A stretch of DNA of 64,000 nucleotides from Candidatus Parcubacteria bacterium. GTDB taxonomy: Bacteria; Patescibacteriota; Minisyncoccia; Phycocordibacterales; JBAYGS01. Below are positions 1 to 64,000 of the stretch, one piece after another. Made by a program: the position numbers and the translations under genes. The notes below the pieces were generated by a model. The model was not told where the DNA came from. It saw only the letters and a list, made by a program, of their open reading frames with translations, and searched no databases. The stretch's first letter is position 1; every line of letters begins with the position of its first letter. The stretch is taken from assembly GCA_039795895.1 (NCBI GenBank), contig JBDKKW010000002.1, positions 7,347 to 71,346 of the forward strand. Direction: 5' to 3'.

Positions 1-84
1 AAGTGTGCCATCAAGCACAGATTCACCTGGATGAATATCTAAACCCGCTATTACTTCGTGTAAAAGAACTGGGATGTGAGTCAT
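1..84 (-). CDS. rsmH: 16S rRNA (cytosine1402-N4)-methyltransferase RsmH, N-terminal fragment (gene runs off the window edge)
   Basis: Reverse complement of 1-84 translates MTHIPVLLHEVIAGLDIHPGESVLDGTL, a typical RsmH/MraW N-terminus. It lies directly downstream of mraZ, as in the dcw cluster. Confidence 0.55.
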   Translation of the reverse strand, partial: MTHIPVLLHEVIAGLDIHPGESVLDGTL

Positions 85-151
85 AAAAGAAGTGGGGAAA
101 ATATCTAAGTCCTAAATTATAATTTCTAATTACTTATCCCCAAGAATCAAT

Positions 152-258
152 TAAATTGCTTTAGATGCGCGAAGCCGATGAGCACCGCGACCAAGCTGTA
201 GATGGAGCTACTGCGCGGGAGCGGGCGGAGTCGGCGACAAAGCAGATGAAGTAATTTT
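152..258. repeat. GC-rich intergenic repeat of about 105 bp, copy 1 (inverted relative to copy 3)
   Basis: About 95% identical to the reverse complement of 32852-32958. A diverged copy lies at 20836-20905. Confidence 0.8.
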
Positions 259-267
259 ATTGATTCC

Positions 268-702
268 CTAGAATACACCGATGCCACCGAGCTTCTGAGC
301 AAGTACGTCGCCTTGTTTCTCAATCTTGCTCTTGTACTCAATCCATACTGCTTCGTTCCACATTTCTACTCGGTCGTGGACACCTGCAAACACCACTTTT
401 TCTGACAAACTAGCAAACTGCTTCAAAAACTCTGGGATCAAGACGCGACCAATACTATCGACTTCAGCTTCCACTGCTCCCGCAAACATAAATCGGTTGA
501 ATCCACGTGTATCCGCCTGACCCATGCCGAGCGTACCGATTTTTTCTGCAATTTTTTTCCACGCGAGTACTGGGTACACAAAGAGACAATTGTCGAGACC
601 GCGAGTGATGACCACTTTCTTCCCCATCTCCTTTCGAAATTTTGAAGGAAGTGAAATACGACTCTTGTCGTCGATACTGTGTGTGTACTCGCCGATAAAC
701 AT
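268..702 (-). CDS. mraZ: Transcriptional regulator MraZ
   Basis: 144 aa with duplicated MraZ-type halves (DDKSRISLP ... DSIGRVLIP). It sits upstream of rsmH in the conserved dcw arrangement. Confidence 0.88.
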   Translation of the reverse strand: MFIGEYTHSIDDKSRISLPSKFRKEMGKKVVITRGLDNCLFVYPVLAWKKIAEKIGTLGMGQADTRGFNRFMFAGAVEAEVDSIGRVLIPEFLKQFASLSEKVVFAGVHDRVEMWNEAVWIEYKSKIEKQGDVLAQKLGGIGVF

Positions 703-965
703 TATCTTTGAGAATTAGGATTGCGAAGTACTTTTACCAATGGCCGGAATTTAACACCAGTCATCTGCAGACGAACGACATTTACTTTCACGCCGTCGAT
801 AGAAACACGAGAGATCTTTTGTATGATTTTCATAGTGTTTTTTGTATTAGTTGCTGAGAAAAAAATAATTCCCCAATTACTTTTTTCCCACTTCATCCCA
901 CTTGGGTATAAGTATATAACACTTCATACCACTAGCAAACAGGGTTATCCCCAGATACTCACTCC

Positions 966-1054
966 TTCGTGGGTTTTAAAAACACGATAAAATCCTGCTG
1001 GATTTTTCTCTACTCGACCTCAACGGCCTCCGTAAAGTTTTTAAAACCCACGAA
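966..1054. repeat. Hairpin-in-hairpin inverted-repeat element A (18-bp perfect inverted repeat ttcgtgggttttaaaaac, 52-nt spacer with internal hairpin) in the mraZ upstream region
   Basis: Arms at 966-983 and 1037-1054 are exact reverse complements. The spacer contains aaaatcctgctggatttt. Confidence 0.7.
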
Positions 1055-1118
1055 CTCGTTCGTTCAAGAAGGGATTCGCGGTTTCAGTATTTATCTCTAT
1101 TATTTTGCACTTACGATA

Positions 1119-1156
1119 TAAAATAAAAAACCGCTCCGAGGAGCCTCGGGGCGGTT
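1119..1156 (-). terminator. Rho-independent terminator (hairpin ccgctccgagg/cctcggggcgg flanked by A and T runs) downstream of ORF 1202-1501
   Basis: GC-rich stem-loop followed by a T-run on the minus strand. Confidence 0.55.
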
Positions 1157-1201
1157 TGGAAAGATGTTATTACCAAGCTATGCCTTGTGCGAAACAAGAT
1201 C

Positions 1202-1501
1202 CTACTCAGCCAAATCTCCTGTAAGCATTTTTTGATATGCTCTGCGAAATTCAATTTCCCGTAACGAGTCATATGGGTATTCATTCCGCGAGTCTCTCGG
1301 TTGCCCATCAATGTACTGGGCGCGACTCGGAGAACCAGGGCACACAACCTCTCCGTTAGGTCCAATTACCGGAAGAAAATGCCGACTTTGCATAAGAACT
1401 GCCGTAACCAGCCCCTCATCCATAAGAGCAAGGAGTACGGCAACATCGTTTGTGGGTGGCACAGTACAACCGCACTTATCACAGGTGAGTATCAATTTCA
1501 T
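1202..1501 (-). CDS. Hypothetical small protein with CxxC pair (zinc-ribbon-like)
   Basis: 99-aa ORF (LTCDKCGC ... VVCPGS) with terminator hairpins on both flanks. Confidence 0.4.
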   Translation of the reverse strand: MKLILTCDKCGCTVPPTNDVAVLLALMDEGLVTAVLMQSRHFLPVIGPNGEVVCPGSPSRAQYIDGQPRDSRNEYPYDSLREIEFRRAYQKMLTGDLAE

Positions 1502-1610
1502 AAAGAACCTTTCTTTGGGACGATGGATCCGCGTGAGCGGTTTGTATGTTTATCCATCTTTCTGGTATAGATTATACATATGTTGATACCAAAGTCAATA
1601 GTATACCCCT

Positions 1611-1642
1611 AAATAAAAACCGCTCTCCGAAGAGGGCGGTTT
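1611..1642 (-). terminator. Rho-independent terminator downstream of ORF 1649-2275
   Basis: aaaaaccgctctccgaagagggcggttt; hairpin with a T-run on the minus strand. Confidence 0.55.
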
Positions 1643-1648
1643 GCGAGA

Positions 1649-2275
1649 TTATTGTTCTTCCAAAAGAGCCTTGGAAACAAGAAACCTAAATTGGCCACAG
1701 AACTCTTGTAGTTTACGAGCGCGTTCGACGCGTCCGTATTCGTCGATAGCATAGGCTCGGTACGCACCAATCACTTGTCGAAACAAGGTCTTCATCACAC
1801 CACGACAAGCAACAAACTCTGTCAGACGATTATCAGTCATAACCGATACCGCAACTTCAAGTGGGGTGGTGTTGCAAATCAAAGCACCATGTATTTCTGA
1901 TGTCCGATTCACCTCAAGCAGACAACCATCACTTCTCAAACAAACGCCACGTTCGATCCATCTATGCAAAGACCGATCGCAATCACCAATTTGGTTACTG
2001 CACTTCAGGGGAATCAAGCACCGCACATGATCAGCCCATGTGATGTCTGGCCCGAGCTTTGTCACGGAATCAAACTGCCGCAGACCTTTGTCATACAACT
2101 CATGAGGCTCACCCAGAGGTATCTTCACAAAGGACGGGAGACTAGAGGCAATAAACTCAATCACCCCTCGCAAGACCTTAACCTGCCCCAAAGGCGAGAG
2201 CTTATCAAAACTAGCTTCGATATTCTTATCACCGGAAAGTAACGATTCATCGGACCGTAAAGCAACATCATTCAT
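1649..2275 (-). CDS. Hypothetical protein
   Basis: 208-aa ORF with no recognisable motifs. It is bounded by terminator hairpins. Confidence 0.45.
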   Translation of the reverse strand: MNDVALRSDESLLSGDKNIEASFDKLSPLGQVKVLRGVIEFIASSLPSFVKIPLGEPHELYDKGLRQFDSVTKLGPDITWADHVRCLIPLKCSNQIGDCDRSLHRWIERGVCLRSDGCLLEVNRTSEIHGALICNTTPLEVAVSVMTDNRLTEFVACRGVMKTLFRQVIGAYRAYAIDEYGRVERARKLQEFCGQFRFLVSKALLEEQ

Positions 2276-2415
2276 GCCAATTCCTTTTTTTATAGAACCC
2301 TTCTATTTCAAAAGATACAGGCGACTGTTAGATTTGTCAATGATCGCCTCCCCGACTTGCTTTTTGGAAGCATGATTGCTAGATTGGCTACGGAATTAAC
2401 AGAAAGGTTCTTTAT

Positions 2416-2766
2416 ATGAATGTCAGACTTCAAGCTAGCTTGTTTATGCCCAACGCCCTCCAGTGGGTTGGTGGAGCAAACCCCGCCATCGCTACTTTCG
2501 AGGGAGAATACGACTTACGAGTCGAAAATACCAAGGCTCTTGCGAATCTGTTTGCAAGAAAGCAATTCTTCTGTGGGTGTGATTTTGAAATCGTGACGTA
2601 TCGCGAGGACGAGAATCGACTCATTTTCAGAAGTAATGTCCCGGCCAAGAACATGACTGGTGTCAGGGACTTTTTGAAAACCAACATTATCAACCACCTC
2701 GGCTGGACCATAAACCAGAAGGAACTGGAGCGCTACGCCAGGGCTTTAGAAGAAGCCATCTTTTAA
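2416..2766 (+). CDS. Hypothetical protein
   Basis: 116-aa ORF followed by a plus-strand hairpin and T-run terminator at 2771-2800. Confidence 0.5.
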   Translation: MNVRLQASLFMPNALQWVGGANPAIATFEGEYDLRVENTKALANLFARKQFFCGCDFEIVTYREDENRLIFRSNVPAKNMTGVRDFLKTNIINHLGWTINQKELERYARALEEAIF

Positions 2767-2770
2767 CAAA

Positions 2771-2800
2771 AATCCCACCATACTCTGGTGGGATTTTCTA
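2771..2800 (+). terminator. Rho-independent terminator
   Basis: aatcccaccatactctggtgggatttt stem-loop followed by a T-run. Confidence 0.6.
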
Positions 2801-2807
2801 TTTCAAA

Positions 2808-4394
2808 TTAACCAATCACCTCTTTCAGTCTTTGTATTAAAAACTCCTTATCAAGCACGCTCAAAAACCAACCAGCTTTAGGTCCTGAAGTCTTACCTAA
2901 GACACTCATATAGATAGCCTCAAATAGTTCCTTTGGTGAGATATTGCATCGAGTTTTCATTTCATGAAGTTCGGTATGCAGAAGCTGACCATCGAGTACG
3001 GTCTGTTTTTCGACATACATTAAAAGCGATTTGAGAGCTTCTTTTTGGACAACACTGAAAGATTTTGTGCCTTCTGGGAGAGTCTTTTGAATTTCAAACT
3101 TATAATTCTCTGGCGCATAGCCTGAGAGCCATCGCGAAGCACACTTAGCACGACGCTCAAGCTCTTCCCTGTCTCGTTTGTCTAATTTCACTTCTTCGAG
3201 CTTCTCGATCTCATCTCCGAGGGTCAAATGTGGCATCTGCACCAAAAAAGCCACATTTGAAAAACGTGCGAGCACTCTCTTTTCTAAGAAGTCTTTTCGA
3301 AGTGTTGGGGGCTGAAGAAATGGAAACAGTCGAGCGAAGTCGTCGGTGTTACCCGTCCAGAAATTCTTGGCAAAACGATCGTAGCTATCGTAGAGAATCG
3401 GCACGGTATCACCATCTGGTTTAAATTCTACCGTACGCTGTGGCTCCTTTTGCAAAAGTAGCGTGCGTACCATTTCCGGAGGCAACAGATCTGCCACTTC
3501 TCGTGACGAAGCACCTGCACCCTTTGATGAAGACATTTTTGCACCACCTACTTGCACAAATTCGTATGGAATATTGATCGGCGGTTCACGCTTAAAGACT
3601 TCACGAGAAATAGTATCCGCTATATCTCGCGATCCTCCGCGAGTACTGTGATCCTTGCCTCCGCCTTCGACATCTACATCAAGTACAGTGAATTTTGCCG
3701 CCCATTCTACCTTCCAGGGAAGCTTGGCGTTGCCATCAAACGGAGACACTCGGCCAGTCTTTCCACAACCCTTTGCCCATTCAACAAAATCACCACAGAT
3801 GTACTCTACAGTCTTGCCATCCCAATCTCGTGCTTTGGTAGAACCAATCTTGCCACAATTCTCGCATTTGACTGCAAGTGGAAGCCAGTCAGGATTTTTG
3901 ACCGCACCAGAGACACGCTGATAGATTTCACGAATCAAGCCCGCTTTTTCGAGACTCGTCTTGATCACCTCATTGTATTTTCCACTACGATACAAATCAC
4001 TCGAGCGATAGTGTGTCGGGGTGTAGCCGATTTCCTTTATCACTCCCGTAAATTCATCACCAAAATATTCAGCGTAGTTTTTTGCCTTGTTGTCAGGAGA
4101 CGACACATCACACAAAGGCTTACCCATGTGGGGCAAAAAAGTCTTCTGGTCGAGATACACCGGCAAACCATCCATCGGATCAAAATCATTGAGCTCAAAG
4201 AGGAAGGTGTGTGGTAGTTTCTTTTCAGCTAGGATTTCGGCGATCATACCATGTATCGCCACCCCTCGAAGCGAGCCAATATGTACTCGTCCAGACAAGG
4301 TCTTCTCATCACGAATAATAACCGGCTTTCCGGCTTTTATTTTGTCCGCACAACGAATCTTGATTTGTTCGACGATAGAGTCAGCCCAGAGCAT
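2808..4394 (-). CDS. lysK: Lysyl-tRNA synthetase, class I (archaeal/CPR type)
   Basis: Class I aaRS HIGH-like motif (VHIGSLRG) and KMSKS-like motif (KMSSSKG); about 528 aa if the start is MLWADS at 4394. The ORF track extends to 4526, but that extension is probably untranslated. Confidence 0.85.
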   Translation of the reverse strand: MLWADSIVEQIKIRCADKIKAGKPVIIRDEKTLSGRVHIGSLRGVAIHGMIAEILAEKKLPHTFLFELNDFDPMDGLPVYLDQKTFLPHMGKPLCDVSSPDNKAKNYAEYFGDEFTGVIKEIGYTPTHYRSSDLYRSGKYNEVIKTSLEKAGLIREIYQRVSGAVKNPDWLPLAVKCENCGKIGSTKARDWDGKTVEYICGDFVEWAKGCGKTGRVSPFDGNAKLPWKVEWAAKFTVLDVDVEGGGKDHSTRGGSRDIADTISREVFKREPPINIPYEFVQVGGAKMSSSKGAGASSREVADLLPPEMVRTLLLQKEPQRTVEFKPDGDTVPILYDSYDRFAKNFWTGNTDDFARLFPFLQPPTLRKDFLEKRVLARFSNVAFLVQMPHLTLGDEIEKLEEVKLDKRDREELERRAKCASRWLSGYAPENYKFEIQKTLPEGTKSFSVVQKEALKSLLMYVEKQTVLDGQLLHTELHEMKTRCNISPKELFEAIYMSVLGKTSGPKAGWFLSVLDKEFLIQRLKEVIG

Positions 4395-4623
4395 GAGAGA
4401 AGTATATAGTAAAGAGTAAAGAGTTGCCACTCTTTGATTCAACTTCGACTCGAACACTGTGTACAATAAGAATTGTCCACGTGCTTCTCGCTCGTTGAAA
4501 TAAAAAGTATGAAGACTAAGATACACTCAAAAATCCCTCCCCGGTATCAGAATACCGGTGTGCTCCCTTTTGCAAAGGGAGAATATGAATAGAGGAAAAA
4601 TAAGGAATCCCTTCTTGAACGAG

Positions 4624-4716
4624 CGAGGGTGTCCATTTTAAAACATTGCGCAGGCGGGTAGCCGAGCATAGCAAATTTTCAGCAGAAAATTATGCGCGTT
4701 TTAAAATGGACACCCG
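4624..4716. repeat. Hairpin-in-hairpin inverted-repeat element B (19-bp inverted repeat ggtgtccattttaaaac, 53-nt spacer with internal hairpin) in the lysK leader
   Basis: Arms at 4624-4644 and 4698-4716. It has the same architecture as element A and shares the ttttaaaac inner ends. Confidence 0.7.
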
Positions 4717-4725
4717 AGCGAGTCT

Positions 4726-5193
4726 TTATTCGATGGAAACGACAGTATACTGCATCACCCCCGATGGAGATTTGAAAGAAACTTCATCACCCTTCTTCTT
4801 GCCCATAAGTGCCTGACCAAATGGAGATCGATTTGAGAGCTTGCCTTGGAGCATATTCGTCTCCTCAGAACCCACAATCTTCCACACTTTGGTTGCCTTA
4901 TCACTATTCTTTCGCACTGTTACAGTTGAACCGATTTCCACCTTGTCAGTGTGATGGAACGAGACAATTTTTGCATCCTGAAGAATCGTTTCGATTTTGC
5001 GAATACGCTCTTCAATAGTAGCTTGCATCTCACGAGCCTCCTGGTACTCTGCGTTTTCAGAAAGATCGCCGAGTGATTTTGCAGACTCCAAATTTTCAGC
5101 AACCTGCTTGCGCTTGGTGTGCTTCAATTCAGTGAGCTCGAGAGTCAATTCATCAAATTTTTCTTTGGTTAAATATTCAGTTTGAGCATTCAT
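4726..5193 (-). CDS. greA: Transcription elongation factor GreA
   Basis: 155 aa with an N-terminal coiled-coil (LTKEKFDELTLELTELK ... AENLESAKSLGDLSENAEY) and a C-terminal FKBP-like domain, typical of GreA. Confidence 0.88.
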   Translation of the reverse strand: MNAQTEYLTKEKFDELTLELTELKHTKRKQVAENLESAKSLGDLSENAEYQEAREMQATIEERIRKIETILQDAKIVSFHHTDKVEIGSTVTVRKNSDKATKVWKIVGSEETNMLQGKLSNRSPFGQALMGKKKGDEVSFKSPSGVMQYTVVSIE

Positions 5194-5274
5194 ATATTGT
5201 ATAACTATGGAGGAAGTATAATCGTTTCCTGTCTAATGTCAATGGTATACACCTCAATACCTCGTTAAAAATGG

Positions 5275-6987
5275 CTATTCTGCTAGGTATTCTGGCGTAT
5301 TGACCGACATCCACTCGATAAATTGACGGACCACGAAGAGCGCTCCGATCACATTATGCCGTGAACCCTTCTCCATCGTTACAGCAAAGGCGTAGCGAGG
5401 ATTTTTGTATGGGAAAAAGCCGATTACCCACGAGTTCACTTTCTCTTTCGATACCCCGAGTTCTGCGGTACCGGTCTTTGCCGCAATTTCTACTTGAGGA
5501 ATATTCAAACCTTTTGCAGTACCCATAAGGACGCCTTTTCGCATCCCCTCCTTCACCACAAGAATCGCATCTTTATCGATTGGCAACACTTCAGCCGAGG
5601 TTGCCTCGTCTTGTCCAAGTCGAGTAATAACCGGGGTGAGCAATGTGCCGTCATTCGCAATCGCCGACACCGCACGAGCGGCCTGAAGTGGTGTCGCCTG
5701 AAATCCATACTGACCAATTGAGGTGTAGTACGTGTCTCCAAGTCGCCACTCTTCACCTTTAAAATTTTTCTTTTTCCATTCCGGATCTGGAATAATACCC
5801 GATGTACCCGCAAAAAAGTCTCCTGGTACCACTTCACCAAAACCAAACATTCGATAATACTTTTCGAGCTTGGTAATACCCAAACCTCGCTGACCCTCAA
5901 ACCCTCCTCCTACTTCATAAAAATAAACGTTTGAAGAAACGGCGAGTGCTGTGCGCATATCTACCCAGCCGTGCGCTTTCCAGTCGGTAAACACTGATTT
6001 TACGTCGGGATTATAGGGACTCTGAATTGAAATTGAGCCAGTACTCAAGATTTCCTTTGCTGGGTCAATGATTGATTCAGTGAGCGCACCCAGAGCCACA
6101 AACGGCTTCACAATCGAACCTGGAGTATAGAGTCCATTGACCGCACGATTCAGGAAAGGACGATTAGGGTCGGTCGTGTACGAATTGATTTTTGCACTAT
6201 CAGTGCCGTCGGTGAGCACTTTTGAGTTATATTCTGGATAGGTAGCGAGCGCCAACACCTCCCCACTGTGCACATCCATAAACACACCAGCGCCACCAGA
6301 GAATCCCACTTCGTGAGCAGTGGCCTGGATAAAATCATGTAGGGCACTTTGCAATCGCACATCAACCGACAGATACAGCGGTGCGCCATCTTTCGGAGGT
6401 TGTGATTGACTCTCACCAGTGATGTGTCCCAAGGCATCTGTCTCAGTGAGCTTCACACCATTTTTACCCACAAGCGAATCGTTGAAGACTTTTTCTACCC
6501 CATCGAGACCGACGAAATCTTCACGAAAATAAAATCCCGTCTTATCTTTGGTTGGATATTTTACATACCCAAGCAAGTTCCCCACTCCAGATACATCAAT
6601 ATATTCTCGGTTGGAAACATCGGGATTTTTAGGATTCACACTGTTCCATGCAAGCAAGGTGTTGTTGCGATCATAGACCACCCCTCGAGAAGCAAAGATG
6701 AGCGAAGGTCGTAACCGATTCTTTTCACTCTTTTCGGCATAGAGAGGGCCGTTGGTCACCTGCAAGCTCCAAATACGGTAGGCAAACATACCGATAATCA
6801 GCACAAAAAAGATACCAACCGACCAAATCGAAATACGCGAGATTGGTCGCTCGATTCTCCCCTCAAACTGATGCACATCAAACTCGGGCAAATTGCTCGA
6901 GTCAAGCATCACCTCATCGGGATCAATTTCCAAATCTTTATATGTGCGTCGAGTCAATCGACGAATAATTCGAGAAAAAGAAAACAT
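5275..6987 (-). CDS. mrdA: Penicillin-binding protein 2 / peptidoglycan D,D-transpeptidase
   Basis: 570 aa with an N-terminal membrane anchor, an SxN motif (SSN) and a KTG motif (AAKTGTAE). It lies immediately after mreBCD. Confidence 0.82.
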   Translation of the reverse strand: MFSFSRIIRRLTRRTYKDLEIDPDEVMLDSSNLPEFDVHQFEGRIERPISRISIWSVGIFFVLIIGMFAYRIWSLQVTNGPLYAEKSEKNRLRPSLIFASRGVVYDRNNTLLAWNSVNPKNPDVSNREYIDVSGVGNLLGYVKYPTKDKTGFYFREDFVGLDGVEKVFNDSLVGKNGVKLTETDALGHITGESQSQPPKDGAPLYLSVDVRLQSALHDFIQATAHEVGFSGGAGVFMDVHSGEVLALATYPEYNSKVLTDGTDSAKINSYTTDPNRPFLNRAVNGLYTPGSIVKPFVALGALTESIIDPAKEILSTGSISIQSPYNPDVKSVFTDWKAHGWVDMRTALAVSSNVYFYEVGGGFEGQRGLGITKLEKYYRMFGFGEVVPGDFFAGTSGIIPDPEWKKKNFKGEEWRLGDTYYTSIGQYGFQATPLQAARAVSAIANDGTLLTPVITRLGQDEATSAEVLPIDKDAILVVKEGMRKGVLMGTAKGLNIPQVEIAAKTGTAELGVSKEKVNSWVIGFFPYKNPRYAFAVTMEKGSRHNVIGALFVVRQFIEWMSVNTPEYLAE

Positions 6988-7022
6988 ACGGCGTTATATC
7001 AATGGAACGTTGCCCCAGTATA

Positions 7023-7304
7023 CTACATTCTGATTCGCAATCGAGCGCGCAACCGTGTCGCTCCAAAGACCAAAAAAGCAACACCAGCTACCACTCCCGC
7101 AATCAGGGTAAAACTCTCTGTATGCCCATACAAGACAGCGTACAAAGCCACAAGCACAATCGCCTCACCATAGGTTTCCACGTACCACATCGCAATCAAG
7201 AGGAGTATACCGAGCACTCGCCAATCGACCACAAACATAGCGCAAAAGAAGAGGACAAAAAGTCCCACCCGAATCACCACTCTGTTTTCTATCTTTTCAC
7301 GCAT
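7023..7304 (-). CDS. mreD: Rod shape-determining protein MreD (putative)
   Basis: 93-aa polytopic membrane protein between mreC and the PBP2 gene; the call rests on synteny. Confidence 0.5.
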   Translation of the reverse strand: MREKIENRVVIRVGLFVLFFCAMFVVDWRVLGILLLIAMWYVETYGEAIVLVALYAVLYGHTESFTLIAGVVAGVAFLVFGATRLRARLRIRM

Positions 7305-7306
7305 AC

Positions 7307-8119
7307 CTAGTGTACCGGTCCGAGATCAACCTCAACAAAACGAGTCTCGGCGAGATTGATCGGACTCTTAAACAAAATTCGCTGGAAAGAATCGTTGGCA
7401 CTCACCACAATCGTCTCGACAACACCGACCGGACGCTTATCGAGCTCAGGAAAGACAACCGTGTCTCCTGATACTACATCGAGTTCGCGAGGGATTCGAG
7501 CATCAAAATTGCCCGCGCCAAGACCAGTCGCGAGCGCAGAAATTCGTGTCTTACCGATAATCACCTGATGCTCTTCGCCTGGTGATGAGAACAACTTCAC
7601 CTTCGACCACGTCGGAGCTACTTCCATAATCGATCCCACTACAGTCCCTTGCACTGACACCTGAGCACCCAAGATTACTCCAAGATTTTTCCCCGCATCA
7701 ATGACTAGTGTGTCGTACGGAGTCTGTGTTGGATTATTGAGAACCGCAGTGAGTAGTGCTCGCTTAAAGGGTGCCCGGCCAAGCATCTCCTTGAGACTGG
7801 CATTTTCATCTCGCAACACACTCAATTGCAAAGCATCTTGATACGAAGCATCTATGCGCGATTGCAATGCTTTTTGATTCTCAATGAGACTTTCTTTGGT
7901 GTGTACCAATGACACAAGGGATGCGAATTTTTCACTGACTGACTGCGATACTCCCCACAGTGGCGCACCCATAAAGACGAGCATTCGTGAAATCGGATTG
8001 AATCCAAACAATCGCACAACAAGCAAGACAAGCAACGCACCCACACCAACTACAAGCAGTGTTCGATTTCCCGAATCTTTTTGTCGTTTAGTTTTTAAGA
8101 GGTAAATCATGATCGTCAT
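7307..8119 (-). CDS. mreC: Rod shape-determining protein MreC
   Basis: 270 aa with an N-terminal transmembrane segment, a coiled-coil (LQSRIDASYQDALQLSVLRDENASLKEML) and a beta-rich C-terminus. It overlaps mreB by 32 nt. Confidence 0.82.
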   Translation of the reverse strand: MTIMIYLLKTKRQKDSGNRTLLVVGVGALLVLLVVRLFGFNPISRMLVFMGAPLWGVSQSVSEKFASLVSLVHTKESLIENQKALQSRIDASYQDALQLSVLRDENASLKEMLGRAPFKRALLTAVLNNPTQTPYDTLVIDAGKNLGVILGAQVSVQGTVVGSIMEVAPTWSKVKLFSSPGEEHQVIIGKTRISALATGLGAGNFDARIPRELDVVSGDTVVFPELDKRPVGVVETIVVSANDSFQRILFKSPINLAETRFVEVDLGPVH

Positions 8120-9188
8120 CCTCGATTAAGACTTCACGGAACGTACGCAAATCTTCAAGAATAATACCTGTCCCTCGGGCAATCGCCGTTAGCGGATCAT
8201 CAGCGACATGCACGGGAATCTTCAAAAATTCTTGAAGGAGCGCATCAAGACCCTTGATCAAAGCTCCCCCACCCACCATATAAATACCTCTTTGCATCAC
8301 ATCGGCGAGGATTTCAGGTGGGGTGGTTTCGAGCACCTGCTTGACCGACTCGACGAGGGTATCGATCGACTGTGCCATCGCTTCTCGAATATCAGCATCA
8401 GTGATCACCACTTCGCGAGGAAGCCCGGTCACGAGGTCTCGTCCACGAATCGTCATCTCGAGTGCTGGTCGATCAGGCATCACCACACCGATAGCAATTT
8501 TGACCTCCTCGGCAGTCTTTTCACCAATCAAAATTTTAAACTCACTGCGGATGTACGAGATGATGTCGTTGTTGAGCTTGTCACCGGCGATTTTGAGATT
8601 TTTTGAACGAACAATACCGCCAAGTGAGATCACTGCGATATCAGTCGTCCCGCCACCAATATCAATCACCATATTTCCCACCGGCTCCATCACCGGCAGA
8701 CGAATACCGATCGCTCCCGCCATTGGTTGCTCCACCACAAACACCTCTCGTGCGCCGGCATTACGAGTGGCATCGCGTACTGCGCGAGTCTCTACGTTGG
8801 TCACACCAGATGGCACACCCACCACTACGCGCGGACCAAACATCTTTTTGTGTTCACGCTGGCACTTGTTCATCAAATACAAAATCATCTCTTCGGTCAC
8901 CTCGAAATCAGAAATCACTCCGTCGACAAGTGGTCGTACCGCCGTGATGTGTGCAGGTGTGCGTCCGAGCATTTGCTTGGCTTCCTTTCCTACTGCCACC
9001 ACTCGACCGGTCTTGCCATTCACCGCCACCACCGACGGCTCATTGATCACAATCCCCTTGCCACGCAAATACAAGAGCGTATTCGCCGTACCCAAATCAA
9101 TCCCAATATCATGACTAAGTAGGGAGTATAATTTTTCGAGATGTTTTTGTATCATAAAAGTATTAAGCAGTATTTTCTGAATCCTCAC
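8088..9188 (-). CDS. mreB: Rod shape-determining protein MreB (actin-like ATPase)
   Basis: IGIDLGTANTLLY ... NEPSVVAV ... DIGGGTTDIAVIS actin-fold motifs; 366 aa. Confidence 0.9.
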   Translation of the reverse strand: MRIQKILLNTFMIQKHLEKLYSLLSHDIGIDLGTANTLLYLRGKGIVINEPSVVAVNGKTGRVVAVGKEAKQMLGRTPAHITAVRPLVDGVISDFEVTEEMILYLMNKCQREHKKMFGPRVVVGVPSGVTNVETRAVRDATRNAGAREVFVVEQPMAGAIGIRLPVMEPVGNMVIDIGGGTTDIAVISLGGIVRSKNLKIAGDKLNNDIISYIRSEFKILIGEKTAEEVKIAIGVVMPDRPALEMTIRGRDLVTGLPREVVITDADIREAMAQSIDTLVESVKQVLETTPPEILADVMQRGIYMVGGGALIKGLDALLQEFLKIPVHVADDPLTAIARGTGIILEDLRTFREVLIEDDDHDLPLKN

Positions 9189-10440
9189 CGGTCGACAGTG
9201 AAATATCCACTACCTGATGATGTGGCACTCTGCGCACCTCGCCAGTCTTGCGATTTTTGAGCTCCACCACCCCTTCATTCATCGTCTTTTCAGAGACCAC
9301 GATGCGAAGTGGAATACCGAGTAAATCTGAGTCATTGAATTTCTCTCCTGCACGAGCATCTCGGTCGTCGAGCAAAACACTGGCACCGTTGGCAGTGAGA
9401 TCAGCATAAAAGCGATCAACAGTTTCTTTTACCGGCACCTTGCCGTTGTCGAGCGACACCAAATGAATATCAAACGGAGCCACTTCTTCAGGCCAAATAA
9501 TACCGTTGTCATCTGAAAGTGTCTCCACAATAGTACCGAGCAATCGCCCTGGACCAATACCGTACGAACCCATCACCACCGACTGCTTTGCACCAGCACT
9601 ATCGAGATACGAGAGTTCGAGCGCATCAGAGAATCGTGTGCCGAGATTAAAGATATTTCCCACTTCCACCGCCTTTTCCACTTTGAGTTCGGTCGCGCCA
9701 CACTCAGGACACTTTTTCATTTCAGCAAAGATTTCATCGTTGACCGCAACATGGCATTTTTCACACACATGAATCGTGTCTTCACCCGCAGAGGTAATCG
9801 TCTGAAATTCGTGTGAGTATTTACTAAAACTCCCACCAGAAGCGTAGGTCAAGTAGGTCTTCTCGCCCAATCCTACGCGTGCAAAGATATTTTTGTATGC
9901 GATTTTTACTTTTTCGTAAAACGTTTCGTGTTCAGCTACATCTTTTGAAAACGAATACAAATCTTTCATCAAAAATTCTCGGCCACGCATAATACCACTC
10001 TTGGCGCGAGTCTCATTTCTAAACTTGGTCTGAATTTGGTATGGATAGACTGGCAAATCACGGAACGAGCGGATATGGTCACGCATCAGATTGGTCAACG
10101 GTTCTTCGTGCGTAAAACCAAGTCCAAGCTCGGTATTGTTTTTGAGCGAGGTCTTAAACCAATTGTCTACTTCCTTGTCACTCCACCGGCCAGATTTCTC
10201 CCACACCGCCTTGTCTTGAAGCGCAGTCAAAAAGACTTCCTGACCACCAATCTTATTCATCTCCTCGCGAATAATCACCGTGATCTTGTTCATCACAAGC
10301 ACTCCGAGCGGTAGCAGTGAATATACTCCTGCCATTTCTTTATGAATAAATCCACCGCGAATCAAAAGCTGAGCATTCTTCGACACCTCATCCTTTGGTG
10401 CCTCCCGTCGAGTTTTGGTAAATAGATTTGATTGCTTCAT
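9163..10440 (-). CDS. proS: Prolyl-tRNA synthetase (short form without editing insertion)
   Basis: 425 aa with class II aaRS motifs and a C-terminal anticodon-binding domain. The N-terminus (MKQSNLFTKTRREAPKDEVSKNAQLLIRGGFI) is ProRS-like, and there is an archaeal-type zinc-binding CxxC...CxxC segment. Confidence 0.82.
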   Translation of the reverse strand: MKQSNLFTKTRREAPKDEVSKNAQLLIRGGFIHKEMAGVYSLLPLGVLVMNKITVIIREEMNKIGGQEVFLTALQDKAVWEKSGRWSDKEVDNWFKTSLKNNTELGLGFTHEEPLTNLMRDHIRSFRDLPVYPYQIQTKFRNETRAKSGIMRGREFLMKDLYSFSKDVAEHETFYEKVKIAYKNIFARVGLGEKTYLTYASGGSFSKYSHEFQTITSAGEDTIHVCEKCHVAVNDEIFAEMKKCPECGATELKVEKAVEVGNIFNLGTRFSDALELSYLDSAGAKQSVVMGSYGIGPGRLLGTIVETLSDDNGIIWPEEVAPFDIHLVSLDNGKVPVKETVDRFYADLTANGASVLLDDRDARAGEKFNDSDLLGIPLRIVVSEKTMNEGVVELKNRKTGEVRRVPHHQVVDISLSTGEDSENTA

Positions 10441-10573
10441 GATAGATTTTGAATTAAACGTATGCCAATACTACCTGAAATGCGCGCAAAATACGATACT
10501 TGATTTTTATTGTACAAGAAGGTATGGTTATATCGGACCGTAGGCACACGCCTACTCAAACGAAAGTTGTTCT

Positions 10574-11260
10574 ATGGAAACTCTAACCTTGACCTCGACC
10601 CGCCTGGACAAACCCTCGCTCAAGCACAAACTCAGGAATCTAAGACACTGCTTTGGCAGTGCCACACTCTTTGGATGTTGCTTGTGGTTGCTCACGTGTT
10701 ATATCTTCACTGGTAAACCACTCGAGTACAACTGGTTTTCCCTCATACTCATTGGGCTTTCGACCACATTCCTCTGTCTCAATATTTTCTTCCTCAAGTC
10801 ACCCCCTCAAAACCATGCAATGGTGGCCGAGGACGGAAGAATCGTCATTGATATCAAACGTGGGAATTATGTGCTCTGGCGGTGGGAATATGCTGACCTA
10901 TTGCGCAAAGGCAAACTGATCGGATACACACCCACATTCCAGACGATTGAGACGAAGGTTGGCGGACTCCGATACACAATCGACATCTGGACGAATCAGT
11001 CACTCGAAGAGAGTCTCGCTCTTGAGAAGATACTCAGCTCGCTCAAAGAAGCACGGGTGAGCACCGCACAGGAACTTGTGTTGTGTCACCTGTATGACAT
11101 TCTTGATGAGCACAAGACGGTCATTACTAGCCTCACCAATCCCCTGCGGACCGAGCAACAAGAAGTATTTCGAGCGCTTCTGGCTAGACATCTCAAACCA
11201 CTCCTTGTTGGTACAGGGATATTAGTGGCAACCCAACATGCAAAATTTGATTGGGCGTAG
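10574..11260 (+). CDS. Hypothetical membrane protein
   Basis: 228 aa with hydrophobic segments; followed by a bidirectional terminator. Confidence 0.5.
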   Translation: METLTLTSTRLDKPSLKHKLRNLRHCFGSATLFGCCLWLLTCYIFTGKPLEYNWFSLILIGLSTTFLCLNIFFLKSPPQNHAMVAEDGRIVIDIKRGNYVLWRWEYADLLRKGKLIGYTPTFQTIETKVGGLRYTIDIWTNQSLEESLALEKILSSLKEARVSTAQELVLCHLYDILDEHKTVITSLTNPLRTEQQEVFRALLARHLKPLLVGTGILVATQHAKFDWA

Positions 11261-11307
11261 CCTGATCTCACGCCACTTGAAGCGTTTGCTTCGAGTGGTT
11301 TTCTTTT

Positions 11308-11347
11308 TAAAAGCCCTAGATTTTGCTCTCGCAAAATCTAGGGCTTT
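11308..11347. terminator. Bidirectional rho-independent terminator between convergent genes
   Basis: aaagccctagattttgctctcgcaaaatctagggcttt; perfect 14-bp stem with an A-run and a T-run on either side. Confidence 0.7.
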
Positions 11348-11382
11348 CTTGTCTAGTGTCTGTTGTCTGTGTTCTTTTATCT

Positions 11383-12483
11383 TTATTTAAAAAACTTCAA
11401 GACGTCCTGATACGTAATCACCGCCATAAACACCAGCAGTAAGACAAACCCTGCACCATTGACCCAATTAACCGCCTGAATTGGAAGTCGGCGTCGAATA
11501 ATCGCTTCAATACCGACAAACAAAATCCGTCCGCCATCGAGTGCGGGGAACGGCACGAGATTAAGCAGTGCGAGATTGATAGAAATCATCGCCGTAAAGG
11601 TGAGTAAATGCGTAAAGCCTGCATGTGTGGCTTCTGCTACCAATTTTGCAATACCAACTGGACCTGAGACCGTATTGAAGTCTGCTTTACCCACAAATAG
11701 CGTTTTAAAAAAGTCAGCGAGACCAATCGCGGTATGCTCGACGACCAATCCAGTGTAGATAAACCCCTCAATCGGCGCGCGATACCACGGCACAGTCAGC
11801 TTCCCCACTTCTTCCATCGAAATCCCGAGCGCAAAGCGATCCGGCACAATCCCTTGCACCGCTTTAGTAAGACCCATTTTCAAATCACCTCCGTGCTCAT
11901 ACCACACAGTTATTTCTTTCCCCTTCGACTGTGCGACAGCGTCTCGAATAGCAGACATTCCCTTTTCAGCCAACGTCACCACCTTATTCTGTGTAATCGA
12001 GACCAGTGTGTCACCAGCCACCATCCCGGCTTCACTCGCAGGACTTTTTGGAGCCACTTCAGTGACGAGTATCTTTCGATCAGAAATCATACCTGGACCT
12101 GCATAGTCGGACACCACCATGGTCATCCCGATGCCGAGTGCGGTCGAAAAGAGTACCCAAGCTAAAATAATATTACAGACAATTCCAGCGATCAAAACGC
12201 CGGCCTGAATCCCTCGATTTTTATTTGCAAAACTTCTTGCGCTATCAGGACCGGTGAGTGATTCCTCCTCAGGATTTTCACCAAATATTTTTACATAACC
12301 CCCAAGTGGCAATAGATTAAGAGCGTAAGTTGTCTCTCCGCGCTTCCAACTGAATACTTTTGGTGGAAAACCAATTGCGAACTCGTCCACTCGAATACCA
12401 AAGAATTTGGCAACGGAGAAATGTCCGAACTCATGGACAAAGACCAGCAGTGACAAAACCAATAGAAAAATAATGATGGACAT
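11383..12483 (-). CDS. rseP: Site-2 zinc metalloprotease RseP (M50 family) with PDZ domain
   Basis: HEFGHF zinc-binding motif in the first transmembrane segment; 366 aa polytopic protein. Confidence 0.85.
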   Translation of the reverse strand: MSIIIFLLVLSLLVFVHEFGHFSVAKFFGIRVDEFAIGFPPKVFSWKRGETTYALNLLPLGGYVKIFGENPEEESLTGPDSARSFANKNRGIQAGVLIAGIVCNIILAWVLFSTALGIGMTMVVSDYAGPGMISDRKILVTEVAPKSPASEAGMVAGDTLVSITQNKVVTLAEKGMSAIRDAVAQSKGKEITVWYEHGGDLKMGLTKAVQGIVPDRFALGISMEEVGKLTVPWYRAPIEGFIYTGLVVEHTAIGLADFFKTLFVGKADFNTVSGPVGIAKLVAEATHAGFTHLLTFTAMISINLALLNLVPFPALDGGRILFVGIEAIIRRRLPIQAVNWVNGAGFVLLLVFMAVITYQDVLKFFK

Positions 12484-12553
12484 TGGGGAAGATATTAGTA
12501 GTTAGATGTTAGACATTAGACCCGAAGAAAAACTACAGAAATACACCGCAAAA

Positions 12554-13106
12554 CTAACTCATAATATCCTTCTCTTTTTTCTCGGCGATACCAAGAAGGC
12601 GTGCGTTGGTCTCATCAACCAACTTCTGCATATCATTTTTGAGACGGAACTTTTCATCCTCTCCCATCCCACCTTCCTTTTCCTTTGCTTGAATATCAGT
12701 CCAAGTCTTGTCGCGTTCTTTGCGGACGGTCACCTTACCATCTTCGAGTTTACCTTTGACCACTTTTACAAAATCGCCTTTGCGCTCAGTCGTGAGCTCA
12801 GGGAAAATGACGCGCAAGCCTTTGTCATCAGAAGATACAGACACACCAAGGTTTGAGGTGGTTAGTGCTTTTTCGATTGCCTTCACCTGAGACATATCCC
12901 ACGGGGTGATACGAATAGTACGAGGGTCCTCAACAGACACTCCAGCGACTTGTGGAATCGAAAGCATTGAGCCGTATGACTCGACTGAGACTTGGTCGAG
13001 AAGTGTAGGAGAAGCGCGAGAAGTACGAATTTGCTGGCACTCCTTTTTGAGCCACTCTTCTACATTTTTTAAACTATCTTTAAATGGGGTGAAATTATAG
13101 GGCATA
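12554..13106 (-). CDS. frr: Ribosome recycling factor
   Basis: 184 aa from MPYNF (start at 13106). The ORF-track extension to 13240 is unlikely to be translated. Confidence 0.88.
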
Positions 13107-13146
13107 CATATGTAATTACCTAGTAAGCATAACAGAAAATATTCAT

Positions 13147-14595
13147 TTAACAACCAACTCCCTCCGCACTCGAACCCTTTTTGTACACAACAATTGGAAG
13201 TTTTGAAAGTTCTGCTCGGGCTTTTTCGACAAACTGCCAACTTGCGAGTACTTCTTTGATACTCACAAAGCGTGTCTGGTCGCCGAGAATTGCATCAAAA
13301 TAAATTCGTTCGTACGCATCACGAATCGGGTGCGTAGTGTCCTCACTATAATTAAACGCAAGTTTTTTGGGCAACACGTCGTGCGTAAATCCTGGGCGCT
13401 TTACCCAAAACACTGTCGAGATACCTTCGTTTGGCTGAATCCGAAACGTAAGCACATTTTGACAATACGATTCTCCCGACTCATCAATCACGCAAAACTT
13501 TTGATCCTCAGTTTTAAAATACAATTTAATATCCACCACCGACTCAGCCACAGCCTTCCCTGCTTCAAGAATCAATGGAACATTTTTGAATCGGCCAGAG
13601 TCCATTTTGGCGATTACCCGCACAAATGTTTCGGTGGTCGAAAGTGAGGCGACGCCAGGAGTAGCGAGATACCCTTCGTATTGAGCTCGCACCATCTGTT
13701 TGCCGTGCGTATCAGCACGACGATTGCCGAGCGCGAGCGAAAGCGCCCCGAGCGCTTTCGCTCGCGCCTCCCGCACCGCCTTCGCCGTCGTCTTTTTTGG
13801 CTCATCCATGACAATATGTGCCAGCATTTGCAAGACATGGTTTTGCACCACATCAGACAGCGCCCCCACTCCATCATAAAACGCACCGCGAGTACTCACG
13901 TCGGTCTTCTCAAGTAGTCGACACTCAATCCGCTCGATATGAGTATGATTCCACAAAGACTCAAACAAACTATTAGCGAAACGAAAGGCGACAATATTTT
14001 GCAAAGCTTCTTTCCCTAAATAGTGGTCAATTAAAAACAAATCAGCATCTTCTCGTACTGCCGTCGCTGTGCGGTACAAATCTTTTGCGGTACCCACATT
14101 TGCCCCAAACGGCTTCTCGATCATAAAGCGTACAGTTCCAGAAATCGGAGTACTCTTTGCCGAAAAGCCCGCAAGCTGATACTGCTTCAAAATGGTTGGG
14201 TAGAGCGCTGGTGGCACCGAAAGATTGATCAGGGTGACCGCAGATACATCGCCGATCTGAGCAAAATTGATTCTGTCCGCAAGTGTCCTGTATGACGCTG
14301 TATCATCAAACTGCCCTTGGTAATACCACGCACTTTTTACAAACTGAGAAACTTTCTCAGCTGGTTCATTGGGAAACTTTTTAACGACAGCATTTCGCAC
14401 CAATTCAGCAAACTGTGCTTCGGAGTATTCTTTCCGTGAAAAACCGATCAACGAAAAAGTCTTGGGTAATTCTCCTGCTCGATACAACCCATAAAGTGCT
14501 GGCACCAACTTCGCTTGTGCCAAATCTCCGGTAATTCCCATAATCACGACCGTAAGACGGGTTGGTTTTTGAGCTATGATTTTTGAAAGTGACAT
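13147..14595 (-). CDS. zwf: Glucose-6-phosphate 1-dehydrogenase
   Basis: N-terminal GITGDLA dinucleotide-binding motif, EKPFG, and the G6PD signature IDHYLGKE. Likely start is MSLSK at 14595. Confidence 0.85.
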   Translation of the reverse strand: MSLSKIIAQKPTRLTVVIMGITGDLAQAKLVPALYGLYRAGELPKTFSLIGFSRKEYSEAQFAELVRNAVVKKFPNEPAEKVSQFVKSAWYYQGQFDDTASYRTLADRINFAQIGDVSAVTLINLSVPPALYPTILKQYQLAGFSAKSTPISGTVRFMIEKPFGANVGTAKDLYRTATAVREDADLFLIDHYLGKEALQNIVAFRFANSLFESLWNHTHIERIECRLLEKTDVSTRGAFYDGVGALSDVVQNHVLQMLAHIVMDEPKKTTAKAVREARAKALGALSLALGNRRADTHGKQMVRAQYEGYLATPGVASLSTTETFVRVIAKMDSGRFKNVPLILEAGKAVAESVVDIKLYFKTEDQKFCVIDESGESYCQNVLTFRIQPNEGISTVFWVKRPGFTHDVLPKKLAFNYSEDTTHPIRDAYERIYFDAILGDQTRFVSIKEVLASWQFVEKARAELSKLPIVVYKKGSSAEGVGC

Positions 14596-14702
14596 ACCAG
14601 AAAGTATATAGTAAAAAGTGTTAAGTAAAAAGCTTAAAGAATCCAAAGAAAAAACCGCGAAGTCTCGAAAGACTTCGCGGCGAGAATGATTCAACACTCG
14701 AA

Positions 14703-15422
14703 TCATTCGCCGACACCTGTCAGCCACCCGGCAGACACTGTGCCCTGCGACTTGATCGACTTGATCAGGGCAGGACTGAGCAAGCCACGCGCAAGACCCT
14801 GATCAAACTCGGCATCTGTGATGCGAGCCGAGACGATACCCGAAGCAGTGATCAATTTGACCTCCACCTCGCGAGCCTTCAGAGCGCGAATCTTGACCGC
14901 CACACACGAATCAGGCTGGTGGCGATTGAAACCGATTGCCAACAACACTCCGGAAGGAATGGCGGGTTTGACCGTGCCATTACTCGCCGTAGATACCACC
15001 TTGCACGCCTCATGTGACTTAAAAAGGCCGAGGATGGTCCCAGGGTCACCCATGATGGTCGCAAACACAATGTGTTCGCAATCACCATTTGACGCCGAGA
15101 TCAGTGACAATGCTTGAGGATGATGTCCATCCAGACGGACACCACCACGAGCCAACGGCACCTGCTGAACCACAAACTGATCCGGAGAGACACTTCCCTC
15201 TTCCGGCTGAGTTTTGCGCTTGGGCTGAGCATTCACAACTTGTCTGAATGCCCGCGACAACCCGTCGAAACCGGCAGTCACCATCATGGTGCGAGCCGTG
15301 GGTTTGATTTTTCCCGAGACCACCAGCTCACCCTCACTCATCCCCACCATCAGCGGAGAAATGTCGTTGTGGGAGAACCGCCTTGGAGCAACTAGCGTTA
15401 TCATAACTGTGCACTCTACCAA
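14703..15422 (-). CDS. Hypothetical protein in a GC-rich segment
   Basis: 239-aa ORF whose GC content is clearly higher than its neighbours. No motif identified. Confidence 0.5.
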   Translation of the reverse strand: MVECTVMITLVAPRRFSHNDISPLMVGMSEGELVVSGKIKPTARTMMVTAGFDGLSRAFRQVVNAQPKRKTQPEEGSVSPDQFVVQQVPLARGGVRLDGHHPQALSLISASNGDCEHIVFATIMGDPGTILGLFKSHEACKVVSTASNGTVKPAIPSGVLLAIGFNRHQPDSCVAVKIRALKAREVEVKLITASGIVSARITDAEFDQGLARGLLSPALIKSIKSQGTVSAGWLTGVGE

Positions 15423-15810
15423 CTATCAACATCCGAAAAGAAGTCTCAGAGCAAACACCTTCCTTGAGGCGTCTACTCACATCCTTCCGTGTCGATAGCC
15501 ACTTGGAATACAAGTAGCAGGCAGGAAACCTCGAGGACCGAGTCGTACTGCACGCTACTTGTATTGCCGATAACAAGTTCAGAACTTTCCCAATTGGATG
15601 CAACAAAATGACCCAGTAGGTGATTGTACTCAATCAAGTGCGCCGATTGGGAAAGTTATTTAAAAGAACGGTCCTGGTTACTCAGCTTACGCCGATGCCA
15701 AAATTTGTCAAACCGCCTATCTTGTGGGTTATACACAGCCCCCTATCAAAGCCTGCTACCGGAGAGTATACTTTGGGTAGTTATTAGTAATAGATAATTA
15801 AAATACATAT

Positions 15811-16206
15811 ATGCAAAAAACAGTGAGTATTGTGTTGGGAGTAGTGTTTGTAGTGGTGGCGATCTTGGGAATGATCGGTACACCGATCGTTGGTCATGCC
15901 GGAGCGTCATATTTTATGACCAACACTGCACATGACATTGTGCACCTCGTACTTGGTCTCGTGCTTCTTTTTGTGGCACTCAAGAAGACCAGTGCACTTG
16001 GAGTTACCTTGAAGACGGTTGGCATACTCTACCTTCTCGTGGCAGCGTTTGGCTTTGCTACAGTTGAGACCGTATCAAATACTGGCTCAATCCTCGGTTT
16101 GGTAGATGTAAATACCGCCGACAACTGGCTCCATGTGGTGCTTGGTGTGGTGATTTTGGGACTTGGCCTTTGCCACTGCTCAAAGAGCGAGTCTGCGACG
16201 ATGTAA
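15811..16206 (+). CDS. Small membrane protein (DUF4383-like, His-containing transmembrane repeats)
   Basis: 131 aa with 3-4 transmembrane helices; followed by a terminator at 16245-16280. Confidence 0.5.
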   Translation: MQKTVSIVLGVVFVVVAILGMIGTPIVGHAGASYFMTNTAHDIVHLVLGLVLLFVALKKTSALGVTLKTVGILYLLVAAFGFATVETVSNTGSILGLVDVNTADNWLHVVLGVVILGLGLCHCSKSESATM

Positions 16207-16244
16207 GTGAAAGAATAGAGTAGGAGAATAACAAAATAATAAAA

Positions 16245-16280
16245 GAGTAAAACAGCGCGCCGTACTCGGCGCGCTGTTTT
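16245..16280 (+). terminator. Rho-independent terminator
   Basis: aaaacagcgcgccgtactcggcgcgctgtttt. Confidence 0.65.
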
Positions 16281-16299
16281 CTTATCCCGTGTTTCAATA

Positions 16300-16335
16300 T
16301 AAAAACCGGCACCAAAAGATATTGGTGCCGGTGAA
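16300..16335 (-). terminator. Rho-independent terminator for the minus-strand gene 16337-16900
   Basis: aaaaaccggcaccaaaagatattggtgccggtg hairpin. Confidence 0.6.
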
Positions 16336-16336
16336 T

Positions 16337-16900
16337 TTAAGGATTCCACGGGTCCCTTCTCGGATCCTCACACATCTCCCATTTACCAGAGACATCCTGT
16401 CGCTGGAAATGGAACTTGTGAGTAATCTCTCCGTAAGTCATCTTTTTCGGAAACGGATCCTTCTCTTTGACCCACGGGATCGGATGCTTCGCCTGCAAAG
16501 CTTCGAGTCGCATTGGTTCACACACCACTTCGTCTGTCGTGGTACGACGCCCACCCTCAAACACAGACATCACGACGCGATAGAGTGTATCGGAAGAGAC
16601 TCCTGCGAGACCTAGAGCTTTGTCGTATTCGTCGGCAAATCCCCACGGCTGAGCAATTGGGCCCCGGTTATTGCGATTCATCCGAAACCGAATAGATTCT
16701 CCGAGAATCGGTATACGCCCAACAAGAGGCTTTCCAAAGACCACCACCCCGCTACGACACTCGATATGGTGTCCATCTCGCCCACTAAAATAAATATCGT
16801 AGGGCAACGCAATGTCCGGCTCATAGTGAGCAAAGCAGTAGAAATAGCCACTGCCAGACGGTGGCATTTTTGGCACCGCAACAACTTTTGCAATTTCCAT
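16337..16900 (-). CDS. Hypothetical protein (188 aa) downstream of tRNA-Ala
   Basis: The ORF-track N-terminus (to 17107) is a read-through of the tRNA gene. The likely start is MEIAKVV at 16900. No recognised motif. Confidence 0.5.
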   Translation of the reverse strand: MEIAKVVAVPKMPPSGSGYFYCFAHYEPDIALPYDIYFSGRDGHHIECRSGVVVFGKPLVGRIPILGESIRFRMNRNNRGPIAQPWGFADEYDKALGLAGVSSDTLYRVVMSVFEGGRRTTTDEVVCEPMRLEALQAKHPIPWVKEKDPFPKKMTYGEITHKFHFQRQDVSGKWEMCEDPRRDPWNP

Positions 16901-16997
16901 AAGAACAATCCCCCTTTCTGTCACAGCGTGACCTGGTTGGTTTCTGGCACTACTGTATAGGTTTTGGAGAGGAATGCAAGGAAAAAATTCAATCGGG

Positions 16998-17070
16998 TGG
17001 ACCATACCGGATTCGAACCGGTTGCCTCTTCCATGCCATGGAAGCGCTCTACCAAGTGAGCTAATGGCCC
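16998..17070 (-). tRNA. tRNA-Ala (anticodon GGC)
   Basis: Cloverleaf reconstructed by hand: acceptor GGGCCAT/ATGGTCC with the G3:U70 Ala identity pair, anticodon loop ATGGCAT, and T-arm GGTTCGAATCC. CCA is not encoded. Confidence 0.85.
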
Positions 17071-17150
17071 GTGTGACATATTGTACTTGAAAACAGTGAC
17101 CAAACAACTAGTTGCTTTTTAGTTTAAATCAGGTAAGATACTTTGGTATT

Positions 17151-17223
17151 GGGCCCTTAGCTCATCTGGTAGAGCACCTCATTTGCAATGAGGGGGTGGC
17201 AGGTTCGAGTCCTGTAGGGTCCA
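17151..17223 (+). tRNA. tRNA-Ala (anticodon TGC)
   Basis: GGGCCCTTAGCTCATCTGGTAGAGCACCTCATTTGCAATGAGG...GGTTCGAGTCC...AGGGTCCA; G3:U70 present; divergent from the GGC isoacceptor 80 nt away. Confidence 0.85.
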
Positions 17224-17231
17224 CCGAACAG

Positions 17232-17259
17232 AAAAAATCTCCACTGCTGGAGATTTTTT
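17232..17259. terminator. Bidirectional terminator after tRNA-Ala(TGC), also able to terminate the minus-strand RT operon
   Basis: aaaaaatctccactgctggagatttttt. Confidence 0.65.
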
Positions 17260-17490
17260 CGTATGTGTGGAAAGCGCAGGTATATTCTTTCAGCAGAAAA
17301 AATACCGAGCTGGGGTCGCGAGCACTTACGTATTTTGTCGGCTTTTGCGACAAAATACTTAGTGACTCGTGATACACGATAAATAGTAAAAGCGTACTCG
17401 CGGTTCCATATAAAAGTCGCGGGAGAGATTCCTGTAGTGTCTTGGATTTAAATCAAAGGCACCTGACCCCCTTGTCGAGGAAGTTCCGGA

Positions 17491-18453
17491 CTAAAGACCT
17501 GAAATTTCCCGGAGTTTACTCCATTCCTCGAATAGGCTTCTTTTGTCTGGCCGTAGTCCCACATAATGACTTATCTGTCCCGACACTCTATCAACAACCT
17601 GTCCAAGTGTAAGATTTGGGTAATGCTGTCTCCTAAAATCCCTAATACCGATAATTCCACAGATGTATACCGCCTTTTCTACCTCTTCTCTTTTTTGCTT
17701 GATGAGATTTGGCTTTTTATTTACGACAGTCTTTGTCACCGTCTGCCTTTCTGATTGATTGACGGGATTGTCTTCATCTTTATGCACAGTAAAACCATCT
17801 CTTTCAAAGAGTTTCTTTATGTAGTTACAGATTGAAGCATTGATGGTGCTATTACCAGACACAGTAAGATCGTCGATCCAAAAACTATGTTTGAATCCAA
17901 ACTTTTTCAAGAATCCCTGGAGCCTTCTGTCCGTTTTGCCCAAAACTAAAACTGAAACGAGTGGACTTGTTTTGAAACCTTGTGGCAAGTGACCTTCTGC
18001 AGTGACCAAATCTCTGATCATGTTCGCAACATCAGGCTGACATCCCAGATCTCGGAAAGTAAAGAATACTTTCTCTGGTTTTACAGAGGGAAAGAATCTC
18101 TTTATGTCGAATACGGCAATGTTCTTTTTATTACTATGGATTTGTGCGTGAGAAGACAGGGAACGACCTTTTATCGCACCTTGAAACTGAACCGGAATGT
18201 CGAGCCGATATAATAAATTCTTGAGAAGTTTAGCGTGTATAGCCTCAAGTTCCGGACTTGCTTGATAGAAGTCTCTCGACTTTCCTTTTTTATCCTGCCA
18301 TGTTCGCTTGGTGTAATGTTTATCTTTTTCTTTTAGTATTGCTTCGATAACGTCCAAAGGAACCCCGATCTGGTGGGCTAATTCTTTTGTTCTATTTATC
18401 TTCAATGATTCAAGCGTTTTTTTCATCAGCAAGAAGCATTGTTTCAAACTCAC
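17491..18453 (-). CDS. Reverse transcriptase, retron-type
   Basis: 320 aa. RT motifs run in the expected order: FDIKRFFPSV (motif 2/A), LPQGFKTSPLVS (QGxxxSP), and FWIDDLTVS (YxDD-like, close to the retron Ec86 YADDLTLS). The retron-specific block KGRSLSSHAQIH matches GxSxxxNAxxH, and a VTK(TVVN) stretch sits where the retron VTG motif lies. Confidence 0.85.
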   Translation of the reverse strand: MSLKQCFLLMKKTLESLKINRTKELAHQIGVPLDVIEAILKEKDKHYTKRTWQDKKGKSRDFYQASPELEAIHAKLLKNLLYRLDIPVQFQGAIKGRSLSSHAQIHSNKKNIAVFDIKRFFPSVKPEKVFFTFRDLGCQPDVANMIRDLVTAEGHLPQGFKTSPLVSVLVLGKTDRRLQGFLKKFGFKHSFWIDDLTVSGNSTINASICNYIKKLFERDGFTVHKDEDNPVNQSERQTVTKTVVNKKPNLIKQKREEVEKAVYICGIIGIRDFRRQHYPNLTLGQVVDRVSGQISHYVGLRPDKRSLFEEWSKLREISGL

Positions 18454-18736
18454 TCACAATATCATTCAACTTCTTGCGAACAATTTTGTCGTTTCTAGTT
18501 TTTCCATGAGGAATAAGAATATCTTTTGCCAAAATTAGGATAGGAAAATCGTACTCCTTTGATATTTTCTTGAGAAGAGGCATTCCTGGTTTCTTTGCTC
18601 CATTCTCAATAAGAGAAATGTAGTTAGCAGAAACACCAAGACTCTTCGCAATTTGTTCTTGCGACAAGCCTTGTTTAATTCTTATTTTTTTAATTGTGTT
18701 TCCGATTTCTTTCATAAACGTCTTGATAACTGGCAC
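18410..18736 (-). CDS. XRE-family helix-turn-helix protein, translationally coupled to the RT
   Basis: QGLSQEQIAKSLGVSANYISLIENG helix-turn-helix. The 3' end overlaps the RT start by 44 nt. Confidence 0.8.
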   Translation of the reverse strand: MPVIKTFMKEIGNTIKKIRIKQGLSQEQIAKSLGVSANYISLIENGAKKPGMPLLKKISKEYDFPILILAKDILIPHGKTRNDKIVRKKLNDIVSEFETMLLADEKNA

Positions 18737-18769
18737 CGAAAATTACCGATAATTCAGTTGCTTTCGGTG

Positions 18770-19015
18770 CTAGTTGGTCTTGGTCATGTGCCTGATTACT
18801 TCGGTGGCAAGTGAGAGGAGATATGGGAGAACCTTATCGACATAATGTCGAGTCAGACTCTTCTTTTTATCTTTCTCAATGGCCTCCTCGTAAAGAGCGC
18901 GTGTACGTACCAACAAGCCTGCGAGCGCCTTGCAGCGCTTGCAGTGTGGTGAAGGTTGCCATTTTTTGAGAGCAATGGTCAGCTCTTCGTACATCTTATT
19001 CTCGTAATGAGACAT
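18770..19015 (-). CDS. Small hypothetical protein (81 aa) at the head of the RT operon
   Basis: Same strand as the RT, 33 nt upstream of the helix-turn-helix gene, with a CKRCK motif. It could instead be non-coding. Confidence 0.35.
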   Translation of the reverse strand: MSHYENKMYEELTIALKKWQPSPHCKRCKALAGLLVRTRALYEEAIEKDKKKSLTRHYVDKVLPYLLSLATEVIRHMTKTN

Positions 19016-19189
19016 ATTTTTGAATGTTTAGGGACGTGCCGAGTTTCAGACATGACAGTCATTCAGACTTCCTAGCGGCTAATAATAATACCGGTACATT
19101 CAAGCGACAACAAAAACTAAACAGGCCGCGGGTTCCTAACCTTACACCTAAAATCATCCACGGCCTGCTAGCTTTCGCTGGGCCTGACT

Positions 19190-19330
19190 GCACCGATTGA
19201 CAGATGAGCAGTATGATGACTGATATGCATGCTGGATGCTTCGTCGTGTCTGTCGTCATGTGCTTAAGCACATTGCGACATGCACGAGACAGCTAGCAGC
19301 GTGCATCATGGTCATGTTGGTGGGTGGGAC
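19190..19330 (-). ncRNA. Candidate retron non-coding RNA (msr/msd-like long imperfect hairpin)
   Basis: About 95-nt imperfect palindrome centred on catgtgcttaagcacatg; the arms match at about 75% when folded by eye. It lies in a 540-bp non-coding region upstream of the RT operon. Confidence 0.4.
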
Positions 19331-19584
19331 TGACGTCCAAAGACGTTATGGAAAAATCCATAAAAAGGCATTTCTGCCTGTTGTTAGGGCGGCTTGTATT
19401 CAAACCTTCACTTTTTACGTTGATGACAAGGTGCTAGGAGAGTCAAAGACTTTCCAGAGGAGCGAACTCCTCCGCTATCCATTATTTCAAACTCTAACTT
19501 TTTGTCAATGCCCTAAAAGTGTATAAGGTACTAACAACCCCACGTCACTCCTGAAGCAAAAGGACTTCTGTACAATATAAATTC

Positions 19585-19611
19585 AAAACCCCGCCAACTT
19601 CGTTGGCGGGG
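19585..19611 (-). terminator. Rho-independent terminator for the ddl/small-ORF transcript
   Basis: ccccgccaacttcgttggcgggg with a T-run on the minus strand. Confidence 0.65.
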
Positions 19612-19616
19612 TGATC

Positions 19617-19793
19617 TTACAAACGCTTCTTCCGACGGATTTTCCAGGTAGGTCTCTTGGGGAGGGTCTGATCCCGAGCTGCCTCAATCCGATTAAACTT
19701 TTCCACCTGACACTGCTGGCAGGAACAATGGTACCCCACTGCATCCCCCGTCACACAGCCCGCATGATTCCCAGACCGACAAGCCTGACACAT
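19617..19793 (-). CDS. Small Cys-rich basic protein (58 aa), hypothetical
   Basis: Hand translation: MCQACRSGNHAGCVTGDAVGYHCSCQQCQVEKFNRIEAARDQTLPKRPTWKIRRKKRL. It lies between ddl and the terminator and falls below the ORF-track length cutoff. Confidence 0.3.
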   Translation of the reverse strand: MCQACRSGNHAGCVTGDAVGYHCSCQQCQVEKFNRIEAARDQTLPKRPTWKIRRKKRL

Positions 19794-19841
19794 CTTCTAT
19801 CCTTTCATTTTTAGAACATTTCTAAATGCAAACTATCAGAT

Positions 19842-20813
19842 TTACTTCTTCATCGCAAGCTTAAGCGTGTGCCCAATAAATTCAGACAAAGAGCTTCCTA
19901 CCGCACCCAATGCCTTTGGAAAAAGAGAGGTCTTGGTCAGTCCCGGTAAAGTGTTTACCTCCAAAAAATACACCCCCCGGCGCGGATGGACAATAAAATC
20001 AGAACGTGAGTAATGCTTGAGTCCGAGTATTTTGTGTACTGCCATCGCCGAATCCTGAATCAATTTTTTCTCAGCCGATGTAAATGTGCCCGGACACAAC
20101 TCGGTGACTTCCCCACTATATTTACTAGTATAATCAAAAAGCACTCCTTCTTTTTTTGGCAACACAATCTCCACCGGCATCAGCGCATACAAATCCTGCC
20201 CTCGGAATCGTTCAATCACGCCACAGGTCGCTTCTTTGCCCAGGATATATTCCTCAATCAACGCCTCAGGTGCGTATTCAAACGCGTGTACGAGCGCACG
20301 AGAGAGTTCAGGGAGTGTCTTTGCGACAGATACCCCGACCGACGAGCCCGACGAGACAGGCTTTACAATCGCAGGCATCGGAAAGGTTTTAAATAGCTCA
20401 ACTACTTTCGCATGCGTCAGCTCGGTGTGCTTGAGCGTGAGGTAATGTGGAGTCTTGATACCCTGCGCTTTGGATAATTTCTTGGTCAGGGCTTTATTCA
20501 TCCCAATCGCTGAAGCGAGCGCGCCCGATCCGGTATACGGGACACCAAAACTATCGAGTAGCTTTTGCAATTTCCCATCTTCGCCAAATTCGCCGTGAAG
20601 AGCATTGAAAACCACATCTACTTTTTTCAAAATATCTTTCGGCTCTCGACGCACACCTTCAAAATGCCAGTTGCCCGCTTTATCAATAAAAATATCATGA
20701 CCGGTGTATTCTTCCGGCAAGCTATCGAGCACGGTACGACCCGTCTTCAAAGAGACCTCAAATTCTGATGAGGGTCCGCCGGATAAAACCGCCACACGAG
20801 TCTTTCTAAACAT
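19842..20813 (-). CDS. ddl: D-alanine--D-alanine ligase
   Basis: ATP-grasp motifs. The N-terminus MFRKTRVAVLSGGPSSEFEVSL is typical of Ddl. The ORF-track extension to 20897 runs into an upstream repeat. Confidence 0.85.
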   Translation of the reverse strand: MFRKTRVAVLSGGPSSEFEVSLKTGRTVLDSLPEEYTGHDIFIDKAGNWHFEGVRREPKDILKKVDVVFNALHGEFGEDGKLQKLLDSFGVPYTGSGALASAIGMNKALTKKLSKAQGIKTPHYLTLKHTELTHAKVVELFKTFPMPAIVKPVSSGSSVGVSVAKTLPELSRALVHAFEYAPEALIEEYILGKEATCGVIERFRGQDLYALMPVEIVLPKKEGVLFDYTSKYSGEVTELCPGTFTSAEKKLIQDSAMAVHKILGLKHYSRSDFIVHPRRGVYFLEVNTLPGLTKTSLFPKALGAVGSSLSEFIGHTLKLAMKK

Positions 20814-20835
20814 ATAAGTAGGACTAAAATTAGCG

Positions 20836-20905
20836 CACTTCTTCGTTGCTTCACTCGTTTGCTCCCGCGCAGTAGGTCTTCTACAGCTTGGTTGCAAGCC
20901 TCGCT
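20836..20905. repeat. GC-rich intergenic repeat, diverged copy 2 (55-bp core)
   Basis: gctcccgcgcagtaggtcttctacagcttggtt...ctga matches the core of copies 1 and 3; it lies 23 nt upstream of the ddl start. Confidence 0.65.
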
Positions 20906-21194
20906 CGCACCTGATTCAGTAGAATCACCTACTGGGTCGAATTGCATCTAATTTTAATTCCTACTCAGTATACCACCTGACACAAATACAAAATCCCCAG
21001 AAAAGAAAAGGCCCATCTCGAAGGGATCGAGATGGGCCAAGCGGGGGAATTTTAGAAAAGTCTGTTATGTAAGTCGCACGACGGACTAGACTAACCTTCC
21101 CCCTGTGCCACTGTGAGAGCAGTGACCGTGCGTGCACTGTAGCACATATTATTAAAAAAGCAATACAAGCAAGCCTTAATCAAAAAATACCCTT

Positions 21195-22427
21195 TTAATC
21201 GGGCATTTTTCCACGAAGCTTGCGATGATAACCAATACCAAATCGGTGCGACTCGGCATTTGCCAAAAGGACGGCTTTTCGGTGTTTGACCCCAAGCGCA
21301 GTGTCTCCCAAAAGGTGACTCGGCCGATGCTTTTCATTTTTCACCACCGACACAATACCCGCTTCTGGGAACACCGGTGTGACTAGGGTGCGTGCCACAC
21401 GAAGCTGTGCTTTGCCACCATCCACCACCACCAAGTCTGGAGTGGACCACTCTGTGTGTGTGAGTCGTCGAGTCAAAATCTCTTTGAGTGCACCTACATC
21501 ATCATTTTTCTCCACCGACAATTTAAATTTTCGATATTCAGATTTTTCCACTTCCCCATTGATCACGACCGTCATTACCCCCACCACATCTTTCCCGCTG
21601 GTATGTGCCACGTCATAGCTTTCAATACGAAATGGTTTGCCGAGAGCGCCCGTGGTCACCGAATCATCTTCCCCAATCAACGCTACGTCCTGGATATGTT
21701 CGAGCGCAAAAAGAGTATTCTTAATCTTCCCCGCTTCTTCAAACTCCTGCTTCTTTGCAAGCGCATCCATCTCCCGTGTCAGTGTCTGCACGAGAGCTTT
21801 TTTCTTTCCAGATAAAAAGAGTTCGATGTGCTGTATCGTTTTTGCATATTCTTTTTCTGAAATCCGACCGATGCAGACCCCCGGGCAGAGACCAATGTGA
21901 TAGTTGAAGCACGCCTTGCCTTGATTTGACACACACTTTTCGTCTCGGTACGGGAAGATTTTGCGGATGATTTTGAGGGCGGTCTTAAGCTGAGAAGAAC
22001 GAGGATAGGGACCGAAGGAAGTTGATAGTTGATAGTTTTTAGTTGATAGCGGGGAAAGAAGATCTTTTTTACGGAAAGTGACAACACGTGGAAAAGCTTC
22101 GTCGGTGATGCCGACCAGCAGGAAACTCCGATTATCTTTTTCTTTAGTATTGAAATACGGCTGATGCTTTTTGATCAGCTCCACTTCGAGTAACATTGCC
22201 TCGAGCACCGAGTCTGTCTCCTGCCACTTGATCTCTTTTGCCTTAAACACCATATCTACCAACAGCGGTCCACGGGTAGCAATCAGATCTGGTCCAAAAT
22301 AGCTCTTCACTCGATCTTTGAGCGATGTCGCCTTACCGATATACAAAATCTCCTTCTTGTCTCCCAAGAAGAAGTACACGCCCGGGGTGTCAGGAATATG
22401 GAGTTTTTCGAAATCTTGAAGATGCAT
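21195..22427 (-). CDS. uvrC: UvrC-like excinuclease subunit (GIY-YIG plus RNase H-like endonuclease domains, no C-terminal HhH)
   Basis: N-terminal GIY-YIG motifs (PGVYFFLGDKKEILYIGKATSLKDRVKSYF), Cys cluster CFNYHIGLCPGVC, and a C-terminal endonuclease domain (DVAHTSGKDVVGVM). It is 410 aa, against about 600 for canonical UvrC. Confidence 0.78.
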   Translation of the reverse strand: MHLQDFEKLHIPDTPGVYFFLGDKKEILYIGKATSLKDRVKSYFGPDLIATRGPLLVDMVFKAKEIKWQETDSVLEAMLLEVELIKKHQPYFNTKEKDNRSFLLVGITDEAFPRVVTFRKKDLLSPLSTKNYQLSTSFGPYPRSSQLKTALKIIRKIFPYRDEKCVSNQGKACFNYHIGLCPGVCIGRISEKEYAKTIQHIELFLSGKKKALVQTLTREMDALAKKQEFEEAGKIKNTLFALEHIQDVALIGEDDSVTTGALGKPFRIESYDVAHTSGKDVVGVMTVVINGEVEKSEYRKFKLSVEKNDDVGALKEILTRRLTHTEWSTPDLVVVDGGKAQLRVARTLVTPVFPEAGIVSVVKNEKHRPSHLLGDTALGVKHRKAVLLANAESHRFGIGYHRKLRGKMPD

Positions 22428-22504
22428 ATGCTTGACAAATACGAGCCATTACTCTACCATAACATCGGAACAAAACAAAAACCAATACAAGGAAAGGCAC
22501 AGAA

Positions 22505-22828
22505 ATGCGGGCTACGCTAACTATTCATCAAGTGGATTTGAGACAGACCCACCTCCCGGAGATAATCGGAATGATCGAGTGTGCACTTGGTACATTCGAA
22601 AGTAAGCATCACTGTCTCGAGAACACGCTGTGGGGCATCACAATTATCGACCGGCCTGATGACGACCTCTTTTTCAATTTTCGCAGACACGCCGGACCCG
22701 AAAGGAAAGGCATTCTCTTCATCAGCGAAAAGTGCGAAACGGTCCCGCTCGGTGTTGTCGTCTGTACCCCCGAAGACACCTTCGAACGCACCACCGAGCT
22801 CCTGAACCAGATGTTCGGCAAGCAATAG
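22505..22828 (+). CDS. Hypothetical protein
   Basis: 107-aa ORF. The plus-strand terminator at 22840-22877 supports this strand over the overlapping minus-strand ORF. Confidence 0.4.
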   Translation: MRATLTIHQVDLRQTHLPEIIGMIECALGTFESKHHCLENTLWGITIIDRPDDDLFFNFRRHAGPERKGILFISEKCETVPLGVVVCTPEDTFERTTELLNQMFGKQ

Positions 22829-22839
22829 CTCTTCCACCC

Positions 22840-22877
22840 CGGCAAATCAGTCTCTGATTTGCCGGTTTTCTTTTGTT
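22840..22877 (+). terminator. Rho-independent terminator
   Basis: ccggcaaatcagtctctgatttgccgg followed by ttttctttt. Confidence 0.6.
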
Positions 22878-22933
22878 CTATTCTCTCTCCCCCGGTCTAA
22901 TGTCTAGTGTCTAACTACTAATATCTTCTCCTC

Positions 22934-25540
22934 CTACTTCTTCAGCATCTTCTTCAAATACTTCCCTGTATGTGACTCCTCCACCCTCGCCACATCTTCC
23001 GGCGTACCTTTCGCTACTACTTTTCCTCCACCAACCCCTCCCTCAGGTCCAATATCAATCACATAATCCGCGCACTTGATAATATCCAAGTTGTGTTCAA
23101 TCACCATCACCGTGTTGCCGTGATCAGTGAGCTTTTGCAAAATCTCGATCAATTTTTTCACATCTTCGTAGTGGAGACCGATCGTTGGCTCATCCAAAAG
23201 ATAAATCGTCTTTTGAATATGCGGACGATAGAGCTCTGAAGAAATCTTTACGCGCTGAGCCTCGCCTCCTGAGAGCGTGGTCGCTGACTGACCAAGCTCA
23301 AGATAGCCCAAGCCTACTTCATTGAGCGTGCGAATACGATCTGAAATCGAAGGAATGTCATCAAAAAAGGTTACCGCTTCTTCGACAGTCATTTTGAGCA
23401 CGTCATAAATACTTTTCTTTTTGTATTTAATTTCAAGCGTCTCTTTGGTAAAGCGTTTACCCTGACAGACATCACACGGCACGTACACCGTCGGCAAGAA
23501 GTGCATTTCCACTGCAATCTCACCGTTCCCCTGACAGGTCTCACATCGCCCACCTTTCACATTGAAAGAAAATCGGCTCGCTCCCCAACCACGCGCTTTC
23601 GCCTCAGCACTTTCAGCAAACATATCTCGAATAAAGGTCCACGCGCCGGTATAGGTCGCAGGATTTGACCGCGGAGTACGTCCGATCGCCGATTGATCGA
23701 TCAAAATCACTCGACTCACATATTCAGCACCCAAGAAAGAGGCACAGTTAAACGTCTGAGGACTACGATAGCGACGCTCCAGTCGTGCTTGAAGATTTTT
23801 GTGCACGATCTCGTACATAAACGAAGACTTGCCCGAGCCAGACACGCCGGTCACCGCTACTAATTTGCCGAGTGGAATATCGGCATTCAAGTTTTTAATA
23901 TTAAATACATTACCCCCGCGAATCAGAATTCGTCCACGATCCACATCGCGCCGCTTTTTTGGCACTTCGATTTGTGCATCGCCTCGCAAGTAGTCGAGGG
24001 TGAGCGAGCCAGACGTATTTTTCTTGGCAGTGAGTAATTCATCCAAATAGCCCGCCACCACCACTTCTCCGCCGTGAATCCCCGCTCCCGGACCAATGTC
24101 GACAATATAGTCGGATGAAAAAATGGTATCTTCGTCGTGCTCTACCACAATAATCGTGTTGCCGATGTCGCGAAGGTGGAGCAAGGTCTTAATCAAGCGA
24201 TCGTTGTCTCGAGAGTGGAGACCAATCGTCGGCTCATCGAGCACGTAGAGCGCACCAACCAAGCCACTCCCAAGCTGAGAAGCAAGACGAATACGCTGAG
24301 CCTCACCTCCTGAGAGCGTGTGCGCTCGTCGATCGAGGGTCAAATACTCAATCCCCACGTTGATCATAAAGGAAAGTCGAGCCTGGATTTCTTTGATCAC
24401 TACTTTTGAAATTTCCTGTTCGACTTTGTTGAGTTTGATTTCTTTAAAATATGTGTCGCAGGCGTCAATCGAAAGTCCCGTCACCTCCACAATATTTTTG
24501 CCTCCGATTCGCACAAACAACGCTTCTTTGCGGAGGCGCGAGCCATGACAGACTTCACACGCATCCTCAGTGTTGTCACCAAAAAGGTGCTTGGTTCCAA
24601 GACCTTTACACTCTTCGCAGGCACCATACGGCGAGTTGAAAGAAAATAGTCGTGGCTCGACTTCTGGATACGAGTAGCCATCGTACGGACACATAAATTT
24701 GACCGACATCAGTGTCTCACCCTCGGGAGTCTCGATTTTGAGCAAGCCACCAGATTTATCAATTGCTTTTTCGATAGCCTCACTCACACGCTCGCGAGCG
24801 TTGCCTGGAGCAGTTTTAAATTCACTGACAAATAGCTCATCTACCAGCACGTCGATATTGTGCTTTTTGTTTTTCGACAAGATGATTTGCTCGCGGAGCT
24901 TTTTGAGCTCACCATCGATTTTCACTTGCTCGTAGCCTTCACCGAGGAGATCGTAGAGCAACTGATAGTATTCCCCTTTTCGGCCCACCACGATTGGTGA
25001 GAAGATTTTGATTTTAGAGTTGGTCACATCGACTCCCATCACTTTTTTACTGGTCGTATCAAAACCACCACTAGTCACCTTTTTGATAATGGTTTCCAAA
25101 ATTTCTTCATTCGACAATTTTTTGATTTCTCGGTCACAGACGAGACAATGTGGCCGACCGATACGCGCATAGAGCACACGCAAGTAGTCGTAGATTTCGG
25201 TAATAGTCGCAACCGTTGATCGAGGATTGTTTGAACGAGATTTTTGATCAATCGAAATAGCTGGAGACAATCCGATGATTTCATCAACATCTGGCTTCTG
25301 CATCTGACGGAGAAATTGTCGGGCATACGAAGAAAGCGACTCCACATACTTTCGCTGACCCTCGGCAAAGATAGTATCAAAGGCAAGCGATGATTTCCCC
25401 GAACCAGACAGACCGGTAAACACCACCATCTTGTTGCGTGGCATTTCGACTGAAATATCTTTGAGATTGTGTGTGCGAGCTCCTCGAATAATAATCTTCT
25501 CCGCTTCGCCTTCGCCTTTTTTATGTGAGTCTTTGTTCAT
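22934..25540 (-). CDS. uvrA: Excinuclease ABC subunit A
   Basis: 868 aa with two ABC ATPase modules ([14 protein letters not shown] and [14 protein letters not shown] Walker A motifs, LSGGE signatures) and zinc-finger Cys clusters. Confidence 0.9.
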
Positions 25541-26177
25541 AGTTATATATATGTGTGGACGCCCCAGACGCGACGTCTAGGGGTATATAGCGACAATCCT
25601 ACACTGATATAGGCATTGTGGCAATCAACTTGACATCTGATCGAAACTGAGTACTCTGTACCTCAGAACTTGAGGTTGGTAGATAGCTTCCTGTCACACA
25701 GGAAGAACCTTGATGTAAAGAAGAGTGACACGAAAAAAATGGAGACCAGTGAACTGATCTTGGGGCTTTCGAGCCTCACTGGGAACCCTCTATCCGTGAC
25801 TTCTTTGCTCCGTGGTCAAGCACGCTACGCAAGTAGCTGGCAAGGCCTCTACCCTTGGGCGCGAAAACCTGGGGTGGTGGTTGGAGTGACATCGGTGTAT
25901 CAGTTCTGTTTACAAACGAACAAGAAAATCTCGACAACGTCCTGGACAGTTCTCGCATTCGAGATTGCCCTCATGGCAGTCTCACACGGATTGAACCCCG
26001 TGCAGTAATGGAGAAGGCTATCAGGTAACGACGGCGAGATTTTTTCATCTGAAGTGTACGCTCATGCGCACAATTGCACTATTGTTCGGAGGGAAACCAA
26101 TCGCAAGTACGAAGCTCCGCAGGCACCTGCGGAGCTTTTTTCACTCTTGACTCTTTGGAGAATATCCGGTAGTCTCA

Positions 26178-26489
26178 ATGGCGGAATACAGAACAAAAGC
26201 TACAAAAGAAAGAGAGAAAATTATGGATGCCCCAAACACAGATCTTGCTAGCCGAATTGCCGGGATTTTAAAAGAGGCACCGGTGGGAAGCGCGACCAGA
26301 CAATTGGTAAATTGGCATGGAAAGGAACTGGAAAAGGGTATGACTTCAATCAACGTTACCGGCACCAGTGGCGTAACCCACCCCGAACAACTGAGTGACA
26401 CTGAACTCGCTTCCGTCATCGAAGAACACGCGGCTGAATTCATGCGCATGGTCAATGCCCCCACAGTCCCCGATCGCGAACTCCTCTGA
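26178..26489 (+). CDS. Hypothetical protein
   Basis: 103 aa; followed by a plus-strand terminator at 26508-26544. Confidence 0.45.
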   Translation: MAEYRTKATKEREKIMDAPNTDLASRIAGILKEAPVGSATRQLVNWHGKELEKGMTSINVTGTSGVTHPEQLSDTELASVIEEHAAEFMRMVNAPTVPDRELL

Positions 26490-26507
26490 CTCACACCGAG
26501 TCATCAA

Positions 26508-26544
26508 CCTCATTTCAGCCATGGCTGAAATGGGGTTTTATTTT
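26508..26544 (+). terminator. Rho-independent terminator
   Basis: cctcatttcagccatggctgaaatgggg followed by ttttatttt. Confidence 0.65.
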
Positions 26545-26571
26545 GAACAATTCAAGACTTAAAAAGATATT

Positions 26572-26598
26572 AAAAAGCCCGCCATACGTGTGGCGGGC
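26572..26598 (-). terminator. Rho-independent terminator (minus strand)
   Basis: gcccgccatacgtgtggcgggc with a T-run on the minus strand. Confidence 0.5.
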
Positions 26599-26875
26599 TC
26601 GTTCGTCCATTTCTTCTTGCCGTAAGAACGATTCGGCAAGTATAGCCCGTGGCCTACTTTCCCGAAACCGGGCCAACCTCGGGAATCACTTATTCAGTGT
26701 GGCCTTATAGTACAGGACAAGAAAATCTTGTCAAATTATAACCACCGTATTCAGAGAATCAGTAAAACGGTACTAGATACGAGGCACGGGAGGATTTTCG
26801 ACTGAGCCATATTGGACATATGGTGAATAGAAAATCCGAACCGCAACAAAGTAGATGGCACCGTTTTGCTGATTC

Positions 26876-27889
26876 TTACCTTTTCGTGATGATGCTCTTT
26901 TTATAGGTATCGAGATGATCCAGTGCCACTCCCGTCCCCTTCACCACACAAAACAGCGCATCCTCCGCCAAAATCGCTTTTACTCCAGTACGTCGATAGA
27001 CAAGCTCCGGCAAATTGCGAAGCATAGAAGATCCGCCTGTCATAATAATTCCCTTATCAATAATATCCGCCGCGAGCTCGGGTGGAGTCTCTTGCAACAC
27101 ATCTTTGATTGCCTTAATCATATCGCGAAGCTCACGCGCAATCGCCTTCACGATTTCGTTGGTTTTAATTTCCGCGGTACGAGGCAGTCCCGAGAGAAAA
27201 TCTCGCCCCTTGATCACCATAGTCAACTCTTCATCGAGTGGTACCGCTGAGCCAACCTTAATTTTAATTTCTTCTGCTGTCTGATCACCAATCGCAAGGT
27301 TGAATGTCTTTTTAATATAGTCCGCAATCGCCGCATCAATACGATTACCCGCACACTTCACCGAAGTCGAAGCCACAATCCCGCCGAGCGAGATCACCGC
27401 CACATCGGTCGTCCCTCCTCCGATGTCTACCACCATGTGACCAATCGGCTCGTAAATCGGGATACCCGCACCAATTGCAGCCAAAATTGGCTCCTTCACC
27501 ACGTAGGCATTTTTTGCCCCCGCACGCATTGCTGCTTCGATCACCGCGCGACGCTCAGTCGAAGTCACTCCCGCTGGCACCGACACCATCACGTCTGGTT
27601 TAAAAATATTCCATCGTCCGAGTGCTTTGCCGATAAAATAGCGGAGCATTGCTTCGGTCACGCGATAATCGGCAATCACCCCATCTTTCATCGGTCGGTA
27701 GGCAATAATACTCTCGGGTGTTTTACCAATCATATTTTTGGCATCCACTCCCACCGCCAAAATTTTATTATCCTGCTCAGAGACCGCCACCACCGATGGC
27801 TCGTTGAGCACAATCCCCTTGCCCGGCAAAAAGACCAGCGTATTCGCCGTACCTAAATCAATCCCCAATCGTTTTGAGAACATTCCCAT
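26876..27889 (-). CDS. MreB-like actin homolog (second paralog)
   Basis: LGIDLGTANTLVFLPGKGIVLNEPSVVAV ... DIGGGTTDVAVIS; 337 aa; stand-alone, with no adjacent mreCD. Confidence 0.85.
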   Translation of the reverse strand: MGMFSKRLGIDLGTANTLVFLPGKGIVLNEPSVVAVSEQDNKILAVGVDAKNMIGKTPESIIAYRPMKDGVIADYRVTEAMLRYFIGKALGRWNIFKPDVMVSVPAGVTSTERRAVIEAAMRAGAKNAYVVKEPILAAIGAGIPIYEPIGHMVVDIGGGTTDVAVISLGGIVASTSVKCAGNRIDAAIADYIKKTFNLAIGDQTAEEIKIKVGSAVPLDEELTMVIKGRDFLSGLPRTAEIKTNEIVKAIARELRDMIKAIKDVLQETPPELAADIIDKGIIMTGGSSMLRNLPELVYRRTGVKAILAEDALFCVVKGTGVALDHLDTYKKSIITKR

Positions 27890-27929
27890 AGATACTCCTA
27901 TACTAAGCCTTTTTAAGTATTTGTGATAG

Positions 27930-28499
27930 TTGACAAATAGTCAGCAAAGTATAGTGTGTAAAGTAGAAAAGTTGTTTGAGAAAGATGTACGTATGAAAAG
28001 AAAACCGAAAGTTAGATCTCACCCAAGGTCCTATCCCCCAGAAACAAAAATGGGAGATATGCCAATCTGGTGTCACCACCATTGTTACAAAATGTCGATC
28101 AAAGGAATCGGTACTTGGGGGAAATCAGTGATCCTCGCAGGAAGTGCCGCGGAGCTACATATCGCCTATGAACCAAACATCGCTCGCGCAGATGCTCCTT
28201 GGACATTGATCTGGGAAATCAGACACTCGCCCAAGGAAAAAGTGACCGGAACAGTCATCTTCACAACCGAAGACGTGCGACAGGCTTTTGGGCTGACCGA
28301 CAATCGTCCCGATGAAGAGAACTGGCTTCTCGAAAGGTTTGGTGGACAAGTGGCAAGCCAAGGTCACTATATCCGCTATGGACCATACCTCAATATCCCT
28401 GCCCCCGGGACTGGTCATGATGGGGATCCGAACATCTCAATCAAGATTGACCAGAAAATCAGAAGAGCTGTTGCTCGACTAATTACTGGCAAACTTTGA
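27930..28499 (+). CDS. Hypothetical protein
   Basis: 189-aa ORF. The start may be internal (MKRKPKV or MGDMPIW). A terminator follows. Confidence 0.45.
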   Translation: MTNSQQSIVCKVEKLFEKDVRMKRKPKVRSHPRSYPPETKMGDMPIWCHHHCYKMSIKGIGTWGKSVILAGSAAELHIAYEPNIARADAPWTLIWEIRHSPKEKVTGTVIFTTEDVRQAFGLTDNRPDEENWLLERFGGQVASQGHYIRYGPYLNIPAPGTGHDGDPNISIKIDQKIRRAVARLITGKL

Positions 28500-28508
28500 A
28501 CACTCGCC

Positions 28509-28553
28509 CGCCCTGCACCTTTTACAAAAGGTGCAGGGCGCTTTTTTCTTTTT
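28509..28553 (+). terminator. Rho-independent terminator
   Basis: cgccctgcaccttttacaaaaggtgcagggcg followed by cttttttctttttt. Confidence 0.7.
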
Positions 28554-28656
28554 TAGAAATTAGGAATTAGGTATTAAAAATTACTTAGTTATCCCCAACA
28601 AACTGTTTTAATTATCACATATATGCTATATTTATACTATTATAAAATAAAAGGTA

Positions 28657-30192
28657 TTGAGTATGGCGTCGCAATCACACTTCGATAAGAAATTAAAAAT
28701 GGTCGGATCTTTAATCACCAAACTCCGCGAAGAGCGAGGTCTCACCCAGGAGGCACTAGCTGAAAAGATCGGCACCACCCAAAGTGGCCTGGCCCGTATC
28801 GAGTCTGGTGAACAAAACATCACAACAGAGACTCTTGCTAAAATTTCTGGTGCGCTTGAGAAAAATATTATCGAAGTATCAAAGGGCGGACTCAATATCG
28901 AAATTGAAGGTGGACATACTCTCTCAGGGACCATCGAGACCAAAACTTCCAAGAACGCCGCTGTGGGACTGCTCTGTGCTTCCCTGCTCAACCGCAACAC
29001 CACCCTCCTCAAACAAGTCCCAAGAATCGAAGAGGTAAATCGTATCATCGAAGTGCTCGAGAGTATTGGGGTCACTGTGACCTGGATTGGCAACGATCTT
29101 GAAATCAAACCACCAAAGACCTTCTCACTCGACAAGCTCAATATCGAATCTGCTATCAAAACTCGCAGTGTGATTATGCTCATCGGTCCACTGATCCACC
29201 ACTTAAAAAACTTTGCGATCCCCTACGCGGGAGGTTGTCGCTTGGGCTCTCGCACTATCAACCCGCACTTTTTTGCTCTCGAGAAACTTGGCCTGAAAAT
29301 TAAAACGGCATCAAAACAGTACGAGATATCGACCAAGAAATTAAAGGCGAACTATATTGTCCTCTACGAATCCGGCGACACCGTGACTGAAAATGTATTA
29401 ATGGCTTCAGCACTGATCCCTGGAAAAACAACTATCCGCTTTGCTTCGGCAAATTATCAGGTGCAAGATGTGTGCTTCTTCCTCGAAAGTCTCGGGGTGA
29501 AGATTGAGGGTATCGGTACCACCACCCTCGTCGTGCACGGTGTAGAAAATATTGATCGACCTATCACACATTTCTTGAGCGAAGATCCGATCGACTCAAT
29601 GTTTTTCATTGCTACCGCCATCCTCACCAAGTCGAGCCTCACCATCACTCGCTGTCCCATCGACTTTTTAGAAATTGAACTCTTGAAGCTCGAAAAAATG
29701 GGATTCAAATACAAAATCCTTAAGCGATACAAGTCGCGAAATGGTCAGACCAATCTCGTCGATATAAAAACATTCCCATCGACACTCAAGGCTCTTCAAG
29801 ACAAGATTGAATCTCGGCCGTATCCCGGGCTCAACATCGACAACCTCCCCTTCTTTGCCGTGATTGCCACGCAAGCGAAAGGTCAAACCTTGATCCACGA
29901 TTGGGTCTATGAAGAACGCGCCATCTACTACAAGGAGCTCGATAAGTTGCGCGCAGATACTATTCTTGCCGACCCACATCGACTCTATGTGAACGGTCCA
30001 ACCGAGCTCAAAGGTGCTGAAGTGGTCTCGCCTCCAGCGCTCCGTCCCGCAGCCATCATCCTCATCGGCATGCTCGGCGCCACAGGCAAATCTATCCTCC
30101 GCAATATCTATAGTATCAATCGTGGCTACGAAGATATTATCAAGCGACTACAGAGTTTGGGGGCGAAGATTAAGGTACTCCGAGATTTTTAA
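28657..30192 (+). CDS. murA: UDP-N-acetylglucosamine 1-carboxyvinyltransferase with N-terminal XRE-type helix-turn-helix extension
   Basis: Residues about 77-511 align with MurA (KNAAVGLLCASLL...; catalytic Cys loop AGGCRLGSR; C-terminal INRGYEDIIKRLQSLGAKIKVL). Residues about 15-70 form a helix-turn-helix (LREERGLTQEALAEKIGTTQSGLARIESGEQNITTETLAKISGAL) with no in-frame start codon between the two parts. Confidence 0.85.
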   Translation: MSMASQSHFDKKLKMVGSLITKLREERGLTQEALAEKIGTTQSGLARIESGEQNITTETLAKISGALEKNIIEVSKGGLNIEIEGGHTLSGTIETKTSKNAAVGLLCASLLNRNTTLLKQVPRIEEVNRIIEVLESIGVTVTWIGNDLEIKPPKTFSLDKLNIESAIKTRSVIMLIGPLIHHLKNFAIPYAGGCRLGSRTINPHFFALEKLGLKIKTASKQYEISTKKLKANYIVLYESGDTVTENVLMASALIPGKTTIRFASANYQVQDVCFFLESLGVKIEGIGTTTLVVHGVENIDRPITHFLSEDPIDSMFFIATAILTKSSLTITRCPIDFLEIELLKLEKMGFKYKILKRYKSRNGQTNLVDIKTFPSTLKALQDKIESRPYPGLNIDNLPFFAVIATQAKGQTLIHDWVYEERAIYYKELDKLRADTILADPHRLYVNGPTELKGAEVVSPPALRPAAIILIGMLGATGKSILRNIYSINRGYEDIIKRLQSLGAKIKVLRDF

Positions 30193-30236
30193 GGCAAAGA
30201 GTCAGACAAAAGACAACAGAACACAGATTACAGATC

Positions 30237-30273
30237 GGAAAATCGGGCGTCCACAACGGATGCCCGATTTTCC
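30237..30273 (+). terminator. Rho-independent terminator after murA
   Basis: ggaaaatcgggcgtccacaacggatgcccgattttcc. Confidence 0.6.
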
Positions 30274-30340
30274 TTGCGTTTCACTCAACATAGAGTTATT
30301 GTGCAAAGAGAATTGTTACTTTCAAAAAGAAAGGCTCGCT

Positions 30341-30811
30341 ATGTCCCGTCAACATTTTCGGTCATGGGAAGAAATATGGAAAATTATCGACCCAAACAGC
30401 CTCATCGGCACTACTGTCGAGGTGTGGTACACACCTCCCGAAGCAATGTCGTTTACCGCAGACGAAAAAGCAGAAGCTGAACTTACTGGATACTTTCGTT
30501 TCTGCATAATTGGAGTGCGTGTCGGCTCAGAGCACAATCCATTTGTAACGGGACAATGGTACGAGTATGACAAGACAAGTAATGCATGGAAAGCCTCGGG
30601 AGCCGAGATAGATTGTATGCATGTCAAAGAAAGAGGGGGTCTTTCAAGAATCACTGTATCAGATGGAAAAATTACAAGTGTACACCCCAAACTAAACATC
30701 CATGTGATATTTCACCCCAGAGAAAAACCAGTGCCCTTAAATCATGGTCGGGCAATAACGGTGGCCGAAATATTCGAACTTTTTCAAAAGAGGGCTGCCG
30801 CAAGAAATTAG
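30341..30811 (+). CDS. Hypothetical protein
   Basis: 156 aa from MSRQHF. The ORF-track upstream extension overlaps murA and the terminator. Confidence 0.5.
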   Translation: MSRQHFRSWEEIWKIIDPNSLIGTTVEVWYTPPEAMSFTADEKAEAELTGYFRFCIIGVRVGSEHNPFVTGQWYEYDKTSNAWKASGAEIDCMHVKERGGLSRITVSDGKITSVHPKLNIHVIFHPREKPVPLNHGRAITVAEIFELFQKRAAARN

Positions 30812-30818
30812 TGACTTC

Positions 30819-30858
30819 AAGACGGGCATTCGTTGCGAATGCCCGTCTTTTTCTTTTC
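30819..30858 (+). terminator. Rho-independent terminator
   Basis: agacgggcattcgttgcgaatgcccgtct followed by ttttcttttc. Confidence 0.7.
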
Positions 30859-30861
30859 TGG

Positions 30862-30915
30862 CCTAATGTCTAACTACTAATGTCTACTGTCTGTGTTCTG
30901 TTGTCTGTAATCTAA
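30862..30915. repeat. TGTCT-rich dispersed short repeat (related copies at 11348-11381, 12494-12521, 22895-22924, 30204-30235 and 36636-36673)
   Basis: cctaatgtctaactactaatgtctactgtctgtgttctgttgtctgtaatctaat. Its sub-motifs gtctaatgtcta..ctaactactaat and tgtctgtgttctgttgtct recur next to terminator hairpins. Confidence 0.75.
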
Positions 30916-30935
30916 TTCCATGCCACTATAGTCCT

Positions 30936-32843
30936 ATGAAAGTCATTCGCGTCATCCCCATTGCCAAAGGCATCGGTCGCGAAACCCTCTCGTATTTCAC
31001 CGGTGCAGACGTGACCGTCGGCAACATCGTCAAAGTCCCACTCCGAAATCGGATTATTTCTGGACTGATAGTAGCAGTAGAAAATGCCGAGGATCTCAAG
31101 GCCAATCTCAAAACGCTCGACTACGAAATCCGTCGTGTCGAAAAAGTCCACGCCGAAGCAGGCCTCCCCGAAAGCTTCATCACCACTTGTGCCAAGATTG
31201 CAGAGATTTCCTACACCACCACCGGAAGTATTCTGTCGGCAATGACCCCGAATTTTCTCTTTGATGGTACCGTCATCAAAAAACTCTCCCGCATTCACGA
31301 GATGAAAGTGGCTCCACACGTCATCTCCGAGAAATTATCGATTCAAGCCGACGACGAAGAACGCTTCTCACACTACAAGAGCCTCATCCGAGAAGATTTC
31401 GCCAAAAAGCGCTCAGTCTTTCTCTGCCTCCCATCAATTCAAGAAATCGAGACCGTCAAGGAAGCGCTCGAAAAGGGCATCGAGCCGTACACTTATGTAT
31501 TGACCAGCCAGATCGAAGCCAAAGAACTCAAAAAGATTTGGAAAGACATTGCTCAAAATCCACACTCACTCCTCATCATCGGCACTCCACACTTTCTCCC
31601 TGTCTTTCGAGATGATATCGGGACTATTATTATCGAGCGCGAAAATGCCAAAGGCTACTATCTCCGCGAGCGACCATACAGCGACACTCGACTCTTCACT
31701 GAGCTTTTTGCGGAAAGCTTGGGTGCGAGATTGATCGTCGGCGACGCACTACTCCGCACCGAGACTATCTGGCGTACCAAATCAGGAGATCTTCACGAAT
31801 ACGCACCCCTCAAATTTCGTTCACTTTCGACTGCGGTCGTCAGCAAAATCGATATGCGAGTGTACAGCGAAGCGGGAGGCAGAAAGTTTAGCCTCCTGTC
31901 AGATGAAGCCCATCATCTCATTTTAGAAAACAAACCAAAAAGTGAACACTGCTTCATCTTCTGTGCTCGACGAGGTCTCTCACCATCGACCGTTTGTAGC
32001 GACTGCGGAACGACCGTCGCCTGCTCGACCTGTGGCGCCCCGACCGTCCTCCATGGCATGACCGGCAAAGATGTCGACACCAACAATTTCTTCATGTGTC
32101 ACCGCTGTGGCGAAAAAAGGTCCGCTCGAGAAGTCTGTGTGCACTGTGGTGGCTGGAGATTGAAAGCTCTCGGGGTCGGCATCGACAGCGTTGAAGTCGA
32201 AATCAAACGACTCCATCCTGAAAGCACCGTCTTTATTCTCGACAAAGATCGCATCAAGACCCACGAAAAAGCCAAAGAGATTGTCCGAAAGTTTGGAGAG
32301 ACTCCGGGAAGTATCTTGCTCGGCACCGAAATGGCGCTCCCCTATCTCACCTTCAAAATCCAATCGACCATCATCGCCTCACTCGACTCATTTTTTTCTA
32401 TTCCCGATTTTCGAATTGGCGAGCGAATTATGCAAATCTTGATCAAGCTCCGCAGTATCACCACCGAGCAATTCCTCCTCCAAACCAGAAACCCCGACGC
32501 CAAGCTCCTCGAGTACGGCCTCAAAGGCAACCTGCTTGATTTTTATAAAGATGAAATCACTGAGCGTGAACAATTCCTCTATCCACCGTTTAAAACTATT
32601 ATCAAGCTAACTCTCGAGGGCACCAAGGACCGCGTGAGTGGACTCATCGCCGAAGCAAAACAAAAATTCGCCTCTTTTACTCCCGACGTCTTCCCGGCTT
32701 TCCTCTCCATGCGCAAAGGACAGGTGTCGATGAATATGTTGATCAAGACTGATCCCAAAAAGTCAGATCCAGCACTCAATGAGAAGATTAATTCGCTGAC
32801 GCAGGAGTGGAGCGTGAGCGTGAACCCAGAAAGTTTGCTGTAG
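30936..32843 (+). CDS. priA: Primosomal protein N' (PriA) homolog with degenerate helicase motifs
   Basis: PriA-like N-terminus (MKVIRVIPIAKGIGRETLSYF...VKVPLRNRIISGLI) and Cys-rich region (CSDCGTTVACSTCGAPTVLHG...CHRCGEKRSAREVCVHCGG). Where the Walker A motif should be the sequence reads KRSVFLCLPS, and DEEH is replaced by IIIERENAKGYY. Confidence 0.78.
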   Translation: MKVIRVIPIAKGIGRETLSYFTGADVTVGNIVKVPLRNRIISGLIVAVENAEDLKANLKTLDYEIRRVEKVHAEAGLPESFITTCAKIAEISYTTTGSILSAMTPNFLFDGTVIKKLSRIHEMKVAPHVISEKLSIQADDEERFSHYKSLIREDFAKKRSVFLCLPSIQEIETVKEALEKGIEPYTYVLTSQIEAKELKKIWKDIAQNPHSLLIIGTPHFLPVFRDDIGTIIIERENAKGYYLRERPYSDTRLFTELFAESLGARLIVGDALLRTETIWRTKSGDLHEYAPLKFRSLSTAVVSKIDMRVYSEAGGRKFSLLSDEAHHLILENKPKSEHCFIFCARRGLSPSTVCSDCGTTVACSTCGAPTVLHGMTGKDVDTNNFFMCHRCGEKRSAREVCVHCGGWRLKALGVGIDSVEVEIKRLHPESTVFILDKDRIKTHEKAKEIVRKFGETPGSILLGTEMALPYLTFKIQSTIIASLDSFFSIPDFRIGERIMQILIKLRSITTEQFLLQTRNPDAKLLEYGLKGNLLDFYKDEITEREQFLYPPFKTIIKLTLEGTKDRVSGLIAEAKQKFASFTPDVFPAFLSMRKGQVSMNMLIKTDPKKSDPALNEKINSLTQEWSVSVNPESLL

Positions 32844-32851
32844 AATCTCTA

Positions 32852-32958
32852 AAATCACCTCATCTGCTTTGTCGCCGACTCCGCCCGCTCCCGCGCAGTA
32901 GCTCCATCTACAGCTTGGTCACGGTACTCATCGGCTTCGCGCATCTGAGGCAATTTTA
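32852..32958. repeat. GC-rich intergenic repeat, copy 3
   Basis: tcatctgctttgtcgccgactccgcccgctcccgcgcagtagctccatctacagcttggtcacggtactcatcggcttcgcgcatctga, between priA and def. Confidence 0.8.
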
Positions 32959-33024
32959 GAGATTCTCTCTCGACCTCCACAGTGTACTTCCTACTTTATA
33001 CTTTTTACTTTATACTCTCTGTAT

Positions 33025-33552
33025 ATGCCCATCATCGACCGAGAAAACCCTATATTGCGCCAGACGGCAGTCGAAATTCCGCTTGAGAAAATCGGCTCAA
33101 AAGAGGTGCTCGGTATTATCGCCGAGATGAAAGCCGAGCTCGCAAAACAAAGCGACGGTGTAGCTATCGCTGCTCCTCAAATCGGCCACTCGGTCCGAAT
33201 CTTTGTCATCTCCGGACGAACCCTCGAGATGCTCGCCCACGAAGACGGTGATGCCGATTTTAAAGAAACCACCAAGACTCCCGACAAGGTATTCATCAAT
33301 CCTAAAATCACCAAATCATCTCGCAAGAAGACCGCCATGGAAGAAGGATGTCTTTCGGTCCGCTATTTGTATGGTAAGGTGAAGCGTAGTGAAAAAGCCA
33401 CGGTTGAAGCCTACGATGAGCATGGTAAAAAGTTTGTCTTGCCGGGCACCGGACTGCTCGCACAAATCTTCCAGCACGAAACCGACCACCTCAATGGCGC
33501 GCTTTTCATCGACACTGCGACAGATGTCATCGACCTGCCTCCAAAAAAGTAA
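33025..33552 (+). CDS. def: Peptide deformylase
   Basis: Motifs EGCLS and HETDHLNG; 175 aa. Confidence 0.9.
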   Translation: MPIIDRENPILRQTAVEIPLEKIGSKEVLGIIAEMKAELAKQSDGVAIAAPQIGHSVRIFVISGRTLEMLAHEDGDADFKETTKTPDKVFINPKITKSSRKKTAMEEGCLSVRYLYGKVKRSEKATVEAYDEHGKKFVLPGTGLLAQIFQHETDHLNGALFIDTATDVIDLPPKK

Positions 33553-33566
33553 TTTACACAAATACC

Positions 33567-34457
33567 ATGGTAATGTTTACTCAAAAATATAGTGGTCCCG
33601 CCTTTCGCTTTGTGTTTTTTGGCACCTCTTTTTTTGCTACCGAAATTTTAAACGCGCTCGAACAGTACGGACTCACTCCGAGCCTGCTTGTCGCCACTCC
33701 CGATGCCCCACAAGGCCGTCGATTGATTTTGACTTCTCCACCAACCAAGGTTTGGGCGGAAAGTCGAGGTATCCCCGTGTACCAGCCGACCACTCTCAAG
33801 GATGGTGAGGCGGTCAAACGGCTCGCGAGAGAAAATGCCGACATTTTTCTAGTAGCTTCATACGGCAAGATTATTCCGCAAGCAGTCTTTGAGTTACCAA
33901 AAAGAAAGACCCTCAATATTCATCCATCCCTTCTGCCAAAACTCCGCGGTGCTTCGCCTATTCAGACCGCTATTGTCTCTGACACTCGCGACACTGGAGT
34001 CACCATCATCCAAATCGATGAGAAGATGGACCACGGACCAATCGTCGCTCAAGAGAAATTAAATCTGAGTGAGTGGCCGGTAACGACCGCCGAGCTTAAG
34101 ACTATTTCGGCAAAGAAATCAATCGAGATGTTGGTCAAAGCACTTCCTGACTGGCTTTCAGGAAAGCTTATCCCAACTCCTCAAAATGAATCCGAAGTCA
34201 CCTTTACAAAGATGATCACCAAAGCCGAAGGCGAGATTGATCTCTCGGGCAACGCCTACCAAAATTTCCTCAAGATCAAAGCCTACACCCCGTGGCCAGG
34301 CACCTACTTTTTCGTCAAAAATGGCGACACACAAGTCCGCGTGATTATTAAAAGTGCAATTTACAAAAACAAGACTCTCGAAATTCTCCGTGTTATTCCC
34401 GAGGGCAAAAAAGAAATGAATTATTCGGATTTTTTGAAAGGTTTGCGAAAATCCTAA
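33567..34457 (+). CDS. fmt: Methionyl-tRNA formyltransferase
   Basis: Formyltransferase N-domain (FFGTSFFATEILNAL ... NIHPSLLPKLRGASPIQ) and C-terminal domain. It is adjacent to def. Confidence 0.85.
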   Translation: MVMFTQKYSGPAFRFVFFGTSFFATEILNALEQYGLTPSLLVATPDAPQGRRLILTSPPTKVWAESRGIPVYQPTTLKDGEAVKRLARENADIFLVASYGKIIPQAVFELPKRKTLNIHPSLLPKLRGASPIQTAIVSDTRDTGVTIIQIDEKMDHGPIVAQEKLNLSEWPVTTAELKTISAKKSIEMLVKALPDWLSGKLIPTPQNESEVTFTKMITKAEGEIDLSGNAYQNFLKIKAYTPWPGTYFFVKNGDTQVRVIIKSAIYKNKTLEILRVIPEGKKEMNYSDFLKGLRKS

Positions 34458-34516
34458 GCTCTATGCTACAGTGCTTTTAGCACGTTCTTCAACATCCCAA
34501 AAGAGAAAGGTTTCGT

Positions 34517-34900
34517 ATGAGTAAGCCTCGGAAAAGCAATAAACCACAGACAACCGGATTACCTCCAGCCATTCGTCCCAGCCAGGAAGTGATGGACCAA
34601 TTCTGGAACGGTGTATTCAAACGTCTAGATGAGGTAATACCTGCTCCAGCCTCTCGGGTAGTTAATCATCGATTCGCCGAAGCCCCTGTCGTCGAAAAGT
34701 TCCCGAAGTATCTCATGAAGATCAACGGGCAAAGGAAATTCCTCTCGTTTGAAAGAGCCTACGTAATGTTTGATAGTGGATCCGACCAGGTAGAATTTGG
34801 TCGATATGTACTCGAAGCTGACTTTTCGGTCAGAAAAATGACCGACGAAGATAGGGAGGCAATTTCAGAAGCCGCTGAAAGATACAGCGATTCAAAATAA
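34517..34900 (+). CDS. Hypothetical protein
   Basis: 127 aa; terminator at 34907-34937. Confidence 0.5.
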   Translation: MSKPRKSNKPQTTGLPPAIRPSQEVMDQFWNGVFKRLDEVIPAPASRVVNHRFAEAPVVEKFPKYLMKINGQRKFLSFERAYVMFDSGSDQVEFGRYVLEADFSVRKMTDEDREAISEAAERYSDSK

Positions 34901-34906
34901 CCTTCG

Positions 34907-34937
34907 CCCGTCGCGAGTATACGCGACGGGTTTTTTA
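34907..34937 (+). terminator. Rho-independent terminator
   Basis: cccgtcgcgagtatacgcgacggg followed by ttttttatt. Confidence 0.7.
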
Positions 34938-35007
34938 TTGCCAAAATTACAAAGCTCGTGGTAGAGTGATTTTGGCAACGTTCATTTAACAACACCCAGT
35001 AGTAGAA

Positions 35008-35520
35008 ATGAGAATTTCACTACGGGGTACACAAAGAGAAAGGCAACCTATGGGCAAGCCCCACATTCATGCTCAAAACTCGGTTAATCGCTGGGGAGGC
35101 AAAGTGGAAGACTATCTCCCCATCCACGAACTCTTGGATTCAAGCGCGGTCACCTTTGGTGACGTTCGACATCGGACACTGACTCACAACCAATGGTTTA
35201 TCAGAACCATCCTACCTAAAGTCTTGGGGATTACTATCACCAATTCTGACGGCAAGACTGTATCCACAATCGAAATCGCTGAGTGGCATGTGCTGGAGGA
35301 TTTTGGCAACAAATTCATCCCCGCGGTGAGCGATTATTTGGCTCAAATTCCACTCAAACCATGGATGGACAATGCCAGAGACGGTGAGACTCCACCAAGC
35401 AGAGACTGGGCTCCGAAAAGTAATGAGGAAGCCCTCGAGTTCCTGAGAAATGGTCCGAAAGACCCCGTGGAGGTGGAACGCAGTGCTTGTTGGGATGCTC
35501 CTCCGGGGACCATGGACTAA
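35008..35520 (+). CDS. Hypothetical protein
   Basis: 170-aa ORF; possible start MGKPHIH at 35050. Confidence 0.45.
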   Translation: MRISLRGTQRERQPMGKPHIHAQNSVNRWGGKVEDYLPIHELLDSSAVTFGDVRHRTLTHNQWFIRTILPKVLGITITNSDGKTVSTIEIAEWHVLEDFGNKFIPAVSDYLAQIPLKPWMDNARDGETPPSRDWAPKSNEEALEFLRNGPKDPVEVERSACWDAPPGTMD

Positions 35521-35558
35521 TCCGACTCTTTTGCTTATTCACAACCTCGCCTTGCTGG

Positions 35559-35617
35559 CGGGGTTTTTCTTTTGTCCGCACAAAAGAAAAACCCCGTACG
35601 GAAAATACCGTACGGGG
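35559..35617. terminator. Two overlapping strong hairpins between convergent genes; the second plus a T-run terminates the minus-strand gene
   Basis: A 16-bp stem (cggggtttttcttttg...caaaagaaaaaccccg) and a 10-bp stem (ccccgtacgg...ccgtacgggg) share the ccccg segment. Confidence 0.6.
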
Positions 35618-35637
35618 TGCGAGAGAACATCAATCAA

Positions 35638-36492
35638 TCAGTGGCGAGGAGGAATGGGAGGATTTTCTCGCAAATAAAGCCAGACTGAAAATACATACCA
35701 GTCCAGCCAGGCGAAGACTGCTCCACCTACCCCACCGACACACGTACCAAAGGCAAGCGACTCTGTCCGCACGCCGACATAAAAGCCAGCGAGCATCCCG
35801 AGTGCTACCGAGACACTGTATACCAGTCGCTCGTCGGTATGTGCCGACTTCAACAGCGCCACGAAGTGACCCCAGAACCAACTGATCACTTTCGGCACAG
35901 ATTCAAGAATCCACGCGAGGAGCCCGATCACTTTGAGCGCATAAAACACAACCCAACCGTGAGACAACAAAAGATTCGTGGCGAGCTTCAAATGCTTGAT
36001 ACTTCGCCAAACCTTTTCCCTGTCAGAGATCGTACCAATCGTACCTGAAAGGTCATTGGAGAGCACCCAAAGATAAGAAATAATCATGGATGCCATAATA
36101 AAAACACAGTGTGTGGTGGTCATATCGGCCTTACTACCTAACTCTAATATTCGACTATAAAGGACGTAATACCACAGAGTAGCAAATACAGCAGACTGTC
36201 CAAACCACACTCCAAAAAAGAGAATAAATAGGCGAATCTGATACCTCGTAAGCTTCTGCATGTGTTTCTCGTACCGAGTCTTCTTTTTCATCAACTCGGC
36301 CCTCATGATCGCAAGACGATCTTTGACCGCAAGAGCGAAGCCTTTGAGATCAGCCGAGACCCAAGCGCAGGCCGTGCCGAAGATGAAGGCAAGAACGACG
36401 AGAACGTGGTTGGCACGAAAAGCCAGAGCCAGCAGGGTGAAGATTGCACCGATTGAGGCACACGAGATGAGACGATGTCCAATTGAGTTCAT
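35638..36492 (-). CDS. Hypothetical polytopic membrane protein
   Basis: About 284 aa from MNSIGH, with multiple hydrophobic helices. Confidence 0.5.
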   Translation of the reverse strand: MNSIGHRLISCASIGAIFTLLALAFRANHVLVVLAFIFGTACAWVSADLKGFALAVKDRLAIMRAELMKKKTRYEKHMQKLTRYQIRLFILFFGVWFGQSAVFATLWYYVLYSRILELGSKADMTTTHCVFIMASMIISYLWVLSNDLSGTIGTISDREKVWRSIKHLKLATNLLLSHGWVVFYALKVIGLLAWILESVPKVISWFWGHFVALLKSAHTDERLVYSVSVALGMLAGFYVGVRTESLAFGTCVGGVGGAVFAWLDWYVFSVWLYLRENPPIPPRH

Positions 36493-36596
36493 TTGAGTTC
36501 CTTTCCAACTGATTTTGTTTTTGAGTAAAACACGGGGTTTTATCTCGACTGTTCCGCAGTAGAGATTACACATAAACTACTATATTGTCAATACGA

Positions 36597-36636
36597 AAAG
36601 CCCCGGAAAATCGTTGCGATTTTCCGGGGCTTTTTC
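36597..36636. terminator. Bidirectional rho-independent terminator
   Basis: aaaagccccggaaaatcgttgcgattttccggggcttttt. Confidence 0.7.
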
Positions 36637-36664
36637 CTGTCTTTTGTCTGTGTTCTGTTGTCTA

Positions 36665-37309
36665 TTATCTAACTTCGATCGACTTCACCACAATCGCCGT
36701 CTCAGGAATATCATTCTGTCCTGTTCGTACATTTTCTATTTTATCCACCACATCCATTCCCTTCACCACTTTACCGAAGACTGTATGATGTCCATCAAGC
36801 CATGGAGTCGAAGGCGCGGTCACAATGAAAAATTGTGAGCCGTTGGTATTTGGTCCTGAGTTTGCCATCGCGAGTACGCCACGTACCAGCTTCTCACTAT
36901 TGATTTCATCCGCAAATGCATAGCCCGGACCACCACGACCATACAATGTCTTATCATCACCCTTTGAAAGCGGATCACCACCTTGGATCATAAAGCCTTT
37001 GATCACGCGATGGAACTTGGTCAAATTGTAAAAATCCTTCTGTGCGAGAGCAACAAAATTTGCTACGGTCTTTGGCGCTTTGTCAGCAAAGAACGCAATT
37101 TCGATATCGCCCGATGTCGTGTGCAAAATCACTCCAGTTGGGTTTTTAATTTCAGTTGGTTTAGTTGGTTCGGTCATAGTTTCTTTTTTTATTTCATTAG
37201 TTGCGGTGGTACCTTGAGTTTCAATACGTGGTTTGTTGTAGATACCCACGATCAAGCCAAGTGCTAACACTACCACAACTGCCCAAACAATAGTCGCATT
37301 ATGTGACAT
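36665..37309 (-). CDS. ppiB: Peptidyl-prolyl cis-trans isomerase, cyclophilin type, with N-terminal membrane anchor and linker
   Basis: Cyclophilin core: FHRVIKGFMIQGGDP ... LAMANSGPNTNGSQFFIV ... LDGHHTVFGKV. Confidence 0.85.
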   Translation of the reverse strand: MSHNATIVWAVVVVLALGLIVGIYNKPRIETQGTTATNEIKKETMTEPTKPTEIKNPTGVILHTTSGDIEIAFFADKAPKTVANFVALAQKDFYNLTKFHRVIKGFMIQGGDPLSKGDDKTLYGRGGPGYAFADEINSEKLVRGVLAMANSGPNTNGSQFFIVTAPSTPWLDGHHTVFGKVVKGMDVVDKIENVRTGQNDIPETAIVVKSIEVR

Positions 37310-37339
37310 TACTTTTTAAAAATTACTACTAATTGAGTA

Positions 37340-37723
37340 TTATTCTGCATCACCCTCTCCTCCCGTCATACCCTTAAACATATTCTTAATCTTCTGCCCT
37401 CCTCGACGCAACAACGAAAGCTTTTTTGTCTTATTACTTCGAAGCTCAGCGAGCATTTGATCTTTTACCACATCAATCGCAGCATAGAGATCAGACTCCT
37501 CTGCTTCCGCTCGAAAACTTTTACCTCCCACATGGAGATTGATTTCCGCTCGAAAGACGTCGCCTGATTTATGATGTTTACTGACCTTCCCCAACTCGAC
37601 ATAGCACATCGCTGAGTCATCGGTTGAGGCAACAAATTTATCAAAAGCAGTCAGTCGCTTTGCCAAATACTCTGAGATGGCTGTCGTAAGCTCCATCTGC
37701 GTTGCTTTGACGTTTGTTTTCAT
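37340..37723 (-). CDS. hpf: Ribosome hibernation promoting factor / ribosome-associated inhibitor A family
   Basis: 127-aa S30AE/YfiA-like protein (MKTNVKATQMELTTAISEYLAKRL ... FRAEINLHVGG). Confidence 0.78.
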   Translation of the reverse strand: MKTNVKATQMELTTAISEYLAKRLTAFDKFVASTDDSAMCYVELGKVSKHHKSGDVFRAEINLHVGGKSFRAEAEESDLYAAIDVVKDQMLAELRSNKTKKLSLLRRGGQKIKNMFKGMTGGEGDAE

Positions 37724-37800
37724 AGGATTACTTTAATTAACTGTTAACCCTCTTACACTCTAAGTATACCAAATAAGTAGCCGAAAAAGAACACGTATTG

Positions 37801-38025
37801 TTACACAATATCCACCGAAATAATCTTTGATGGAGACTGATGCCCACTGACGATTCGTATCGCTTTTGCTCGCGGACCGAAATGTTCCCGCACAAGCGCA
37901 AGCACTCGCGTGTTCGCTCGATTTTGTTCCGCCGGCTCTTTTACCCGTATGTCAAAATGATCGTCCGCTATTTTGGTAAATTGCTCCTCTTTTGAGTCGG
38001 GAGTAACTTTGAGTTTGATATACAT
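37801..38025 (-). CDS. DUF167/YggU family protein
   Basis: 74 aa; the block IKLKVTPDSKEEQF ... DIRVKEPAEQNRANTRVLALVREHFG matches the YggU fold family. Confidence 0.6.
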   Translation of the reverse strand: MYIKLKVTPDSKEEQFTKIADDHFDIRVKEPAEQNRANTRVLALVREHFGPRAKAIRIVSGHQSPSKIISVDIV

Positions 38026-38067
38026 ATATGGAAGTATGCAGTAAAAAGTAAAATGTATAAAGGATAG

Positions 38068-38096
38068 AAAAAACCGCCCCTTTCGGAACGGTTTGT
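38068..38096 (-). terminator. Rho-independent terminator with GAAA tetraloop (minus strand)
   Basis: aaccgttccgaaaggggcggtt plus a T-run on the minus strand. Confidence 0.55.
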
Positions 38097-38109
38097 GAGC
38101 TGAAAAGTC

Positions 38110-38577
38110 TTACTGACTTTGCTGATACTCATTGAGGATCAGAATGAACGGGTATCGCCTACCCGTGTAGGCATAGCCTCGCAAAATATCCTTCATCCCG
38201 CGATGCTCTTCGTGATAGCCGAAGTTGAACGACAGTCGATTGGCCCACCAGTAATACCAGAAGCCTTCGGTTGCCACGAATTCTCGCCAGCCTCGCACAT
38301 TGAATTGCACCAGTTTGGCATTGTATCCGCGACCAGCCGATGAGACTTCGACTCTAATCGGTCGAGTGTCGATCTTTACCACTACCACCCACGGGGCAGT
38401 AATGTGCCATCCGCCAGTCTCCTGAAGCCACACATCACCCGTAATATAATTTCGGGCAATACCCGCTTGCGTGGGTTCGGTGTAGTTGAGGAGTGCACAG
38501 TAGCCAATGAGGATAAGCAGAGACGTTCCACCCCCGAGACCTACCCACTTTTGCCACTTGAGAAGAAAGTCTTTCAC
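38110..38577 (-). CDS. Membrane-anchored protein with truncated SPFH/band-7-like domain (paralog A)
   Basis: 155 aa with an N-terminal transmembrane segment. It shares blocks with the next gene: NAKLVQFN and LRGYAY. Confidence 0.5.
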   Translation of the reverse strand: MKDFLLKWQKWVGLGGGTSLLILIGYCALLNYTEPTQAGIARNYITGDVWLQETGGWHITAPWVVVVKIDTRPIRVEVSSAGRGYNAKLVQFNVRGWREFVATEGFWYYWWANRLSFNFGYHEEHRGMKDILRGYAYTGRRYPFILILNEYQQSQ

Positions 38578-39131
38578 TTCTTTCCTTGTGGTTGAGGGTG
38601 AGTCGCCGGTTGATTAGGAGTCGCAACCTGCACACGGATCGGCTGAACCGGCTGTGTCGGCAGTTGACCTTGATTGGGTTGAAGCACGCTGACCACCGTC
38701 AGAAACGGACAGTCGCGTCCCTCATCACGATCAAAGGCGTATGACTTGAGAATTTCAAGCATACCACTAGTGAGATCTCCCGCATCACGCCCATGCCAAT
38801 CAATAAAGGTTCTCAAACCTTCAGGATTAAACCTGACCAACTTCGCATTCAAGATGCGTGAATTTGCACTGATGGTCACCTGATGAGGACGGAGGTCGAT
38901 GGTGTGCACACTATTAATAACAGGTGTGCGAGTATACCATCCCGGCCGATCGATCGTCTCAATCTGGCCGGTGATACGGTTGTAGTTGAATCCGAGCTCG
39001 TGGACATCAACGTCAGTAACCCACCACATCCGCCAAGCCCCCACACCCAAGACACCGACCACAATAACCACACCCAGAAAAACCAGCAATTTGAAACCAA
39101 GGCTGGAGTCGGAGTTTGAATTTGAGTTCAT
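38574..39131 (-). CDS. Membrane-anchored protein with truncated SPFH/band-7-like domain (paralog B), Pro/Gln-rich C-terminus
   Basis: About 185 aa from MNSNSNS. It has HELGFNYNRITGQIETIDRPGWYTRTPVINSVHTIDLRP resembling the band-7 N-terminus, plus NAKLVRFNP and LKSYAF. Confidence 0.5.
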   Translation of the reverse strand: MNSNSNSDSSLGFKLLVFLGVVIVVGVLGVGAWRMWWVTDVDVHELGFNYNRITGQIETIDRPGWYTRTPVINSVHTIDLRPHQVTISANSRILNAKLVRFNPEGLRTFIDWHGRDAGDLTSGMLEILKSYAFDRDEGRDCPFLTVVSVLQPNQGQLPTQPVQPIRVQVATPNQPATHPQPQGKK

Positions 39132-39306
39132 TTTTTTCCTTTTCTTTCTTTGTTTGTTACAGTACCGCGCCAGAAAAAGCTCTAGCGTATTCCATTTACT
39201 ATTATACACATAAATACAAAGGTGTCAATAGATTCACTTTTCGCTTGCAATTACTCATAAAATATGCTATACTCTCCACAGATTCAAGCTCTGTCCCACG
39301 AAAATT

Positions 39307-39558
39307 ATGAAAAGATTCGCAAAGATCCTCGTGCTCACGATCATCCTGGCCTCGGTCGCAGTGGTCCACCACCATCACCGTAAGGAAATGGCACGGAAGC
39401 AGGCTATCGCGCAATTCCTCAAGTTCGTGAACGAGGAAATGCCGAAGCTCAACGAAGCAGACAAACGGCGAGGCTTCGTTGAATTCCCCGACATCCCCTT
39501 CCCGGTCATCACCGAAGAGGCCCCGAAGGTCCCCGCAAATGAGGCCTTCACCAAGTAG
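39307..39558 (+). CDS. Small secreted/membrane protein with His4 tract
   Basis: 83 aa with a signal-like N-terminus; terminator at 39573-39600. Confidence 0.5.
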   Translation: MKRFAKILVLTIILASVAVVHHHHRKEMARKQAIAQFLKFVNEEMPKLNEADKRRGFVEFPDIPFPVITEEAPKVPANEAFTK

Positions 39559-39572
39559 CACTCCTGCTACAC

Positions 39573-39600
39573 CCCACAGTCACTCTGTGGGTTTTCTTTT
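39573..39600 (+). terminator. Rho-independent terminator
   Basis: cccacagtcactctgtggg followed by ttttctttt. Confidence 0.65.
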
Positions 39601-39645
39601 TGAAAATTAAAACCGATCGATTTGGTCGAACGGTTTGTTGCAATC

Positions 39646-39903
39646 TCACTTCGCTTTCTTCTTTTTTTTCTTTGCCGGCACGACCACAAACTCACTGGGG
39701 TCATACCACGCCTCGTGTCCACCTTTGTGTTGCACCTTGTAGCACAAGCCGTGCGCATCACTGTGGGTAATGACGGTTCCCGTGATTTTCCACCGACGCT
39801 TTTCCCACGCTCCATCTGTCCACTCACTGCGCTTGTCGTGGTTGGGCTTGGTGGTTCGCACTGTGGTCCCGGGCGAAACGGGCGGATATTTCTTGGTGGC
39901 CAT
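39646..39903 (-). CDS. Small basic protein (85 aa), Lys-rich tail, hypothetical
   Basis: Likely start MATKKYPP at 39903; the C-terminus is AKKKKKKAK. Confidence 0.45.
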   Translation of the reverse strand: MATKKYPPVSPGTTVRTTKPNHDKRSEWTDGAWEKRRWKITGTVITHSDAHGLCYKVQHKGGHEAWYDPSEFVVVPAKKKKKKAK

Positions 39904-40135
39904 ACAGAATCCTTTCTTGTATTTATCTTGGTTGCAGAACAATTCAGACGAAAACGTAGCACACAATACCATACAAATCAAATGGGTCGACAGATGACTC
40001 TTGACAAACAATCTATAGTATGCTAGCTTGCAGACATCCGGAACTAATTTCGGAAAACTCAAGCGTAAGACGCATACTTAGGCGTTTTGGCATGGGAGCA
40101 CATCGAAAACAAAAAAGAAAGAAAAGGATAGTATT

Positions 40136-40615
40136 ATGAAAAAGCAAGCGTTCCTCGGCGGTTCATGCAACCCCACCGTCTGGCGTGCCGAGATCGCGAT
40201 CCCTGCCTTTTTGGCTGCGGGTGTCGCCTTCTACAACCCCCAGGTGGATGATTGGAACGAAAAGGACGCCGCCTACAAGGCCGCGGGCATTGTCGGAGGC
40301 ATCACGGAAGTCGAGGGCAACGAAAAGCGTGATTCGCAAGAACTGCTTTTCGTCATCGACAGTCAGACCCGGGCCATCGCCTCGATCCTCGAAGCGACCG
40401 AATATGCCGCGAGTGGTCGCCAGGTCACACTGGTGATCAACAACATCCCGGACGGCACAGTGGTCGAAAATCAGACCATCACCGGACGCGAGCTGAAGGA
40501 TCTGAATCGCGCTCGGTCGTATCTCCTGGATGTGGCCAAGCGCCACTCGGGAAACGTCAGCGTGTTTCCGGACGTCGAGAGCGCTGTCGCTCACCTCATC
40601 GAAAAACTCAAGTAA
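40136..40615 (+). CDS. Nucleoside 2-deoxyribosyltransferase-like (NDT-like) Rossmannoid protein, GC-rich
   Basis: N-terminal FLGGSCNPT (compare NDT YFGAGWFTD) and LLFVIDSQTRAIASILEATEYAASGRQV (compare GLGMELGYALSQGKYV, which carries the catalytic Glu). Its GC content is well above that of the flanks. Confidence 0.5.
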   Translation: MKKQAFLGGSCNPTVWRAEIAIPAFLAAGVAFYNPQVDDWNEKDAAYKAAGIVGGITEVEGNEKRDSQELLFVIDSQTRAIASILEATEYAASGRQVTLVINNIPDGTVVENQTITGRELKDLNRARSYLLDVAKRHSGNVSVFPDVESAVAHLIEKLK

Positions 40616-40740
40616 GCTTTTGTCTGCCTACGGGTAGACGAGAGCAAGTATGTTTCTGCCAAACTAGCTTTTGGTGGAAAGATACCGTCTGCCCTGCAGA
40701 CAAAACACCGTCGGCACATTTGTGCTGGCGGTTTTTTATT

Positions 40741-43587
40741 TTATCTTCCTTGAGAGAGTGTCGTTTCGAGTGTTTGTTCCAAACCTTGTAGGTCGGTGGC
40801 AATAATGTGCGACATCTTTTCTTTTGCTAACTTAAGAAAGGTAATAAAAAAGTCTCGATACACTTTATAGTCATCATTTTCTGCTAATTCTTGGCTTCCA
40901 AAATCTTTTTTCAAGAATTCTTGCAAAGTCTCAACTCCCATCTGACTCTTAAGAATCTCAAGAATCGCCTTATCGGGACTTGTCGCTGATAAGATTGAAT
41001 CAATATGAGGAACCAATGCACTTGCCACCTCAGCAAAACGTCCGGTGTCACTCACCAAAACCAACCCTGCGTTTCTTTTAAGCGCCTCATTGATTTCCAT
41101 AATACTATACAGACCTCCGTTGCCGACCACCAACACCTGCTTTTGTCCCACACTCATCCGGTGATACAGCGCCTCCATATACGCAATATGGGTAATATAT
41201 TTTGAAGTATATTTATCCAAACCCCTCTTATTCCACTCTGCTGGAATAGGTGTCACAAGAGTATCAACAGGGGTATTTGCATATACTGAACCATCACCTT
41301 CCGCAACAAACCTATTTCCTGGAAAGTAGACACTCCCTCCTGGATTGATGGCGAAAAAATGTGCGCGATCAGCGTGCGCCAAATGGCCATACTGCCTACC
41401 ATACTCGATGTTTAATTGCCCAAAGACCGTGCCTATTCCTGATTGTGTCCCTGGCACACCGACATTAGCCTTATGCGCATGAGCGACACGACCAACCGTG
41501 TCACCAAAGATTTGCAACGGATTCACGACCCCGTCCAAATGTTTACACCCACCAATAATATTAATCAGAGGCCTATCACGATCAATCCTCAATGCATCGA
41601 GACATGACTCCTCAATATGAAATGGAATAGTTTGACTAGGATCATTCAACCGATACTCAAGTGACACCATACGGGCAGTCACGCCTTGATTACTTACTGC
41701 CTCATCGAAACCAGTAGGACAGATCTTGCGAGCTCCTACGATAAATGCATCATCAAATACTACATCAGTGGTTTGCACCTCGGGAGAAAACTTTTCCTCA
41801 AAATGTCTCTGACTAAGAATATTTTTATAGAGGAAGGTTGAGTATTCCTCTTTTGCTTGTTCAAAAAGAGCAATCAGTGCGTTTGTAGAATCAGAGTCAG
41901 AAGGCGACTGTCTAACCTTATCATACAAACTGTTCGCGACCGCATATTTCTCAGAAACGTTATTCAATACAAAATGAAGACAATTTTCAATAGAATCAGA
42001 TACATACATGTCTTTCCGCAAGCTCTCTAGCGAGTTTGAAAAAGAGTGAAAAATTCGCAAAGCACTCTCGAGACCGTCGTACGATGCGCGATCAAACATC
42101 GGCATCCTCTCAAAAACACCTCTTACGTGTGGTGGTATATGCTTTTTCTCATTGATCAGTACTCGCGCAAGCACCGCATCATGCATAACCCCCACAAATG
42201 AATGTTGGTCGCCTTCCTTAGACTTTTTATATTGTCCGCGAAAGACCGCATATCGATCAGCCTCAGATGTTTGTCCGGTATGTGAGAGAAAATGGTGGAC
42301 CAATTTTACAATATTGTAATAATTAGGACTATTCAATATCTTCGATTCCACCTCATACGAATCAGTAGCGACTCGATTTGCCGAGTACCCAGATAATTCA
42401 ACCGACTCCTTTGTATAGATATAACCACTTATTAAGCTCGTCATCTCTTCTGCGAGTTGCATAATCAACACACACTCCTCTTTTGATTGAGCCTGTTCAA
42501 TGATACCGTCGGGAAGTATCCACCCGTTCTCAACAACACTACGCGCCACCGATGCGGGACCAGTTTTTTTTACATACTCAAAAAAAGTATTTTCGGCACA
42601 ACCTACTCGTGTCAAAAACTGCCCATCTTGATTCTGCTGTATTACACCAACAGTACCGCGTTCATTATTTGTTTTAGCCCGTTGAACTTTTAGTTCAGTG
42701 ACCGAATCAGCGTCGAGCCAATTTCCACGTTCAAATTCAGTAATTGTCGCATCATCAATCAAGCCATATGGTAGATGCGAATAAAAACCAGAAAAAGTGA
42801 TCGAGATACCGTTTGAATCCAACAAAATATGTGCTCGATCTTTGACGCGTAACGGCTCCGCTCTACGAGACATAAAAAGATGATTGATGATTCGGGCACG
42901 CTCACGACGAGCTTCGTGTATCAATTCCCCGCCCTCGAGTGTTCGAAGCGTATTAATACACTGTATAATCTTTTGTGGCTCAACACTTTTAAACTTTTTC
43001 TTAGTGAAAATTTCTTCGGGCACAAAACCCAGCTCACAAATAAGATCCTCAATTACTGTCGGATTATTGAACAGCGGATCAATCAAATCGATCCATTTAT
43101 TACTCTGGACATCGAGTATTCTTGCACACTCTTGTTGTAAATCGACTAGATATGTTTCTTGGGTGGTATTCGGGTTTTTATCCAAAAAAGAAAGTCTTTC
43201 GTATAATGCAACCGCACTTACTCCCTTGAGTGATTCTGGGGTCATTTGCGCAGGAACCTCCGTATCAACACCACTACCTGTACCTAGTGTCGACGACCAT
43301 TCCAACAACCCTCGCATAAACACTGCCTCAGCACTTTCCCCTTCAGCGACCAAATGGCGGAGATCTGCCCCTTTGTGTCCATTCAAGTGAGAAAGTAGTC
43401 TAATATTTTCCCCAACAACAGACTTTTGTTCTGGAGACAAAGCATCAAACCACGCATGGTCGACGGATTCGATGGTGACACCATCATCTCCCCGACTCAC
43501 ACCAAAAACAATATCATCTATTCGCGTATGCATATCCTGACTAACGGAATCATCAGCCGATGTTGTTGTAATTATCTTTTCAGGCAT
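40741..43587 (-). CDS. Large multidomain protein (948 aa) with C-terminal SLOG/LOG-like nucleotide-binding domain
   Basis: C-terminal motifs INIIGGCKHLDGVV (GGxxxG) and VVGNGGLYSIMEINEAL (PGGxGTxEE-like) suggest the LOG/SLOG/DprA Rossmannoid superfamily. The N-terminal 650 aa are unassigned. Confidence 0.6.
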   Translation of the reverse strand: MPEKIITTTSADDSVSQDMHTRIDDIVFGVSRGDDGVTIESVDHAWFDALSPEQKSVVGENIRLLSHLNGHKGADLRHLVAEGESAEAVFMRGLLEWSSTLGTGSGVDTEVPAQMTPESLKGVSAVALYERLSFLDKNPNTTQETYLVDLQQECARILDVQSNKWIDLIDPLFNNPTVIEDLICELGFVPEEIFTKKKFKSVEPQKIIQCINTLRTLEGGELIHEARRERARIINHLFMSRRAEPLRVKDRAHILLDSNGISITFSGFYSHLPYGLIDDATITEFERGNWLDADSVTELKVQRAKTNNERGTVGVIQQNQDGQFLTRVGCAENTFFEYVKKTGPASVARSVVENGWILPDGIIEQAQSKEECVLIMQLAEEMTSLISGYIYTKESVELSGYSANRVATDSYEVESKILNSPNYYNIVKLVHHFLSHTGQTSEADRYAVFRGQYKKSKEGDQHSFVGVMHDAVLARVLINEKKHIPPHVRGVFERMPMFDRASYDGLESALRIFHSFSNSLESLRKDMYVSDSIENCLHFVLNNVSEKYAVANSLYDKVRQSPSDSDSTNALIALFEQAKEEYSTFLYKNILSQRHFEEKFSPEVQTTDVVFDDAFIVGARKICPTGFDEAVSNQGVTARMVSLEYRLNDPSQTIPFHIEESCLDALRIDRDRPLINIIGGCKHLDGVVNPLQIFGDTVGRVAHAHKANVGVPGTQSGIGTVFGQLNIEYGRQYGHLAHADRAHFFAINPGGSVYFPGNRFVAEGDGSVYANTPVDTLVTPIPAEWNKRGLDKYTSKYITHIAYMEALYHRMSVGQKQVLVVGNGGLYSIMEINEALKRNAGLVLVSDTGRFAEVASALVPHIDSILSATSPDKAILEILKSQMGVETLQEFLKKDFGSQELAENDDYKVYRDFFITFLKLAKEKMSHIIATDLQGLEQTLETTLSQGR

Positions 43588-43726
43588 TATAAGGTTTATT
43601 CTATCAGCTCAACGTCTTTACGCCAATAATACCCGCACAGACAACCTAATGAAAAATCGACTTTGATTTTTTCTCCAAGTTTGATAGTATACGAGCGTTG
43701 CGTTGCAGAAGCATCACAACACCTAT

Positions 43727-43799
43727 TCCGTGGTAGCTCAGCTGGTAGAGCGCCTCGCTGTTAACGAGGATGTCCTTGGTTCGATCCCAAGCCACGGAG
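43727..43799 (+). tRNA. tRNA-Asn (anticodon GTT)
   Basis: TCCGTGGTAGCTCAGCTGGTAGAGCGCCTCGCTGTTAACGAGG...GGTTCGATCCCAAGCCACGGAG; 7-bp acceptor stem, anticodon loop CTGTTAA, discriminator G. Confidence 0.85.
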
Positions 43800-45503
43800 C
43801 AAAGTTGGACAGACCGAGGCAAAAACCTCGGTTTTGTCTTTATCTGCCTCACACAATCTAGGTTCGAACGCTTCATTTTGTGACTTTGCTGTAAGTAAGC
43901 CCTTAGAGATGATCGAGAACACATCTTTGTTGGTAATACTGAGTTTTTTAGTCTTTAGAATTAGGTTCGAACCGAGAGCCGACAATGCCTCTTGTTTCTC
44001 CTCAAAGGTGCCTGTACGGAAGATTTCACTCAGTCCGACGATCAACTTGAAGGCTTTCTTTGTTTCTTCAAAGTTCGCGGTATCAACTCCGCCAATGTCA
44101 GCGAGTACTTGCTTGATTCTACGCTTATCATTCTCAAGCGACTCTTTGTGTTTTAAGAATTCGTCGTCATTTTCAATAAGTCCCTTCATGCGCATGCGCA
44201 CCAATTCCTGAGACTCACGCTCTTTTTGTGCCAACTCTCGCTCCCATGTACCTTTACGCTCATATTCAGTTTGCCGATCTTGTGTAGCAAGGGTCTCAAG
44301 ATTTTGAATACACCACTGACTCAACGCTTCCGAAACCTCAAGTTTCTTTTGTAGCTCTTCAATCATTGTGTCGTCAATGTGTGACTCACTAACACTCCGC
44401 TCCGGACACGTTTCATCCCTTCGCTTGGTGCAGTGATAGAAAATATAATGAAGATAGGTCGGATGATCCATCTTTTCGATTTTAGTTTCGCACTTGGGGC
44501 ATACCTCACGATTTTTATACGCAAACTTAAATTTGCACTCAAAACAAATAAGTTGATGTTTATGCTCGGCGGTCACGGATCCACCGCAGGTACCACATTT
44601 CGTCCGGCCTCGGTACGGAAACATCTTGATGTTCACACTCGGACACGGCTGACCCTTTCGGCCCAGCATTGCTTGAATCTGCCAATATTGAGCCTCTGTG
44701 ATCATTCTCGGGACAGTCTCATCTACTTCATAGCGTTTAGATTCCCTGTTTTCATCCAATCCGTAAAAGAAACCTGCATAGTATGGGTCTTTAAGCATGG
44801 CATAAATTCGAGAGAGCTTGATAGCCGTGCCACCCTCTTTCTGCCGTCGAATTGTTTTTAATCCCATGACTTCATCAGAGTATTTGAGTAGTGACCGTAC
44901 AGAATATTTACCCGTTAGATACATCTCAAGAAGTTTCTTGACCAATGGAAAGCGATCGGGGTCAACCACGATGCGTCGCTCCCCTTTCTTTCCGTAATCG
45001 TTGATATAGCCAGGCTTTGCAATGCCACCAGGAATACCCATTTCATTTTTCTTGCGAAGGCCTCGCTGAACATCGATACCTTTTGAATCGTTTTCCATCT
45101 TTGCCTGGCTCGTAAGCATACTAAAGAAGAATTTATCTTGTGGTGTATTCCGATAAACCTGACTTGGTGTAACAATTTCGTGTAGGTGACCTTTATCCAT
45201 CTGCTCAATGAGTCGCGCAGCGTCGATGGCGTTTCGAGCAAAGCGATTTGGATGCCACCCGATAACTCCTTGTACTTTTTTCTGTTCAATGTCTCGGATC
45301 AATTGCTCAAAAACAGGACGCGTATAAGCCGTTTTTGCTGAGTGAGATTCGTGCAATATCTGATCATCAGAAAGGTGAATCTTTCTACTCTCAGCGAGCT
45401 TGCGTAGTTCATTGACTTGAGAATCAATCGACAGAACTTGTTTATCATCTGCCTCACTGGACTTGCGCGCATAAAGTCGATAGTTTATTTTTGTTGTTGT
45501 CAT
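43761..45503 (-). mobile_element. Large serine recombinase (resolvase/invertase N-domain, recombinase domain, zinc ribbon)
   Basis: YARKSS catalytic Ser region; recombinase domain; Cys cluster CGTCGG...CFECKFKF...CPKCETKI. The 3' end of the ORF overlaps the tRNA-Asn 3' half by about 39 nt. Confidence 0.85.
43812..43840 (+). terminator. Rho-independent terminator after tRNA-Asn
   Basis: ccgaggcaaaaacctcgg followed by ttttgtcttt. Confidence 0.6.
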
Positions 45504-45922
45504 AAATCAAAAAGTCTAAAATAATAAAGATAATATCCTCATACACTATCAAGATTTTCTTATGTAGTCTGCATTTTTGTGAAGAATTAATTAATAAATA
45601 CTGATACACGGCCGACCGCTCTTAGCCCCCACGAACCCACTCTCCCCCTACCCCCATGGTTGGTACCATTGGAGCTTCGCCGTGCCTTTGATCCGTTTTT
45701 TCTCGGAGGCGACTTGGTTTTAGTTGTGGTACCGCCTAGCGCAAGCGCTCCCGGCCCCGTACATAATTGCGTTAAAAACCTCTCGCTACACCGCAATTAG
45801 AGGTGGCTTAATGTTGTACCGATACCCGGCATCCCAATCTTGTGGGATCACAAAGCCTTCCTATGTCTATTTTATTTTTACAAGCCCCACATAGGTTCGC
45901 CCAGGGCTTGAATGGGCGTGCT

Positions 45923-46174
45923 CTATTGCACACTGGTATTTGCCACAAGAGAGTTTTCCTCTCTTGCTTGAACGAACGCCACCTTTGCATTCGCTCGAGC
46001 AAGAACAGAAAGTCCGACACGTGTCAGGCGCAACAAAGACATACCAAGCTCGACTGCTTGGTCATCAGAAATCGATACGCCGTTTTCGTTGAGTACGATT
46101 TCTTTTAATTCTTTTGTGGCTTTTTGTGACAACATAAAAAGACCCCTCAATCTTAAAGGGGGCTTTTCATTCAA
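45923..46174 (-). CDS. Small hypothetical protein (83 aa)
   Basis: ORF between the recombinase and the regulator; no motif identified. Confidence 0.3.
   Translation of the reverse strand: MNEKPPLRLRGLFMLSQKATKELKEIVLNENGVSISDDQAVELGMSLLRLTRVGLSVLARANAKVAFVQAREENSLVANTSVQ
46140..46172 (-). terminator. Rho-independent terminator for the regulator gene
   Basis: gccccctttaagattgaggggtc plus a T-run on the minus strand. Confidence 0.5.
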
Positions 46175-46194
46175 TATTCATTCATTAATATGAA

Positions 46195-46905
46195 TCAGAA
46201 TTTTTTATTCAACTCTAGCTTCCAGCCAGTCTTTGCTGAATTGAAAATAACCTTATGGCCAAAGGCTTCCTTCAGTCTTTTGTGTAATTCACTTACATAC
46301 TTTGCAACAGTTTGATTAGATATTCCCAACCGCTTATCTGAAGAGAAAATCTCATCTTTAATATCATCAATATTAACAACCTTCCCATGATTATTCATAA
46401 ATAATCGACAGAGGACAGTGAGTTGCCCCCTGAGGGAAACATCTTTTCCTTTATATTTAATTGAGCCATCGACACAAGCACTCAGATCGTAAATCTTTAT
46501 CTCATCTTTGATACGTGCTGTGCGTAATTGCCTTCTAACAATTTGTTCTTTAATCTCCTCAAAATAAAGATCTAACTTAGAAGAATCGTCCACATGTACT
46601 ACAAAGCCAAGTACAGACGGAGGTCGTGGTACAGGGAAAAAATTATCACGACTCGCCATGAGAGAACTACCTGGAGGTATACCCGCCTCAATAGAAGAAG
46701 TACACTCCCTAAAAGAAATGAGGTTTTTCGTCCCTTCACTAACCAACCCTAGAGTTTTTCTTAATCCGTCCCTATCTCTCAACAAAGGATCATCTTTAAT
46801 TCTATGGAAAATAAACTTAACTGATTCCTTGTCCGACCCTCTTAGTTCCATACGAAGAATCTCGTGCACTCTTTCTATCTTTAAAATTTGGAGGTCTTTT
46901 TCCAT
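46195..46905 (-). CDS. Transcriptional regulator with C-terminal OmpR/PhoB-type winged-helix DNA-binding domain
   Basis: C-terminal RLGISNQTVAKYVSELHKRLKEAFGHKVIFNSAKTGWKLE resembles the trans_reg_C pattern. The N-terminal domain is unknown. Confidence 0.6.
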   Translation of the reverse strand: MEKDLQILKIERVHEILRMELRGSDKESVKFIFHRIKDDPLLRDRDGLRKTLGLVSEGTKNLISFRECTSSIEAGIPPGSSLMASRDNFFPVPRPPSVLGFVVHVDDSSKLDLYFEEIKEQIVRRQLRTARIKDEIKIYDLSACVDGSIKYKGKDVSLRGQLTVLCRLFMNNHGKVVNIDDIKDEIFSSDKRLGISNQTVAKYVSELHKRLKEAFGHKVIFNSAKTGWKLELNKKF

Positions 46906-47036
46906 ATTTTTAATACTAATCTCTTTAGGCCCAAATATGCAAGCTTTCGCAAGAATTGATTGTACGAATTGCAGTTAAGATGTTAAACTTTACAATACAA
47001 CTGAATATGGCCTAACCCGTTGATTTTATCAACGGT

Positions 47037-47657
47037 ATGGCAATCAAAAGTCCTGGAAAGACACAAAAACCCCGTCATGGGTGTTGTCTTTCCAGGCCGT
47101 ATTGGGAAACTGGTACGCTCGGCGAAAGCCGAGGCCCCGTGGCGGGATTTTTGTGTACCTCACGGGTTTATCCATTAAAGATAAACCTCATGCAAGAACG
47201 CATTTTAAAAAAGGAGGACAAGCTCGTTTATTGGGCAGGCATCTTAAATCCTAAAAAAGGAAGTCTCGTATTAACGAATAATCGGCTTTATTTCACAGTA
47301 GATAACAAGGAGCTATTCTCTATTCTACTTAGCAATGTTTTGAGTGTGAATTGTCAAAAAGGAATTGGCACCAGTAATGAAAATATGTTCGTGATCTACA
47401 AAGATGGCGACAAAGAAAAGAAGGTCAAAATACAGCACAGTTCACTCATGTCTCTTGCCACTGTTGGTAATCTATCTCGAATTAGTGCTTCCTATTTCTC
47501 CTCATGGGAGCAGGCTATCAACTCAGCACGCTCAGGCAATCAGGACAACGAAAAAGGCTCGATAGATGATTTAGAGAGACTCTCAGAACTTAAAAAGAAA
47601 GGTATTTTAACTGAGGAAGAATTTTCTGCAAAAAAGAAGCAGATACTTGGCATATAA
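47037..47657 (+). CDS. SHOCT-domain protein with N-terminal PH/GRAM-like domain
   Basis: C-terminal LSELKKKGILTEEEFSAKKKQILGI matches the SHOCT motif. The likely true start is MQERIL at about 47190, since the upstream part of the ORF is a structured leader. Confidence 0.6.
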   Translation: MAIKSPGKTQKPRHGCCLSRPYWETGTLGESRGPVAGFLCTSRVYPLKINLMQERILKKEDKLVYWAGILNPKKGSLVLTNNRLYFTVDNKELFSILLSNVLSVNCQKGIGTSNENMFVIYKDGDKEKKVKIQHSSLMSLATVGNLSRISASYFSSWEQAINSARSGNQDNEKGSIDDLERLSELKKKGILTEEEFSAKKKQILGI

Positions 47658-47659
47658 AT

Positions 47660-48133
47660 ATGAAAAAGATTTATACATTCTTTCTGGCAATCCCCTTATT
47701 TCTCTCCACAACCCCCACCTTCGCCTCCACGCACTGTCTCTCCAACCAAGCACTGCCTGATCACACCTGTACCCCAGGAGCAATACTCACCACAGACGCT
47801 CTTATCGTCTGTGTCTCTGGCTACACTAAAACCGTCCGTAACGTTTCTACGGCAGTCAAAAAGATGGTATTCAAGGAATATGCTATTCCGTGGTCACTAC
47901 ATAGTAACTACGAAGTAGATCACTTGATTAGTCTTGAGCTGGGCGGAAGCAATGATGTTAGCAACCTATGGCCTGAATCGTACCTAATCAAGGATGGATC
48001 GCGTACCAAGGATACCTTTGAGAACTACCTCCATAGACAGGTGTGTGGAGGCAAATTGAGCCTTGTGGAGGCCCAGAAGGAGATCAAGGGAGGTTGGAGA
48101 GAGTATTATCGGGAGTGGAAGCACTTGAATTAG
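47660..48133 (+). CDS. Secreted HNH-family endonuclease
   Basis: Signal peptide followed by EVDHLISLELGGSNDVSNLWPE (HNH motif). Confidence 0.6.
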   Translation: MKKIYTFFLAIPLFLSTTPTFASTHCLSNQALPDHTCTPGAILTTDALIVCVSGYTKTVRNVSTAVKKMVFKEYAIPWSLHSNYEVDHLISLELGGSNDVSNLWPESYLIKDGSRTKDTFENYLHRQVCGGKLSLVEAQKEIKGGWREYYREWKHLN

Positions 48134-48807
48134 TTACAAGGATTTTTCTGTGTAAATTGCTTAACCAGAACTGAAAAATTACTCCACAGACTCGGATCAA
48201 CTTCTTGATCTCTCTTGATTAAACTCTGGATGTCTTTATTTTCCCATGTCTTTTGTATTTGATAACCAAAATCAGCGTTTATCATACTACACTCAACAAT
48301 ACCCTCCCGATAAAAGTTTCCCATTTCCTCAAAAACACCCAAATAATTTTCTACCTGACCCTTAGAAAATCCTGGGGCACCAGTCCGATTAAGAATTTTT
48401 GTACTTGGATCCGCCGAATCTAATTTATCTGAAATAGCTGAATAGGTTGGTTGGTTAAGCTGGGTATCAAAATTAAGCACAATATCGGAGGAATCCTTGA
48501 GATGATTCTCGTGTAGTTGATCCTTGGAAATCCAAACTGTCGCAAAACCAACAATTAATGCGATCATTACTCCTGCAATACTTATCCTATTGAGAGCCGT
48601 GGCCAATTTTCCAGCAGCATCACCACTCTCTTTTGCTTGTGCAGTAACAGCATCAAGAATCTTCTTGATCTCAACCATTGCGTTTTTTAATTCAAGTACT
48701 GACTTCGCAATGAGAACCGACTCGGATTTCTGAGCCCGAGTATCTCCACCTTCACTTACATACTCCGCCAATTGTTCAATGCTTTTACTAAAAAGATTTT
48801 CTGGCAT
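48130..48807 (-). CDS. Hypothetical membrane protein
   Basis: 225 aa with one transmembrane segment. Confidence 0.45.
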   Translation of the reverse strand: MPENLFSKSIEQLAEYVSEGGDTRAQKSESVLIAKSVLELKNAMVEIKKILDAVTAQAKESGDAAGKLATALNRISIAGVMIALIVGFATVWISKDQLHENHLKDSSDIVLNFDTQLNQPTYSAISDKLDSADPSTKILNRTGAPGFSKGQVENYLGVFEEMGNFYREGIVECSMINADFGYQIQKTWENKDIQSLIKRDQEVDPSLWSNFSVLVKQFTQKNPCN

Positions 48808-48982
48808 AAATATACTGGGTGAGTAAGGACTTGAATGAGACGTTGAAGATAAGTCATCATTTTATCATACCCCGCTCAGTTTCAGTTTCTTGCAAAAAGT
48901 GATTTGTGTCAAATTGCATCATCTAAATAAAAGCCTTAAGGACTTCTTGAGTACCCTAAATTTATTATGTAAATCAGCTATA

Positions 48983-49969
48983 TTAGTTGATCTTAAAATT
49001 AAATGGGTAAGGGATGTATTCTTTTACAAATTTCTCAAGTGACTTCATTTCCAAAGGCGAGAAGATAAAATTGAATGAATTGTGTGTTAAGTTATAATTA
49101 AAAATATCCACCATCTGTCTTGTGGAAGACGTGATCCTTTCCTCACACTCCTTTCGTCGATTTAGAGTTACCCCGAGATTTTTTGTTAAAGAAAAGAAAA
49201 CTTCTGTATGAGGGCTCAACAAACTTTTGGGGCTATTATAAAAATCAACCTTTTCCTTGGGTACAAAATAAACTACTGGATTATCGGAAGTTACAAAATA
49301 CCTAGAATCTGACTTTAAAATAGTGAGGTTCATCCTGCGTAATATTTCAGCAATGGGCTCAAGTTCCGTAAGGGCAGTTTTTAAAAAATACCCGTTTGGA
49401 TATTTTAGGTTATATCTTTTTTCAACGATATTCTTTTTTATCTTTTCGGCCTGTTCAAGAGATATCTCCTCCCCTGCCTCTTTTTTTGCCAAGCCAACAA
49501 TTTCTCCCGCAGACATTAGTTCAAATCTTTTGCTTGTATGATGCTTGGAAAGATTCGAGTCAATATCTTCAATTTGTGATTTAAAATGAGGAGTTCGTAC
49601 AAGCATGGCGGCCATAAACAAACACAATTCGTCCTTGATGTCTTCAGTAATCCTTGTATTTATAGCCAATGATTCAACCTTTCCAACCAGGGTGTTATAC
49701 GTATCTTCTCCACAATCTTTAAAAATATCTTCGACATCATCACTACTGAAACCTTCCATACCCGGATCATATAGATTATTCTCCAAACCTATGTTTTTTA
49801 AGCCTTCTTCACCGTTAATTAATAAAATTCGCTTTTCGAATGGAGAATTCTCTTTTAAAAACTTTTCACCCTTCTTGTACATAAAAAGATTACTCTCAAG
49901 TAAAAAATGTCTGAGATATGTTTGAGGAATATAATGATTTCGAATGGTTCTTTTCTTAATTTTAGACAT
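48983..49969 (-). CDS. DUF4238 family protein
   Basis: N-terminal HYIPQTYLRHF matches the DUF4238 signature (HYVPQFYLxxF); lies in an AT-rich segment. Confidence 0.6.
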   Translation of the reverse strand: MSKIKKRTIRNHYIPQTYLRHFLLESNLFMYKKGEKFLKENSPFEKRILLINGEEGLKNIGLENNLYDPGMEGFSSDDVEDIFKDCGEDTYNTLVGKVESLAINTRITEDIKDELCLFMAAMLVRTPHFKSQIEDIDSNLSKHHTSKRFELMSAGEIVGLAKKEAGEEISLEQAEKIKKNIVEKRYNLKYPNGYFLKTALTELEPIAEILRRMNLTILKSDSRYFVTSDNPVVYFVPKEKVDFYNSPKSLLSPHTEVFFSLTKNLGVTLNRRKECEERITSSTRQMVDIFNYNLTHNSFNFIFSPLEMKSLEKFVKEYIPYPFNFKIN

Positions 49970-50628
49970 AAATACAGTCTCTAACGTAGAAAAATCAATC
50001 GTACAACAATTCTTTTTAAAAAGACAGTTTTAGTGGATAGAGTTGCTATCCACAGGAAAATAAAGTAATATCTCGGACTCGAGATATAATAGAAAAACCA
50101 GCAGATCGTGCTTAAACAATAAGCTGGTTTTCCCTTTAGAAAAGGCTCAGGCTATGCTTGAGCTTTTTCGCTACCAATTTTCTTCCAAATTGGGAAACAT
50201 TTGGCCGACTTAGGTCGGATCACTTTGCCACTTTTCAATTTCTTGAAAGGTATGCAGGCGACCATGACGTAGCCCGCTCGAGTCTGTGTATTCACTGGAC
50301 TTTGTCCCTTTGATTTCAAGTAGCTTCTGCCAACCAAACATCGACCGGTATGGTTGCGACTATTATCCTACCCGACCTGCACAGGAACCAGCGCAGGCTT
50401 AGTGTGATAACACCACTTCAATCTCAAAAAGAAAAAGAACCCACTCCACAGGCCGATAAGATTTCTTATCAGCTGTGGATTAGGTTCTTTTCTTAAAAGG
50501 ACTTCTCTTTTAGCTAATAATGACTCCTGCCGGACTGTGCGTTCCATGTGGATTTTCCACTAGGAACACCTTGATTTTCTCTCGTTCTAGTAATAAAGTC
50601 AAGTGAAACAAAATGTATCTGAGGAAAC

Positions 50629-51240
50629 CTACCATCTCGATCCAAACTGACCACCTGCCACCGAGACCTTCCTACACAGCGCATCGTACCGCATCGCCCG
50701 CTTCGTTGGCTTTCCGGCATACTCCTGCCATCGAATCTCCATTGCAACATCTTCGAATTCCATGATCCTTTTAAACAAGGGCACAATACCGCGATAATTC
50801 ATCTTCTGAGACAAGTAGCATAGACCAAGACACGTCCTACATCTGAAATTATCACCATCCTGATACAGAATGCCTACTCGATGGTCACAAGATTGGCAAG
50901 CAAACCACTCACGCACACCCCCGTAGTGGCATTTGGTGGTCACGAGAGCAAATACATCACAGCTATTCTTGGGCCCGCGATTTATGAGCTTAAAATACCA
51001 ATCAAGCACGGCTGGATCCTTGACGAGCTTAAAACGGAGACCTTTATGATAAAAGCCTATCCGAGCAGTATAACCCGTTCTATCCAGAAATCCCTTCTTT
51101 TTGAACTCGGAGATATTGAGGGAAAGTCTCCCCTCCACCGTTCTGCGACCACCTCGAGGAACTGGTGCTAATCTTCGTGGTTCTATAGGGCCGAAATCAT
51201 TAAGGATTTCCTCTTCTTGATTTTCCATACATATTCTCAA
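50629..51240 (-). CDS. Hypothetical protein with zinc-ribbon Cys cluster
   Basis: CQSCDHRVGILYQDGDNFRCRTCLGLCY; likely start MENQ at about 51225. Confidence 0.45.
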   Translation of the reverse strand: MRICMENQEEEILNDFGPIEPRRLAPVPRGGRRTVEGRLSLNISEFKKKGFLDRTGYTARIGFYHKGLRFKLVKDPAVLDWYFKLINRGPKNSCDVFALVTTKCHYGGVREWFACQSCDHRVGILYQDGDNFRCRTCLGLCYLSQKMNYRGIVPLFKRIMEFEDVAMEIRWQEYAGKPTKRAMRYDALCRKVSVAGGQFGSRW

Positions 51241-51370
51241 TTAACCCCTAAATTAGGCCTATTTATCAAGCTTTTTTGAATGAGTCCTACTTCGCTTCGT
51301 AATAGGCTCCCGAAGTCAATTTTACACCATTTCTTTACATTCATTTGCTATGCAACAAAAGGCCTCACAT

Positions 51371-51390
51371 GGGCTGATTTTGACCCTTTT
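51371..51390. promoter_or_regulatory. Conserved 20-bp motif gggctgattttgaccctttt upstream of a minus-strand gene (second copy at 54531-54550)
   Basis: Exact 20-bp repeat with 4-5 further matching flank bases, in the 5' regions of genes 50629-51240 and 53955-54509. Confidence 0.5.
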
Positions 51391-51416
51391 AAACCTATCC
51401 TAAAACCCAACAAGGA

Positions 51417-51806
51417 CTACTCTTTCGGCAACTCTGGAAAGGTATTCTGATCCGGTTCAAATCCAGCTTCGACATCCAAAGCTTCGGTATCTACTCCTGA
51501 AGCCTCCAAAGAAGCTCGCATTCTGGTTCTCTCGGCACTCAGTGCAGTGAATTCTGCTTCAGTGAGCCAGCCTTGAGCCTTTGATGCAGTGCTGAGGGTT
51601 CGATTCTTTGCGGCCTCACTGAAAGCTCGAGTTGACTCAAGCCACTTTTTGCCAAGCCCGACATACGTCTTCTTAACACTCTCGAGTTGCTCTGGTGCAA
51701 TCGGCAAAACTGGAGGTTCTATAGTGTCATTAGCCTCTCCCATCTCCTGAGGAGGTAGTTCTGGCGCAGATGGTTCACCACCGAATTCAAATCCAAATAC
51801 TTTCAT
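51417..51806 (-). CDS. Hypothetical protein
   Basis: 129-aa acidic protein. Confidence 0.45.
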   Translation of the reverse strand: MKVFGFEFGGEPSAPELPPQEMGEANDTIEPPVLPIAPEQLESVKKTYVGLGKKWLESTRAFSEAAKNRTLSTASKAQGWLTEAEFTALSAERTRMRASLEASGVDTEALDVEAGFEPDQNTFPELPKE

Positions 51807-51924
51807 GGGGTTGGTATAGCTTTAACAATAAGGAATATTGTACACCCCGCAAGAGGGCGGAGCAAACACAGACCTGCACGCCAAACTGGACAACCTCCGG
51901 CATATTTCGTGCTACACTATTTTC

Positions 51925-52158
51925 ATGAAAAAAGTATCGATTGAAATATTCGGCTGGTACGGAACATGTGCGATCGTCCTTGCCTATATTTTGAGTAGCT
52001 TCTCGGTGCTCTCCCCAACTTCTCTTACCTATCAAATCTTCAACGTGACTGGCGCACTGGGCATTGTAACAATCTCACTTCACAAGAAAGCATATCAACC
52101 AGCGATCCTGAATATCATTTGGTGCACCATTGCACTCGTTGCGATTGTTCGAATGTAA
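51925..52158 (+). CDS. Small three-helix membrane protein
   Basis: About 77 aa from MKKVSIEIFGWYGTCAIVLAYIL. Confidence 0.4.
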   Translation: MKKVSIEIFGWYGTCAIVLAYILSSFSVLSPTSLTYQIFNVTGALGIVTISLHKKAYQPAILNIIWCTIALVAIVRM

Positions 52159-52219
52159 GCTAGGCGCCTGTAAATTAAAATCGGAGACCCTTACCGAGTC
52201 TCCGATTGAGTTCTTATAA

Positions 52220-52729
52220 CTACCGCCCCGGGATCCTGACCCTAAGACTCAAGGTCTCGCCACAACCAGCGTTCTCACCGTAATGTGGGTCATCGAATTC
52301 TACGAAGCCCATTGATTTGAAGTGCTCAATGATTCGCTTGGACTTAGGACGCCCAAGCGTGACACTTTCAGCAAGATACACATACTGCTTGGGCGCGGAG
52401 CAAGACAGATGTTCGAGAAACAGTCTCATGGCTTCTTCGCCATAACGCTTTCCTCTCCTGCTCGGCACGATGCCGTAGTAACGAAGACGAAGCACATCTG
52501 TAAATTCGCCGTATTCAAACCATCCAATGATACCAATCGGCATATCATCTTCATCGATCGAAAAAATCTCACCGAGAGACTCGCCTTCATACTCCTTCAC
52601 GCCCCATTGTTCGTAGCTTTCTCGAGCCTGATGTTGAAGCGCGGTAACTTCCCAGATTTTGTTTAGTTCAGGATGACGATCAAAAAGTGTCTGATTCTCT
52701 GGTAGTAACAGTTTTTTAATTGTGACCAT
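52220..52729 (-). CDS. GNAT family N-acetyltransferase
   Basis: GNAT motif A: VPSRRGKRYGEEAM. Confidence 0.78.
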   Translation of the reverse strand: MVTIKKLLLPENQTLFDRHPELNKIWEVTALQHQARESYEQWGVKEYEGESLGEIFSIDEDDMPIGIIGWFEYGEFTDVLRLRYYGIVPSRRGKRYGEEAMRLFLEHLSCSAPKQYVYLAESVTLGRPKSKRIIEHFKSMGFVEFDDPHYGENAGCGETLSLRVRIPGR

Positions 52730-52742
52730 AAGGTACTCCTTT

Positions 52743-53951
52743 CTAGTGTGAAATTACCATAATTTCATGAGTGTGCCTAGCCTTGTACCAAAAACACCCG
52801 ACTGCGGTTACCAGAGTTATCGTCCCTAAAGTGAGAAAGGTGCTATACGTGCCACCAATATCAGCGAGGAGACCTATGGTAATTGGCCCAACAATTGCTC
52901 CAATCTGTTCTGCACCAGCCATCAATCCCCCAACCTTTCCATAATTATCAGCACGCGAAGCTTTGGTCACAAGGGCCTGTAATGCAAGTGTCAAACAAAC
53001 AGTAAGGGTTCCCAAAATAAAGATACCGATAATCTGAAAAAGATACGTCTGAGCAAGCGACATTACTCCCAAGAGAACTGCGGTCACCAAAAGACTCACT
53101 GACACAAAAGTCCACTTCGATACCTTGTCGATATATGTTCCAAACCAAAATGCGAGAGTTGATGGAATAGCATAAATGACGGTGATGATGACGACATGAC
53201 TGAGATCATTTGATTTGGTATACACAAAAAGTGGTAAGAAAAAAGTACCTAGTGGATCGACGCAAGCGACAAAAAATGTGAGAAAAGTCAGTGTCCATAT
53301 TTCAGTTTTCCATTCGCGCATTCCACTGATTATTTTTAGCGGATTGAAAAAATATGTTGATGTCTTATTTTTTCTAATAGGCACCTCATCTTGTGGGGCT
53401 CGTGACATTACGAAGTACGCAATGATGGCCGTCACAGATATACCAAGGAAAAGCCAGTAGATGGGGATGCGGGTAAGAAATGGAATACTCACAAGTGCAG
53501 CAATCATCCACGTGAGATTTGGCAGTGAATGAAGGTATCCAAACGTTTTTGAAAGATGATACTCCGACGCAAAACGTCTGAGATAGGTATCACCACCGAT
53601 ACTGTCACAGCACCATACAACACCATTGATTGCTCGGGCTAATACTATGAAAAATGTCATTCCAAGCAAACCTGCTAGAAAATAACTGATACCAATGAGC
53701 GGATACAGAGCTAATGCAAAAAGAATAAGTTTCTTTGCGGGGATGCGATCACCGAGCATACTGACAAATGGCAATGCGAGTAGGAAGACGATGTCGTAAA
53801 TCGACCGAAGAAGTCCCGCTTCCGTATAGTTGTGTAATAAAGAAAAAAGAAGAACAGGAATCAGTGTCTCGCATAAGCCCCAGCCAAACCAACGGATACT
53901 GCGAGCGAGTGTAATCGTTTTGATACTTTTGGGAATGTGTGCTTGATCCAT
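52743..53951 (-). CDS. MFS transporter
   Basis: 402 aa with about 12 transmembrane segments and MFS-like loops. Confidence 0.75.
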   Translation of the reverse strand: MDQAHIPKSIKTITLARSIRWFGWGLCETLIPVLLFSLLHNYTEAGLLRSIYDIVFLLALPFVSMLGDRIPAKKLILFALALYPLIGISYFLAGLLGMTFFIVLARAINGVVWCCDSIGGDTYLRRFASEYHLSKTFGYLHSLPNLTWMIAALVSIPFLTRIPIYWLFLGISVTAIIAYFVMSRAPQDEVPIRKNKTSTYFFNPLKIISGMREWKTEIWTLTFLTFFVACVDPLGTFFLPLFVYTKSNDLSHVVIITVIYAIPSTLAFWFGTYIDKVSKWTFVSVSLLVTAVLLGVMSLAQTYLFQIIGIFILGTLTVCLTLALQALVTKASRADNYGKVGGLMAGAEQIGAIVGPITIGLLADIGGTYSTFLTLGTITLVTAVGCFWYKARHTHEIMVISH

Positions 53952-53954
53952 ATC

Positions 53955-54509
53955 TTAAAATGAATGATTGGTCATGCACAGTTCTCGAAGAATCTTTAAA
54001 GCTGCCTCTCGGTACGCTTCATTTTGACTTGAAGCTGTGCACTCTTCGAGAACGTAGGTAAAAAAGCCGAGGTCGAAAGATTCTTGTGCTGTAGCAAACA
54101 CACAATCATTTGTATCAATGCCAACGATGTGAACCTCCTCAATGTTGTTATCTTTCAAAATTTTAAACAAATCCTTTTCTCCTTTAAAGGCAGATTTTGT
54201 TTTCTTGGTTACGAGTACCGCCCTTTCATTAAGAAGCTGTTTAATATCGTGAGTAGTCGGCACCAACGGAAATGTCCAATGTGTCTGCCTGTCCCACAAG
54301 GAGCCTTTTTCTGCCGAAAATATAGTCTCAACAATGAGATCATAGCCTCCTTTTTCGATAACCTCTTTGATATTTGGAACAATCCATCGGCTTGTATCAT
54401 TCAAAAATCCTTCTTGTAAGTCGACAAGGATGAGAGATCTTCTCTTTTCTGGATGTGGGGTGACGATACTAGACATACCCAAAGTATACCAAAGATACGT
54501 GTGACACAA
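53955..54509 (-). CDS. Isochorismatase-family cysteine hydrolase
   Basis: LILVDLQEGF ... VHIVGIDTNDCVFATA pattern. Confidence 0.72.
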   Translation of the reverse strand: MCHTYLWYTLGMSSIVTPHPEKRRSLILVDLQEGFLNDTSRWIVPNIKEVIEKGGYDLIVETIFSAEKGSLWDRQTHWTFPLVPTTHDIKQLLNERAVLVTKKTKSAFKGEKDLFKILKDNNIEEVHIVGIDTNDCVFATAQESFDLGFFTYVLEECTASSQNEAYREAALKILRELCMTNHSF

Positions 54510-55013
54510 CTAACCTAAACAACCCCATCTGGGCTGATTTTGACCCTTTTGAGCACGTGTTTAGATCAAGATATGCCCAAGGAAATACCTGGGATGCTAC
54601 TGATTCTTGAGTTCAAAGCATACGTTCTGACCTCGTGAATCATTCGGAGCAACCCACATAAAACAGTGTCCTTTGGGGACGCTGTTTTTTGCTGATGTTG
54701 CTCCGCGGAGCAAGCCGACTAATCGGCTTGCGTCTTGGGATCGAACAGTGGAGCAATGTTTTCTACCAAGAAAAACGGGCGAGCTGATACCCAGACTTTG
54801 CTGAGTGACGACGAAGCAAAAGTCACGGGCGATACCAATAAAACATGGAGCACTATTTTAGTCCATGCTTCCCAACGAATTTTTAGAGGCAGTAGAACAG
54901 GTCACTTAATAATGTACGTAAATTAATAAACCTCACGTCACCATTGATAGACCTCTGGCGTTGTGCTACCGTTAAAACAGTAGTTCTTTAAACCGCATGG
55001 AGAAGTAATACCC

Positions 55014-55826
55014 GTGCACAATCCTGGAGAAAATATGCCAACTATTACGGACAGCCAAGTGGTGATTGATCAGATCAATGCAGATGGAATATTGTACCTA
55101 AAAAGCCGTCTGTCGTGGGAACCAGTAATACCCGATATCCGTCCCCGCAGTGACGACACTCCAGAGACAGCATTGATTGATGCATACCTGGAAAGCCGTA
55201 ATGATTTCAAAGAACGGTTGCGTACACTTATGCGAGAATTGCTCACAGAGCTGTGTCAAAGTAGGCATTCTGGTACCGAACCCTGGGCCGGACTTCTCTT
55301 TCCTCTCATCGCTGGAACACGGATGGAAGGAGTGGAAGACTTGCTCGTGGACCTGCTCGATCGAGAAATCTCACGCCTCCCAAGCAAAAATCGCTGGCTA
55401 CGCCGATTCCAAAAGCTTGCGCCTTGGCGTAAGTCTGACTGGTGGAGACTGCCTGGCCCATACAAGGACTCACTACTGTTGGAACTAACAGTAGCACTGC
55501 GGGCCGTAGAAAAAGTGCCCAAAGCCCGCTGGATTCCACTTCTCGAGGATCCCCATACAGCCGGGGCAGCGTTCGGAGCAATCACCGAGGCAGACACTAC
55601 AATAGGTCTAGTGCATTTCCACACCCTAATGGAGACAGCATTAAAGTGGCCCGAGGAAACTCCTTTGTGTATGTGTATTTGGTGCTTCATAAGCGCGTCG
55701 GGTCAACAAGGAAGAGGTGGCAATCCAGCCCTCGCACTCTTGGATCGGGCAGGTAGCGTAAAAGCCCGGACATTGGTAATGAAGGAGCTTCGGACAATAC
55801 CGTCAGCCGCCCATCTGATTCCCTAG
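55014..55826 (+). CDS. Hypothetical protein (moderately GC-rich)
   Basis: 270 aa; terminator at 55855-55890. Confidence 0.5.
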   Translation: MHNPGENMPTITDSQVVIDQINADGILYLKSRLSWEPVIPDIRPRSDDTPETALIDAYLESRNDFKERLRTLMRELLTELCQSRHSGTEPWAGLLFPLIAGTRMEGVEDLLVDLLDREISRLPSKNRWLRRFQKLAPWRKSDWWRLPGPYKDSLLLELTVALRAVEKVPKARWIPLLEDPHTAGAAFGAITEADTTIGLVHFHTLMETALKWPEETPLCMCIWCFISASGQQGRGGNPALALLDRAGSVKARTLVMKELRTIPSAAHLIP

Positions 55827-55854
55827 CCTTCTTAAAATTGACGGAAAGTAACAT

Positions 55855-55890
55855 CCCCGCCGTGCGCAAGCCGGCGGGGTCTTTATTTTA
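55855..55890 (+). terminator. Rho-independent terminator
   Basis: ccccgccgtgcgcaagccggcgggg followed by tctttatttt. Confidence 0.65.
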
Positions 55891-56012
55891 CAAAACACGT
55901 TCTGACGTCCTGGATTATTTAGAGCAGTTATTGACAGTATAATCAAACTGTGATAAATTATCTTCAGATATTAGTGGACCCTCAACAATCAGCAACGAAA
56001 GGAACCATACGT

Positions 56013-56195
56013 ATGAATCCCATTGTTCTTCACGCCATCAAGGTCATCCTCAGTCTTTTCACCCTTATTGGTGTCGCCAGCATCATTGTCGGTACCACCA
56101 ACTGGCTCCGCAAAGAGGGTGTTTTCGGAGGAGTCCCCCTTGGTTTGGCTGGACTCATAATCGGCCTTGGGGGGTTATTCCTGATCACTCGTTAG
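56013..56195 (+). CDS. Small membrane protein
   Basis: About 60 aa from MNPIVLHAIK, with two transmembrane helices. Confidence 0.4.
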   Translation: MNPIVLHAIKVILSLFTLIGVASIIVGTTNWLRKEGVFGGVPLGLAGLIIGLGGLFLITR

Positions 56196-56338
56196 TAGAC
56201 CCCACTGACTTAGAATGCCCGCTCAACAACCGCCTCTCGCAAGTGTCATCTTGTGGGGCGTTTTTTTATTACACAAAGCTCCAATAAGAAGTAGCTAAAT
56301 AAAAAAATACCACAGTTTGCACTGTAGTATTTGGGATA

Positions 56339-56581
56339 TTATCCCCTAAGCACTGCCCGCCAAAAGATAATCACGAGCGCAAGAACAGTGGCCAGGGCAC
56401 ATATCGTTGCCACAAAAGCAAAGATCTTCATCACAACAGACATCCATTTCTTGCGTAACTCCTCTGTCTTGCCACTCTTTTCCCACCGTATACCAAACAC
56501 CGCTGTGAGAATACCCGAAACCAAGGCGCCAATGAACCACCAATGAATATTACCGCTGACGAAGTTGACAAATGTGCTCAT
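56339..56581 (-). CDS. Small membrane protein
   Basis: 80 aa with two transmembrane helices. Confidence 0.45.
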   Translation of the reverse strand: MSTFVNFVSGNIHWWFIGALVSGILTAVFGIRWEKSGKTEELRKKWMSVVMKIFAFVATICALATVLALVIIFWRAVLRG

Positions 56582-56749
56582 TTTTTTCCTTTATTGCAGT
56601 TTTTTTTACCAAACATTTCCGTTTCAGATATTAATATTAAATATAATCTTTGTCAATGTTATCCACTGCACCCATCCTCACCCCTGCCACGTAAAACAAA
56701 TACACACCACCATTTGAAAGATCACTCAAAAAGGTAGATACTACACTCA

Positions 56750-57784
56750 ATGAAAAAAGGAACTGAAAAAGCCCTGCCGGCCAAACATATTCCCTACTCA
56801 CAATTACTCCTCTGTCTTGCGGTTGGTTTTGGTGCACATTGGCTACTTGCACACTATTCAGAGACAACCACATCTTCAGATACCCACAGCTTTAACGAAG
56901 CCGATAGCACCCTGCGTCTGCGTGGAAAATATAACCTCATTAATCCTCTCCTGGTCTGTGGAAATACGGACAGCAAAGATTTTGATGAGTATAACGACTT
57001 GAAGCTTAAAATTCAAAAAGTGATCAACGCAAAGATTACCGACGGATCAGCAAAAACTGTCTCTGTTTATTTTCGATCAAATGGAAAATGGTTAGGTATC
57101 AACGAAAACGAAAAATATTCCCCCGCAAGTCTCAATAAAGTACCCATCATGATGGCATACTACAAAAAGGCTGAAGAAAATCCAGGTATTTTGTCTCAAG
57201 AATTAATTTATGACGGATCCTTTGACCAAAATAAACAAGAAACATTTAGATCTGAATACGATATTACACCTGGAGCATACACCATCGAAAATCTCATCAA
57301 GGCAATGATTGTTAATTCTGACAACAATGCACTCATACTCCTCTACAACAACATCGACCATAATTCCCTCAAAGAAGTGTACACCGATCTTGGCTTGTCT
57401 GTAACAAGCGACTCAGGCCTCATCGATAGTATTTCCGCCAAAGAATATTCATACTTTTTTAGACTCCTCTATAACGCCACCTACCTCAACGATACCTACT
57501 CAGAAAGAGCGATGGAATTGCTTGCATCCGCAAGTTTCCCTCAAGGAATTCGCTCCGGAATCCCCAAAAACACCACTATTGCACAAAAATTTGGTGAGCG
57601 AAGCACTCCCAATAAAAATGGTATAGATATCGAGCGTGAATTACACGACTGTGGGATTGTCTTCAACCAGACACACCCCTACAACATATGTATCATGACT
57701 CGAGGTACCAACTTTGAACAACTATCGAACACCATCAAAGCCGTCAGTACAGTGGTCTACCAAGAGATTGAGAATTTAAAATGA
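56750..57784 (+). CDS. Class A beta-lactamase-like serine hydrolase (secreted)
   Basis: SxxK (SLNKV), SDN (NSDNNA) and KxG-like (QKFGERS) motifs. Confidence 0.68.
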   Translation: MKKGTEKALPAKHIPYSQLLLCLAVGFGAHWLLAHYSETTTSSDTHSFNEADSTLRLRGKYNLINPLLVCGNTDSKDFDEYNDLKLKIQKVINAKITDGSAKTVSVYFRSNGKWLGINENEKYSPASLNKVPIMMAYYKKAEENPGILSQELIYDGSFDQNKQETFRSEYDITPGAYTIENLIKAMIVNSDNNALILLYNNIDHNSLKEVYTDLGLSVTSDSGLIDSISAKEYSYFFRLLYNATYLNDTYSERAMELLASASFPQGIRSGIPKNTTIAQKFGERSTPNKNGIDIERELHDCGIVFNQTHPYNICIMTRGTNFEQLSNTIKAVSTVVYQEIENLK

Positions 57785-57871
57785 GGCACATATCCTATTT
57801 ACAAAGATTAGCAGTAATACAACAAAAAAGCCGAGCTTCTGCTCGGCTTTTTTAACGAAATCTAGGTATAT

Positions 57872-58492
57872 CTATTTCTTTGGACACGCAGTTCGAGCAG
57901 ACTTTGCCTGATCAGCTGAAGCCTTGATTGAAGCCGTAAACGTATCACGAGCAGTCTTGACTGAAGCGGTATACGCATCACGAGTAGTCTTTACTGTTGA
58001 AGCAAACGTAGTAAGTGCACCACTTCGAGCACTTGCGTACGCAGCATTTGCTGATTTGACGGCAGTACTATAATCCGCCCACGCTGCCTTCACTGCAGAT
58101 GCACGAGCGGTTTTGTCGGTCAATGCTTTTGCTGTCGCTAATGCAGTATCTCGAGCTACCACCGCAGCTGCCTTGGCGGTACTCAATGTTGTCTTTGCGG
58201 TTGCAAGAGCAGTGTCTCGTGCAGTCTTGGCACTTGCCACAGCGGTATCTCGCGCGGTCATTGCTGATAACTTTGCGGTATCACGTGCGGTCACAGCGGA
58301 AGCGTCTGCTGTCTTTCGAGCTTGTACTACAGCATTCAAACAATCCGCTCGAGAAGCTACTACTGCCGGAGCCGTAGAAGCGGTCGATGTTGATACTGAA
58401 GTATTCTGTCCTGCTGTTTGCGCAAAGGTTAATACAGGCAAAAGACTTGCCACAACCAATGCACCCGATACTACTTTTTGAAATGACTTCAT
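57872..58492 (-). CDS. Secreted Ala-rich tandem-repeat protein
   Basis: Signal peptide, then about eight 11-aa repeats of the form TARDTA[LV]A[ST]AKT, with Cys residues near both ends. Confidence 0.6.
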   Translation of the reverse strand: MKSFQKVVSGALVVASLLPVLTFAQTAGQNTSVSTSTASTAPAVVASRADCLNAVVQARKTADASAVTARDTAKLSAMTARDTAVASAKTARDTALATAKTTLSTAKAAAVVARDTALATAKALTDKTARASAVKAAWADYSTAVKSANAAYASARSGALTTFASTVKTTRDAYTASVKTARDTFTASIKASADQAKSARTACPKK

Positions 58493-58617
58493 AGATGATT
58501 AAGAATTAGAAAATAAATAATAATTACTCACGAAGAATTAAAACCACAGAGAATAGATACCCTGTAGTGCACCTTCATAGGTAAGTACGTCTACACTTGC
58601 TATAATGTTTCAACTCT

Positions 58618-59175
58618 ATGGACATAGCACCCAACACCTCACCACAAGCAGTACTCAAGCGTCTTATCGCTGGGGATCCAAAAGCATTTGAGGAAATACT
58701 CACTCAGTATGAAAAACCCATATTCAACCACCTCTTAAGACTTACCCAAGACTACGACGATGCGTCAGAATTACTACAGACTACGTTTATAAAAGTTTAT
58801 ACCAAACGATCTCACATTGATCCTGCGGGATCATTTAAAAATTGGCTCTACAAAATCGCCACCAATGTTGCCTATGATTTTTTTCGTAAAAAGAAACGAG
58901 AACAGCTGGTCTTTCTCGATGACGAATCTGTGTTTGAAACAATTGAGGGTGATACAGCGTACTCTACTATAGACACTGAAATCGCAGTGCACGACCTCAA
59001 AGAAGCCTTGGTCAAAATACGCCCCCACCACCGCACCATACTACTTTTGTACTACAAAGAAGAACTATCGTACGCTGAAATTGCAGACATCCTAGGGCTT
59101 CCAATCAATACCGTCAAAACCCACTTAAGACGCGCAAAAATCGAACTCGAAACTTTTCTAAAAAACAATGACTAA
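58618..59175 (+). CDS. ECF-type RNA polymerase sigma-70 factor
   Basis: Sigma region 2 (LLQTTFIKVYT ... FKNWLYKIATNVAYD) and region 4 helix-turn-helix (LSYAEIADILGLPINTVKTHLRRAK). Confidence 0.85.
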   Translation: MDIAPNTSPQAVLKRLIAGDPKAFEEILTQYEKPIFNHLLRLTQDYDDASELLQTTFIKVYTKRSHIDPAGSFKNWLYKIATNVAYDFFRKKKREQLVFLDDESVFETIEGDTAYSTIDTEIAVHDLKEALVKIRPHHRTILLLYYKEELSYAEIADILGLPINTVKTHLRRAKIELETFLKNND

Positions 59176-59563
59176 TTATCTACACAACGCATTCAAAAAA
59201 CTCCCCGATACTGCCGTACCGACAGCACTGCACAACGCAACATATCGCGCGGTTATGTTCTTGAAGTATCGACGGTACCTCAAGATCGCCATTGCACTTA
59301 CTGCAGTCACTTTTCTCTTTTCAATCTGGCACGTCTATACCAAACTGATCGAGACCGATGCACTCTCGGTGATACAGGCGATTGCAAACACAATCGATCT
59401 CACCTTTGATTCAATATACGACTCATTCTCGACCGCTTTTGAATTTCTACCGATACAAGCACTCATCCTCTCCACTCTAAACCTGCTCGCGCTCATCTGT
59501 GCCATCTTTTTTGCACAAACGTTTACCCGATTTCAACAGCAGTCTGAAATGAGATTAAAATAG
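59168..59563 (+). CDS. Putative anti-sigma factor (membrane protein)
   Basis: Overlaps the sigma gene by 8 nt and has two transmembrane helices. Confidence 0.45.
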   Translation: MTNYLHNAFKKLPDTAVPTALHNATYRAVMFLKYRRYLKIAIALTAVTFLFSIWHVYTKLIETDALSVIQAIANTIDLTFDSIYDSFSTAFEFLPIQALILSTLNLLALICAIFFAQTFTRFQQQSEMRLK

Positions 59564-59570
59564 GCGAAGA

Positions 59571-59614
59571 AAAAAGCCCGGCTTGGGATAGTAATCCCAA
59601 GCCGGGCTTTTTTG
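59571..59614 (+). terminator. Rho-independent terminator (family copy 1)
   Basis: aaaaaagcccggcttgggatagtaatcccaagccgggctttttt. Confidence 0.75.
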
Positions 59615-60304
59615 ACAATACAACATTCATTGTGCTATGGTTGTTTTAGAAAAAAGCTCCTTACACCTATGCATACCCCTGAATCACCCACCCAAGTACT
59701 TGTTGTTTTTTCTGATGACAATACTCACGAGCGTGTACGTGTAGCCTTGGAAAGGCACCAACGCACGAGAACCTACACATATCTTTTGATGCGTCATCTG
59801 GATGACGTACAAAAACACCTCGCCACGACACCTGCACGACAACTTTTTATCGCCGAGTGGTATCCCGGCTCGGACAGAGACGCAACAAGGATTTTAAAAG
59901 AATTGCGAAAGAAAAATTCACTCCTTGTCTGCGTCACAACCACCATCAAGGAGGGCGCTTCGCACACTAATATCCCCCAATTACTCCAAGCCATCGAGGA
60001 TTTCTTGGATCAGAAGCTTGATCGACAACCAGTGCTCACAAAAACACAGGTGATGTTTGGCGACGTGCTTCCCGGGGAAAAATTTGAATCTTGGAAAACC
60101 AAGCGGGGTTTTATCGGTCTCAAGATTCTCCCCACGACCATAGTGGTCCCTAAGCCCAATCGATGGGGTCCAACAACCGCCTCGAACCACAGTGTTAATG
60201 CGGTTATTCTTACGGATTTGAATGATGTTCCCGCATCAGACGCAGGTGCTCTTATACAATGCTCATTGACCGACATGGTCTTGGTATCCCGCCCTGCAAA
60301 ATAA
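59612..60304 (+). CDS. Hypothetical protein (possible receiver-like fold)
   Basis: Likely start MHTPESP at about 59669; VLVVFSDD at the N-terminus. Confidence 0.4.
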   Translation: MTIQHSLCYGCFRKKLLTPMHTPESPTQVLVVFSDDNTHERVRVALERHQRTRTYTYLLMRHLDDVQKHLATTPARQLFIAEWYPGSDRDATRILKELRKKNSLLVCVTTTIKEGASHTNIPQLLQAIEDFLDQKLDRQPVLTKTQVMFGDVLPGEKFESWKTKRGFIGLKILPTTIVVPKPNRWGPTTASNHSVNAVILTDLNDVPASDAGALIQCSLTDMVLVSRPAK

Positions 60305-60314
60305 ACACAACGAA

Positions 60315-60345
60315 CCCGCCGATATACTCGGCGGGTTTTCTTTTA
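60315..60345 (+). terminator. Rho-independent terminator
   Basis: cccgccgatatactcggcggg followed by ttttctttt. Confidence 0.7.
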
Positions 60346-60455
60346 CAGCAAACAATTATCAATTTATACCGCTTAATCAGCTTATTTGACACACCCACAG
60401 TCATCTGCTACCATCCCTTCCGGAACGAAAGAGGTTCTAAGACCTCTTTCGTTTT

Positions 60456-61322
60456 TTGTGTCTAATAGTTGGCATAAAAAACAGTACACCAAAAAACAAA
60501 ATGAAATCAGTGATCCGAACCCTCCTCGTCCTCATCGCCTACACCCTTTTTACTTTGAGTAAACAGGAGTGTTATGCTCAACCCGTGCCTCCCATCGACA
60601 GCTACTCTGGGGTTTCGTATCCCCTCAGTACCAGTGAATGGTTGTCCACGGACTTACCAGGTTCGTACTACCCGTGGACCACATCGGCTAATGGTCCCAT
60701 TAGTGGCAAAACCTACGCAACAAGTGGATACATACCGAACGCATATCAAAACGGACGTTCGCTTCTGAGGCTAATCCTACCAAATCCTTCACTCAGAGGA
60801 TATCCAGTTGGCTACGAACTTGATTTTTGGTATTGCATCGGTACTGTAAACCCGGGGAGTACATACACATTCAGCGTGAATGGACTCCAAAAGATGAGCT
60901 TTCCAACCACTGACGTCAATTGGCATCATACAAACATAGTTATGACACCCTTTTACGGTGGATCACCCACGATTGAGTTCCAGTGGTATGTTGGTCATGG
61001 GTCAGGTGTTTATTCGCCATCAATGTCCATCGATGCAGTTAAATTCTATTACTATTTGCCCGACCCGGGGGCGAACGACCTCAAAGTCGTGAGCACGAAT
61101 AGTAATCAAATCTTAATCAGTTGGCCGACGAATACGTATCCAACTTATATGTATGGTGGGTATTACGATCTATACTCGAATACCAACAACTTGGCGAAGA
61201 CTGGGTGGGTCAAGGTGACTAACAATATCACTCTTGGATCCAACGGTTTCGTGACCGCCACGATTACAAACTCTGGCTCGGCTCAGAGCGCACTGGTTTA
61301 TCGGCTTTCCACACAGCCATAG
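60456..61322 (+). CDS. Secreted hypothetical protein
   Basis: Signal peptide (MKSVIRTLLVLIAYTLF); the mature portion is rich in Tyr, Gly and Thr. Confidence 0.5.
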   Translation: MCLIVGIKNSTPKNKMKSVIRTLLVLIAYTLFTLSKQECYAQPVPPIDSYSGVSYPLSTSEWLSTDLPGSYYPWTTSANGPISGKTYATSGYIPNAYQNGRSLLRLILPNPSLRGYPVGYELDFWYCIGTVNPGSTYTFSVNGLQKMSFPTTDVNWHHTNIVMTPFYGGSPTIEFQWYVGHGSGVYSPSMSIDAVKFYYYLPDPGANDLKVVSTNSNQILISWPTNTYPTYMYGGYYDLYSNTNNLAKTGWVKVTNNITLGSNGFVTATITNSGSAQSALVYRLSTQP

Positions 61323-61388
61323 TAAATTTATGCAACCGTACAAACACTGTTTGTGCGGTTTTTATATACCTCATGCTAGAATTATATT

Positions 61389-61958
61389 ATGAAAGAAATT
61401 CTTGCTGTCGTTGCATCAATCATTGCCATTTTTGGAAACATTCCTTATTTGAAAGATGTTATTTCCAAAAGAGTACAGCCCCATCCGTACACATGGTTCG
61501 TCTGGACACTCGTCTCGGCCATCGCCTTTTTTGGTCAACTTGCAAAGGGGGCTGGTATCGGAGCACTCCCCACGGCGTCAGCCGAACTATTTACTGTCAT
61601 TATTTTTTTCTTTTCTCTTCGATATGGATTTAAACACATCAACAGAACAGATACATATTTTTTGATTATCGCACTACTCAGTCTCATCCCATGGATACTC
61701 ACCAAAGATCCCACTTTCTCGGTGGTAATTGTGGTCGGAATTGATCTTATTGCCTTTATCCCAACTCTTCGAAAGACTTGGCTAATTCCACATTCAGAGA
61801 CACCGACACTCTACCGTATGAATGTTCTGAGACACATCCTTACATTGTTTTCTTTGCAGGCATACAATATTGCCACCACCATACACTCAATCGCAATGAT
61901 CATCACCAACACTCTCATGACCAGCATCATTACTCTCAAAAAGCCAAAAAAGATTTAG
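61389..61958 (+). CDS. Hypothetical polytopic membrane protein
   Basis: 189 aa with 5-6 transmembrane helices. Confidence 0.5.
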   Translation: MKEILAVVASIIAIFGNIPYLKDVISKRVQPHPYTWFVWTLVSAIAFFGQLAKGAGIGALPTASAELFTVIIFFFSLRYGFKHINRTDTYFLIIALLSLIPWILTKDPTFSVVIVVGIDLIAFIPTLRKTWLIPHSETPTLYRMNVLRHILTLFSLQAYNIATTIHSIAMIITNTLMTSIITLKKPKKI

Positions 61959-61980
61959 CCGACTATAACGAACCAGAAGA

Positions 61981-62020
61981 AAAAGCCCGACTTGGGATTA
62001 CTATCCCAAGTCGGGCTTTT
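61981..62020. terminator. Bidirectional terminator (family copy 2, inverted relative to copy 1, with compensatory change)
   Basis: aaaagcccgacttgggattactatcccaagtcgggctttt. Confidence 0.7.
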
Positions 62021-62022
62021 GA

Positions 62023-62592
62023 CTACCCTACCACCCGTTTCAAAATCTCCTCTCTCCCCTCTTTGGTTTTTGCAGAACACACAATCATGTCGACTCCTTC
62101 GGGGACTTGTAGAGCAATGCGTTTGATTTGCTCGTGTCGCTCGCGCTGATTGAGTTTGTCTGATTTATTGAGGACTACCAGAGTATCGTTGTTACTCTCA
62201 GAAAGGATCCGGAGCATTTCAAGATCCATGTCGCTTGGACCGACTTTGATATCGAGCACCAGCACCACCGTCCGATCATACACTTCTTCAAGCAAAAACC
62301 ACTGGATCATTTTGGCGAGCTGTTCTCGACGATCGAGTGACATCTTGGCAAAACCGTAGCCAGGAAGATCGACAAAATAAAACGAGTTGTTTACCAAGAA
62401 GAAATTGATTTCTTGGGTCTTGCCCGGAGTTTTGCCTGAGCGTACCAAATCGGTGCGATTGAGTAAGCAATTCATCAAGCTGGACTTACCCGCATTTGAA
62501 CGGCCTACAAAAGCCACCTGACGCTTTCGCTCAGTAATGATCGGGTCCGTCCCGCGGATACTCTTGGTGAATTCAGCAGTCTTAATTTCCAT
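62023..62592 (-). CDS. engB: Ribosome biogenesis GTP-binding protein EngB/YsxC
   Basis: G1 motif GRSNAGKSS, G3 DLPGYG, G4 NKSDK. Start is MEIKTAEF at 62592. Confidence 0.85.
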   Translation of the reverse strand: MEIKTAEFTKSIRGTDPIITERKRQVAFVGRSNAGKSSLMNCLLNRTDLVRSGKTPGKTQEINFFLVNNSFYFVDLPGYGFAKMSLDRREQLAKMIQWFLLEEVYDRTVVLVLDIKVGPSDMDLEMLRILSESNNDTLVVLNKSDKLNQRERHEQIKRIALQVPEGVDMIVCSAKTKEGREEILKRVVG

Positions 62593-62741
62593 ATCAAACC
62601 ATCGTATAGGAAAGTGTGTCATTTGTCATTAGACAACACCAAGAAATCCTACCTAAACCCAAAACCAAAGTCTTGCTTTTTTATATAAAATCAGTAGATT
62701 GCATAGTGGAAACATGGTTCATTCTCAAATGCACAAGTCCT

Positions 62742-63041
62742 ATGGAAACTCATCCTCACTGCAAACCCGGTGAAATCTTCATTGGCTACCACAGCCATTC
62801 ACTCATGCGTGCAAGCGTCCTCCCAGGGATACGCCAACGCACGGAATCCGGCGAAAACGTCCCGATGTGTGGGGCATCCGACAGCAACTACTCACACAAA
62901 CTGGCAACCTTCGCACCGATCGGGATCGTCCGCGAACTCCAAGAGCGAGCTCTCGAAGCTGGCGGCTCCTTGTTTGATACTGATGCCATTACCGATCCGA
63001 GTACGATTGCAGCCAACAATCTACTGAAGAAACTGAAGTGA
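62742..63041 (+). CDS. Hypothetical small protein
   Basis: About 100 aa from METHPHC. A terminator follows at 63056-63097. Confidence 0.35.
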   Translation: METHPHCKPGEIFIGYHSHSLMRASVLPGIRQRTESGENVPMCGASDSNYSHKLATFAPIGIVRELQERALEAGGSLFDTDAITDPSTIAANNLLKKLK

Positions 63042-63055
63042 TCTGTCTTGGCTTT

Positions 63056-63097
63056 TGCCCCGCGCCTTTTCCGAAAGGCGCGGGGCTTCTTCTTTTC
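63056..63097 (+). terminator. Rho-independent terminator
   Basis: gccccgcgccttttccgaaaggcgcggggc followed by ttcttcttttcc. Confidence 0.7.
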
Positions 63098-63138
63098 CAT
63101 ACTTTATACTTCACACTTTTTCCTATATACTTTCCGCT

Positions 63139-63744
63139 ATGCCTCTCATCAACCCCGGCTTCGGTCAAAAAAGACAGTCGAGCGACAAATCTCGCATCCC
63201 TCCAGGCCAATACGAGACTCGCGACTTTCCCGTCCTCTCCCTCGGTCCCACTCCACATATCGCACTCGAACATTTTATGCTTCGTGTCACTGGTTTGGTA
63301 GAAAAACCTCAAAAATGGAATTGGAACGAGCTGGTGAAATTACCTCACGAAGATATTGTCAGAGACATCCACTGCGTCACCAAATGGAGCAAACTCGACT
63401 CACGCTGGAGTGGCGTATCACTCGACTATATTATGCAAGTAGCTGGCGTCTCTCCCGATGCTAATTTCCTGATTGCTCACAGCGATGACGGCTACACCAC
63501 AAACATCCCGCTCGACGATATTCGCGGTGGCAAGGCGTGGGTAGCCACCTCCTACGACGACAGCGCTATCCCCGACGAGCATGGCGGTCCGGTCCGTCTC
63601 ATCATTCCCCACCTCTACTTTTGGAAAAGTGCTAAGTGGCTTTCCAAGCTCGAATTCGTGGCCGATGATGCACCTGGATTCTGGGAAGTTCGTGGCTACC
63701 ACAATCACGGTGACCCTTGGAAAGAAGAGCGCTACTCTGAGTAA
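63139..63744 (+). CDS. Sulfite-oxidase-family molybdopterin oxidoreductase (MsrP/YedY-like catalytic subunit)
   Basis: HCVTKWS motif (compare MsrP HCVEGWS) and GGPVRLIIP. Start is MPLINPGF at 63139. The ORF-track extension to 63055 contains the terminator above. Confidence 0.72.
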   Translation: MPLINPGFGQKRQSSDKSRIPPGQYETRDFPVLSLGPTPHIALEHFMLRVTGLVEKPQKWNWNELVKLPHEDIVRDIHCVTKWSKLDSRWSGVSLDYIMQVAGVSPDANFLIAHSDDGYTTNIPLDDIRGGKAWVATSYDDSAIPDEHGGPVRLIIPHLYFWKSAKWLSKLEFVADDAPGFWEVRGYHNHGDPWKEERYSE

Positions 63745-63807
63745 TTTTGCATCCAAGAGTTTACTGTAGTAGACTGGGTGACAGAATCGCAACCCGCTCT
63801 TTATTAT

Positions 63808-64000
63808 GAATGAATCCCGATTTGAATGCCCAGATTGTGCAGTTCAATACGACGTCTTCGTACACCCCGCACTAGTCGGACAAAGTCCGGAAACCATAGC
63901 GTTTGACCGCGAAGTCGATGAAAAGCTCGCAGGTATGTTGCTCCAACATTACCTACACGAGAAAGCCCGAGCAAAACAGCAAGAGCCTTTTCGTGCAAAA
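63808..64000 (+). CDS. Partial ORF running off the window (Cys-containing N-terminus MNESRFECPDCAVQYD)
   Basis: Open frame from an ATG at 63808 to the window end. Confidence 0.3.

Follow-up and report, generated by a model that had tools for sequence, protein, structure and literature searches.

A conserved gene pair in CPR bacteria points to a possible undescribed two-gene nucleotide-sensing unit

Introduction

The window considered here, a stretch of 64,000 nucleotides, belongs to a Candidatus Parcubacteria MAG, a member of the ultra-small CPR bacteria, and poses a simple question: what might be the role of a 948-aa protein that carries a SLOG-like domain at its C-terminus, resembles nothing familiar at its N-terminus, and is encoded beside a tRNA-Asn and a serine recombinase? 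An initial annotation, made from the sequence alone, proposed a nucleotide-sensing or nucleotide-processing conflict protein in a mobile setting. That proposal contains two questions that are best kept apart: Firstly, whether the domains and neighbours of the protein are those of a system that handles nucleotide-derived ligands; secondly, whether the gene belongs to the mobile and defence complement of its genome. The evidence set out below points to an undescribed two-gene nucleotide-sensing unit, formed by the large gene and a small convergent partner, and not to mobile-element cargo.

Results

The gene and its family

The open reading frame is as it was first read: the gene occupies 40741..43587 on the minus strand, with an ATG start, 948 codons and a stop codon at 40741-40743 (from the list of open reading frames and the translation), and its product is identical in sequence to protein P0001, described as 'MAG: Candidatus Parcubacteria bacterium'. 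Just 5' of the start codon lies a promoter-like site (43598..43626, minus strand) that reads TTGGCG-17-TAGAAT with an extended-10 TG, and is a consensus match only. The protein is soluble and multidomain, with no TM segment (maximum KD19 1.19), and its collinear homologs share 29-54% identity over the full length. A library of 1.84 billion representatives yielded 187 relatives at E<=1e-3 and 86 at E<=1e-30, and 12 family clusters were found among 5.8 billion; the family is rare, patchy and mostly confined to CPR, and its members, of ~1000 aa, are unnamed.

A TRPM-like SLOG domain at the C-terminus

A SLOG-like domain had been placed in the last 250 residues. The domain itself was upheld, but its size was not: because Foldseek alignments to TRPM structures span 316-375 columns, the module is better set at ~345 aa (aa 603-948; 40744..41781, minus strand), and is delimited by Pfam, Foldseek and profile alignment as a TRPM MHR1/2-like SLOG (LSDAT) domain with a C-terminal helical extension. 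Firstly, the Pfam model LSDAT_prok (PF18171, 'SLOG in TRPM, prokaryote') matches the protein at 28.2 bits against a gathering cutoff of 25.4 (E 1.4e-6), and also matches 42 of 51 relatives, with a best E of 2.7e-11. Secondly, when the AF2 model of the 948-aa protein (mean pLDDT 84.6; ~85-93 over aa 660-940) was compared to the PDB using Foldseek, the top 50 matches were all TRPM MHR1/2 structures, drawn from TRPM2/3/4/5/7/8, with E from 6.6e-7 to 3.8e-5 and probability 1.00. Thirdly, the family profile aligns motif by motif with MHR1/2 of zebrafish TRPM2. The profile and structure searches proposed at the outset as a check have placed the C-terminus in the Rossmannoid SLOG superfamily, and specifically in the TRPM/LSDAT clade, and not in an unrelated fold.

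Both motifs on which the domain was originally recognised are present, LINIIGGCKHLDG at aa 674-686 and VVGNGGLYSIMEINEAL at aa 819-835, and are kept across 61 relatives, the set to which the following conservation values refer. Within the first, LINIIGGCKHLD (aa 674-685; 41533..41568, minus strand) provides strand 1 and the GG loop of the Rossmannoid pocket and aligns with TRPM2 'LISVTGGAKNFY', with G680 conserved in 92%. The second (41083..41133, minus strand) is a LOG 'PGGxGTxxE'-like loop and helix that aligns with TRPM2 'VVLDGGPGTLNTIY', in which N823/G824/G825 are conserved in 95-97% and E831 in 92%. The glycine-rich loops IIGG (aa 677-680), PGTQSGIG (aa 712-719) and GNGG (aa 822-825), which fall after strands 1 and 2 and ahead of the helix following strand 5, are each 75-97% conserved and aligned to TRPM2 motifs. 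Further downstream, DTGRFAE (aa 847-853; 41029..41049, minus strand) aligns with 'GSGRLAD' of zebrafish TRPM2, and its Arg850, 97% conserved, equates to R334 of that channel, allowing for the numbering offset between chains 7aov and 6drj; R334 is a residue of the MHR1/2 ADP-ribose pocket (PMC7555694). All motifs of the predicted nucleotide pocket are conserved, including the R334-equivalent Arg and a Glu where LOG has its catalytic Glu, and this pattern holds across 61 sequences, down to 18% identity. Conservation of R850 and of the loops suggests that the SLOG domain binds a nucleotide-derived ligand, and the nucleotide-sensing or nucleotide-processing role first put forward would be the natural expectation for a domain of this kind.

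An N-terminal output candidate with an invariant Asp/His pair

The N-terminal two-thirds had been described as unrecognisable, and proved to be so: aa 1 to ~600 have no match in Pfam, NCBIfam, PADLOC or PHROGs, none in the PDB by sequence profile, and none by fold search in the PDB (best E 0.23) or in the viral structures of BFVD (best E 0.043), although the AF2 model is confident. At its start lies a variable helical region (aa 1-160; 43108..43587, minus strand), all-helical in both AF2 models and bearing an LNGHxGADLR motif at aa 68-77, which is missing in relatives of ~800 aa and in whose stead relatives of ~1250 aa carry a different extension of ~360 aa.

There follows a conserved core module (aa 161-390; 42418..43107, minus strand; pLDDT mostly 88-95), defined by conservation and by the model and marked by R230, D257, G260, H271, P273 and E298. 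Of the internal residues, D257 and H271 alone never vary in the alignments of 61 and of 51 sequences, and both fall within the beta-hairpin ILLDSNGISITFSGFYSHLPYGL (aa 254-276; 42760..42828, minus strand; model strands 254-256, 260-265 and 268-273), a candidate active or binding site. The same residues are kept in proteins that possess the core module and lack any SLOG domain (P0106, P0110, P0114, P0119, P0123, P0131): aa ~160-390 constitute a self-contained module with an invariant Asp257/His271 pair. Between the core and the SLOG domain, a middle alpha/beta region (aa 391-602; 41782..42417, minus strand) carries FRGQYKKS..GDQHSF and ARVLINEKKH, is modelled as a three-stranded sheet (aa 446-479) followed by long helices (aa 500-600), and is conserved at R475 (89%) and E507 (92%); one relative, at locus L016, does without it.

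A convergent partner in a slot that is repeatedly refilled

The NDT-like neighbour of the large gene was also correctly recognised: a Nuc_deoxyri_tr2 gene at 40136..40615 on the plus strand encodes a convergent 159-aa partner that Pfam assigns to PF15891 (E 7e-15, 55.7 bits against a cutoff of 30), and that may be described, on this assignment, as an NDT/DrHyd-type N-glycosidase-like protein. The 125-bp tail-to-tail spacer (40616..40740) holds terminator-like hairpins for both genes, at 40616-40645 (+), at 40707-40732 (+) followed by a T-run, and at 40703-40685 (-); these were the only structured RNA elements detected in the spacer, with nothing above gathering score in Rfam. Orthologs of the partner, at 51-63% identity, hold the same tail-to-tail position at loci L001, L003, L004, L009, L012, L015 and L023, and FLGGSC.PT.WR, IDxQTRA, Asp75 and Glu86 are invariant among partner orthologs (n=6). 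The glycine-rich strand-1 loop, Asp75 and Glu86 occupy what we take to be the positions of the NDT/DNPH1 active-site residues, Glu86 being the putative catalytic residue. Sequence profiles of the partner detected no relative among solved structures.

Downstream sequence is available for 23 distinct loci, and each of them has a small convergent open reading frame that lies 77-250 bp past the stop of the large gene. The slot is filled by an NDT-like gene at eight loci and by a divergent NDT-like subtype at two, by type B at three (L007, L008, L013), type C at four (L005, L014, L027, L033), type D at three (L017, L020, L028) and a PGDYG gene at one, with two unclassified. At least five of these partner families are mutually unrelated (hhalign probability <1% for all type pairs); a link between type D and PGDYG was considered possible, but has no Pfam support. 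NDT/DrHyd-like proteins are the commonest partners, found in Parcubacteria, Saccharibacteria, Uhrbacteria and a Lentisphaerae-labelled MAG, and because their adjacency to the large gene is repeated in 10 of the 23 distinct loci, across CPR lineages, it can be taken as meaningful. The NDT-like family is itself widespread and conserved, and most of its members occur without the large gene.

Replacement of the partner can be precise. Loci L004 and L020 encode large proteins that are 76% identical, their flanks share 64-84% identity, and homology at the DNA level is lost exactly across the partner CDS; comparison of L012 with L014 gives the same picture of cassette replacement. On the large-protein tree, loci with different partner types are interleaved, and at two loci whose large proteins share only 28% identity, the type B partners share 46%. 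Sliding-window identity revealed no partner-specific divergence along the large protein. The pair is a conserved tail-to-tail arrangement in which the partner slot has been repeatedly refilled by unrelated families.

Discussion

A proposed mechanism and its alternatives

A plausible, if still tentative, reading of the locus is that the N-terminal Asp257/His271 output module is under the control of the SLOG domain, whose ligand is an ADP-ribose-like nucleotide that the partner makes, removes or responds to. In outline, the ligand of the SLOG domain would be a small molecule of nucleotide origin, an ADP-ribose-like or NAD-derived one being the most plausible; its binding would switch the Asp/His module, acting as the output, be it an enzyme or a binder; and the small partner would make, destroy or otherwise gate the ligand, or may itself be the regulated target. 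By analogy, such sensor-plus-output logic would be that of LSDAT-SLATT, of ThsA of Thoeris and of TRPM2, the output domain being new here and the partner cassette-like, and the unit could serve either defence and conflict or the regulation of the nucleotide/NAD economy. It is possible, albeit doubtful, that the design extends further: an undescribed CPR two-gene nucleotide-signalling unit comprising a full TRPM-MHR1/2-like SLOG sensor, a new Asp/His output fold and a plug-in partner; the partner slot, into which non-homologous proteins (DrHyd/NDT-like, PGDYG-like and three orphan families) have moved at least five times, would accept interchangeable signal-making or signal-consuming enzymes, possibly as a CPR-specific immune or host-interaction switch.

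Such a sensor must be weighed against plain housekeeping, in which the large protein would be a catalytic LOG-like N-glycosidase/phosphoribohydrolase, using Glu831 and Arg850, that joins the NDT-like enzyme in the nucleotide/NAD salvage on which CPR depend. The retention of Glu831 at the glutamate position of LOG PGGxGTxxE, the native GC, single copy and housekeeping surroundings of the gene, and the wide distribution and conservation of the NDT-like family, as would befit a metabolic enzyme, are all consistent with this role, as are the NAD-salvage genes found nearby in relatives (NAPRTase, PnuC and an NMNAT-like gene in L003; NAD synthase in L005) and, in L021, an NDT-like gene beside ARH, NAD synthase, NAPRTase and NUDIX. 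We nevertheless regard it as unlikely: a rare and patchy family fits a core pathway poorly, there is no LOG match in Pfam and the structures nearest to the domain are those of TRPM sensor domains, which are not catalytic, ~600 extra residues with an invariant Asp/His site of their own would be left unexplained, and the partner can be replaced by families that bear no nucleotide-enzyme signature.

Were the large protein instead to act alone, its variable neighbour would be a by-product of a recombination-prone tail-to-tail spacer. The chances of this are slim, because a neutral hot spot would collect arbitrary genes, whereas the same few partner families recur beside distantly related large proteins in neighbourhoods that otherwise differ; against that recurrence may be set the convergent genes, separately terminated to judge from their terminator-like sites, and the lack of any stretch of the large protein whose divergence follows the type of partner.

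Some restriction-modification and toxin-antitoxin pairs have their genes arranged convergently, and a conserved large gene whose small neighbour is repeatedly replaced by unrelated families is typical of conflict loci. These precedents would suit a toxin-antidote or polymorphic conflict pair, the large protein being the toxic effector and the small gene a variable immunity protein, antitoxin or trigger, yet such a pair is improbable here: most relatives of the NDT-like gene lack the large gene, enzyme-like conservation and an invariant putative catalytic Glu would be odd in an antidote, and the locus has no toxin domain, mobile-element link, viral relatives or PADLOC match. No relatives of the large protein were found on IMG/VR contigs by pattern scan and tblastn, nor any match to four partner types by tblastn against 50,697 phage genomes, and PADLOC (PADLOC-DB v2) gave 0 matches for the large gene, its partner and the left-hand neighbours. 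On the absence of PADLOC matches, together with the housekeeping neighbourhoods of the homologs, a known anti-phage defence system was rejected. The only PADLOC match, DUF4238-Pers, sits in a separate island. The initial annotation had itself named housekeeping contexts without mobile or defence neighbours as evidence against a conflict protein, and since the homologs lie among ribosomal, tRNA-modification, NAD-salvage and redox genes, that label is weakened; repeated partner replacement is nonetheless a conflict-like signature, and therefore leaves some room for a conflict role.

Genomic context

The tRNA-Asn (43727-43800) and the large serine recombinase that overlaps it (43761-45503, minus strand) are where they were first placed, but the mobile context read from them did not hold. 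The recombinase ORF ends in the tRNA-Asn anticodon loop, and its island starts at the tRNA 3' half and runs away from the SLOG gene as a low-GC segment at 44-50.5 kb; no repeat of the tRNA 3' half was found within the window. For all that it lies just 140 bp from the tRNA, the notion of the SLOG gene as an imported defence gene, carried as cargo of this tRNA-Asn/serine-recombinase island, is scarcely credible and largely refuted, since the gene sits 5' of the tRNA, on its chromosomal side, with native GC (0.43-0.46, against 0.36-0.40 in the island), and the same pair occurs in other genomes with neither tRNA nor recombinase nearby.

Why the pair matters

SLOG domains are the ligand sensors both of Thoeris immunity and of animal TRPM channels. 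Returning to the proposed sensor-output unit, the family would add a third SLOG architecture, soluble, with a C-terminal SLOG and an output domain of no recognised fold, in CPR bacteria whose biology is largely unexplored, and would give a bacterial model of how an MHR1/2-type pocket transmits ligand binding. Repeated and precise displacement of one partner by unrelated proteins amounts to an experiment run by nature: all partners should perform a single common function with respect to the large protein, so that working out the activity of one would annotate several orphan families together. With its intact putative active site, the NDT/DrHyd-like partner is the obvious starting point.

Comparison with known systems

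The best structural match to the C-terminus is TRPM MHR1/2 (LSDAT_euk), which has the same fold and shares four motifs: the GG loop; the xGTxxGxG loop; the GGxxT/S loop and helix; and SGR(L/F)A(D/E). The likeness extends to TRPM2 in particular, as the bacterial family has a conserved Arg that corresponds to R334 of the drTRPM2 ADPR pocket. Unlike TRPM, the bacterial protein is soluble, has no channel, ankyrin-like MHR3/4 or NUDT9H, and carries the domain at its C-terminus instead of its N-terminus; sequence identity is only 8-17%, and Glu831 is kept where TRPM2 has Asn or Thr.

Burroughs et al. 2015 is reportedly the founding SLOG paper, and the LSDAT_prok classification followed here is said to be theirs as encoded in Pfam. 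Canonical LSDAT_prok proteins share PF18171 with the present family and likewise join a predicted nucleotide sensor to an output domain. Their SLOG is N-terminal, a membrane effector makes up their C-terminus and their scores lie at 150-200 bits, whereas the family here scores ~28 bits and has a C-terminal SLOG, no TM segment and an unmatched N-terminal region of ~600 aa. The nearest LSDAT_prok proteins outside the family, checked on their sequences, fuse an N-terminal SLOG to DUF4231/SLATT two-TM effector domains; no SLATT or DUF4231 match was found in any of 51 members.

In Thoeris, the SLOG of ThsA responds to a cADPR isomer produced by the small TIR protein and thereby turns on the effector domain of ThsA, and the nucleotide N-glycosidases, cyclases and sensors of the DrHyd, TIR and SLOG superfamilies belong to a single clade (PMC9503650). 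As in type I Thoeris ThsA/ThsB, a larger SLOG protein adjoins a small protein of the TIR/DrHyd/SLOG clade. The SLOG here is LSDAT and not YpsA-like, however, with no SIR2 or TM effector, in a convergent layout with no defence-island context, and the partner is DrHyd/NDT-like instead of TIR and can be replaced by unrelated proteins; PADLOC gave no Thoeris match for the gene, and Pfam no SIR2 or TIR in the gene, its partner and 51 relatives.

LOG enzymes, the cytokinin riboside 5'-monophosphate phosphoribohydrolases, belong to the same superfamily, and the GNGGxxSxxE loop is superimposable on PGGxGTxxE, with the Glu kept. Unlike LOG, the Pro and Gly-Thr of the motif are replaced and the protein is four times longer; the LOG/Lysine_decarbox model (PF03641) gives no match to the protein, whose motif is degenerate (GNGGLYSIME) but has a Glu that is 92% conserved. 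The partner resembles the NDT/DNPH1 (DrHyd) superfamily in its above-cutoff Nuc_deoxyri_tr2 match, glycine-rich strand-1 loop, and invariant Asp75 and Glu86. Taken together, the combination would be a new variant on the SLOG sensor-effector theme.

A TRPM-type SLOG domain in a family of large CPR proteins

The large gene (40741-43587, minus strand) has an ATG start and 948 codons in the ORF list and translation; a same-strand promoter-like sequence matching the consensus (TTGGCG-17-TAGAAT) lies directly 5' of its start, and a sequence scan places terminator-like hairpins in the 125-bp spacer on its 3' side. The identical protein in databases is a hypothetical protein from a 'Candidatus Parcubacteria bacterium' MAG; NCBIfam holds no model for it, and it contains no hydrophobic segment. 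A word-indexed search recovered 11 more full-length, collinear relatives (950-1053 aa, identity 29-54%), and when 1.84 billion representatives were searched exhaustively with a profile, 187 proteins matched at E<=1e-3 and 86 at E<=1e-30. Among species-representative genomes, carriers bear CPR labels (Parcubacteria, Saccharibacteria, Uhrbacteria), apart from one Lentisphaerae and three 'Gammaproteobacteria' (labels as deposited), and large proteins from the non-CPR-labelled genomes nest among CPR ones in the tree.

Three homologous loci (L004 4327-7136, L017 3040-5409 and L020 2553-5286) have in common a block upstream of the large gene comprising a ~284-aa orphan, a NUDIX-CobA/CobO/BtuR fusion or its CobA part, and a trypsin-like protease. 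One of these loci is labelled Uhrbacteria and one 'Gammaproteobacteria', which suggests either that MAGs are mislabelled or that a larger stretch was laterally transferred.

The C-terminal domain belongs to the TRPM/LSDAT clade of the SLOG superfamily, as HMM, fold and motif evidence agree. Firstly, the large protein matches the Pfam family LSDAT_prok (28.2 bits against a curated cutoff of 25.4), which 42 of 51 relatives also match. Secondly, AF2 models the whole protein at a mean pLDDT of 84.6 and, in fold searches run with Foldseek on that complete model, all of the top 50 PDB matches are TRPM2/3/4/5/7/8 chains or isolated MHR1/2 domains, the N-terminal domain of these channels (E 6.6e-7 to 3.8e-5, probability 1.00, 316-375 aligned columns). 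Thirdly, the family profile aligns with zebrafish TRPM2 MHR1/2 motif by motif, pairing LINVIGGC with LISVTGGA, NVGVPGTQSGIGxxFG with WILTGGTHAGVMKHVG, VVGNGGLYSILEIN with VVLDGGPGTLNTIY and DTGRFAE with GSGRLAD. Conservation peaks at these positions in a 61-sequence alignment reaching down to 18% identity (G680 92%, N708 98%, T714 97%, N823-G824-G825 95-97%, E831 92%, G849-R850 93-97%). The offset in residue numbering from chain 7aov to chain 6drj equates Arg850 with drTRPM2 R334, which forms part of the ADP-ribose pocket in MHR1/2 (PMC7555694). The initial annotation, which had read SLOG-like motifs in this region, was thus correct on the motifs and on the assignment. The domain spans ~345 aa (~603-948), with a beta element, a Rossmannoid core and then a helical extension.

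An Asp/His module upstream of the SLOG domain

The remaining sequence divides into a variable helical region (aa 1-160), missing in ~800-aa relatives and replaced in ~1250-aa ones, a conserved module (aa ~160-390), and an alpha/beta region with long helices (aa ~390-600), missing in one relative (L016). Asp257 and His271, on the beta-hairpin ILLDSNGISITFSGFYSHLPYGL, are the only internal residues invariant across both the 61- and 51-sequence alignments, and R230, G260, P273 and E298, close to them in sequence, are near-invariant. As the aa 160-390 module also occurs, residues intact, in SLOG-less proteins of 529-894 aa (P0106, P0110, P0114, P0119, P0123 and P0131), it is an autonomous unit with a probable active or binding site.

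These SLOG-less proteins come from higher-GC organisms and have an N-terminal extension in common with the ~1250-aa variants P0044, P0045, P0048 and P0053. The L016 relative (7869-10106, 745 aa) lacks the entire middle region (equivalent to aa ~320-545) and retains the Asp/His hairpin and SLOG domain. A Saccharibacteria MAG (L013) carries tandem large-gene paralogs (4636-7659 and 7827-10817; 1007 and 996 aa), followed by one single convergent partner of type B.

A convergent partner slot

An opposite-strand small gene lies 77-250 bp past the large-gene stop in 23 of 23 distinct loci, these being dereplicated loci with downstream sequence available. Type A partners, NDT/DrHyd-like (Pfam Nuc_deoxyri_tr2), occupy the slot in the window (40136-40615, plus strand) and in L001, L003, L004, L009, L012, L015 and L023, with a divergent NDT-like subtype in L039 and L043. 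Type B (234-244 aa) occurs in L007, L008 and L013, type C (159-181 aa) in L005, L014, L027 and L033, type D (~184-203 aa) in L017, L020 and L028, a PGDYG protein (PF14083, E 6e-9) in L016, and two unclassified ORFs in L029 and L032. No homology between partner types was found with hhalign (all probabilities <1%). In L001 (10988-11506) and L004 (11154-11777), public gene calls place a wrong-strand shadow ORF opposite the NDT-like gene, so that this gene and the conserved pair are invisible in existing annotation. The NDT-like partner of L009 (7621-8070) is apparently frameshifted, reading only as a 91-aa C-terminal fragment plus an overlapping out-of-frame ORF, which may reflect a frameshift, decay to a pseudogene or faulty assembly.

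Two syntenic locus pairs capture clean cassette replacement of the partner. Between L004 (type A) and L020 (type D), large proteins are 76% identical and flanking genes on both sides 64-84%, and DNA homology is interrupted only at the partner CDS (L004 11226-11703, L020 11153-11731); L012 (type A) and L014 (type C) follow the same pattern. Partner types are interleaved on the large-protein tree, and the same few families have therefore been recruited repeatedly. Partners can exceed the large protein in conservation: type B partners share 46% identity in a pair of loci where the large proteins share only 28%.

For the NDT-like family the coupling is one-sided. It is much larger, at 764 clusters (E<=1e-3). 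Three of its members were sampled on long contigs: one is convergent with a large-family gene (L023; 1002 aa, membership E 1e-303) and the other two are not. One of these two, an ortholog on a Nomurabacteria contig (L021 1-5495, JACKGF010000001), adjoins ADP-ribosylglycohydrolase, NAD synthase, NAPRTase and NUDIX genes, which hints at a place for the family in NAD/ADP-ribose metabolism. In the window partner (159 aa), Asp75 and Glu86 are invariant across orthologs, at what we take to be the positions of NDT/DNPH1 active-site residues.

Possible functions

SLOG domains have one of two roles, the sensing of nucleotide-derived ligands (cADPR isomers by ThsA, ADPR by MHR1/2 of TRPM2) or the cleavage of N-glycosidic bonds, as by the enzyme LOG. 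Domains of the DrHyd/NDT-like type act on the base-ribose bond by hydrolysis or transfer, and in some cases they cyclise NAD (PMC9503650). The nearest LSDAT_prok proteins outside the family fuse SLOG to DUF4231/SLATT membrane effectors, a sensor-effector design. We tentatively favour a comparable switch, in which the C-terminal SLOG domain would bind ADP-ribose-like or other nucleotide-derived ligand and thereby switch the N-terminal Asp/His module, with the partner either controlling ligand level or being the regulated target.

That the large protein is instead a metabolic enzyme seems rather unlikely, though Glu831 retained at the LOG catalytic position, the housekeeping neighbourhoods and the NAD-salvage neighbours scattered among loci speak for it. 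Homologs of the large gene lie in varied surroundings in which housekeeping genes predominate (among them TrmD, S16, RNase R, NAPRTase/PnuC/NMNAT-like, NAD synthase, dNK, PRPP synthetase, SOD and ferritin), and have no common upstream gene beyond close lineages. It is improbable that the variable partner marks a neutral hot spot, which would leave unexplained why the same families recur in unrelated neighbourhoods. A partner acting as antidote or immunity protein would agree with partner swapping, but is at odds with the enzyme-like, widely distributed NDT family, and we consider it distinctly improbable.

A large serine recombinase (43761-45503, minus strand), its stop codon within the anticodon loop of tRNA-Asn (43727-43800, plus strand), belongs to an integrated element (43727-50500) 3' of that tRNA. 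Its cargo comprises a Trans_reg_C regulator (46195-46905), a SHOCT gene (47037-47657), a DUF4760 gene (48130-48807) and a DUF4238 gene (48983-49969), the last being the sole PADLOC match in the region (DUF4238-Pers, E 7e-7). GC falls to 0.36-0.40 at 46-50 kb, over the SHOCT, DUF4760 and DUF4238 genes; no second copy of the tRNA-Asn 3' half, which would mark the far boundary, was found in the window. Since low GC, cargo and PADLOC match all lie beyond the tRNA, the island runs away from the SLOG gene, which sits 5' of it at ordinary GC (0.43-0.46). The 'mobile context' initially proposed is mere adjacency, and the notion that the large gene is island cargo is essentially refuted.

Elsewhere in the window, four small ORFs, close together or overlapping (38110-39962, minus strand; 131, 119, 211 and 155 aa), diverge from the NDT-like gene, have no family match except a sub-threshold Band_7 and are not kept beside large-gene homologs. 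A divergent tRNA-Ala pair, GGC (minus) and TGC (plus), lies 80 bp apart at 16996-17225.

Comparison with known systems

The large protein is neither a canonical LSDAT-SLATT protein nor ThsA, gives no match to the LOG family model, and corresponds to no PADLOC defence system. The literature search returned no paper tying SLOG domains to CPR bacteria. Neither the architecture, a C-terminal SLOG joined to ~600 aa without a recognisable fold, nor the plug-in convergent partner slot was found in the libraries and literature searched; the sensor domain itself, SLOG, is already known.

Follow-up and report, generated by a model that had tools for sequence, protein, structure and literature searches.

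Why does the gene of a large serine recombinase (LSR) end inside a tRNA gene, and where does the DNA that accompanies it stop? In the 64-kb parcubacterial stretch analyzed here (the window), the 580-residue LSR ORF (43761–45503, minus strand; Pfam) overlaps the gene for tRNA-Asn(GTT) (43727–43800, plus strand; ARAGORN; Rfam tRNA, 67.4 bits over 43727–43799) by 40 nt, and its TAA stop (43761–43763) lies on the anticodon loop. The initial annotation had noted that the ORF overlaps the 3′ half of the tRNA and proposed an integrated element anchored there by a serine recombinase; ARAGORN, Rfam and Pfam bear out the overlap, and the junctions described below bear out the element. It is likely that the locus holds a 10.85-kb cargo element of Parcubacteria (CPR), which its own LSR inserted at the very 3′ terminus of tRNA-Asn with the T-loop DNA serving as a half-site.

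The recombinase is a 100% match to an NCBI MAG protein (P0001) and has more than 1400 homologs. Pfam recognizes its Resolvase (E 5e-21) and Recombinase (28 bits, cut-off 21) domains, with Zn_ribbon_recom sub-threshold, and the catalytic residues Ser15 and Arg13 are invariant among the homologs. The codons of the terminal 12 residues (LRGLGSNQGHPR) are antisense to the tRNA (43761–43799). Family conservation ends at ...TLL(R/P), the codons of which are the last few tRNA nucleotides, and the 10 residues that follow, GLGSNQGHPR, are by this measure incidental read-through. The homologs thus fall between the two possibilities raised earlier: the conserved ORF does reach into the tRNA, but its final 10 residues are not part of what is conserved. 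An opposite-strand tRNA overlaps the LSR end in 28 of 80 genome loci, to which two with an intron-containing tRNA can be added, so that at least 30 of the 80 homologous loci are fused to tRNAs (Asn, Gln, Ser, Trp, Glu, Leu, Lys and Gly). Judged by these loci, the overlap is a family trait, and here it arises because the attachment site of the element sits within the recombinase ORF.

An 8-bp core, CGGAGCAA, marks both ends of the element. In attL it occupies 43795–43802, covering the codons TTG CTC CG- of ...LLR in the LSR, and the same core recurs in attR, the right end, at 54645–54652, 10,850 bp from the first. Adjoining the attR core is a displaced LSR C-terminal tail (MIHEVRTYALNSRISSIPGISLGIS*; 54566–54643, minus strand), assigned as the P arm of attR by sequence and P-arm profile. 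It corresponds to the last 25 LSR codons (LLR|MIHEVRTYAL...), and at 54.6 kb the minus strand reads ...LLRMIHEVRTYAL..., which matches the tails of intact homologs, for example TLLRMLNDVRTY. P arms of other loci, 29 in all, were made into an nhmmer profile, and on the window it ranked this arm first (54652–54612, E 0.0019). Contiguity across attR was confirmed by an independent Logan contig (L179), 99.99% identical over 46,020–54,788. On this sequence evidence the island is 10,850 bp long, from 43,795 to 54,652. These values replace the end first drawn at 51,300 and the size of about 7.5 kb, so that the GNAT, MFS and isochorismatase genes belong to the island, and a 1.3-kb older remnant follows it. 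The base composition agrees with the original island call, the GC content being lower in the island (0.418) than in the flanks (about 0.45–0.47). The distal repeat of the tRNA-Asn 3′ segment that had been sought was not found as a long repeat in the window; what the two ends share is the 8-bp core, as expected for a recombinase of the serine type.

The identity blocks of 14 attL/attR pairs intersect at attP coordinates 70–72, and we infer that the crossover falls inside GAG 43797–43799, at tRNA positions of about 71–73; a 2-bp crossover dinucleotide is presumed, as in canonical LSRs. Displaced tails were found 6.2–11.6 kb upstream in 10 further loci, in all of which the identity block spans attP coordinates 70–72. 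An eleventh displaced-tail candidate, L019, is unmapped. When the intact-tail contig L085 was compared with tRNA-fused loci, homology ended at the core end or a few bases off. An intact attP-type tail is kept in 15–17 loci, mostly non-CPR and on Mb-size chromosomes, which a simple integration model does not explain. Neither an empty attB nor a circular attP junction was seen, and the sole metagenome match to the tRNA-Asn (L086/L171) holds a different LSR element.

To the right of attR lies the remnant of an older element (54653–55930, minus strand), recognized by tblastn, nhmmer and sequence. It begins with a decayed LSR 3′ end (54653–54750, minus strand; FDPKTQAD*..QKTASPKDTVLCGLLR) that has its own terminator hairpin, carries an orphan ORF of 270 aa (55014–55826, plus strand) and ends in a second P arm, attR2 (55888–55930), with GTCAGAAC at 55899–55906; the P-arm profile ranked this arm second in the window (about 55927–55888, E 0.0084). 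A second, older attachment site at 55.9 kb indicates that elements accreted in tandem.

By sequence comparison, these junctions show the following. The LSR ORF holds attP within its 3′ end, and the crossover falls within 3 nt (GAG) of the 8-bp core; because this core is at the tRNA's 3′ end, the target gene is left intact, as it is here. The LSR, whose 580-residue version is the integrated (attL) form, retains residues 1–570, leaves its last 25 codons at attR, on the side of the element away from the tRNA, and gains a new 10-residue tail from antisense tRNA sequence. The expected element-free junction would read tRNA-Asn ...CGGAGCAA+cccacataaaac, and the decayed junction copy 1.3 kb further on shows that the site was used repeatedly.

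How the recombinase may recognize a tRNA gene is suggested by a motif, GTT(C/A)GAAC, present at the LSR 3′ end in three copies and three reading frames. Two are copies of GTTCGAAC: M1 (43965–43972) encodes the invariant G-S-N-L and M2 (43862–43869), 103 nt away, the invariant F-E-P. M3 (GTCAGAAC; 54624–54631), within the attR P arm and 13 nt from CTCCG, encodes V-R-T. In 64 loci chosen by protein pattern alone, the motif codons were TCG for Ser in 64/64 (background 12.6%), AAC for Asn in 64/64, GAA for Glu in 64/64 and CCT for Pro in 54/64, statistics that count related sequences as independent. Before E-P the residue may be F, L or I, yet the DNA keeps to T(C/A)GAACC. We infer that M1 and M2 are under selection at the DNA level, and by analogy they are probably accessory or regulatory recombinase-binding sites. 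Spacing is equally constant: M1 and M2 are 103 nt apart in all loci in which the pair was found, M2 and M3 88 nt apart in 15 of 15 intact-tail loci, and M2 and the T-loop 83 nt apart in 27 tRNA-type loci. The T-loop DNA (GGTTCGATCC; 43778–43787) begins 8 nt from CTCCG, at about bp 12–19 from the crossover, and is proposed as the B-arm zinc-ribbon-domain motif of attB from sequence, family geometry and a published rule (PMC3783163). By that rule, the motif bound by the LSR zinc-ribbon domain lies at bp 16–24 in attP and 11–19 in attB, an inward shift of 5 bp that underlies the attP x attB selectivity of canonical serine integrases (PMC3783163). The 88- and 83-nt spacings match this shift. The zinc-ribbon domain would thus read the T-loop DNA (GGTTCGA) as the attB half-site motif, and M3, the identical motif 5 bp further out, as that of attP. 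Since all tRNAs have the T-loop in common, this may be how relatives moved between tRNA species, of which at least eight are used. No motif copy was present at attP-type distance in the H arm (the element side, beside the LSR), which makes the site less symmetric than textbook LSR sites.

The LSR codons also appear to serve the tRNA. An intrinsic-terminator hairpin (stem, loop, TTTTGTCTTT; 43807–43839, plus strand) lies antisense in the codons for ...KTEVFASVCP..., matched in a terminator scan and folding at −18.3 kcal/mol (z = −3.9). A comparison of 11 members of the clade showed covariation, with both partners altered in 8 of the 13 pairs (0/500 shuffles), and the G.U pairs are valid in the tRNA sense only. 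At the sequence level, the element supplies its own tRNA terminator, written in LSR codons.

Upstream of the LSR lies a conserved small partner protein (45923–46174, minus strand; probable start Met14, about 70 aa; 36 representative clusters). In at least 29 loci, spread over different phyla, a homolog likewise precedes the LSR in the same orientation. AF2 predicts a two-helix hairpin (pLDDT 88.7), and no Pfam, PDB or fold match was obtained; on this model the protein is the leading directionality-factor candidate, or may be a regulator. The 236-aa protein that follows (46195–46905, minus strand), with homologs in L002 and L005, may be cargo or a regulator; its earlier designation as a winged-helix regulator is weakened by a C-terminal Trans_reg_C match below the cut-off (E 3e-5; 24.3 vs 26.2 bits). 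The structured leader suspected upstream of the SHOCT gene proved to be LOOT RNA (Rfam RF03000, 84.4 bits; 47009–47133, plus strand), which ends 57 nt before the gene and occurs in 9 of 12 elements examined (the window, L002, L004, L005, L007, L011, L012, L019 and L085). Of the cargo domains named at the outset, Pfam upholds SHOCT (47190–47657, plus strand) and DUF4238 (48983–49969, minus strand; PADLOC DUF4238-Pers, E 7e-7), whereas the secreted HNH nuclease is reduced to a secreted 157-aa protein (47660–48133, plus strand) with a weak HNH-like motif (E 0.03). The SHOCT and 157-aa pair (47190–48133) matches PHROG 2700. The remaining cargo comprises DUF4760 (48130–48807, minus strand; Pfam), a Cys-rich 203-aa protein (50629–51240, minus strand), a 129-aa protein (51417–51806, minus strand) and a block at 51838–54509, beyond the end first drawn, with a 106-aa membrane protein (plus strand) and, by Pfam and all on the minus strand, GNAT (52220–52729), MFS (52743–53951) and isochorismatase (53955–54509).

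Other readings of the locus differ in extent, in activity or in the meaning of the motif. A mosaic island of roughly 7.5 kb, ending near 51.3 kb and bounded by a direct repeat of a tRNA fragment, would accommodate the AT-rich segment at 48.9–50.1 kb and the rise in GC after 50 kb, but is barely tenable: the tRNA 3′ repeat is absent at up to 3 mismatches, the LSR tail lies displaced to 54.6 kb with no P-arm signature near 51.3 kb, and the further copies of CGGAGCAA (51858 and 52396) have no arm motifs. It is a minor but serious possibility that the unit is larger, the 43.8–62.0 kb block from tRNA-Asn to EngB being a composite island and the 10.85-kb element its newest layer. In an 84%-identical relative the tRNA-Asn lies directly beside EngB, whereas the window separates them by 18 kb, in inverted arrangement; older layers are visible as attR2, and the left neighbor, a 948-aa SLOG protein with 12 homologs, is rare as well. 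However, a 95%-identical relative has the EngB plus 191-aa arrangement of the window but no tRNA, no P-arm signature was found in the window to the right of 55.93 kb, and the GC content of 55.9–64 kb is host-like.

The junctions might also be real but belong to a fossil, in which the swapped-tail LSR is inactive or domesticated and movement is over. The lack of any excised form or empty site among the sequences searched, of recognizable transfer or replication genes in the 10.85-kb element, and the decayed older copy beside it would fit; yet the LSR is full length with every invariant catalytic and Cys residue, the attL core is the same as that of attR, the P arm is well preserved, and close relatives differ in cargo, with the fused state and intact ORFs in 94 of 120 top homolog clusters. 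Turnover thus seems to be ongoing, and a fossil is unlikely. Distinctly unlikely, too, is selection of the GTTCGAAC motifs as RNA or protein (an mRNA T-loop mimic or a structural peptide) rather than as recombinase-binding DNA, the 83/88-nt spacing being a by-product of attP descent from a captured tRNA fragment. The motif is indeed the T-loop consensus, M1 and M2 at 174 and 71 nt from the crossover are too distant for half-site motifs, and the H arm holds no symmetric copy. But an 8–10-mer kept in three frames (GSNL, F/L/I-EP, VRT) with frozen synonymous sites excludes protein-level selection, M1 and M2 have no flanking T-arm-like stem, and the 5-bp offset fits an LSR zinc-ribbon-domain motif in position and size.

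The preferred reading, a cargo element placed by its own LSR, resembles several known systems in part. Canonical LSRs (A118-LI, Bxb1, phiC31, TP901-1, SPbeta SprA) likewise combine Resolvase, Recombinase and zinc-ribbon domains, a short core (here 8-bp identity, with the crossover to within 3 nt) and a 7–9-bp outer motif 5 bp nearer the center in attB than in attP (PMC3783163). Unlike them, the island LSR would target the 3′ end of a tRNA gene with the T-loop as outer motif, from an attP within the recombinase ORF with an asymmetric element-side half-site, and has two additional motif copies at a fixed 103-nt spacing; similarity to solved LSRs is confined to the catalytic domain. Myxophage Mx8 uses a tRNA locus (tRNA-Asp) for integration. 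As in the island, attP of Mx8 lies inside the int coding sequence and integration makes a new gene 3′ end (IntP/IntX; PMC6070905), but the enzyme belongs to the tyrosine recombinases, whose chemistry differs, its attP is long, and a large C-terminal segment is replaced with altered activity or specificity, whereas about 25 non-conserved residues are swapped in the island. The "suicidal" SSV-type integrases also have a recombination site within the integrase gene and a tRNA gene target (PMC8371274); they are tyrosine enzymes split into inactive halves and described as exclusive to archaea, while the island LSR is bacterial, of the serine type and essentially whole. Islander-type islands and tycheposons similarly place cargo against an intact tRNA, at its 3′ end, with the integrase gene beside the tRNA and remnants accreting in tandem. 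Their defining mark, however, is a displaced repeat of a tRNA fragment, and the integrase is nearly always of the tyrosine type (27 of 937 tycheposons carry an LSR); the island studied here has an 8-bp repeat, and a displaced part of its integrase gene marks the far end. M1 and M2 recall, by analogy only, the several recombinase-binding motifs at fixed spacing beside the crossover site in Tn3/gamma-delta res, although LSR binding to them is putative and their spacing far larger. LSRs normally need no accessory sites. The design of this recombinase, with its own last codons as attachment site and tRNA T-loop DNA as target, appears from sequence comparison to be common to more than 1000 uncharacterised relatives.

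The open reading frame at 43761-45503 (minus strand) encodes a 580-aa protein with Resolvase and Recombinase domains and a zinc ribbon that scores below its cut-off, a combination that identifies it as a large serine recombinase (LSR) and a member of that superfamily by domains. The resolvase catalytic domain (PF00239) was detected with an E value of 5e-21, PF07508 (Recombinase) scored 28 bits against a cut-off of 21.1, and PF13408 (zinc ribbon) scored 21.4 bits, under its cut-off of 25.3. R13, S15, Q22, R62, R87, and R90 are invariant in 42 homologs; the CxxC pairs C303/C306, C320/C323, and C335/C338 of the zinc ribbon, which follows the Recombinase domain, are likewise all invariant. Matches among PDB sequences are to the catalytic domains of TP901-1 and conjugative-transposon recombinases, and the protein is identical (100%) to NCBI protein RLZZ347_201, encoded on a 100-kb contig. 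The source of the window is a metagenome-assembled genome of a Candidatus Parcubacteria (CPR) bacterium. The initial annotation had the LSR reading frame overlapping the 3′ half of tRNA-Asn(GTT) (43727-43800, plus strand), and ARAGORN, Rfam, and Pfam bear this out. The final 12 residues, LRGLGSNQGHPR, come from the tRNA 3′ half read in reverse complement, and the TAA stop codon sits on the anticodon loop. The tRNA is intact and marks one end of the island, and the integrase gene lies within.

The other end of the element was located through the C-termini of the homologs. The pattern ...FEP-x21-TLL(R/P) is common to more than 1400 proteins of about 570-580 aa, which thereafter stop, continue with antisense-T-loop peptides (DSNL, DSNP, GSNQ), or continue with x-L-x-D-V-R-T-(Y/F). 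A window search guided by these tail types revealed the third at 54,566-54,652 on the minus strand, ending in ...LLRMIHEVRTYALNSRISSIPGISLGIS and a stop codon. When the LSR is joined to this fragment, a 595-aa protein results whose C-terminus resembles that of the intact homologs P0022, P0023, and P0098. The crossover site lies inside the LSR coding sequence: the reconstructed 595-aa reading frame ends LLRMIHEVRTYAL..., and the displaced tail is found at attR. The tRNA 3′ end (43795-43802) and 54645-54652 have in common an 8-mer, CGGAGCAA, in copies 10,850 bp apart, giving an 8-bp core; cores measure 4-9 bp in 14 attL/attR pairs. A profile of the P arm, the attP half with the displaced tail, was built from 29 sites in other loci and scanned over the whole 64-kb window. 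The two best matches were 54652-54612 (E 0.0019) and 55927-55888 (E 0.0084), and those ranking after them were motif copies within the LSR gene. An independent Logan assembly is 99.99% identical over 46,020-54,788, and its contiguity across attR indicates that the junction is not a misassembly.

From these features, the element spans 43,795-54,652. The earlier reading of a tRNA-anchored element inserted by a serine recombinase is therefore retained, with its boundaries corrected: the right end, previously put near 51,300, lies further out, and genes for GNAT, MFS, and isochorismatase proteins are also inside the element. A direct repeat of the tRNA-Asn 3′ segment had been anticipated at the far end. 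A 22-nt query with up to three mismatches found no second copy in the window, exact-word matching there turned up only motif copies, and only the 8-bp core is repeated. CGGAGCAA occurs six times in total on the plus strand of the window versus 0.7 expected; three more copies, at 51858, 52396, and 55574 (plus strand), have no flanking arm motifs and are treated as unexplained or chance. In an overlay of attL and attR in common coordinates, the identity blocks of 4-9 bp always covered the same three positions (CTC in coding orientation; tRNA about 71-73), and the crossover is placed there. The predicted junction sequences are GTGAATCATTCGGAGCAAAGTTGGACAG for attP and CCAAGCCACGGAGCAACCCACATAAAAC for attB. 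The H arm of attP, the element-side half adjoining the LSR, has no motif at bp 16-24, so that the two halves are not similar inverted half-sites; it has GTTCGTCC/GTCTGTCC at bp 9-16 instead. As a mapping rule for such islands, the displaced integrase tail (x-L-x-D-V-R-T / GTTCGAAC) should be sought rather than a repeat of the tRNA fragment.

The peptides GSNL, (F/L/I)EP, and VRT are all encoded by a single palindromic word, GTT(C/A)GAAC(C), read in frames 0, 2, and 1, respectively, and this word is that of the T-loop consensus (GGTTCGA). Two copies, M1 (43965-43972) and M2 (43862-43869), lie in the 3′ end of the LSR gene, and a third, M3 (54624-54631), which contains GTCAGAAC, lies in the displaced tail. 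Codon usage was analyzed in 64 loci selected by protein pattern alone. The motif serine is encoded by TCG in 64/64 loci, versus 12.6% elsewhere in the same genes; Asn is AAC and Glu is GAA in all 64, and Pro is CCT in 54. The amino acid ahead of EP varies while the underlying DNA remains constant. Fixed codons and a constant DNA sequence under a varying residue indicate that selection acts on the nucleic acid.

The spacing of the copies is equally regular. M1 and M2 are 103 nt apart, M2 and M3 are 88 nt apart in 15/15 loci with an intact tail, and M2 is separated from the T-loop copy of the tRNA by 83 nt in 27 fused loci. Counted from CTCCG, M3 starts 13 nt on and the T-loop copy 8 nt on. In attP half-sites, the zinc-ribbon domain of LSRs binds a motif of 7-9 bp at bp 16-24; in attB, this motif lies 5 bp closer to the center, at bp 11-19 (Rutherford et al., PMC3783163). 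Counted from a crossover in CTC, M3 occupies about 17-25 and the T-loop about 12-20, and the 5-bp shift toward the center (83 versus 88 nt, 8 versus 13 nt) was present in every locus examined. As the shift matches the published rule, we infer from spacing that the clade uses T-loop DNA as the outer motif of attB and M3 as that of attP. At their distance from the crossover, M1 and M2 cannot serve as half-site motifs.

Directly 3′ of tRNA-Asn stands a terminator hairpin of 13 bp followed by TTTTGTCTTT (43807-43839, tRNA sense, plus strand; fold −18.3 kcal/mol, z = −3.9), the opposite strand of which encodes LSR residues ...KTEVFASVCP.... Across 11 clade members, 8 of the 13 pairs have changed on both sides, values that 0 of 500 shuffles reach, and slid controls of the test collapse. 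The G.U pairs of the hairpin are valid in the tRNA sense only. The LSR variants DTFVSV, ESFDSV, and DALASV are compensatory hairpin changes seen through translation. tRNA terminators were also observed on the host-side arms at attR in two related loci (L004 and L011), which, together with the element-borne hairpin, indicates that the element swaps the host terminator for its own. Such an antisense terminator would keep tRNA read-through out of the recombinase gene.

A scan of species-representative genomes yielded 80 loci, from CPR groups as well as Bacteroidota, Verrucomicrobiota, Omnitrophota, Aminicenantes, and others. ARAGORN places an opposite-strand tRNA across the LSR end in 28 of them (Asn 12, Gln 7, Ser 3, Trp 2, and Glu, Leu, Lys, and Gly 1 each). 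Two further loci, L002 and L007, escape ARAGORN because a group I intron (Rfam RF00028, 72-79 bits; 11099-11340 and 11736-12031, respectively) splits their target tRNA; here the LSR tail DQDSNLEPTPYT runs into the tRNA 3′ exon. The displaced tail was found on the LSR strand in 10 loci besides the window, with element lengths of 6.2-11.6 kb, and it occurs twice in four loci, the window counted. Comparison of L085, a locus with an intact tail, with four fused loci shows homology ending at the core end or within a few bases of it. A circular form was not recovered there, since the L085 contig is without terminal overlap and the cargo past its tail is unlike that of integrated relatives. In 15-17 loci, mostly non-CPR, an intact attP-type tail is retained in Mb-size chromosomes, where other mobile elements abound in the surrounding region. 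Those with M3 at +88 on large chromosomal contigs are L015, L021, L023, L034, L043, L054, L060, L062-L064, L066, L067, L072, L077, and L080. On its flanks, L023 has a TrwB/FtsK-like ATPase, DUF932, a C5 methylase, a reverse transcriptase, and IS elements. A second P-arm copy follows 1-2.2 kb downstream in L062 and L066.

The sequence to the right of attR holds an older layer. From the core outward, the order is a terminator-like hairpin, a decayed LSR C-terminus (FDPKTQAD, a stop, then ...QKTASPKDTVLCGLLR), an orphan 270-aa reading frame (55014-55826), and a second attR-type P arm at 55.9 kb (55888-55930); the remnant as a whole occupies 54653-55930. An apparent inverted tRNA fragment at 54,734 was considered as a second, convergent tRNA remnant and rejected, being an M2-like FDP motif of the decayed LSR 3′ end. 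The simplest reading is tandem accretion, in which the present element inserted beside the tRNA at a time when an earlier relative was still present, and this relative has since lost its recombinase.

Relatives of the host were examined for an unoccupied site, as the initial annotation had proposed, and none was found. Exact look-up of the LSR and of the 270-aa reading frame returned no empty site, the contexts of EngB and SLOG-protein homologs contained no unoccupied tRNA-Asn, and Logan contigs from SRR35181295 show the integrated state only. A metagenome scan with the tRNA-Asn 3′ half gave one contig, occupied by a different element with a 513-aa LSR. In an 84%-identical relative from Hainich groundwater, the same tRNA-Asn sequence is overlapped by this unrelated 513-aa LSR, which ends at the same anticodon-loop TAA. 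The corresponding island (L171/L172 10661-20430; L086; L174) is 9.7 kb long, is bounded by a 19-bp tRNA repeat, and carries Type III R-M cargo; a sister sample has different cargo at this place behind an identical EngB. With a different LSR island and differing cargo at the same tRNA in relatives, the tRNA-Asn site is a hot spot for serine-recombinase elements in the host lineage.

tRNA-Asn and EngB are adjacent and co-oriented in L171, a contig with the 513-aa-LSR island, versus 18 kb apart on opposite strands in the window (43727-43800 and 62023-62622). The interval between the two reflects either a rearrangement or a larger composite island. A 95%-identical relative has the same arrangement at EngB as the window, and the wider block, to 62.0 kb, may include island sequence of greater age. 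To the left of the tRNA lie a 948-aa protein with a prokaryotic SLOG (LSDAT) domain (40741-43587, minus strand), for which only 12 homologs were found in 5.8 billion proteins, and a nucleoside 2-deoxyribosyltransferase-like protein (40136-40615, plus strand). Pairs of this kind are typical of nucleotide-centered conflict systems, and this one may be accessory in its own right. For the same strain, an independent Logan contig (L176, window 32891-43784) ends inside the tRNA T-loop (after GGTTCGA). This is probably a de Bruijn graph branch from other tRNA-Asn genes in the sample and gives no evidence of site polymorphism. Elsewhere, two divergent tRNA-Ala genes (GGC, minus; TGC, plus), 80 nt apart at 16996-17225, stand beside a low-GC stretch at 17-19 kb.

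The gene content of the element bears on what kind of element it is. Phage, conjugation, and replication genes are all absent from the cargo in the window. A viral origin was rejected: viral contigs (IMG/VR) hold only distant LSR relatives, at up to 36% identity, and no structural PHROG match, and thus no virion structural or packaging gene, was found in the element. Relaxase, coupling protein, and type IV secretion genes, expected of a conjugative or mobilizable element, are likewise lacking in it, unlike the neighborhoods of intact-tail relatives, which adjoin TraG/TrwB/VirB4-like genes, as in one CPR relative on a 22-46-kb contig. A defense island was rejected as well, the sole PADLOC match being DUF4238-Pers.

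Two further components recur with the recombinase. A small reading frame upstream of the LSR on the same strand (45923-46174, minus), probably of 70 aa from Met14, has homologs at the corresponding place in at least 29 loci spread over several phyla, and a large protein library holds 36 representative clusters. Its motif is LS.EAIEEFK.IY..EFG..LSDDEAQE.G..LLR, and a two-helix hairpin is predicted (pLDDT 88.7, single-sequence model). No match was found in Pfam, PDB sequences, or folds, nor any similarity to known directionality factors; we regard it as the best candidate for a directionality factor or regulator. The second is a LOOT RNA (RF03000) at 47009-47133 (plus strand; 84.4 bits against an Rfam threshold of 46.4, model positions 1-121). 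LOOT RNA was present inside 9 of 12 related elements examined, the window and 8 of 11 relatives (L002 7741-7856, L004 7358-7476, L005 8251-8366, L007 7666-7781, L011 8169-8286, L012 6339-6463, L019 7886-8007, and L085 1324-1439). Every copy lies within its element, and the genes that follow after 55-80 nt vary but code for secreted or membrane proteins, a placement suggestive of a cis-acting leader. A literature search on this RNA returned nothing usable.

Characterized serine integrases differ from the system in the window, which has a tRNA 3′ end as target, attP in its own reading frame, and extra motif copies. Tyrosine integrases classically target tRNA genes, which serine integrases have been said not to specify (PMC4383910). 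The tyrosine integrases of Mx8 and SSV-type elements extend across attP (PMC4383910, PMC6070905, PMC8371274), the SSV type being described as exclusive to archaea (PMC8371274). As in these, the crossover in the window LSR falls within the integrase coding sequence, and integration alters the 3′ part of the gene. In the SSV type, however, a tyrosine integrase gene is split into non-functional parts, whereas the serine enzyme here only exchanges its last 25, non-conserved residues. The element also departs in part from the Islander definition, which specifies a displaced tRNA 3′ fragment at the far end and a tyrosine-family integrase, since it has only the 8-bp core and its sole recombinase is of the serine family. 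Among tycheposons, a minority carry LSRs. No description of this LSR clade was found in a literature search of incomplete coverage.

We regard the finding as real and read the mechanism from sequence as a form of serine-integrase integration not seen before. The element may be the type of a large, undescribed serine-integrase clade with four linked properties, a proposal we make tentatively and rate at clearly under an even chance. The zinc ribbon would read the universally conserved T-loop DNA of tRNAs, with a few acceptor-stem core bases alone setting the choice of tRNA; attP, terminator, and three motif copies would be overprinted on the C-terminal codons; M1 and M2 would be accessory sites for a res-like synapse or autoregulation; and the tail swap and the 70-aa partner would control directionality.

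Roughly 300 nt hold coding sequence, attP, motif copies in three frames, and an antisense terminator, a clean natural system of overlapping codes. The inferred T-loop recognition offers a testable model of how serine integrases hop between targets, and LOOT RNA, an orphan in Rfam, is tied to a defined mobile element, as is a small protein family that is new. The enzymes are candidates for DNA integration at native tRNA genes without pre-installed landing pads and, if the proposal is true, could serve in any organism as natural integrases for tRNA genes that need no landing pad. Most of the >1400 homologs are in CPR bacteria, whose mobile elements are, to our knowledge, barely known. A clade of this size that systematically targets tRNA genes fills the gap stated in PMC4383910.
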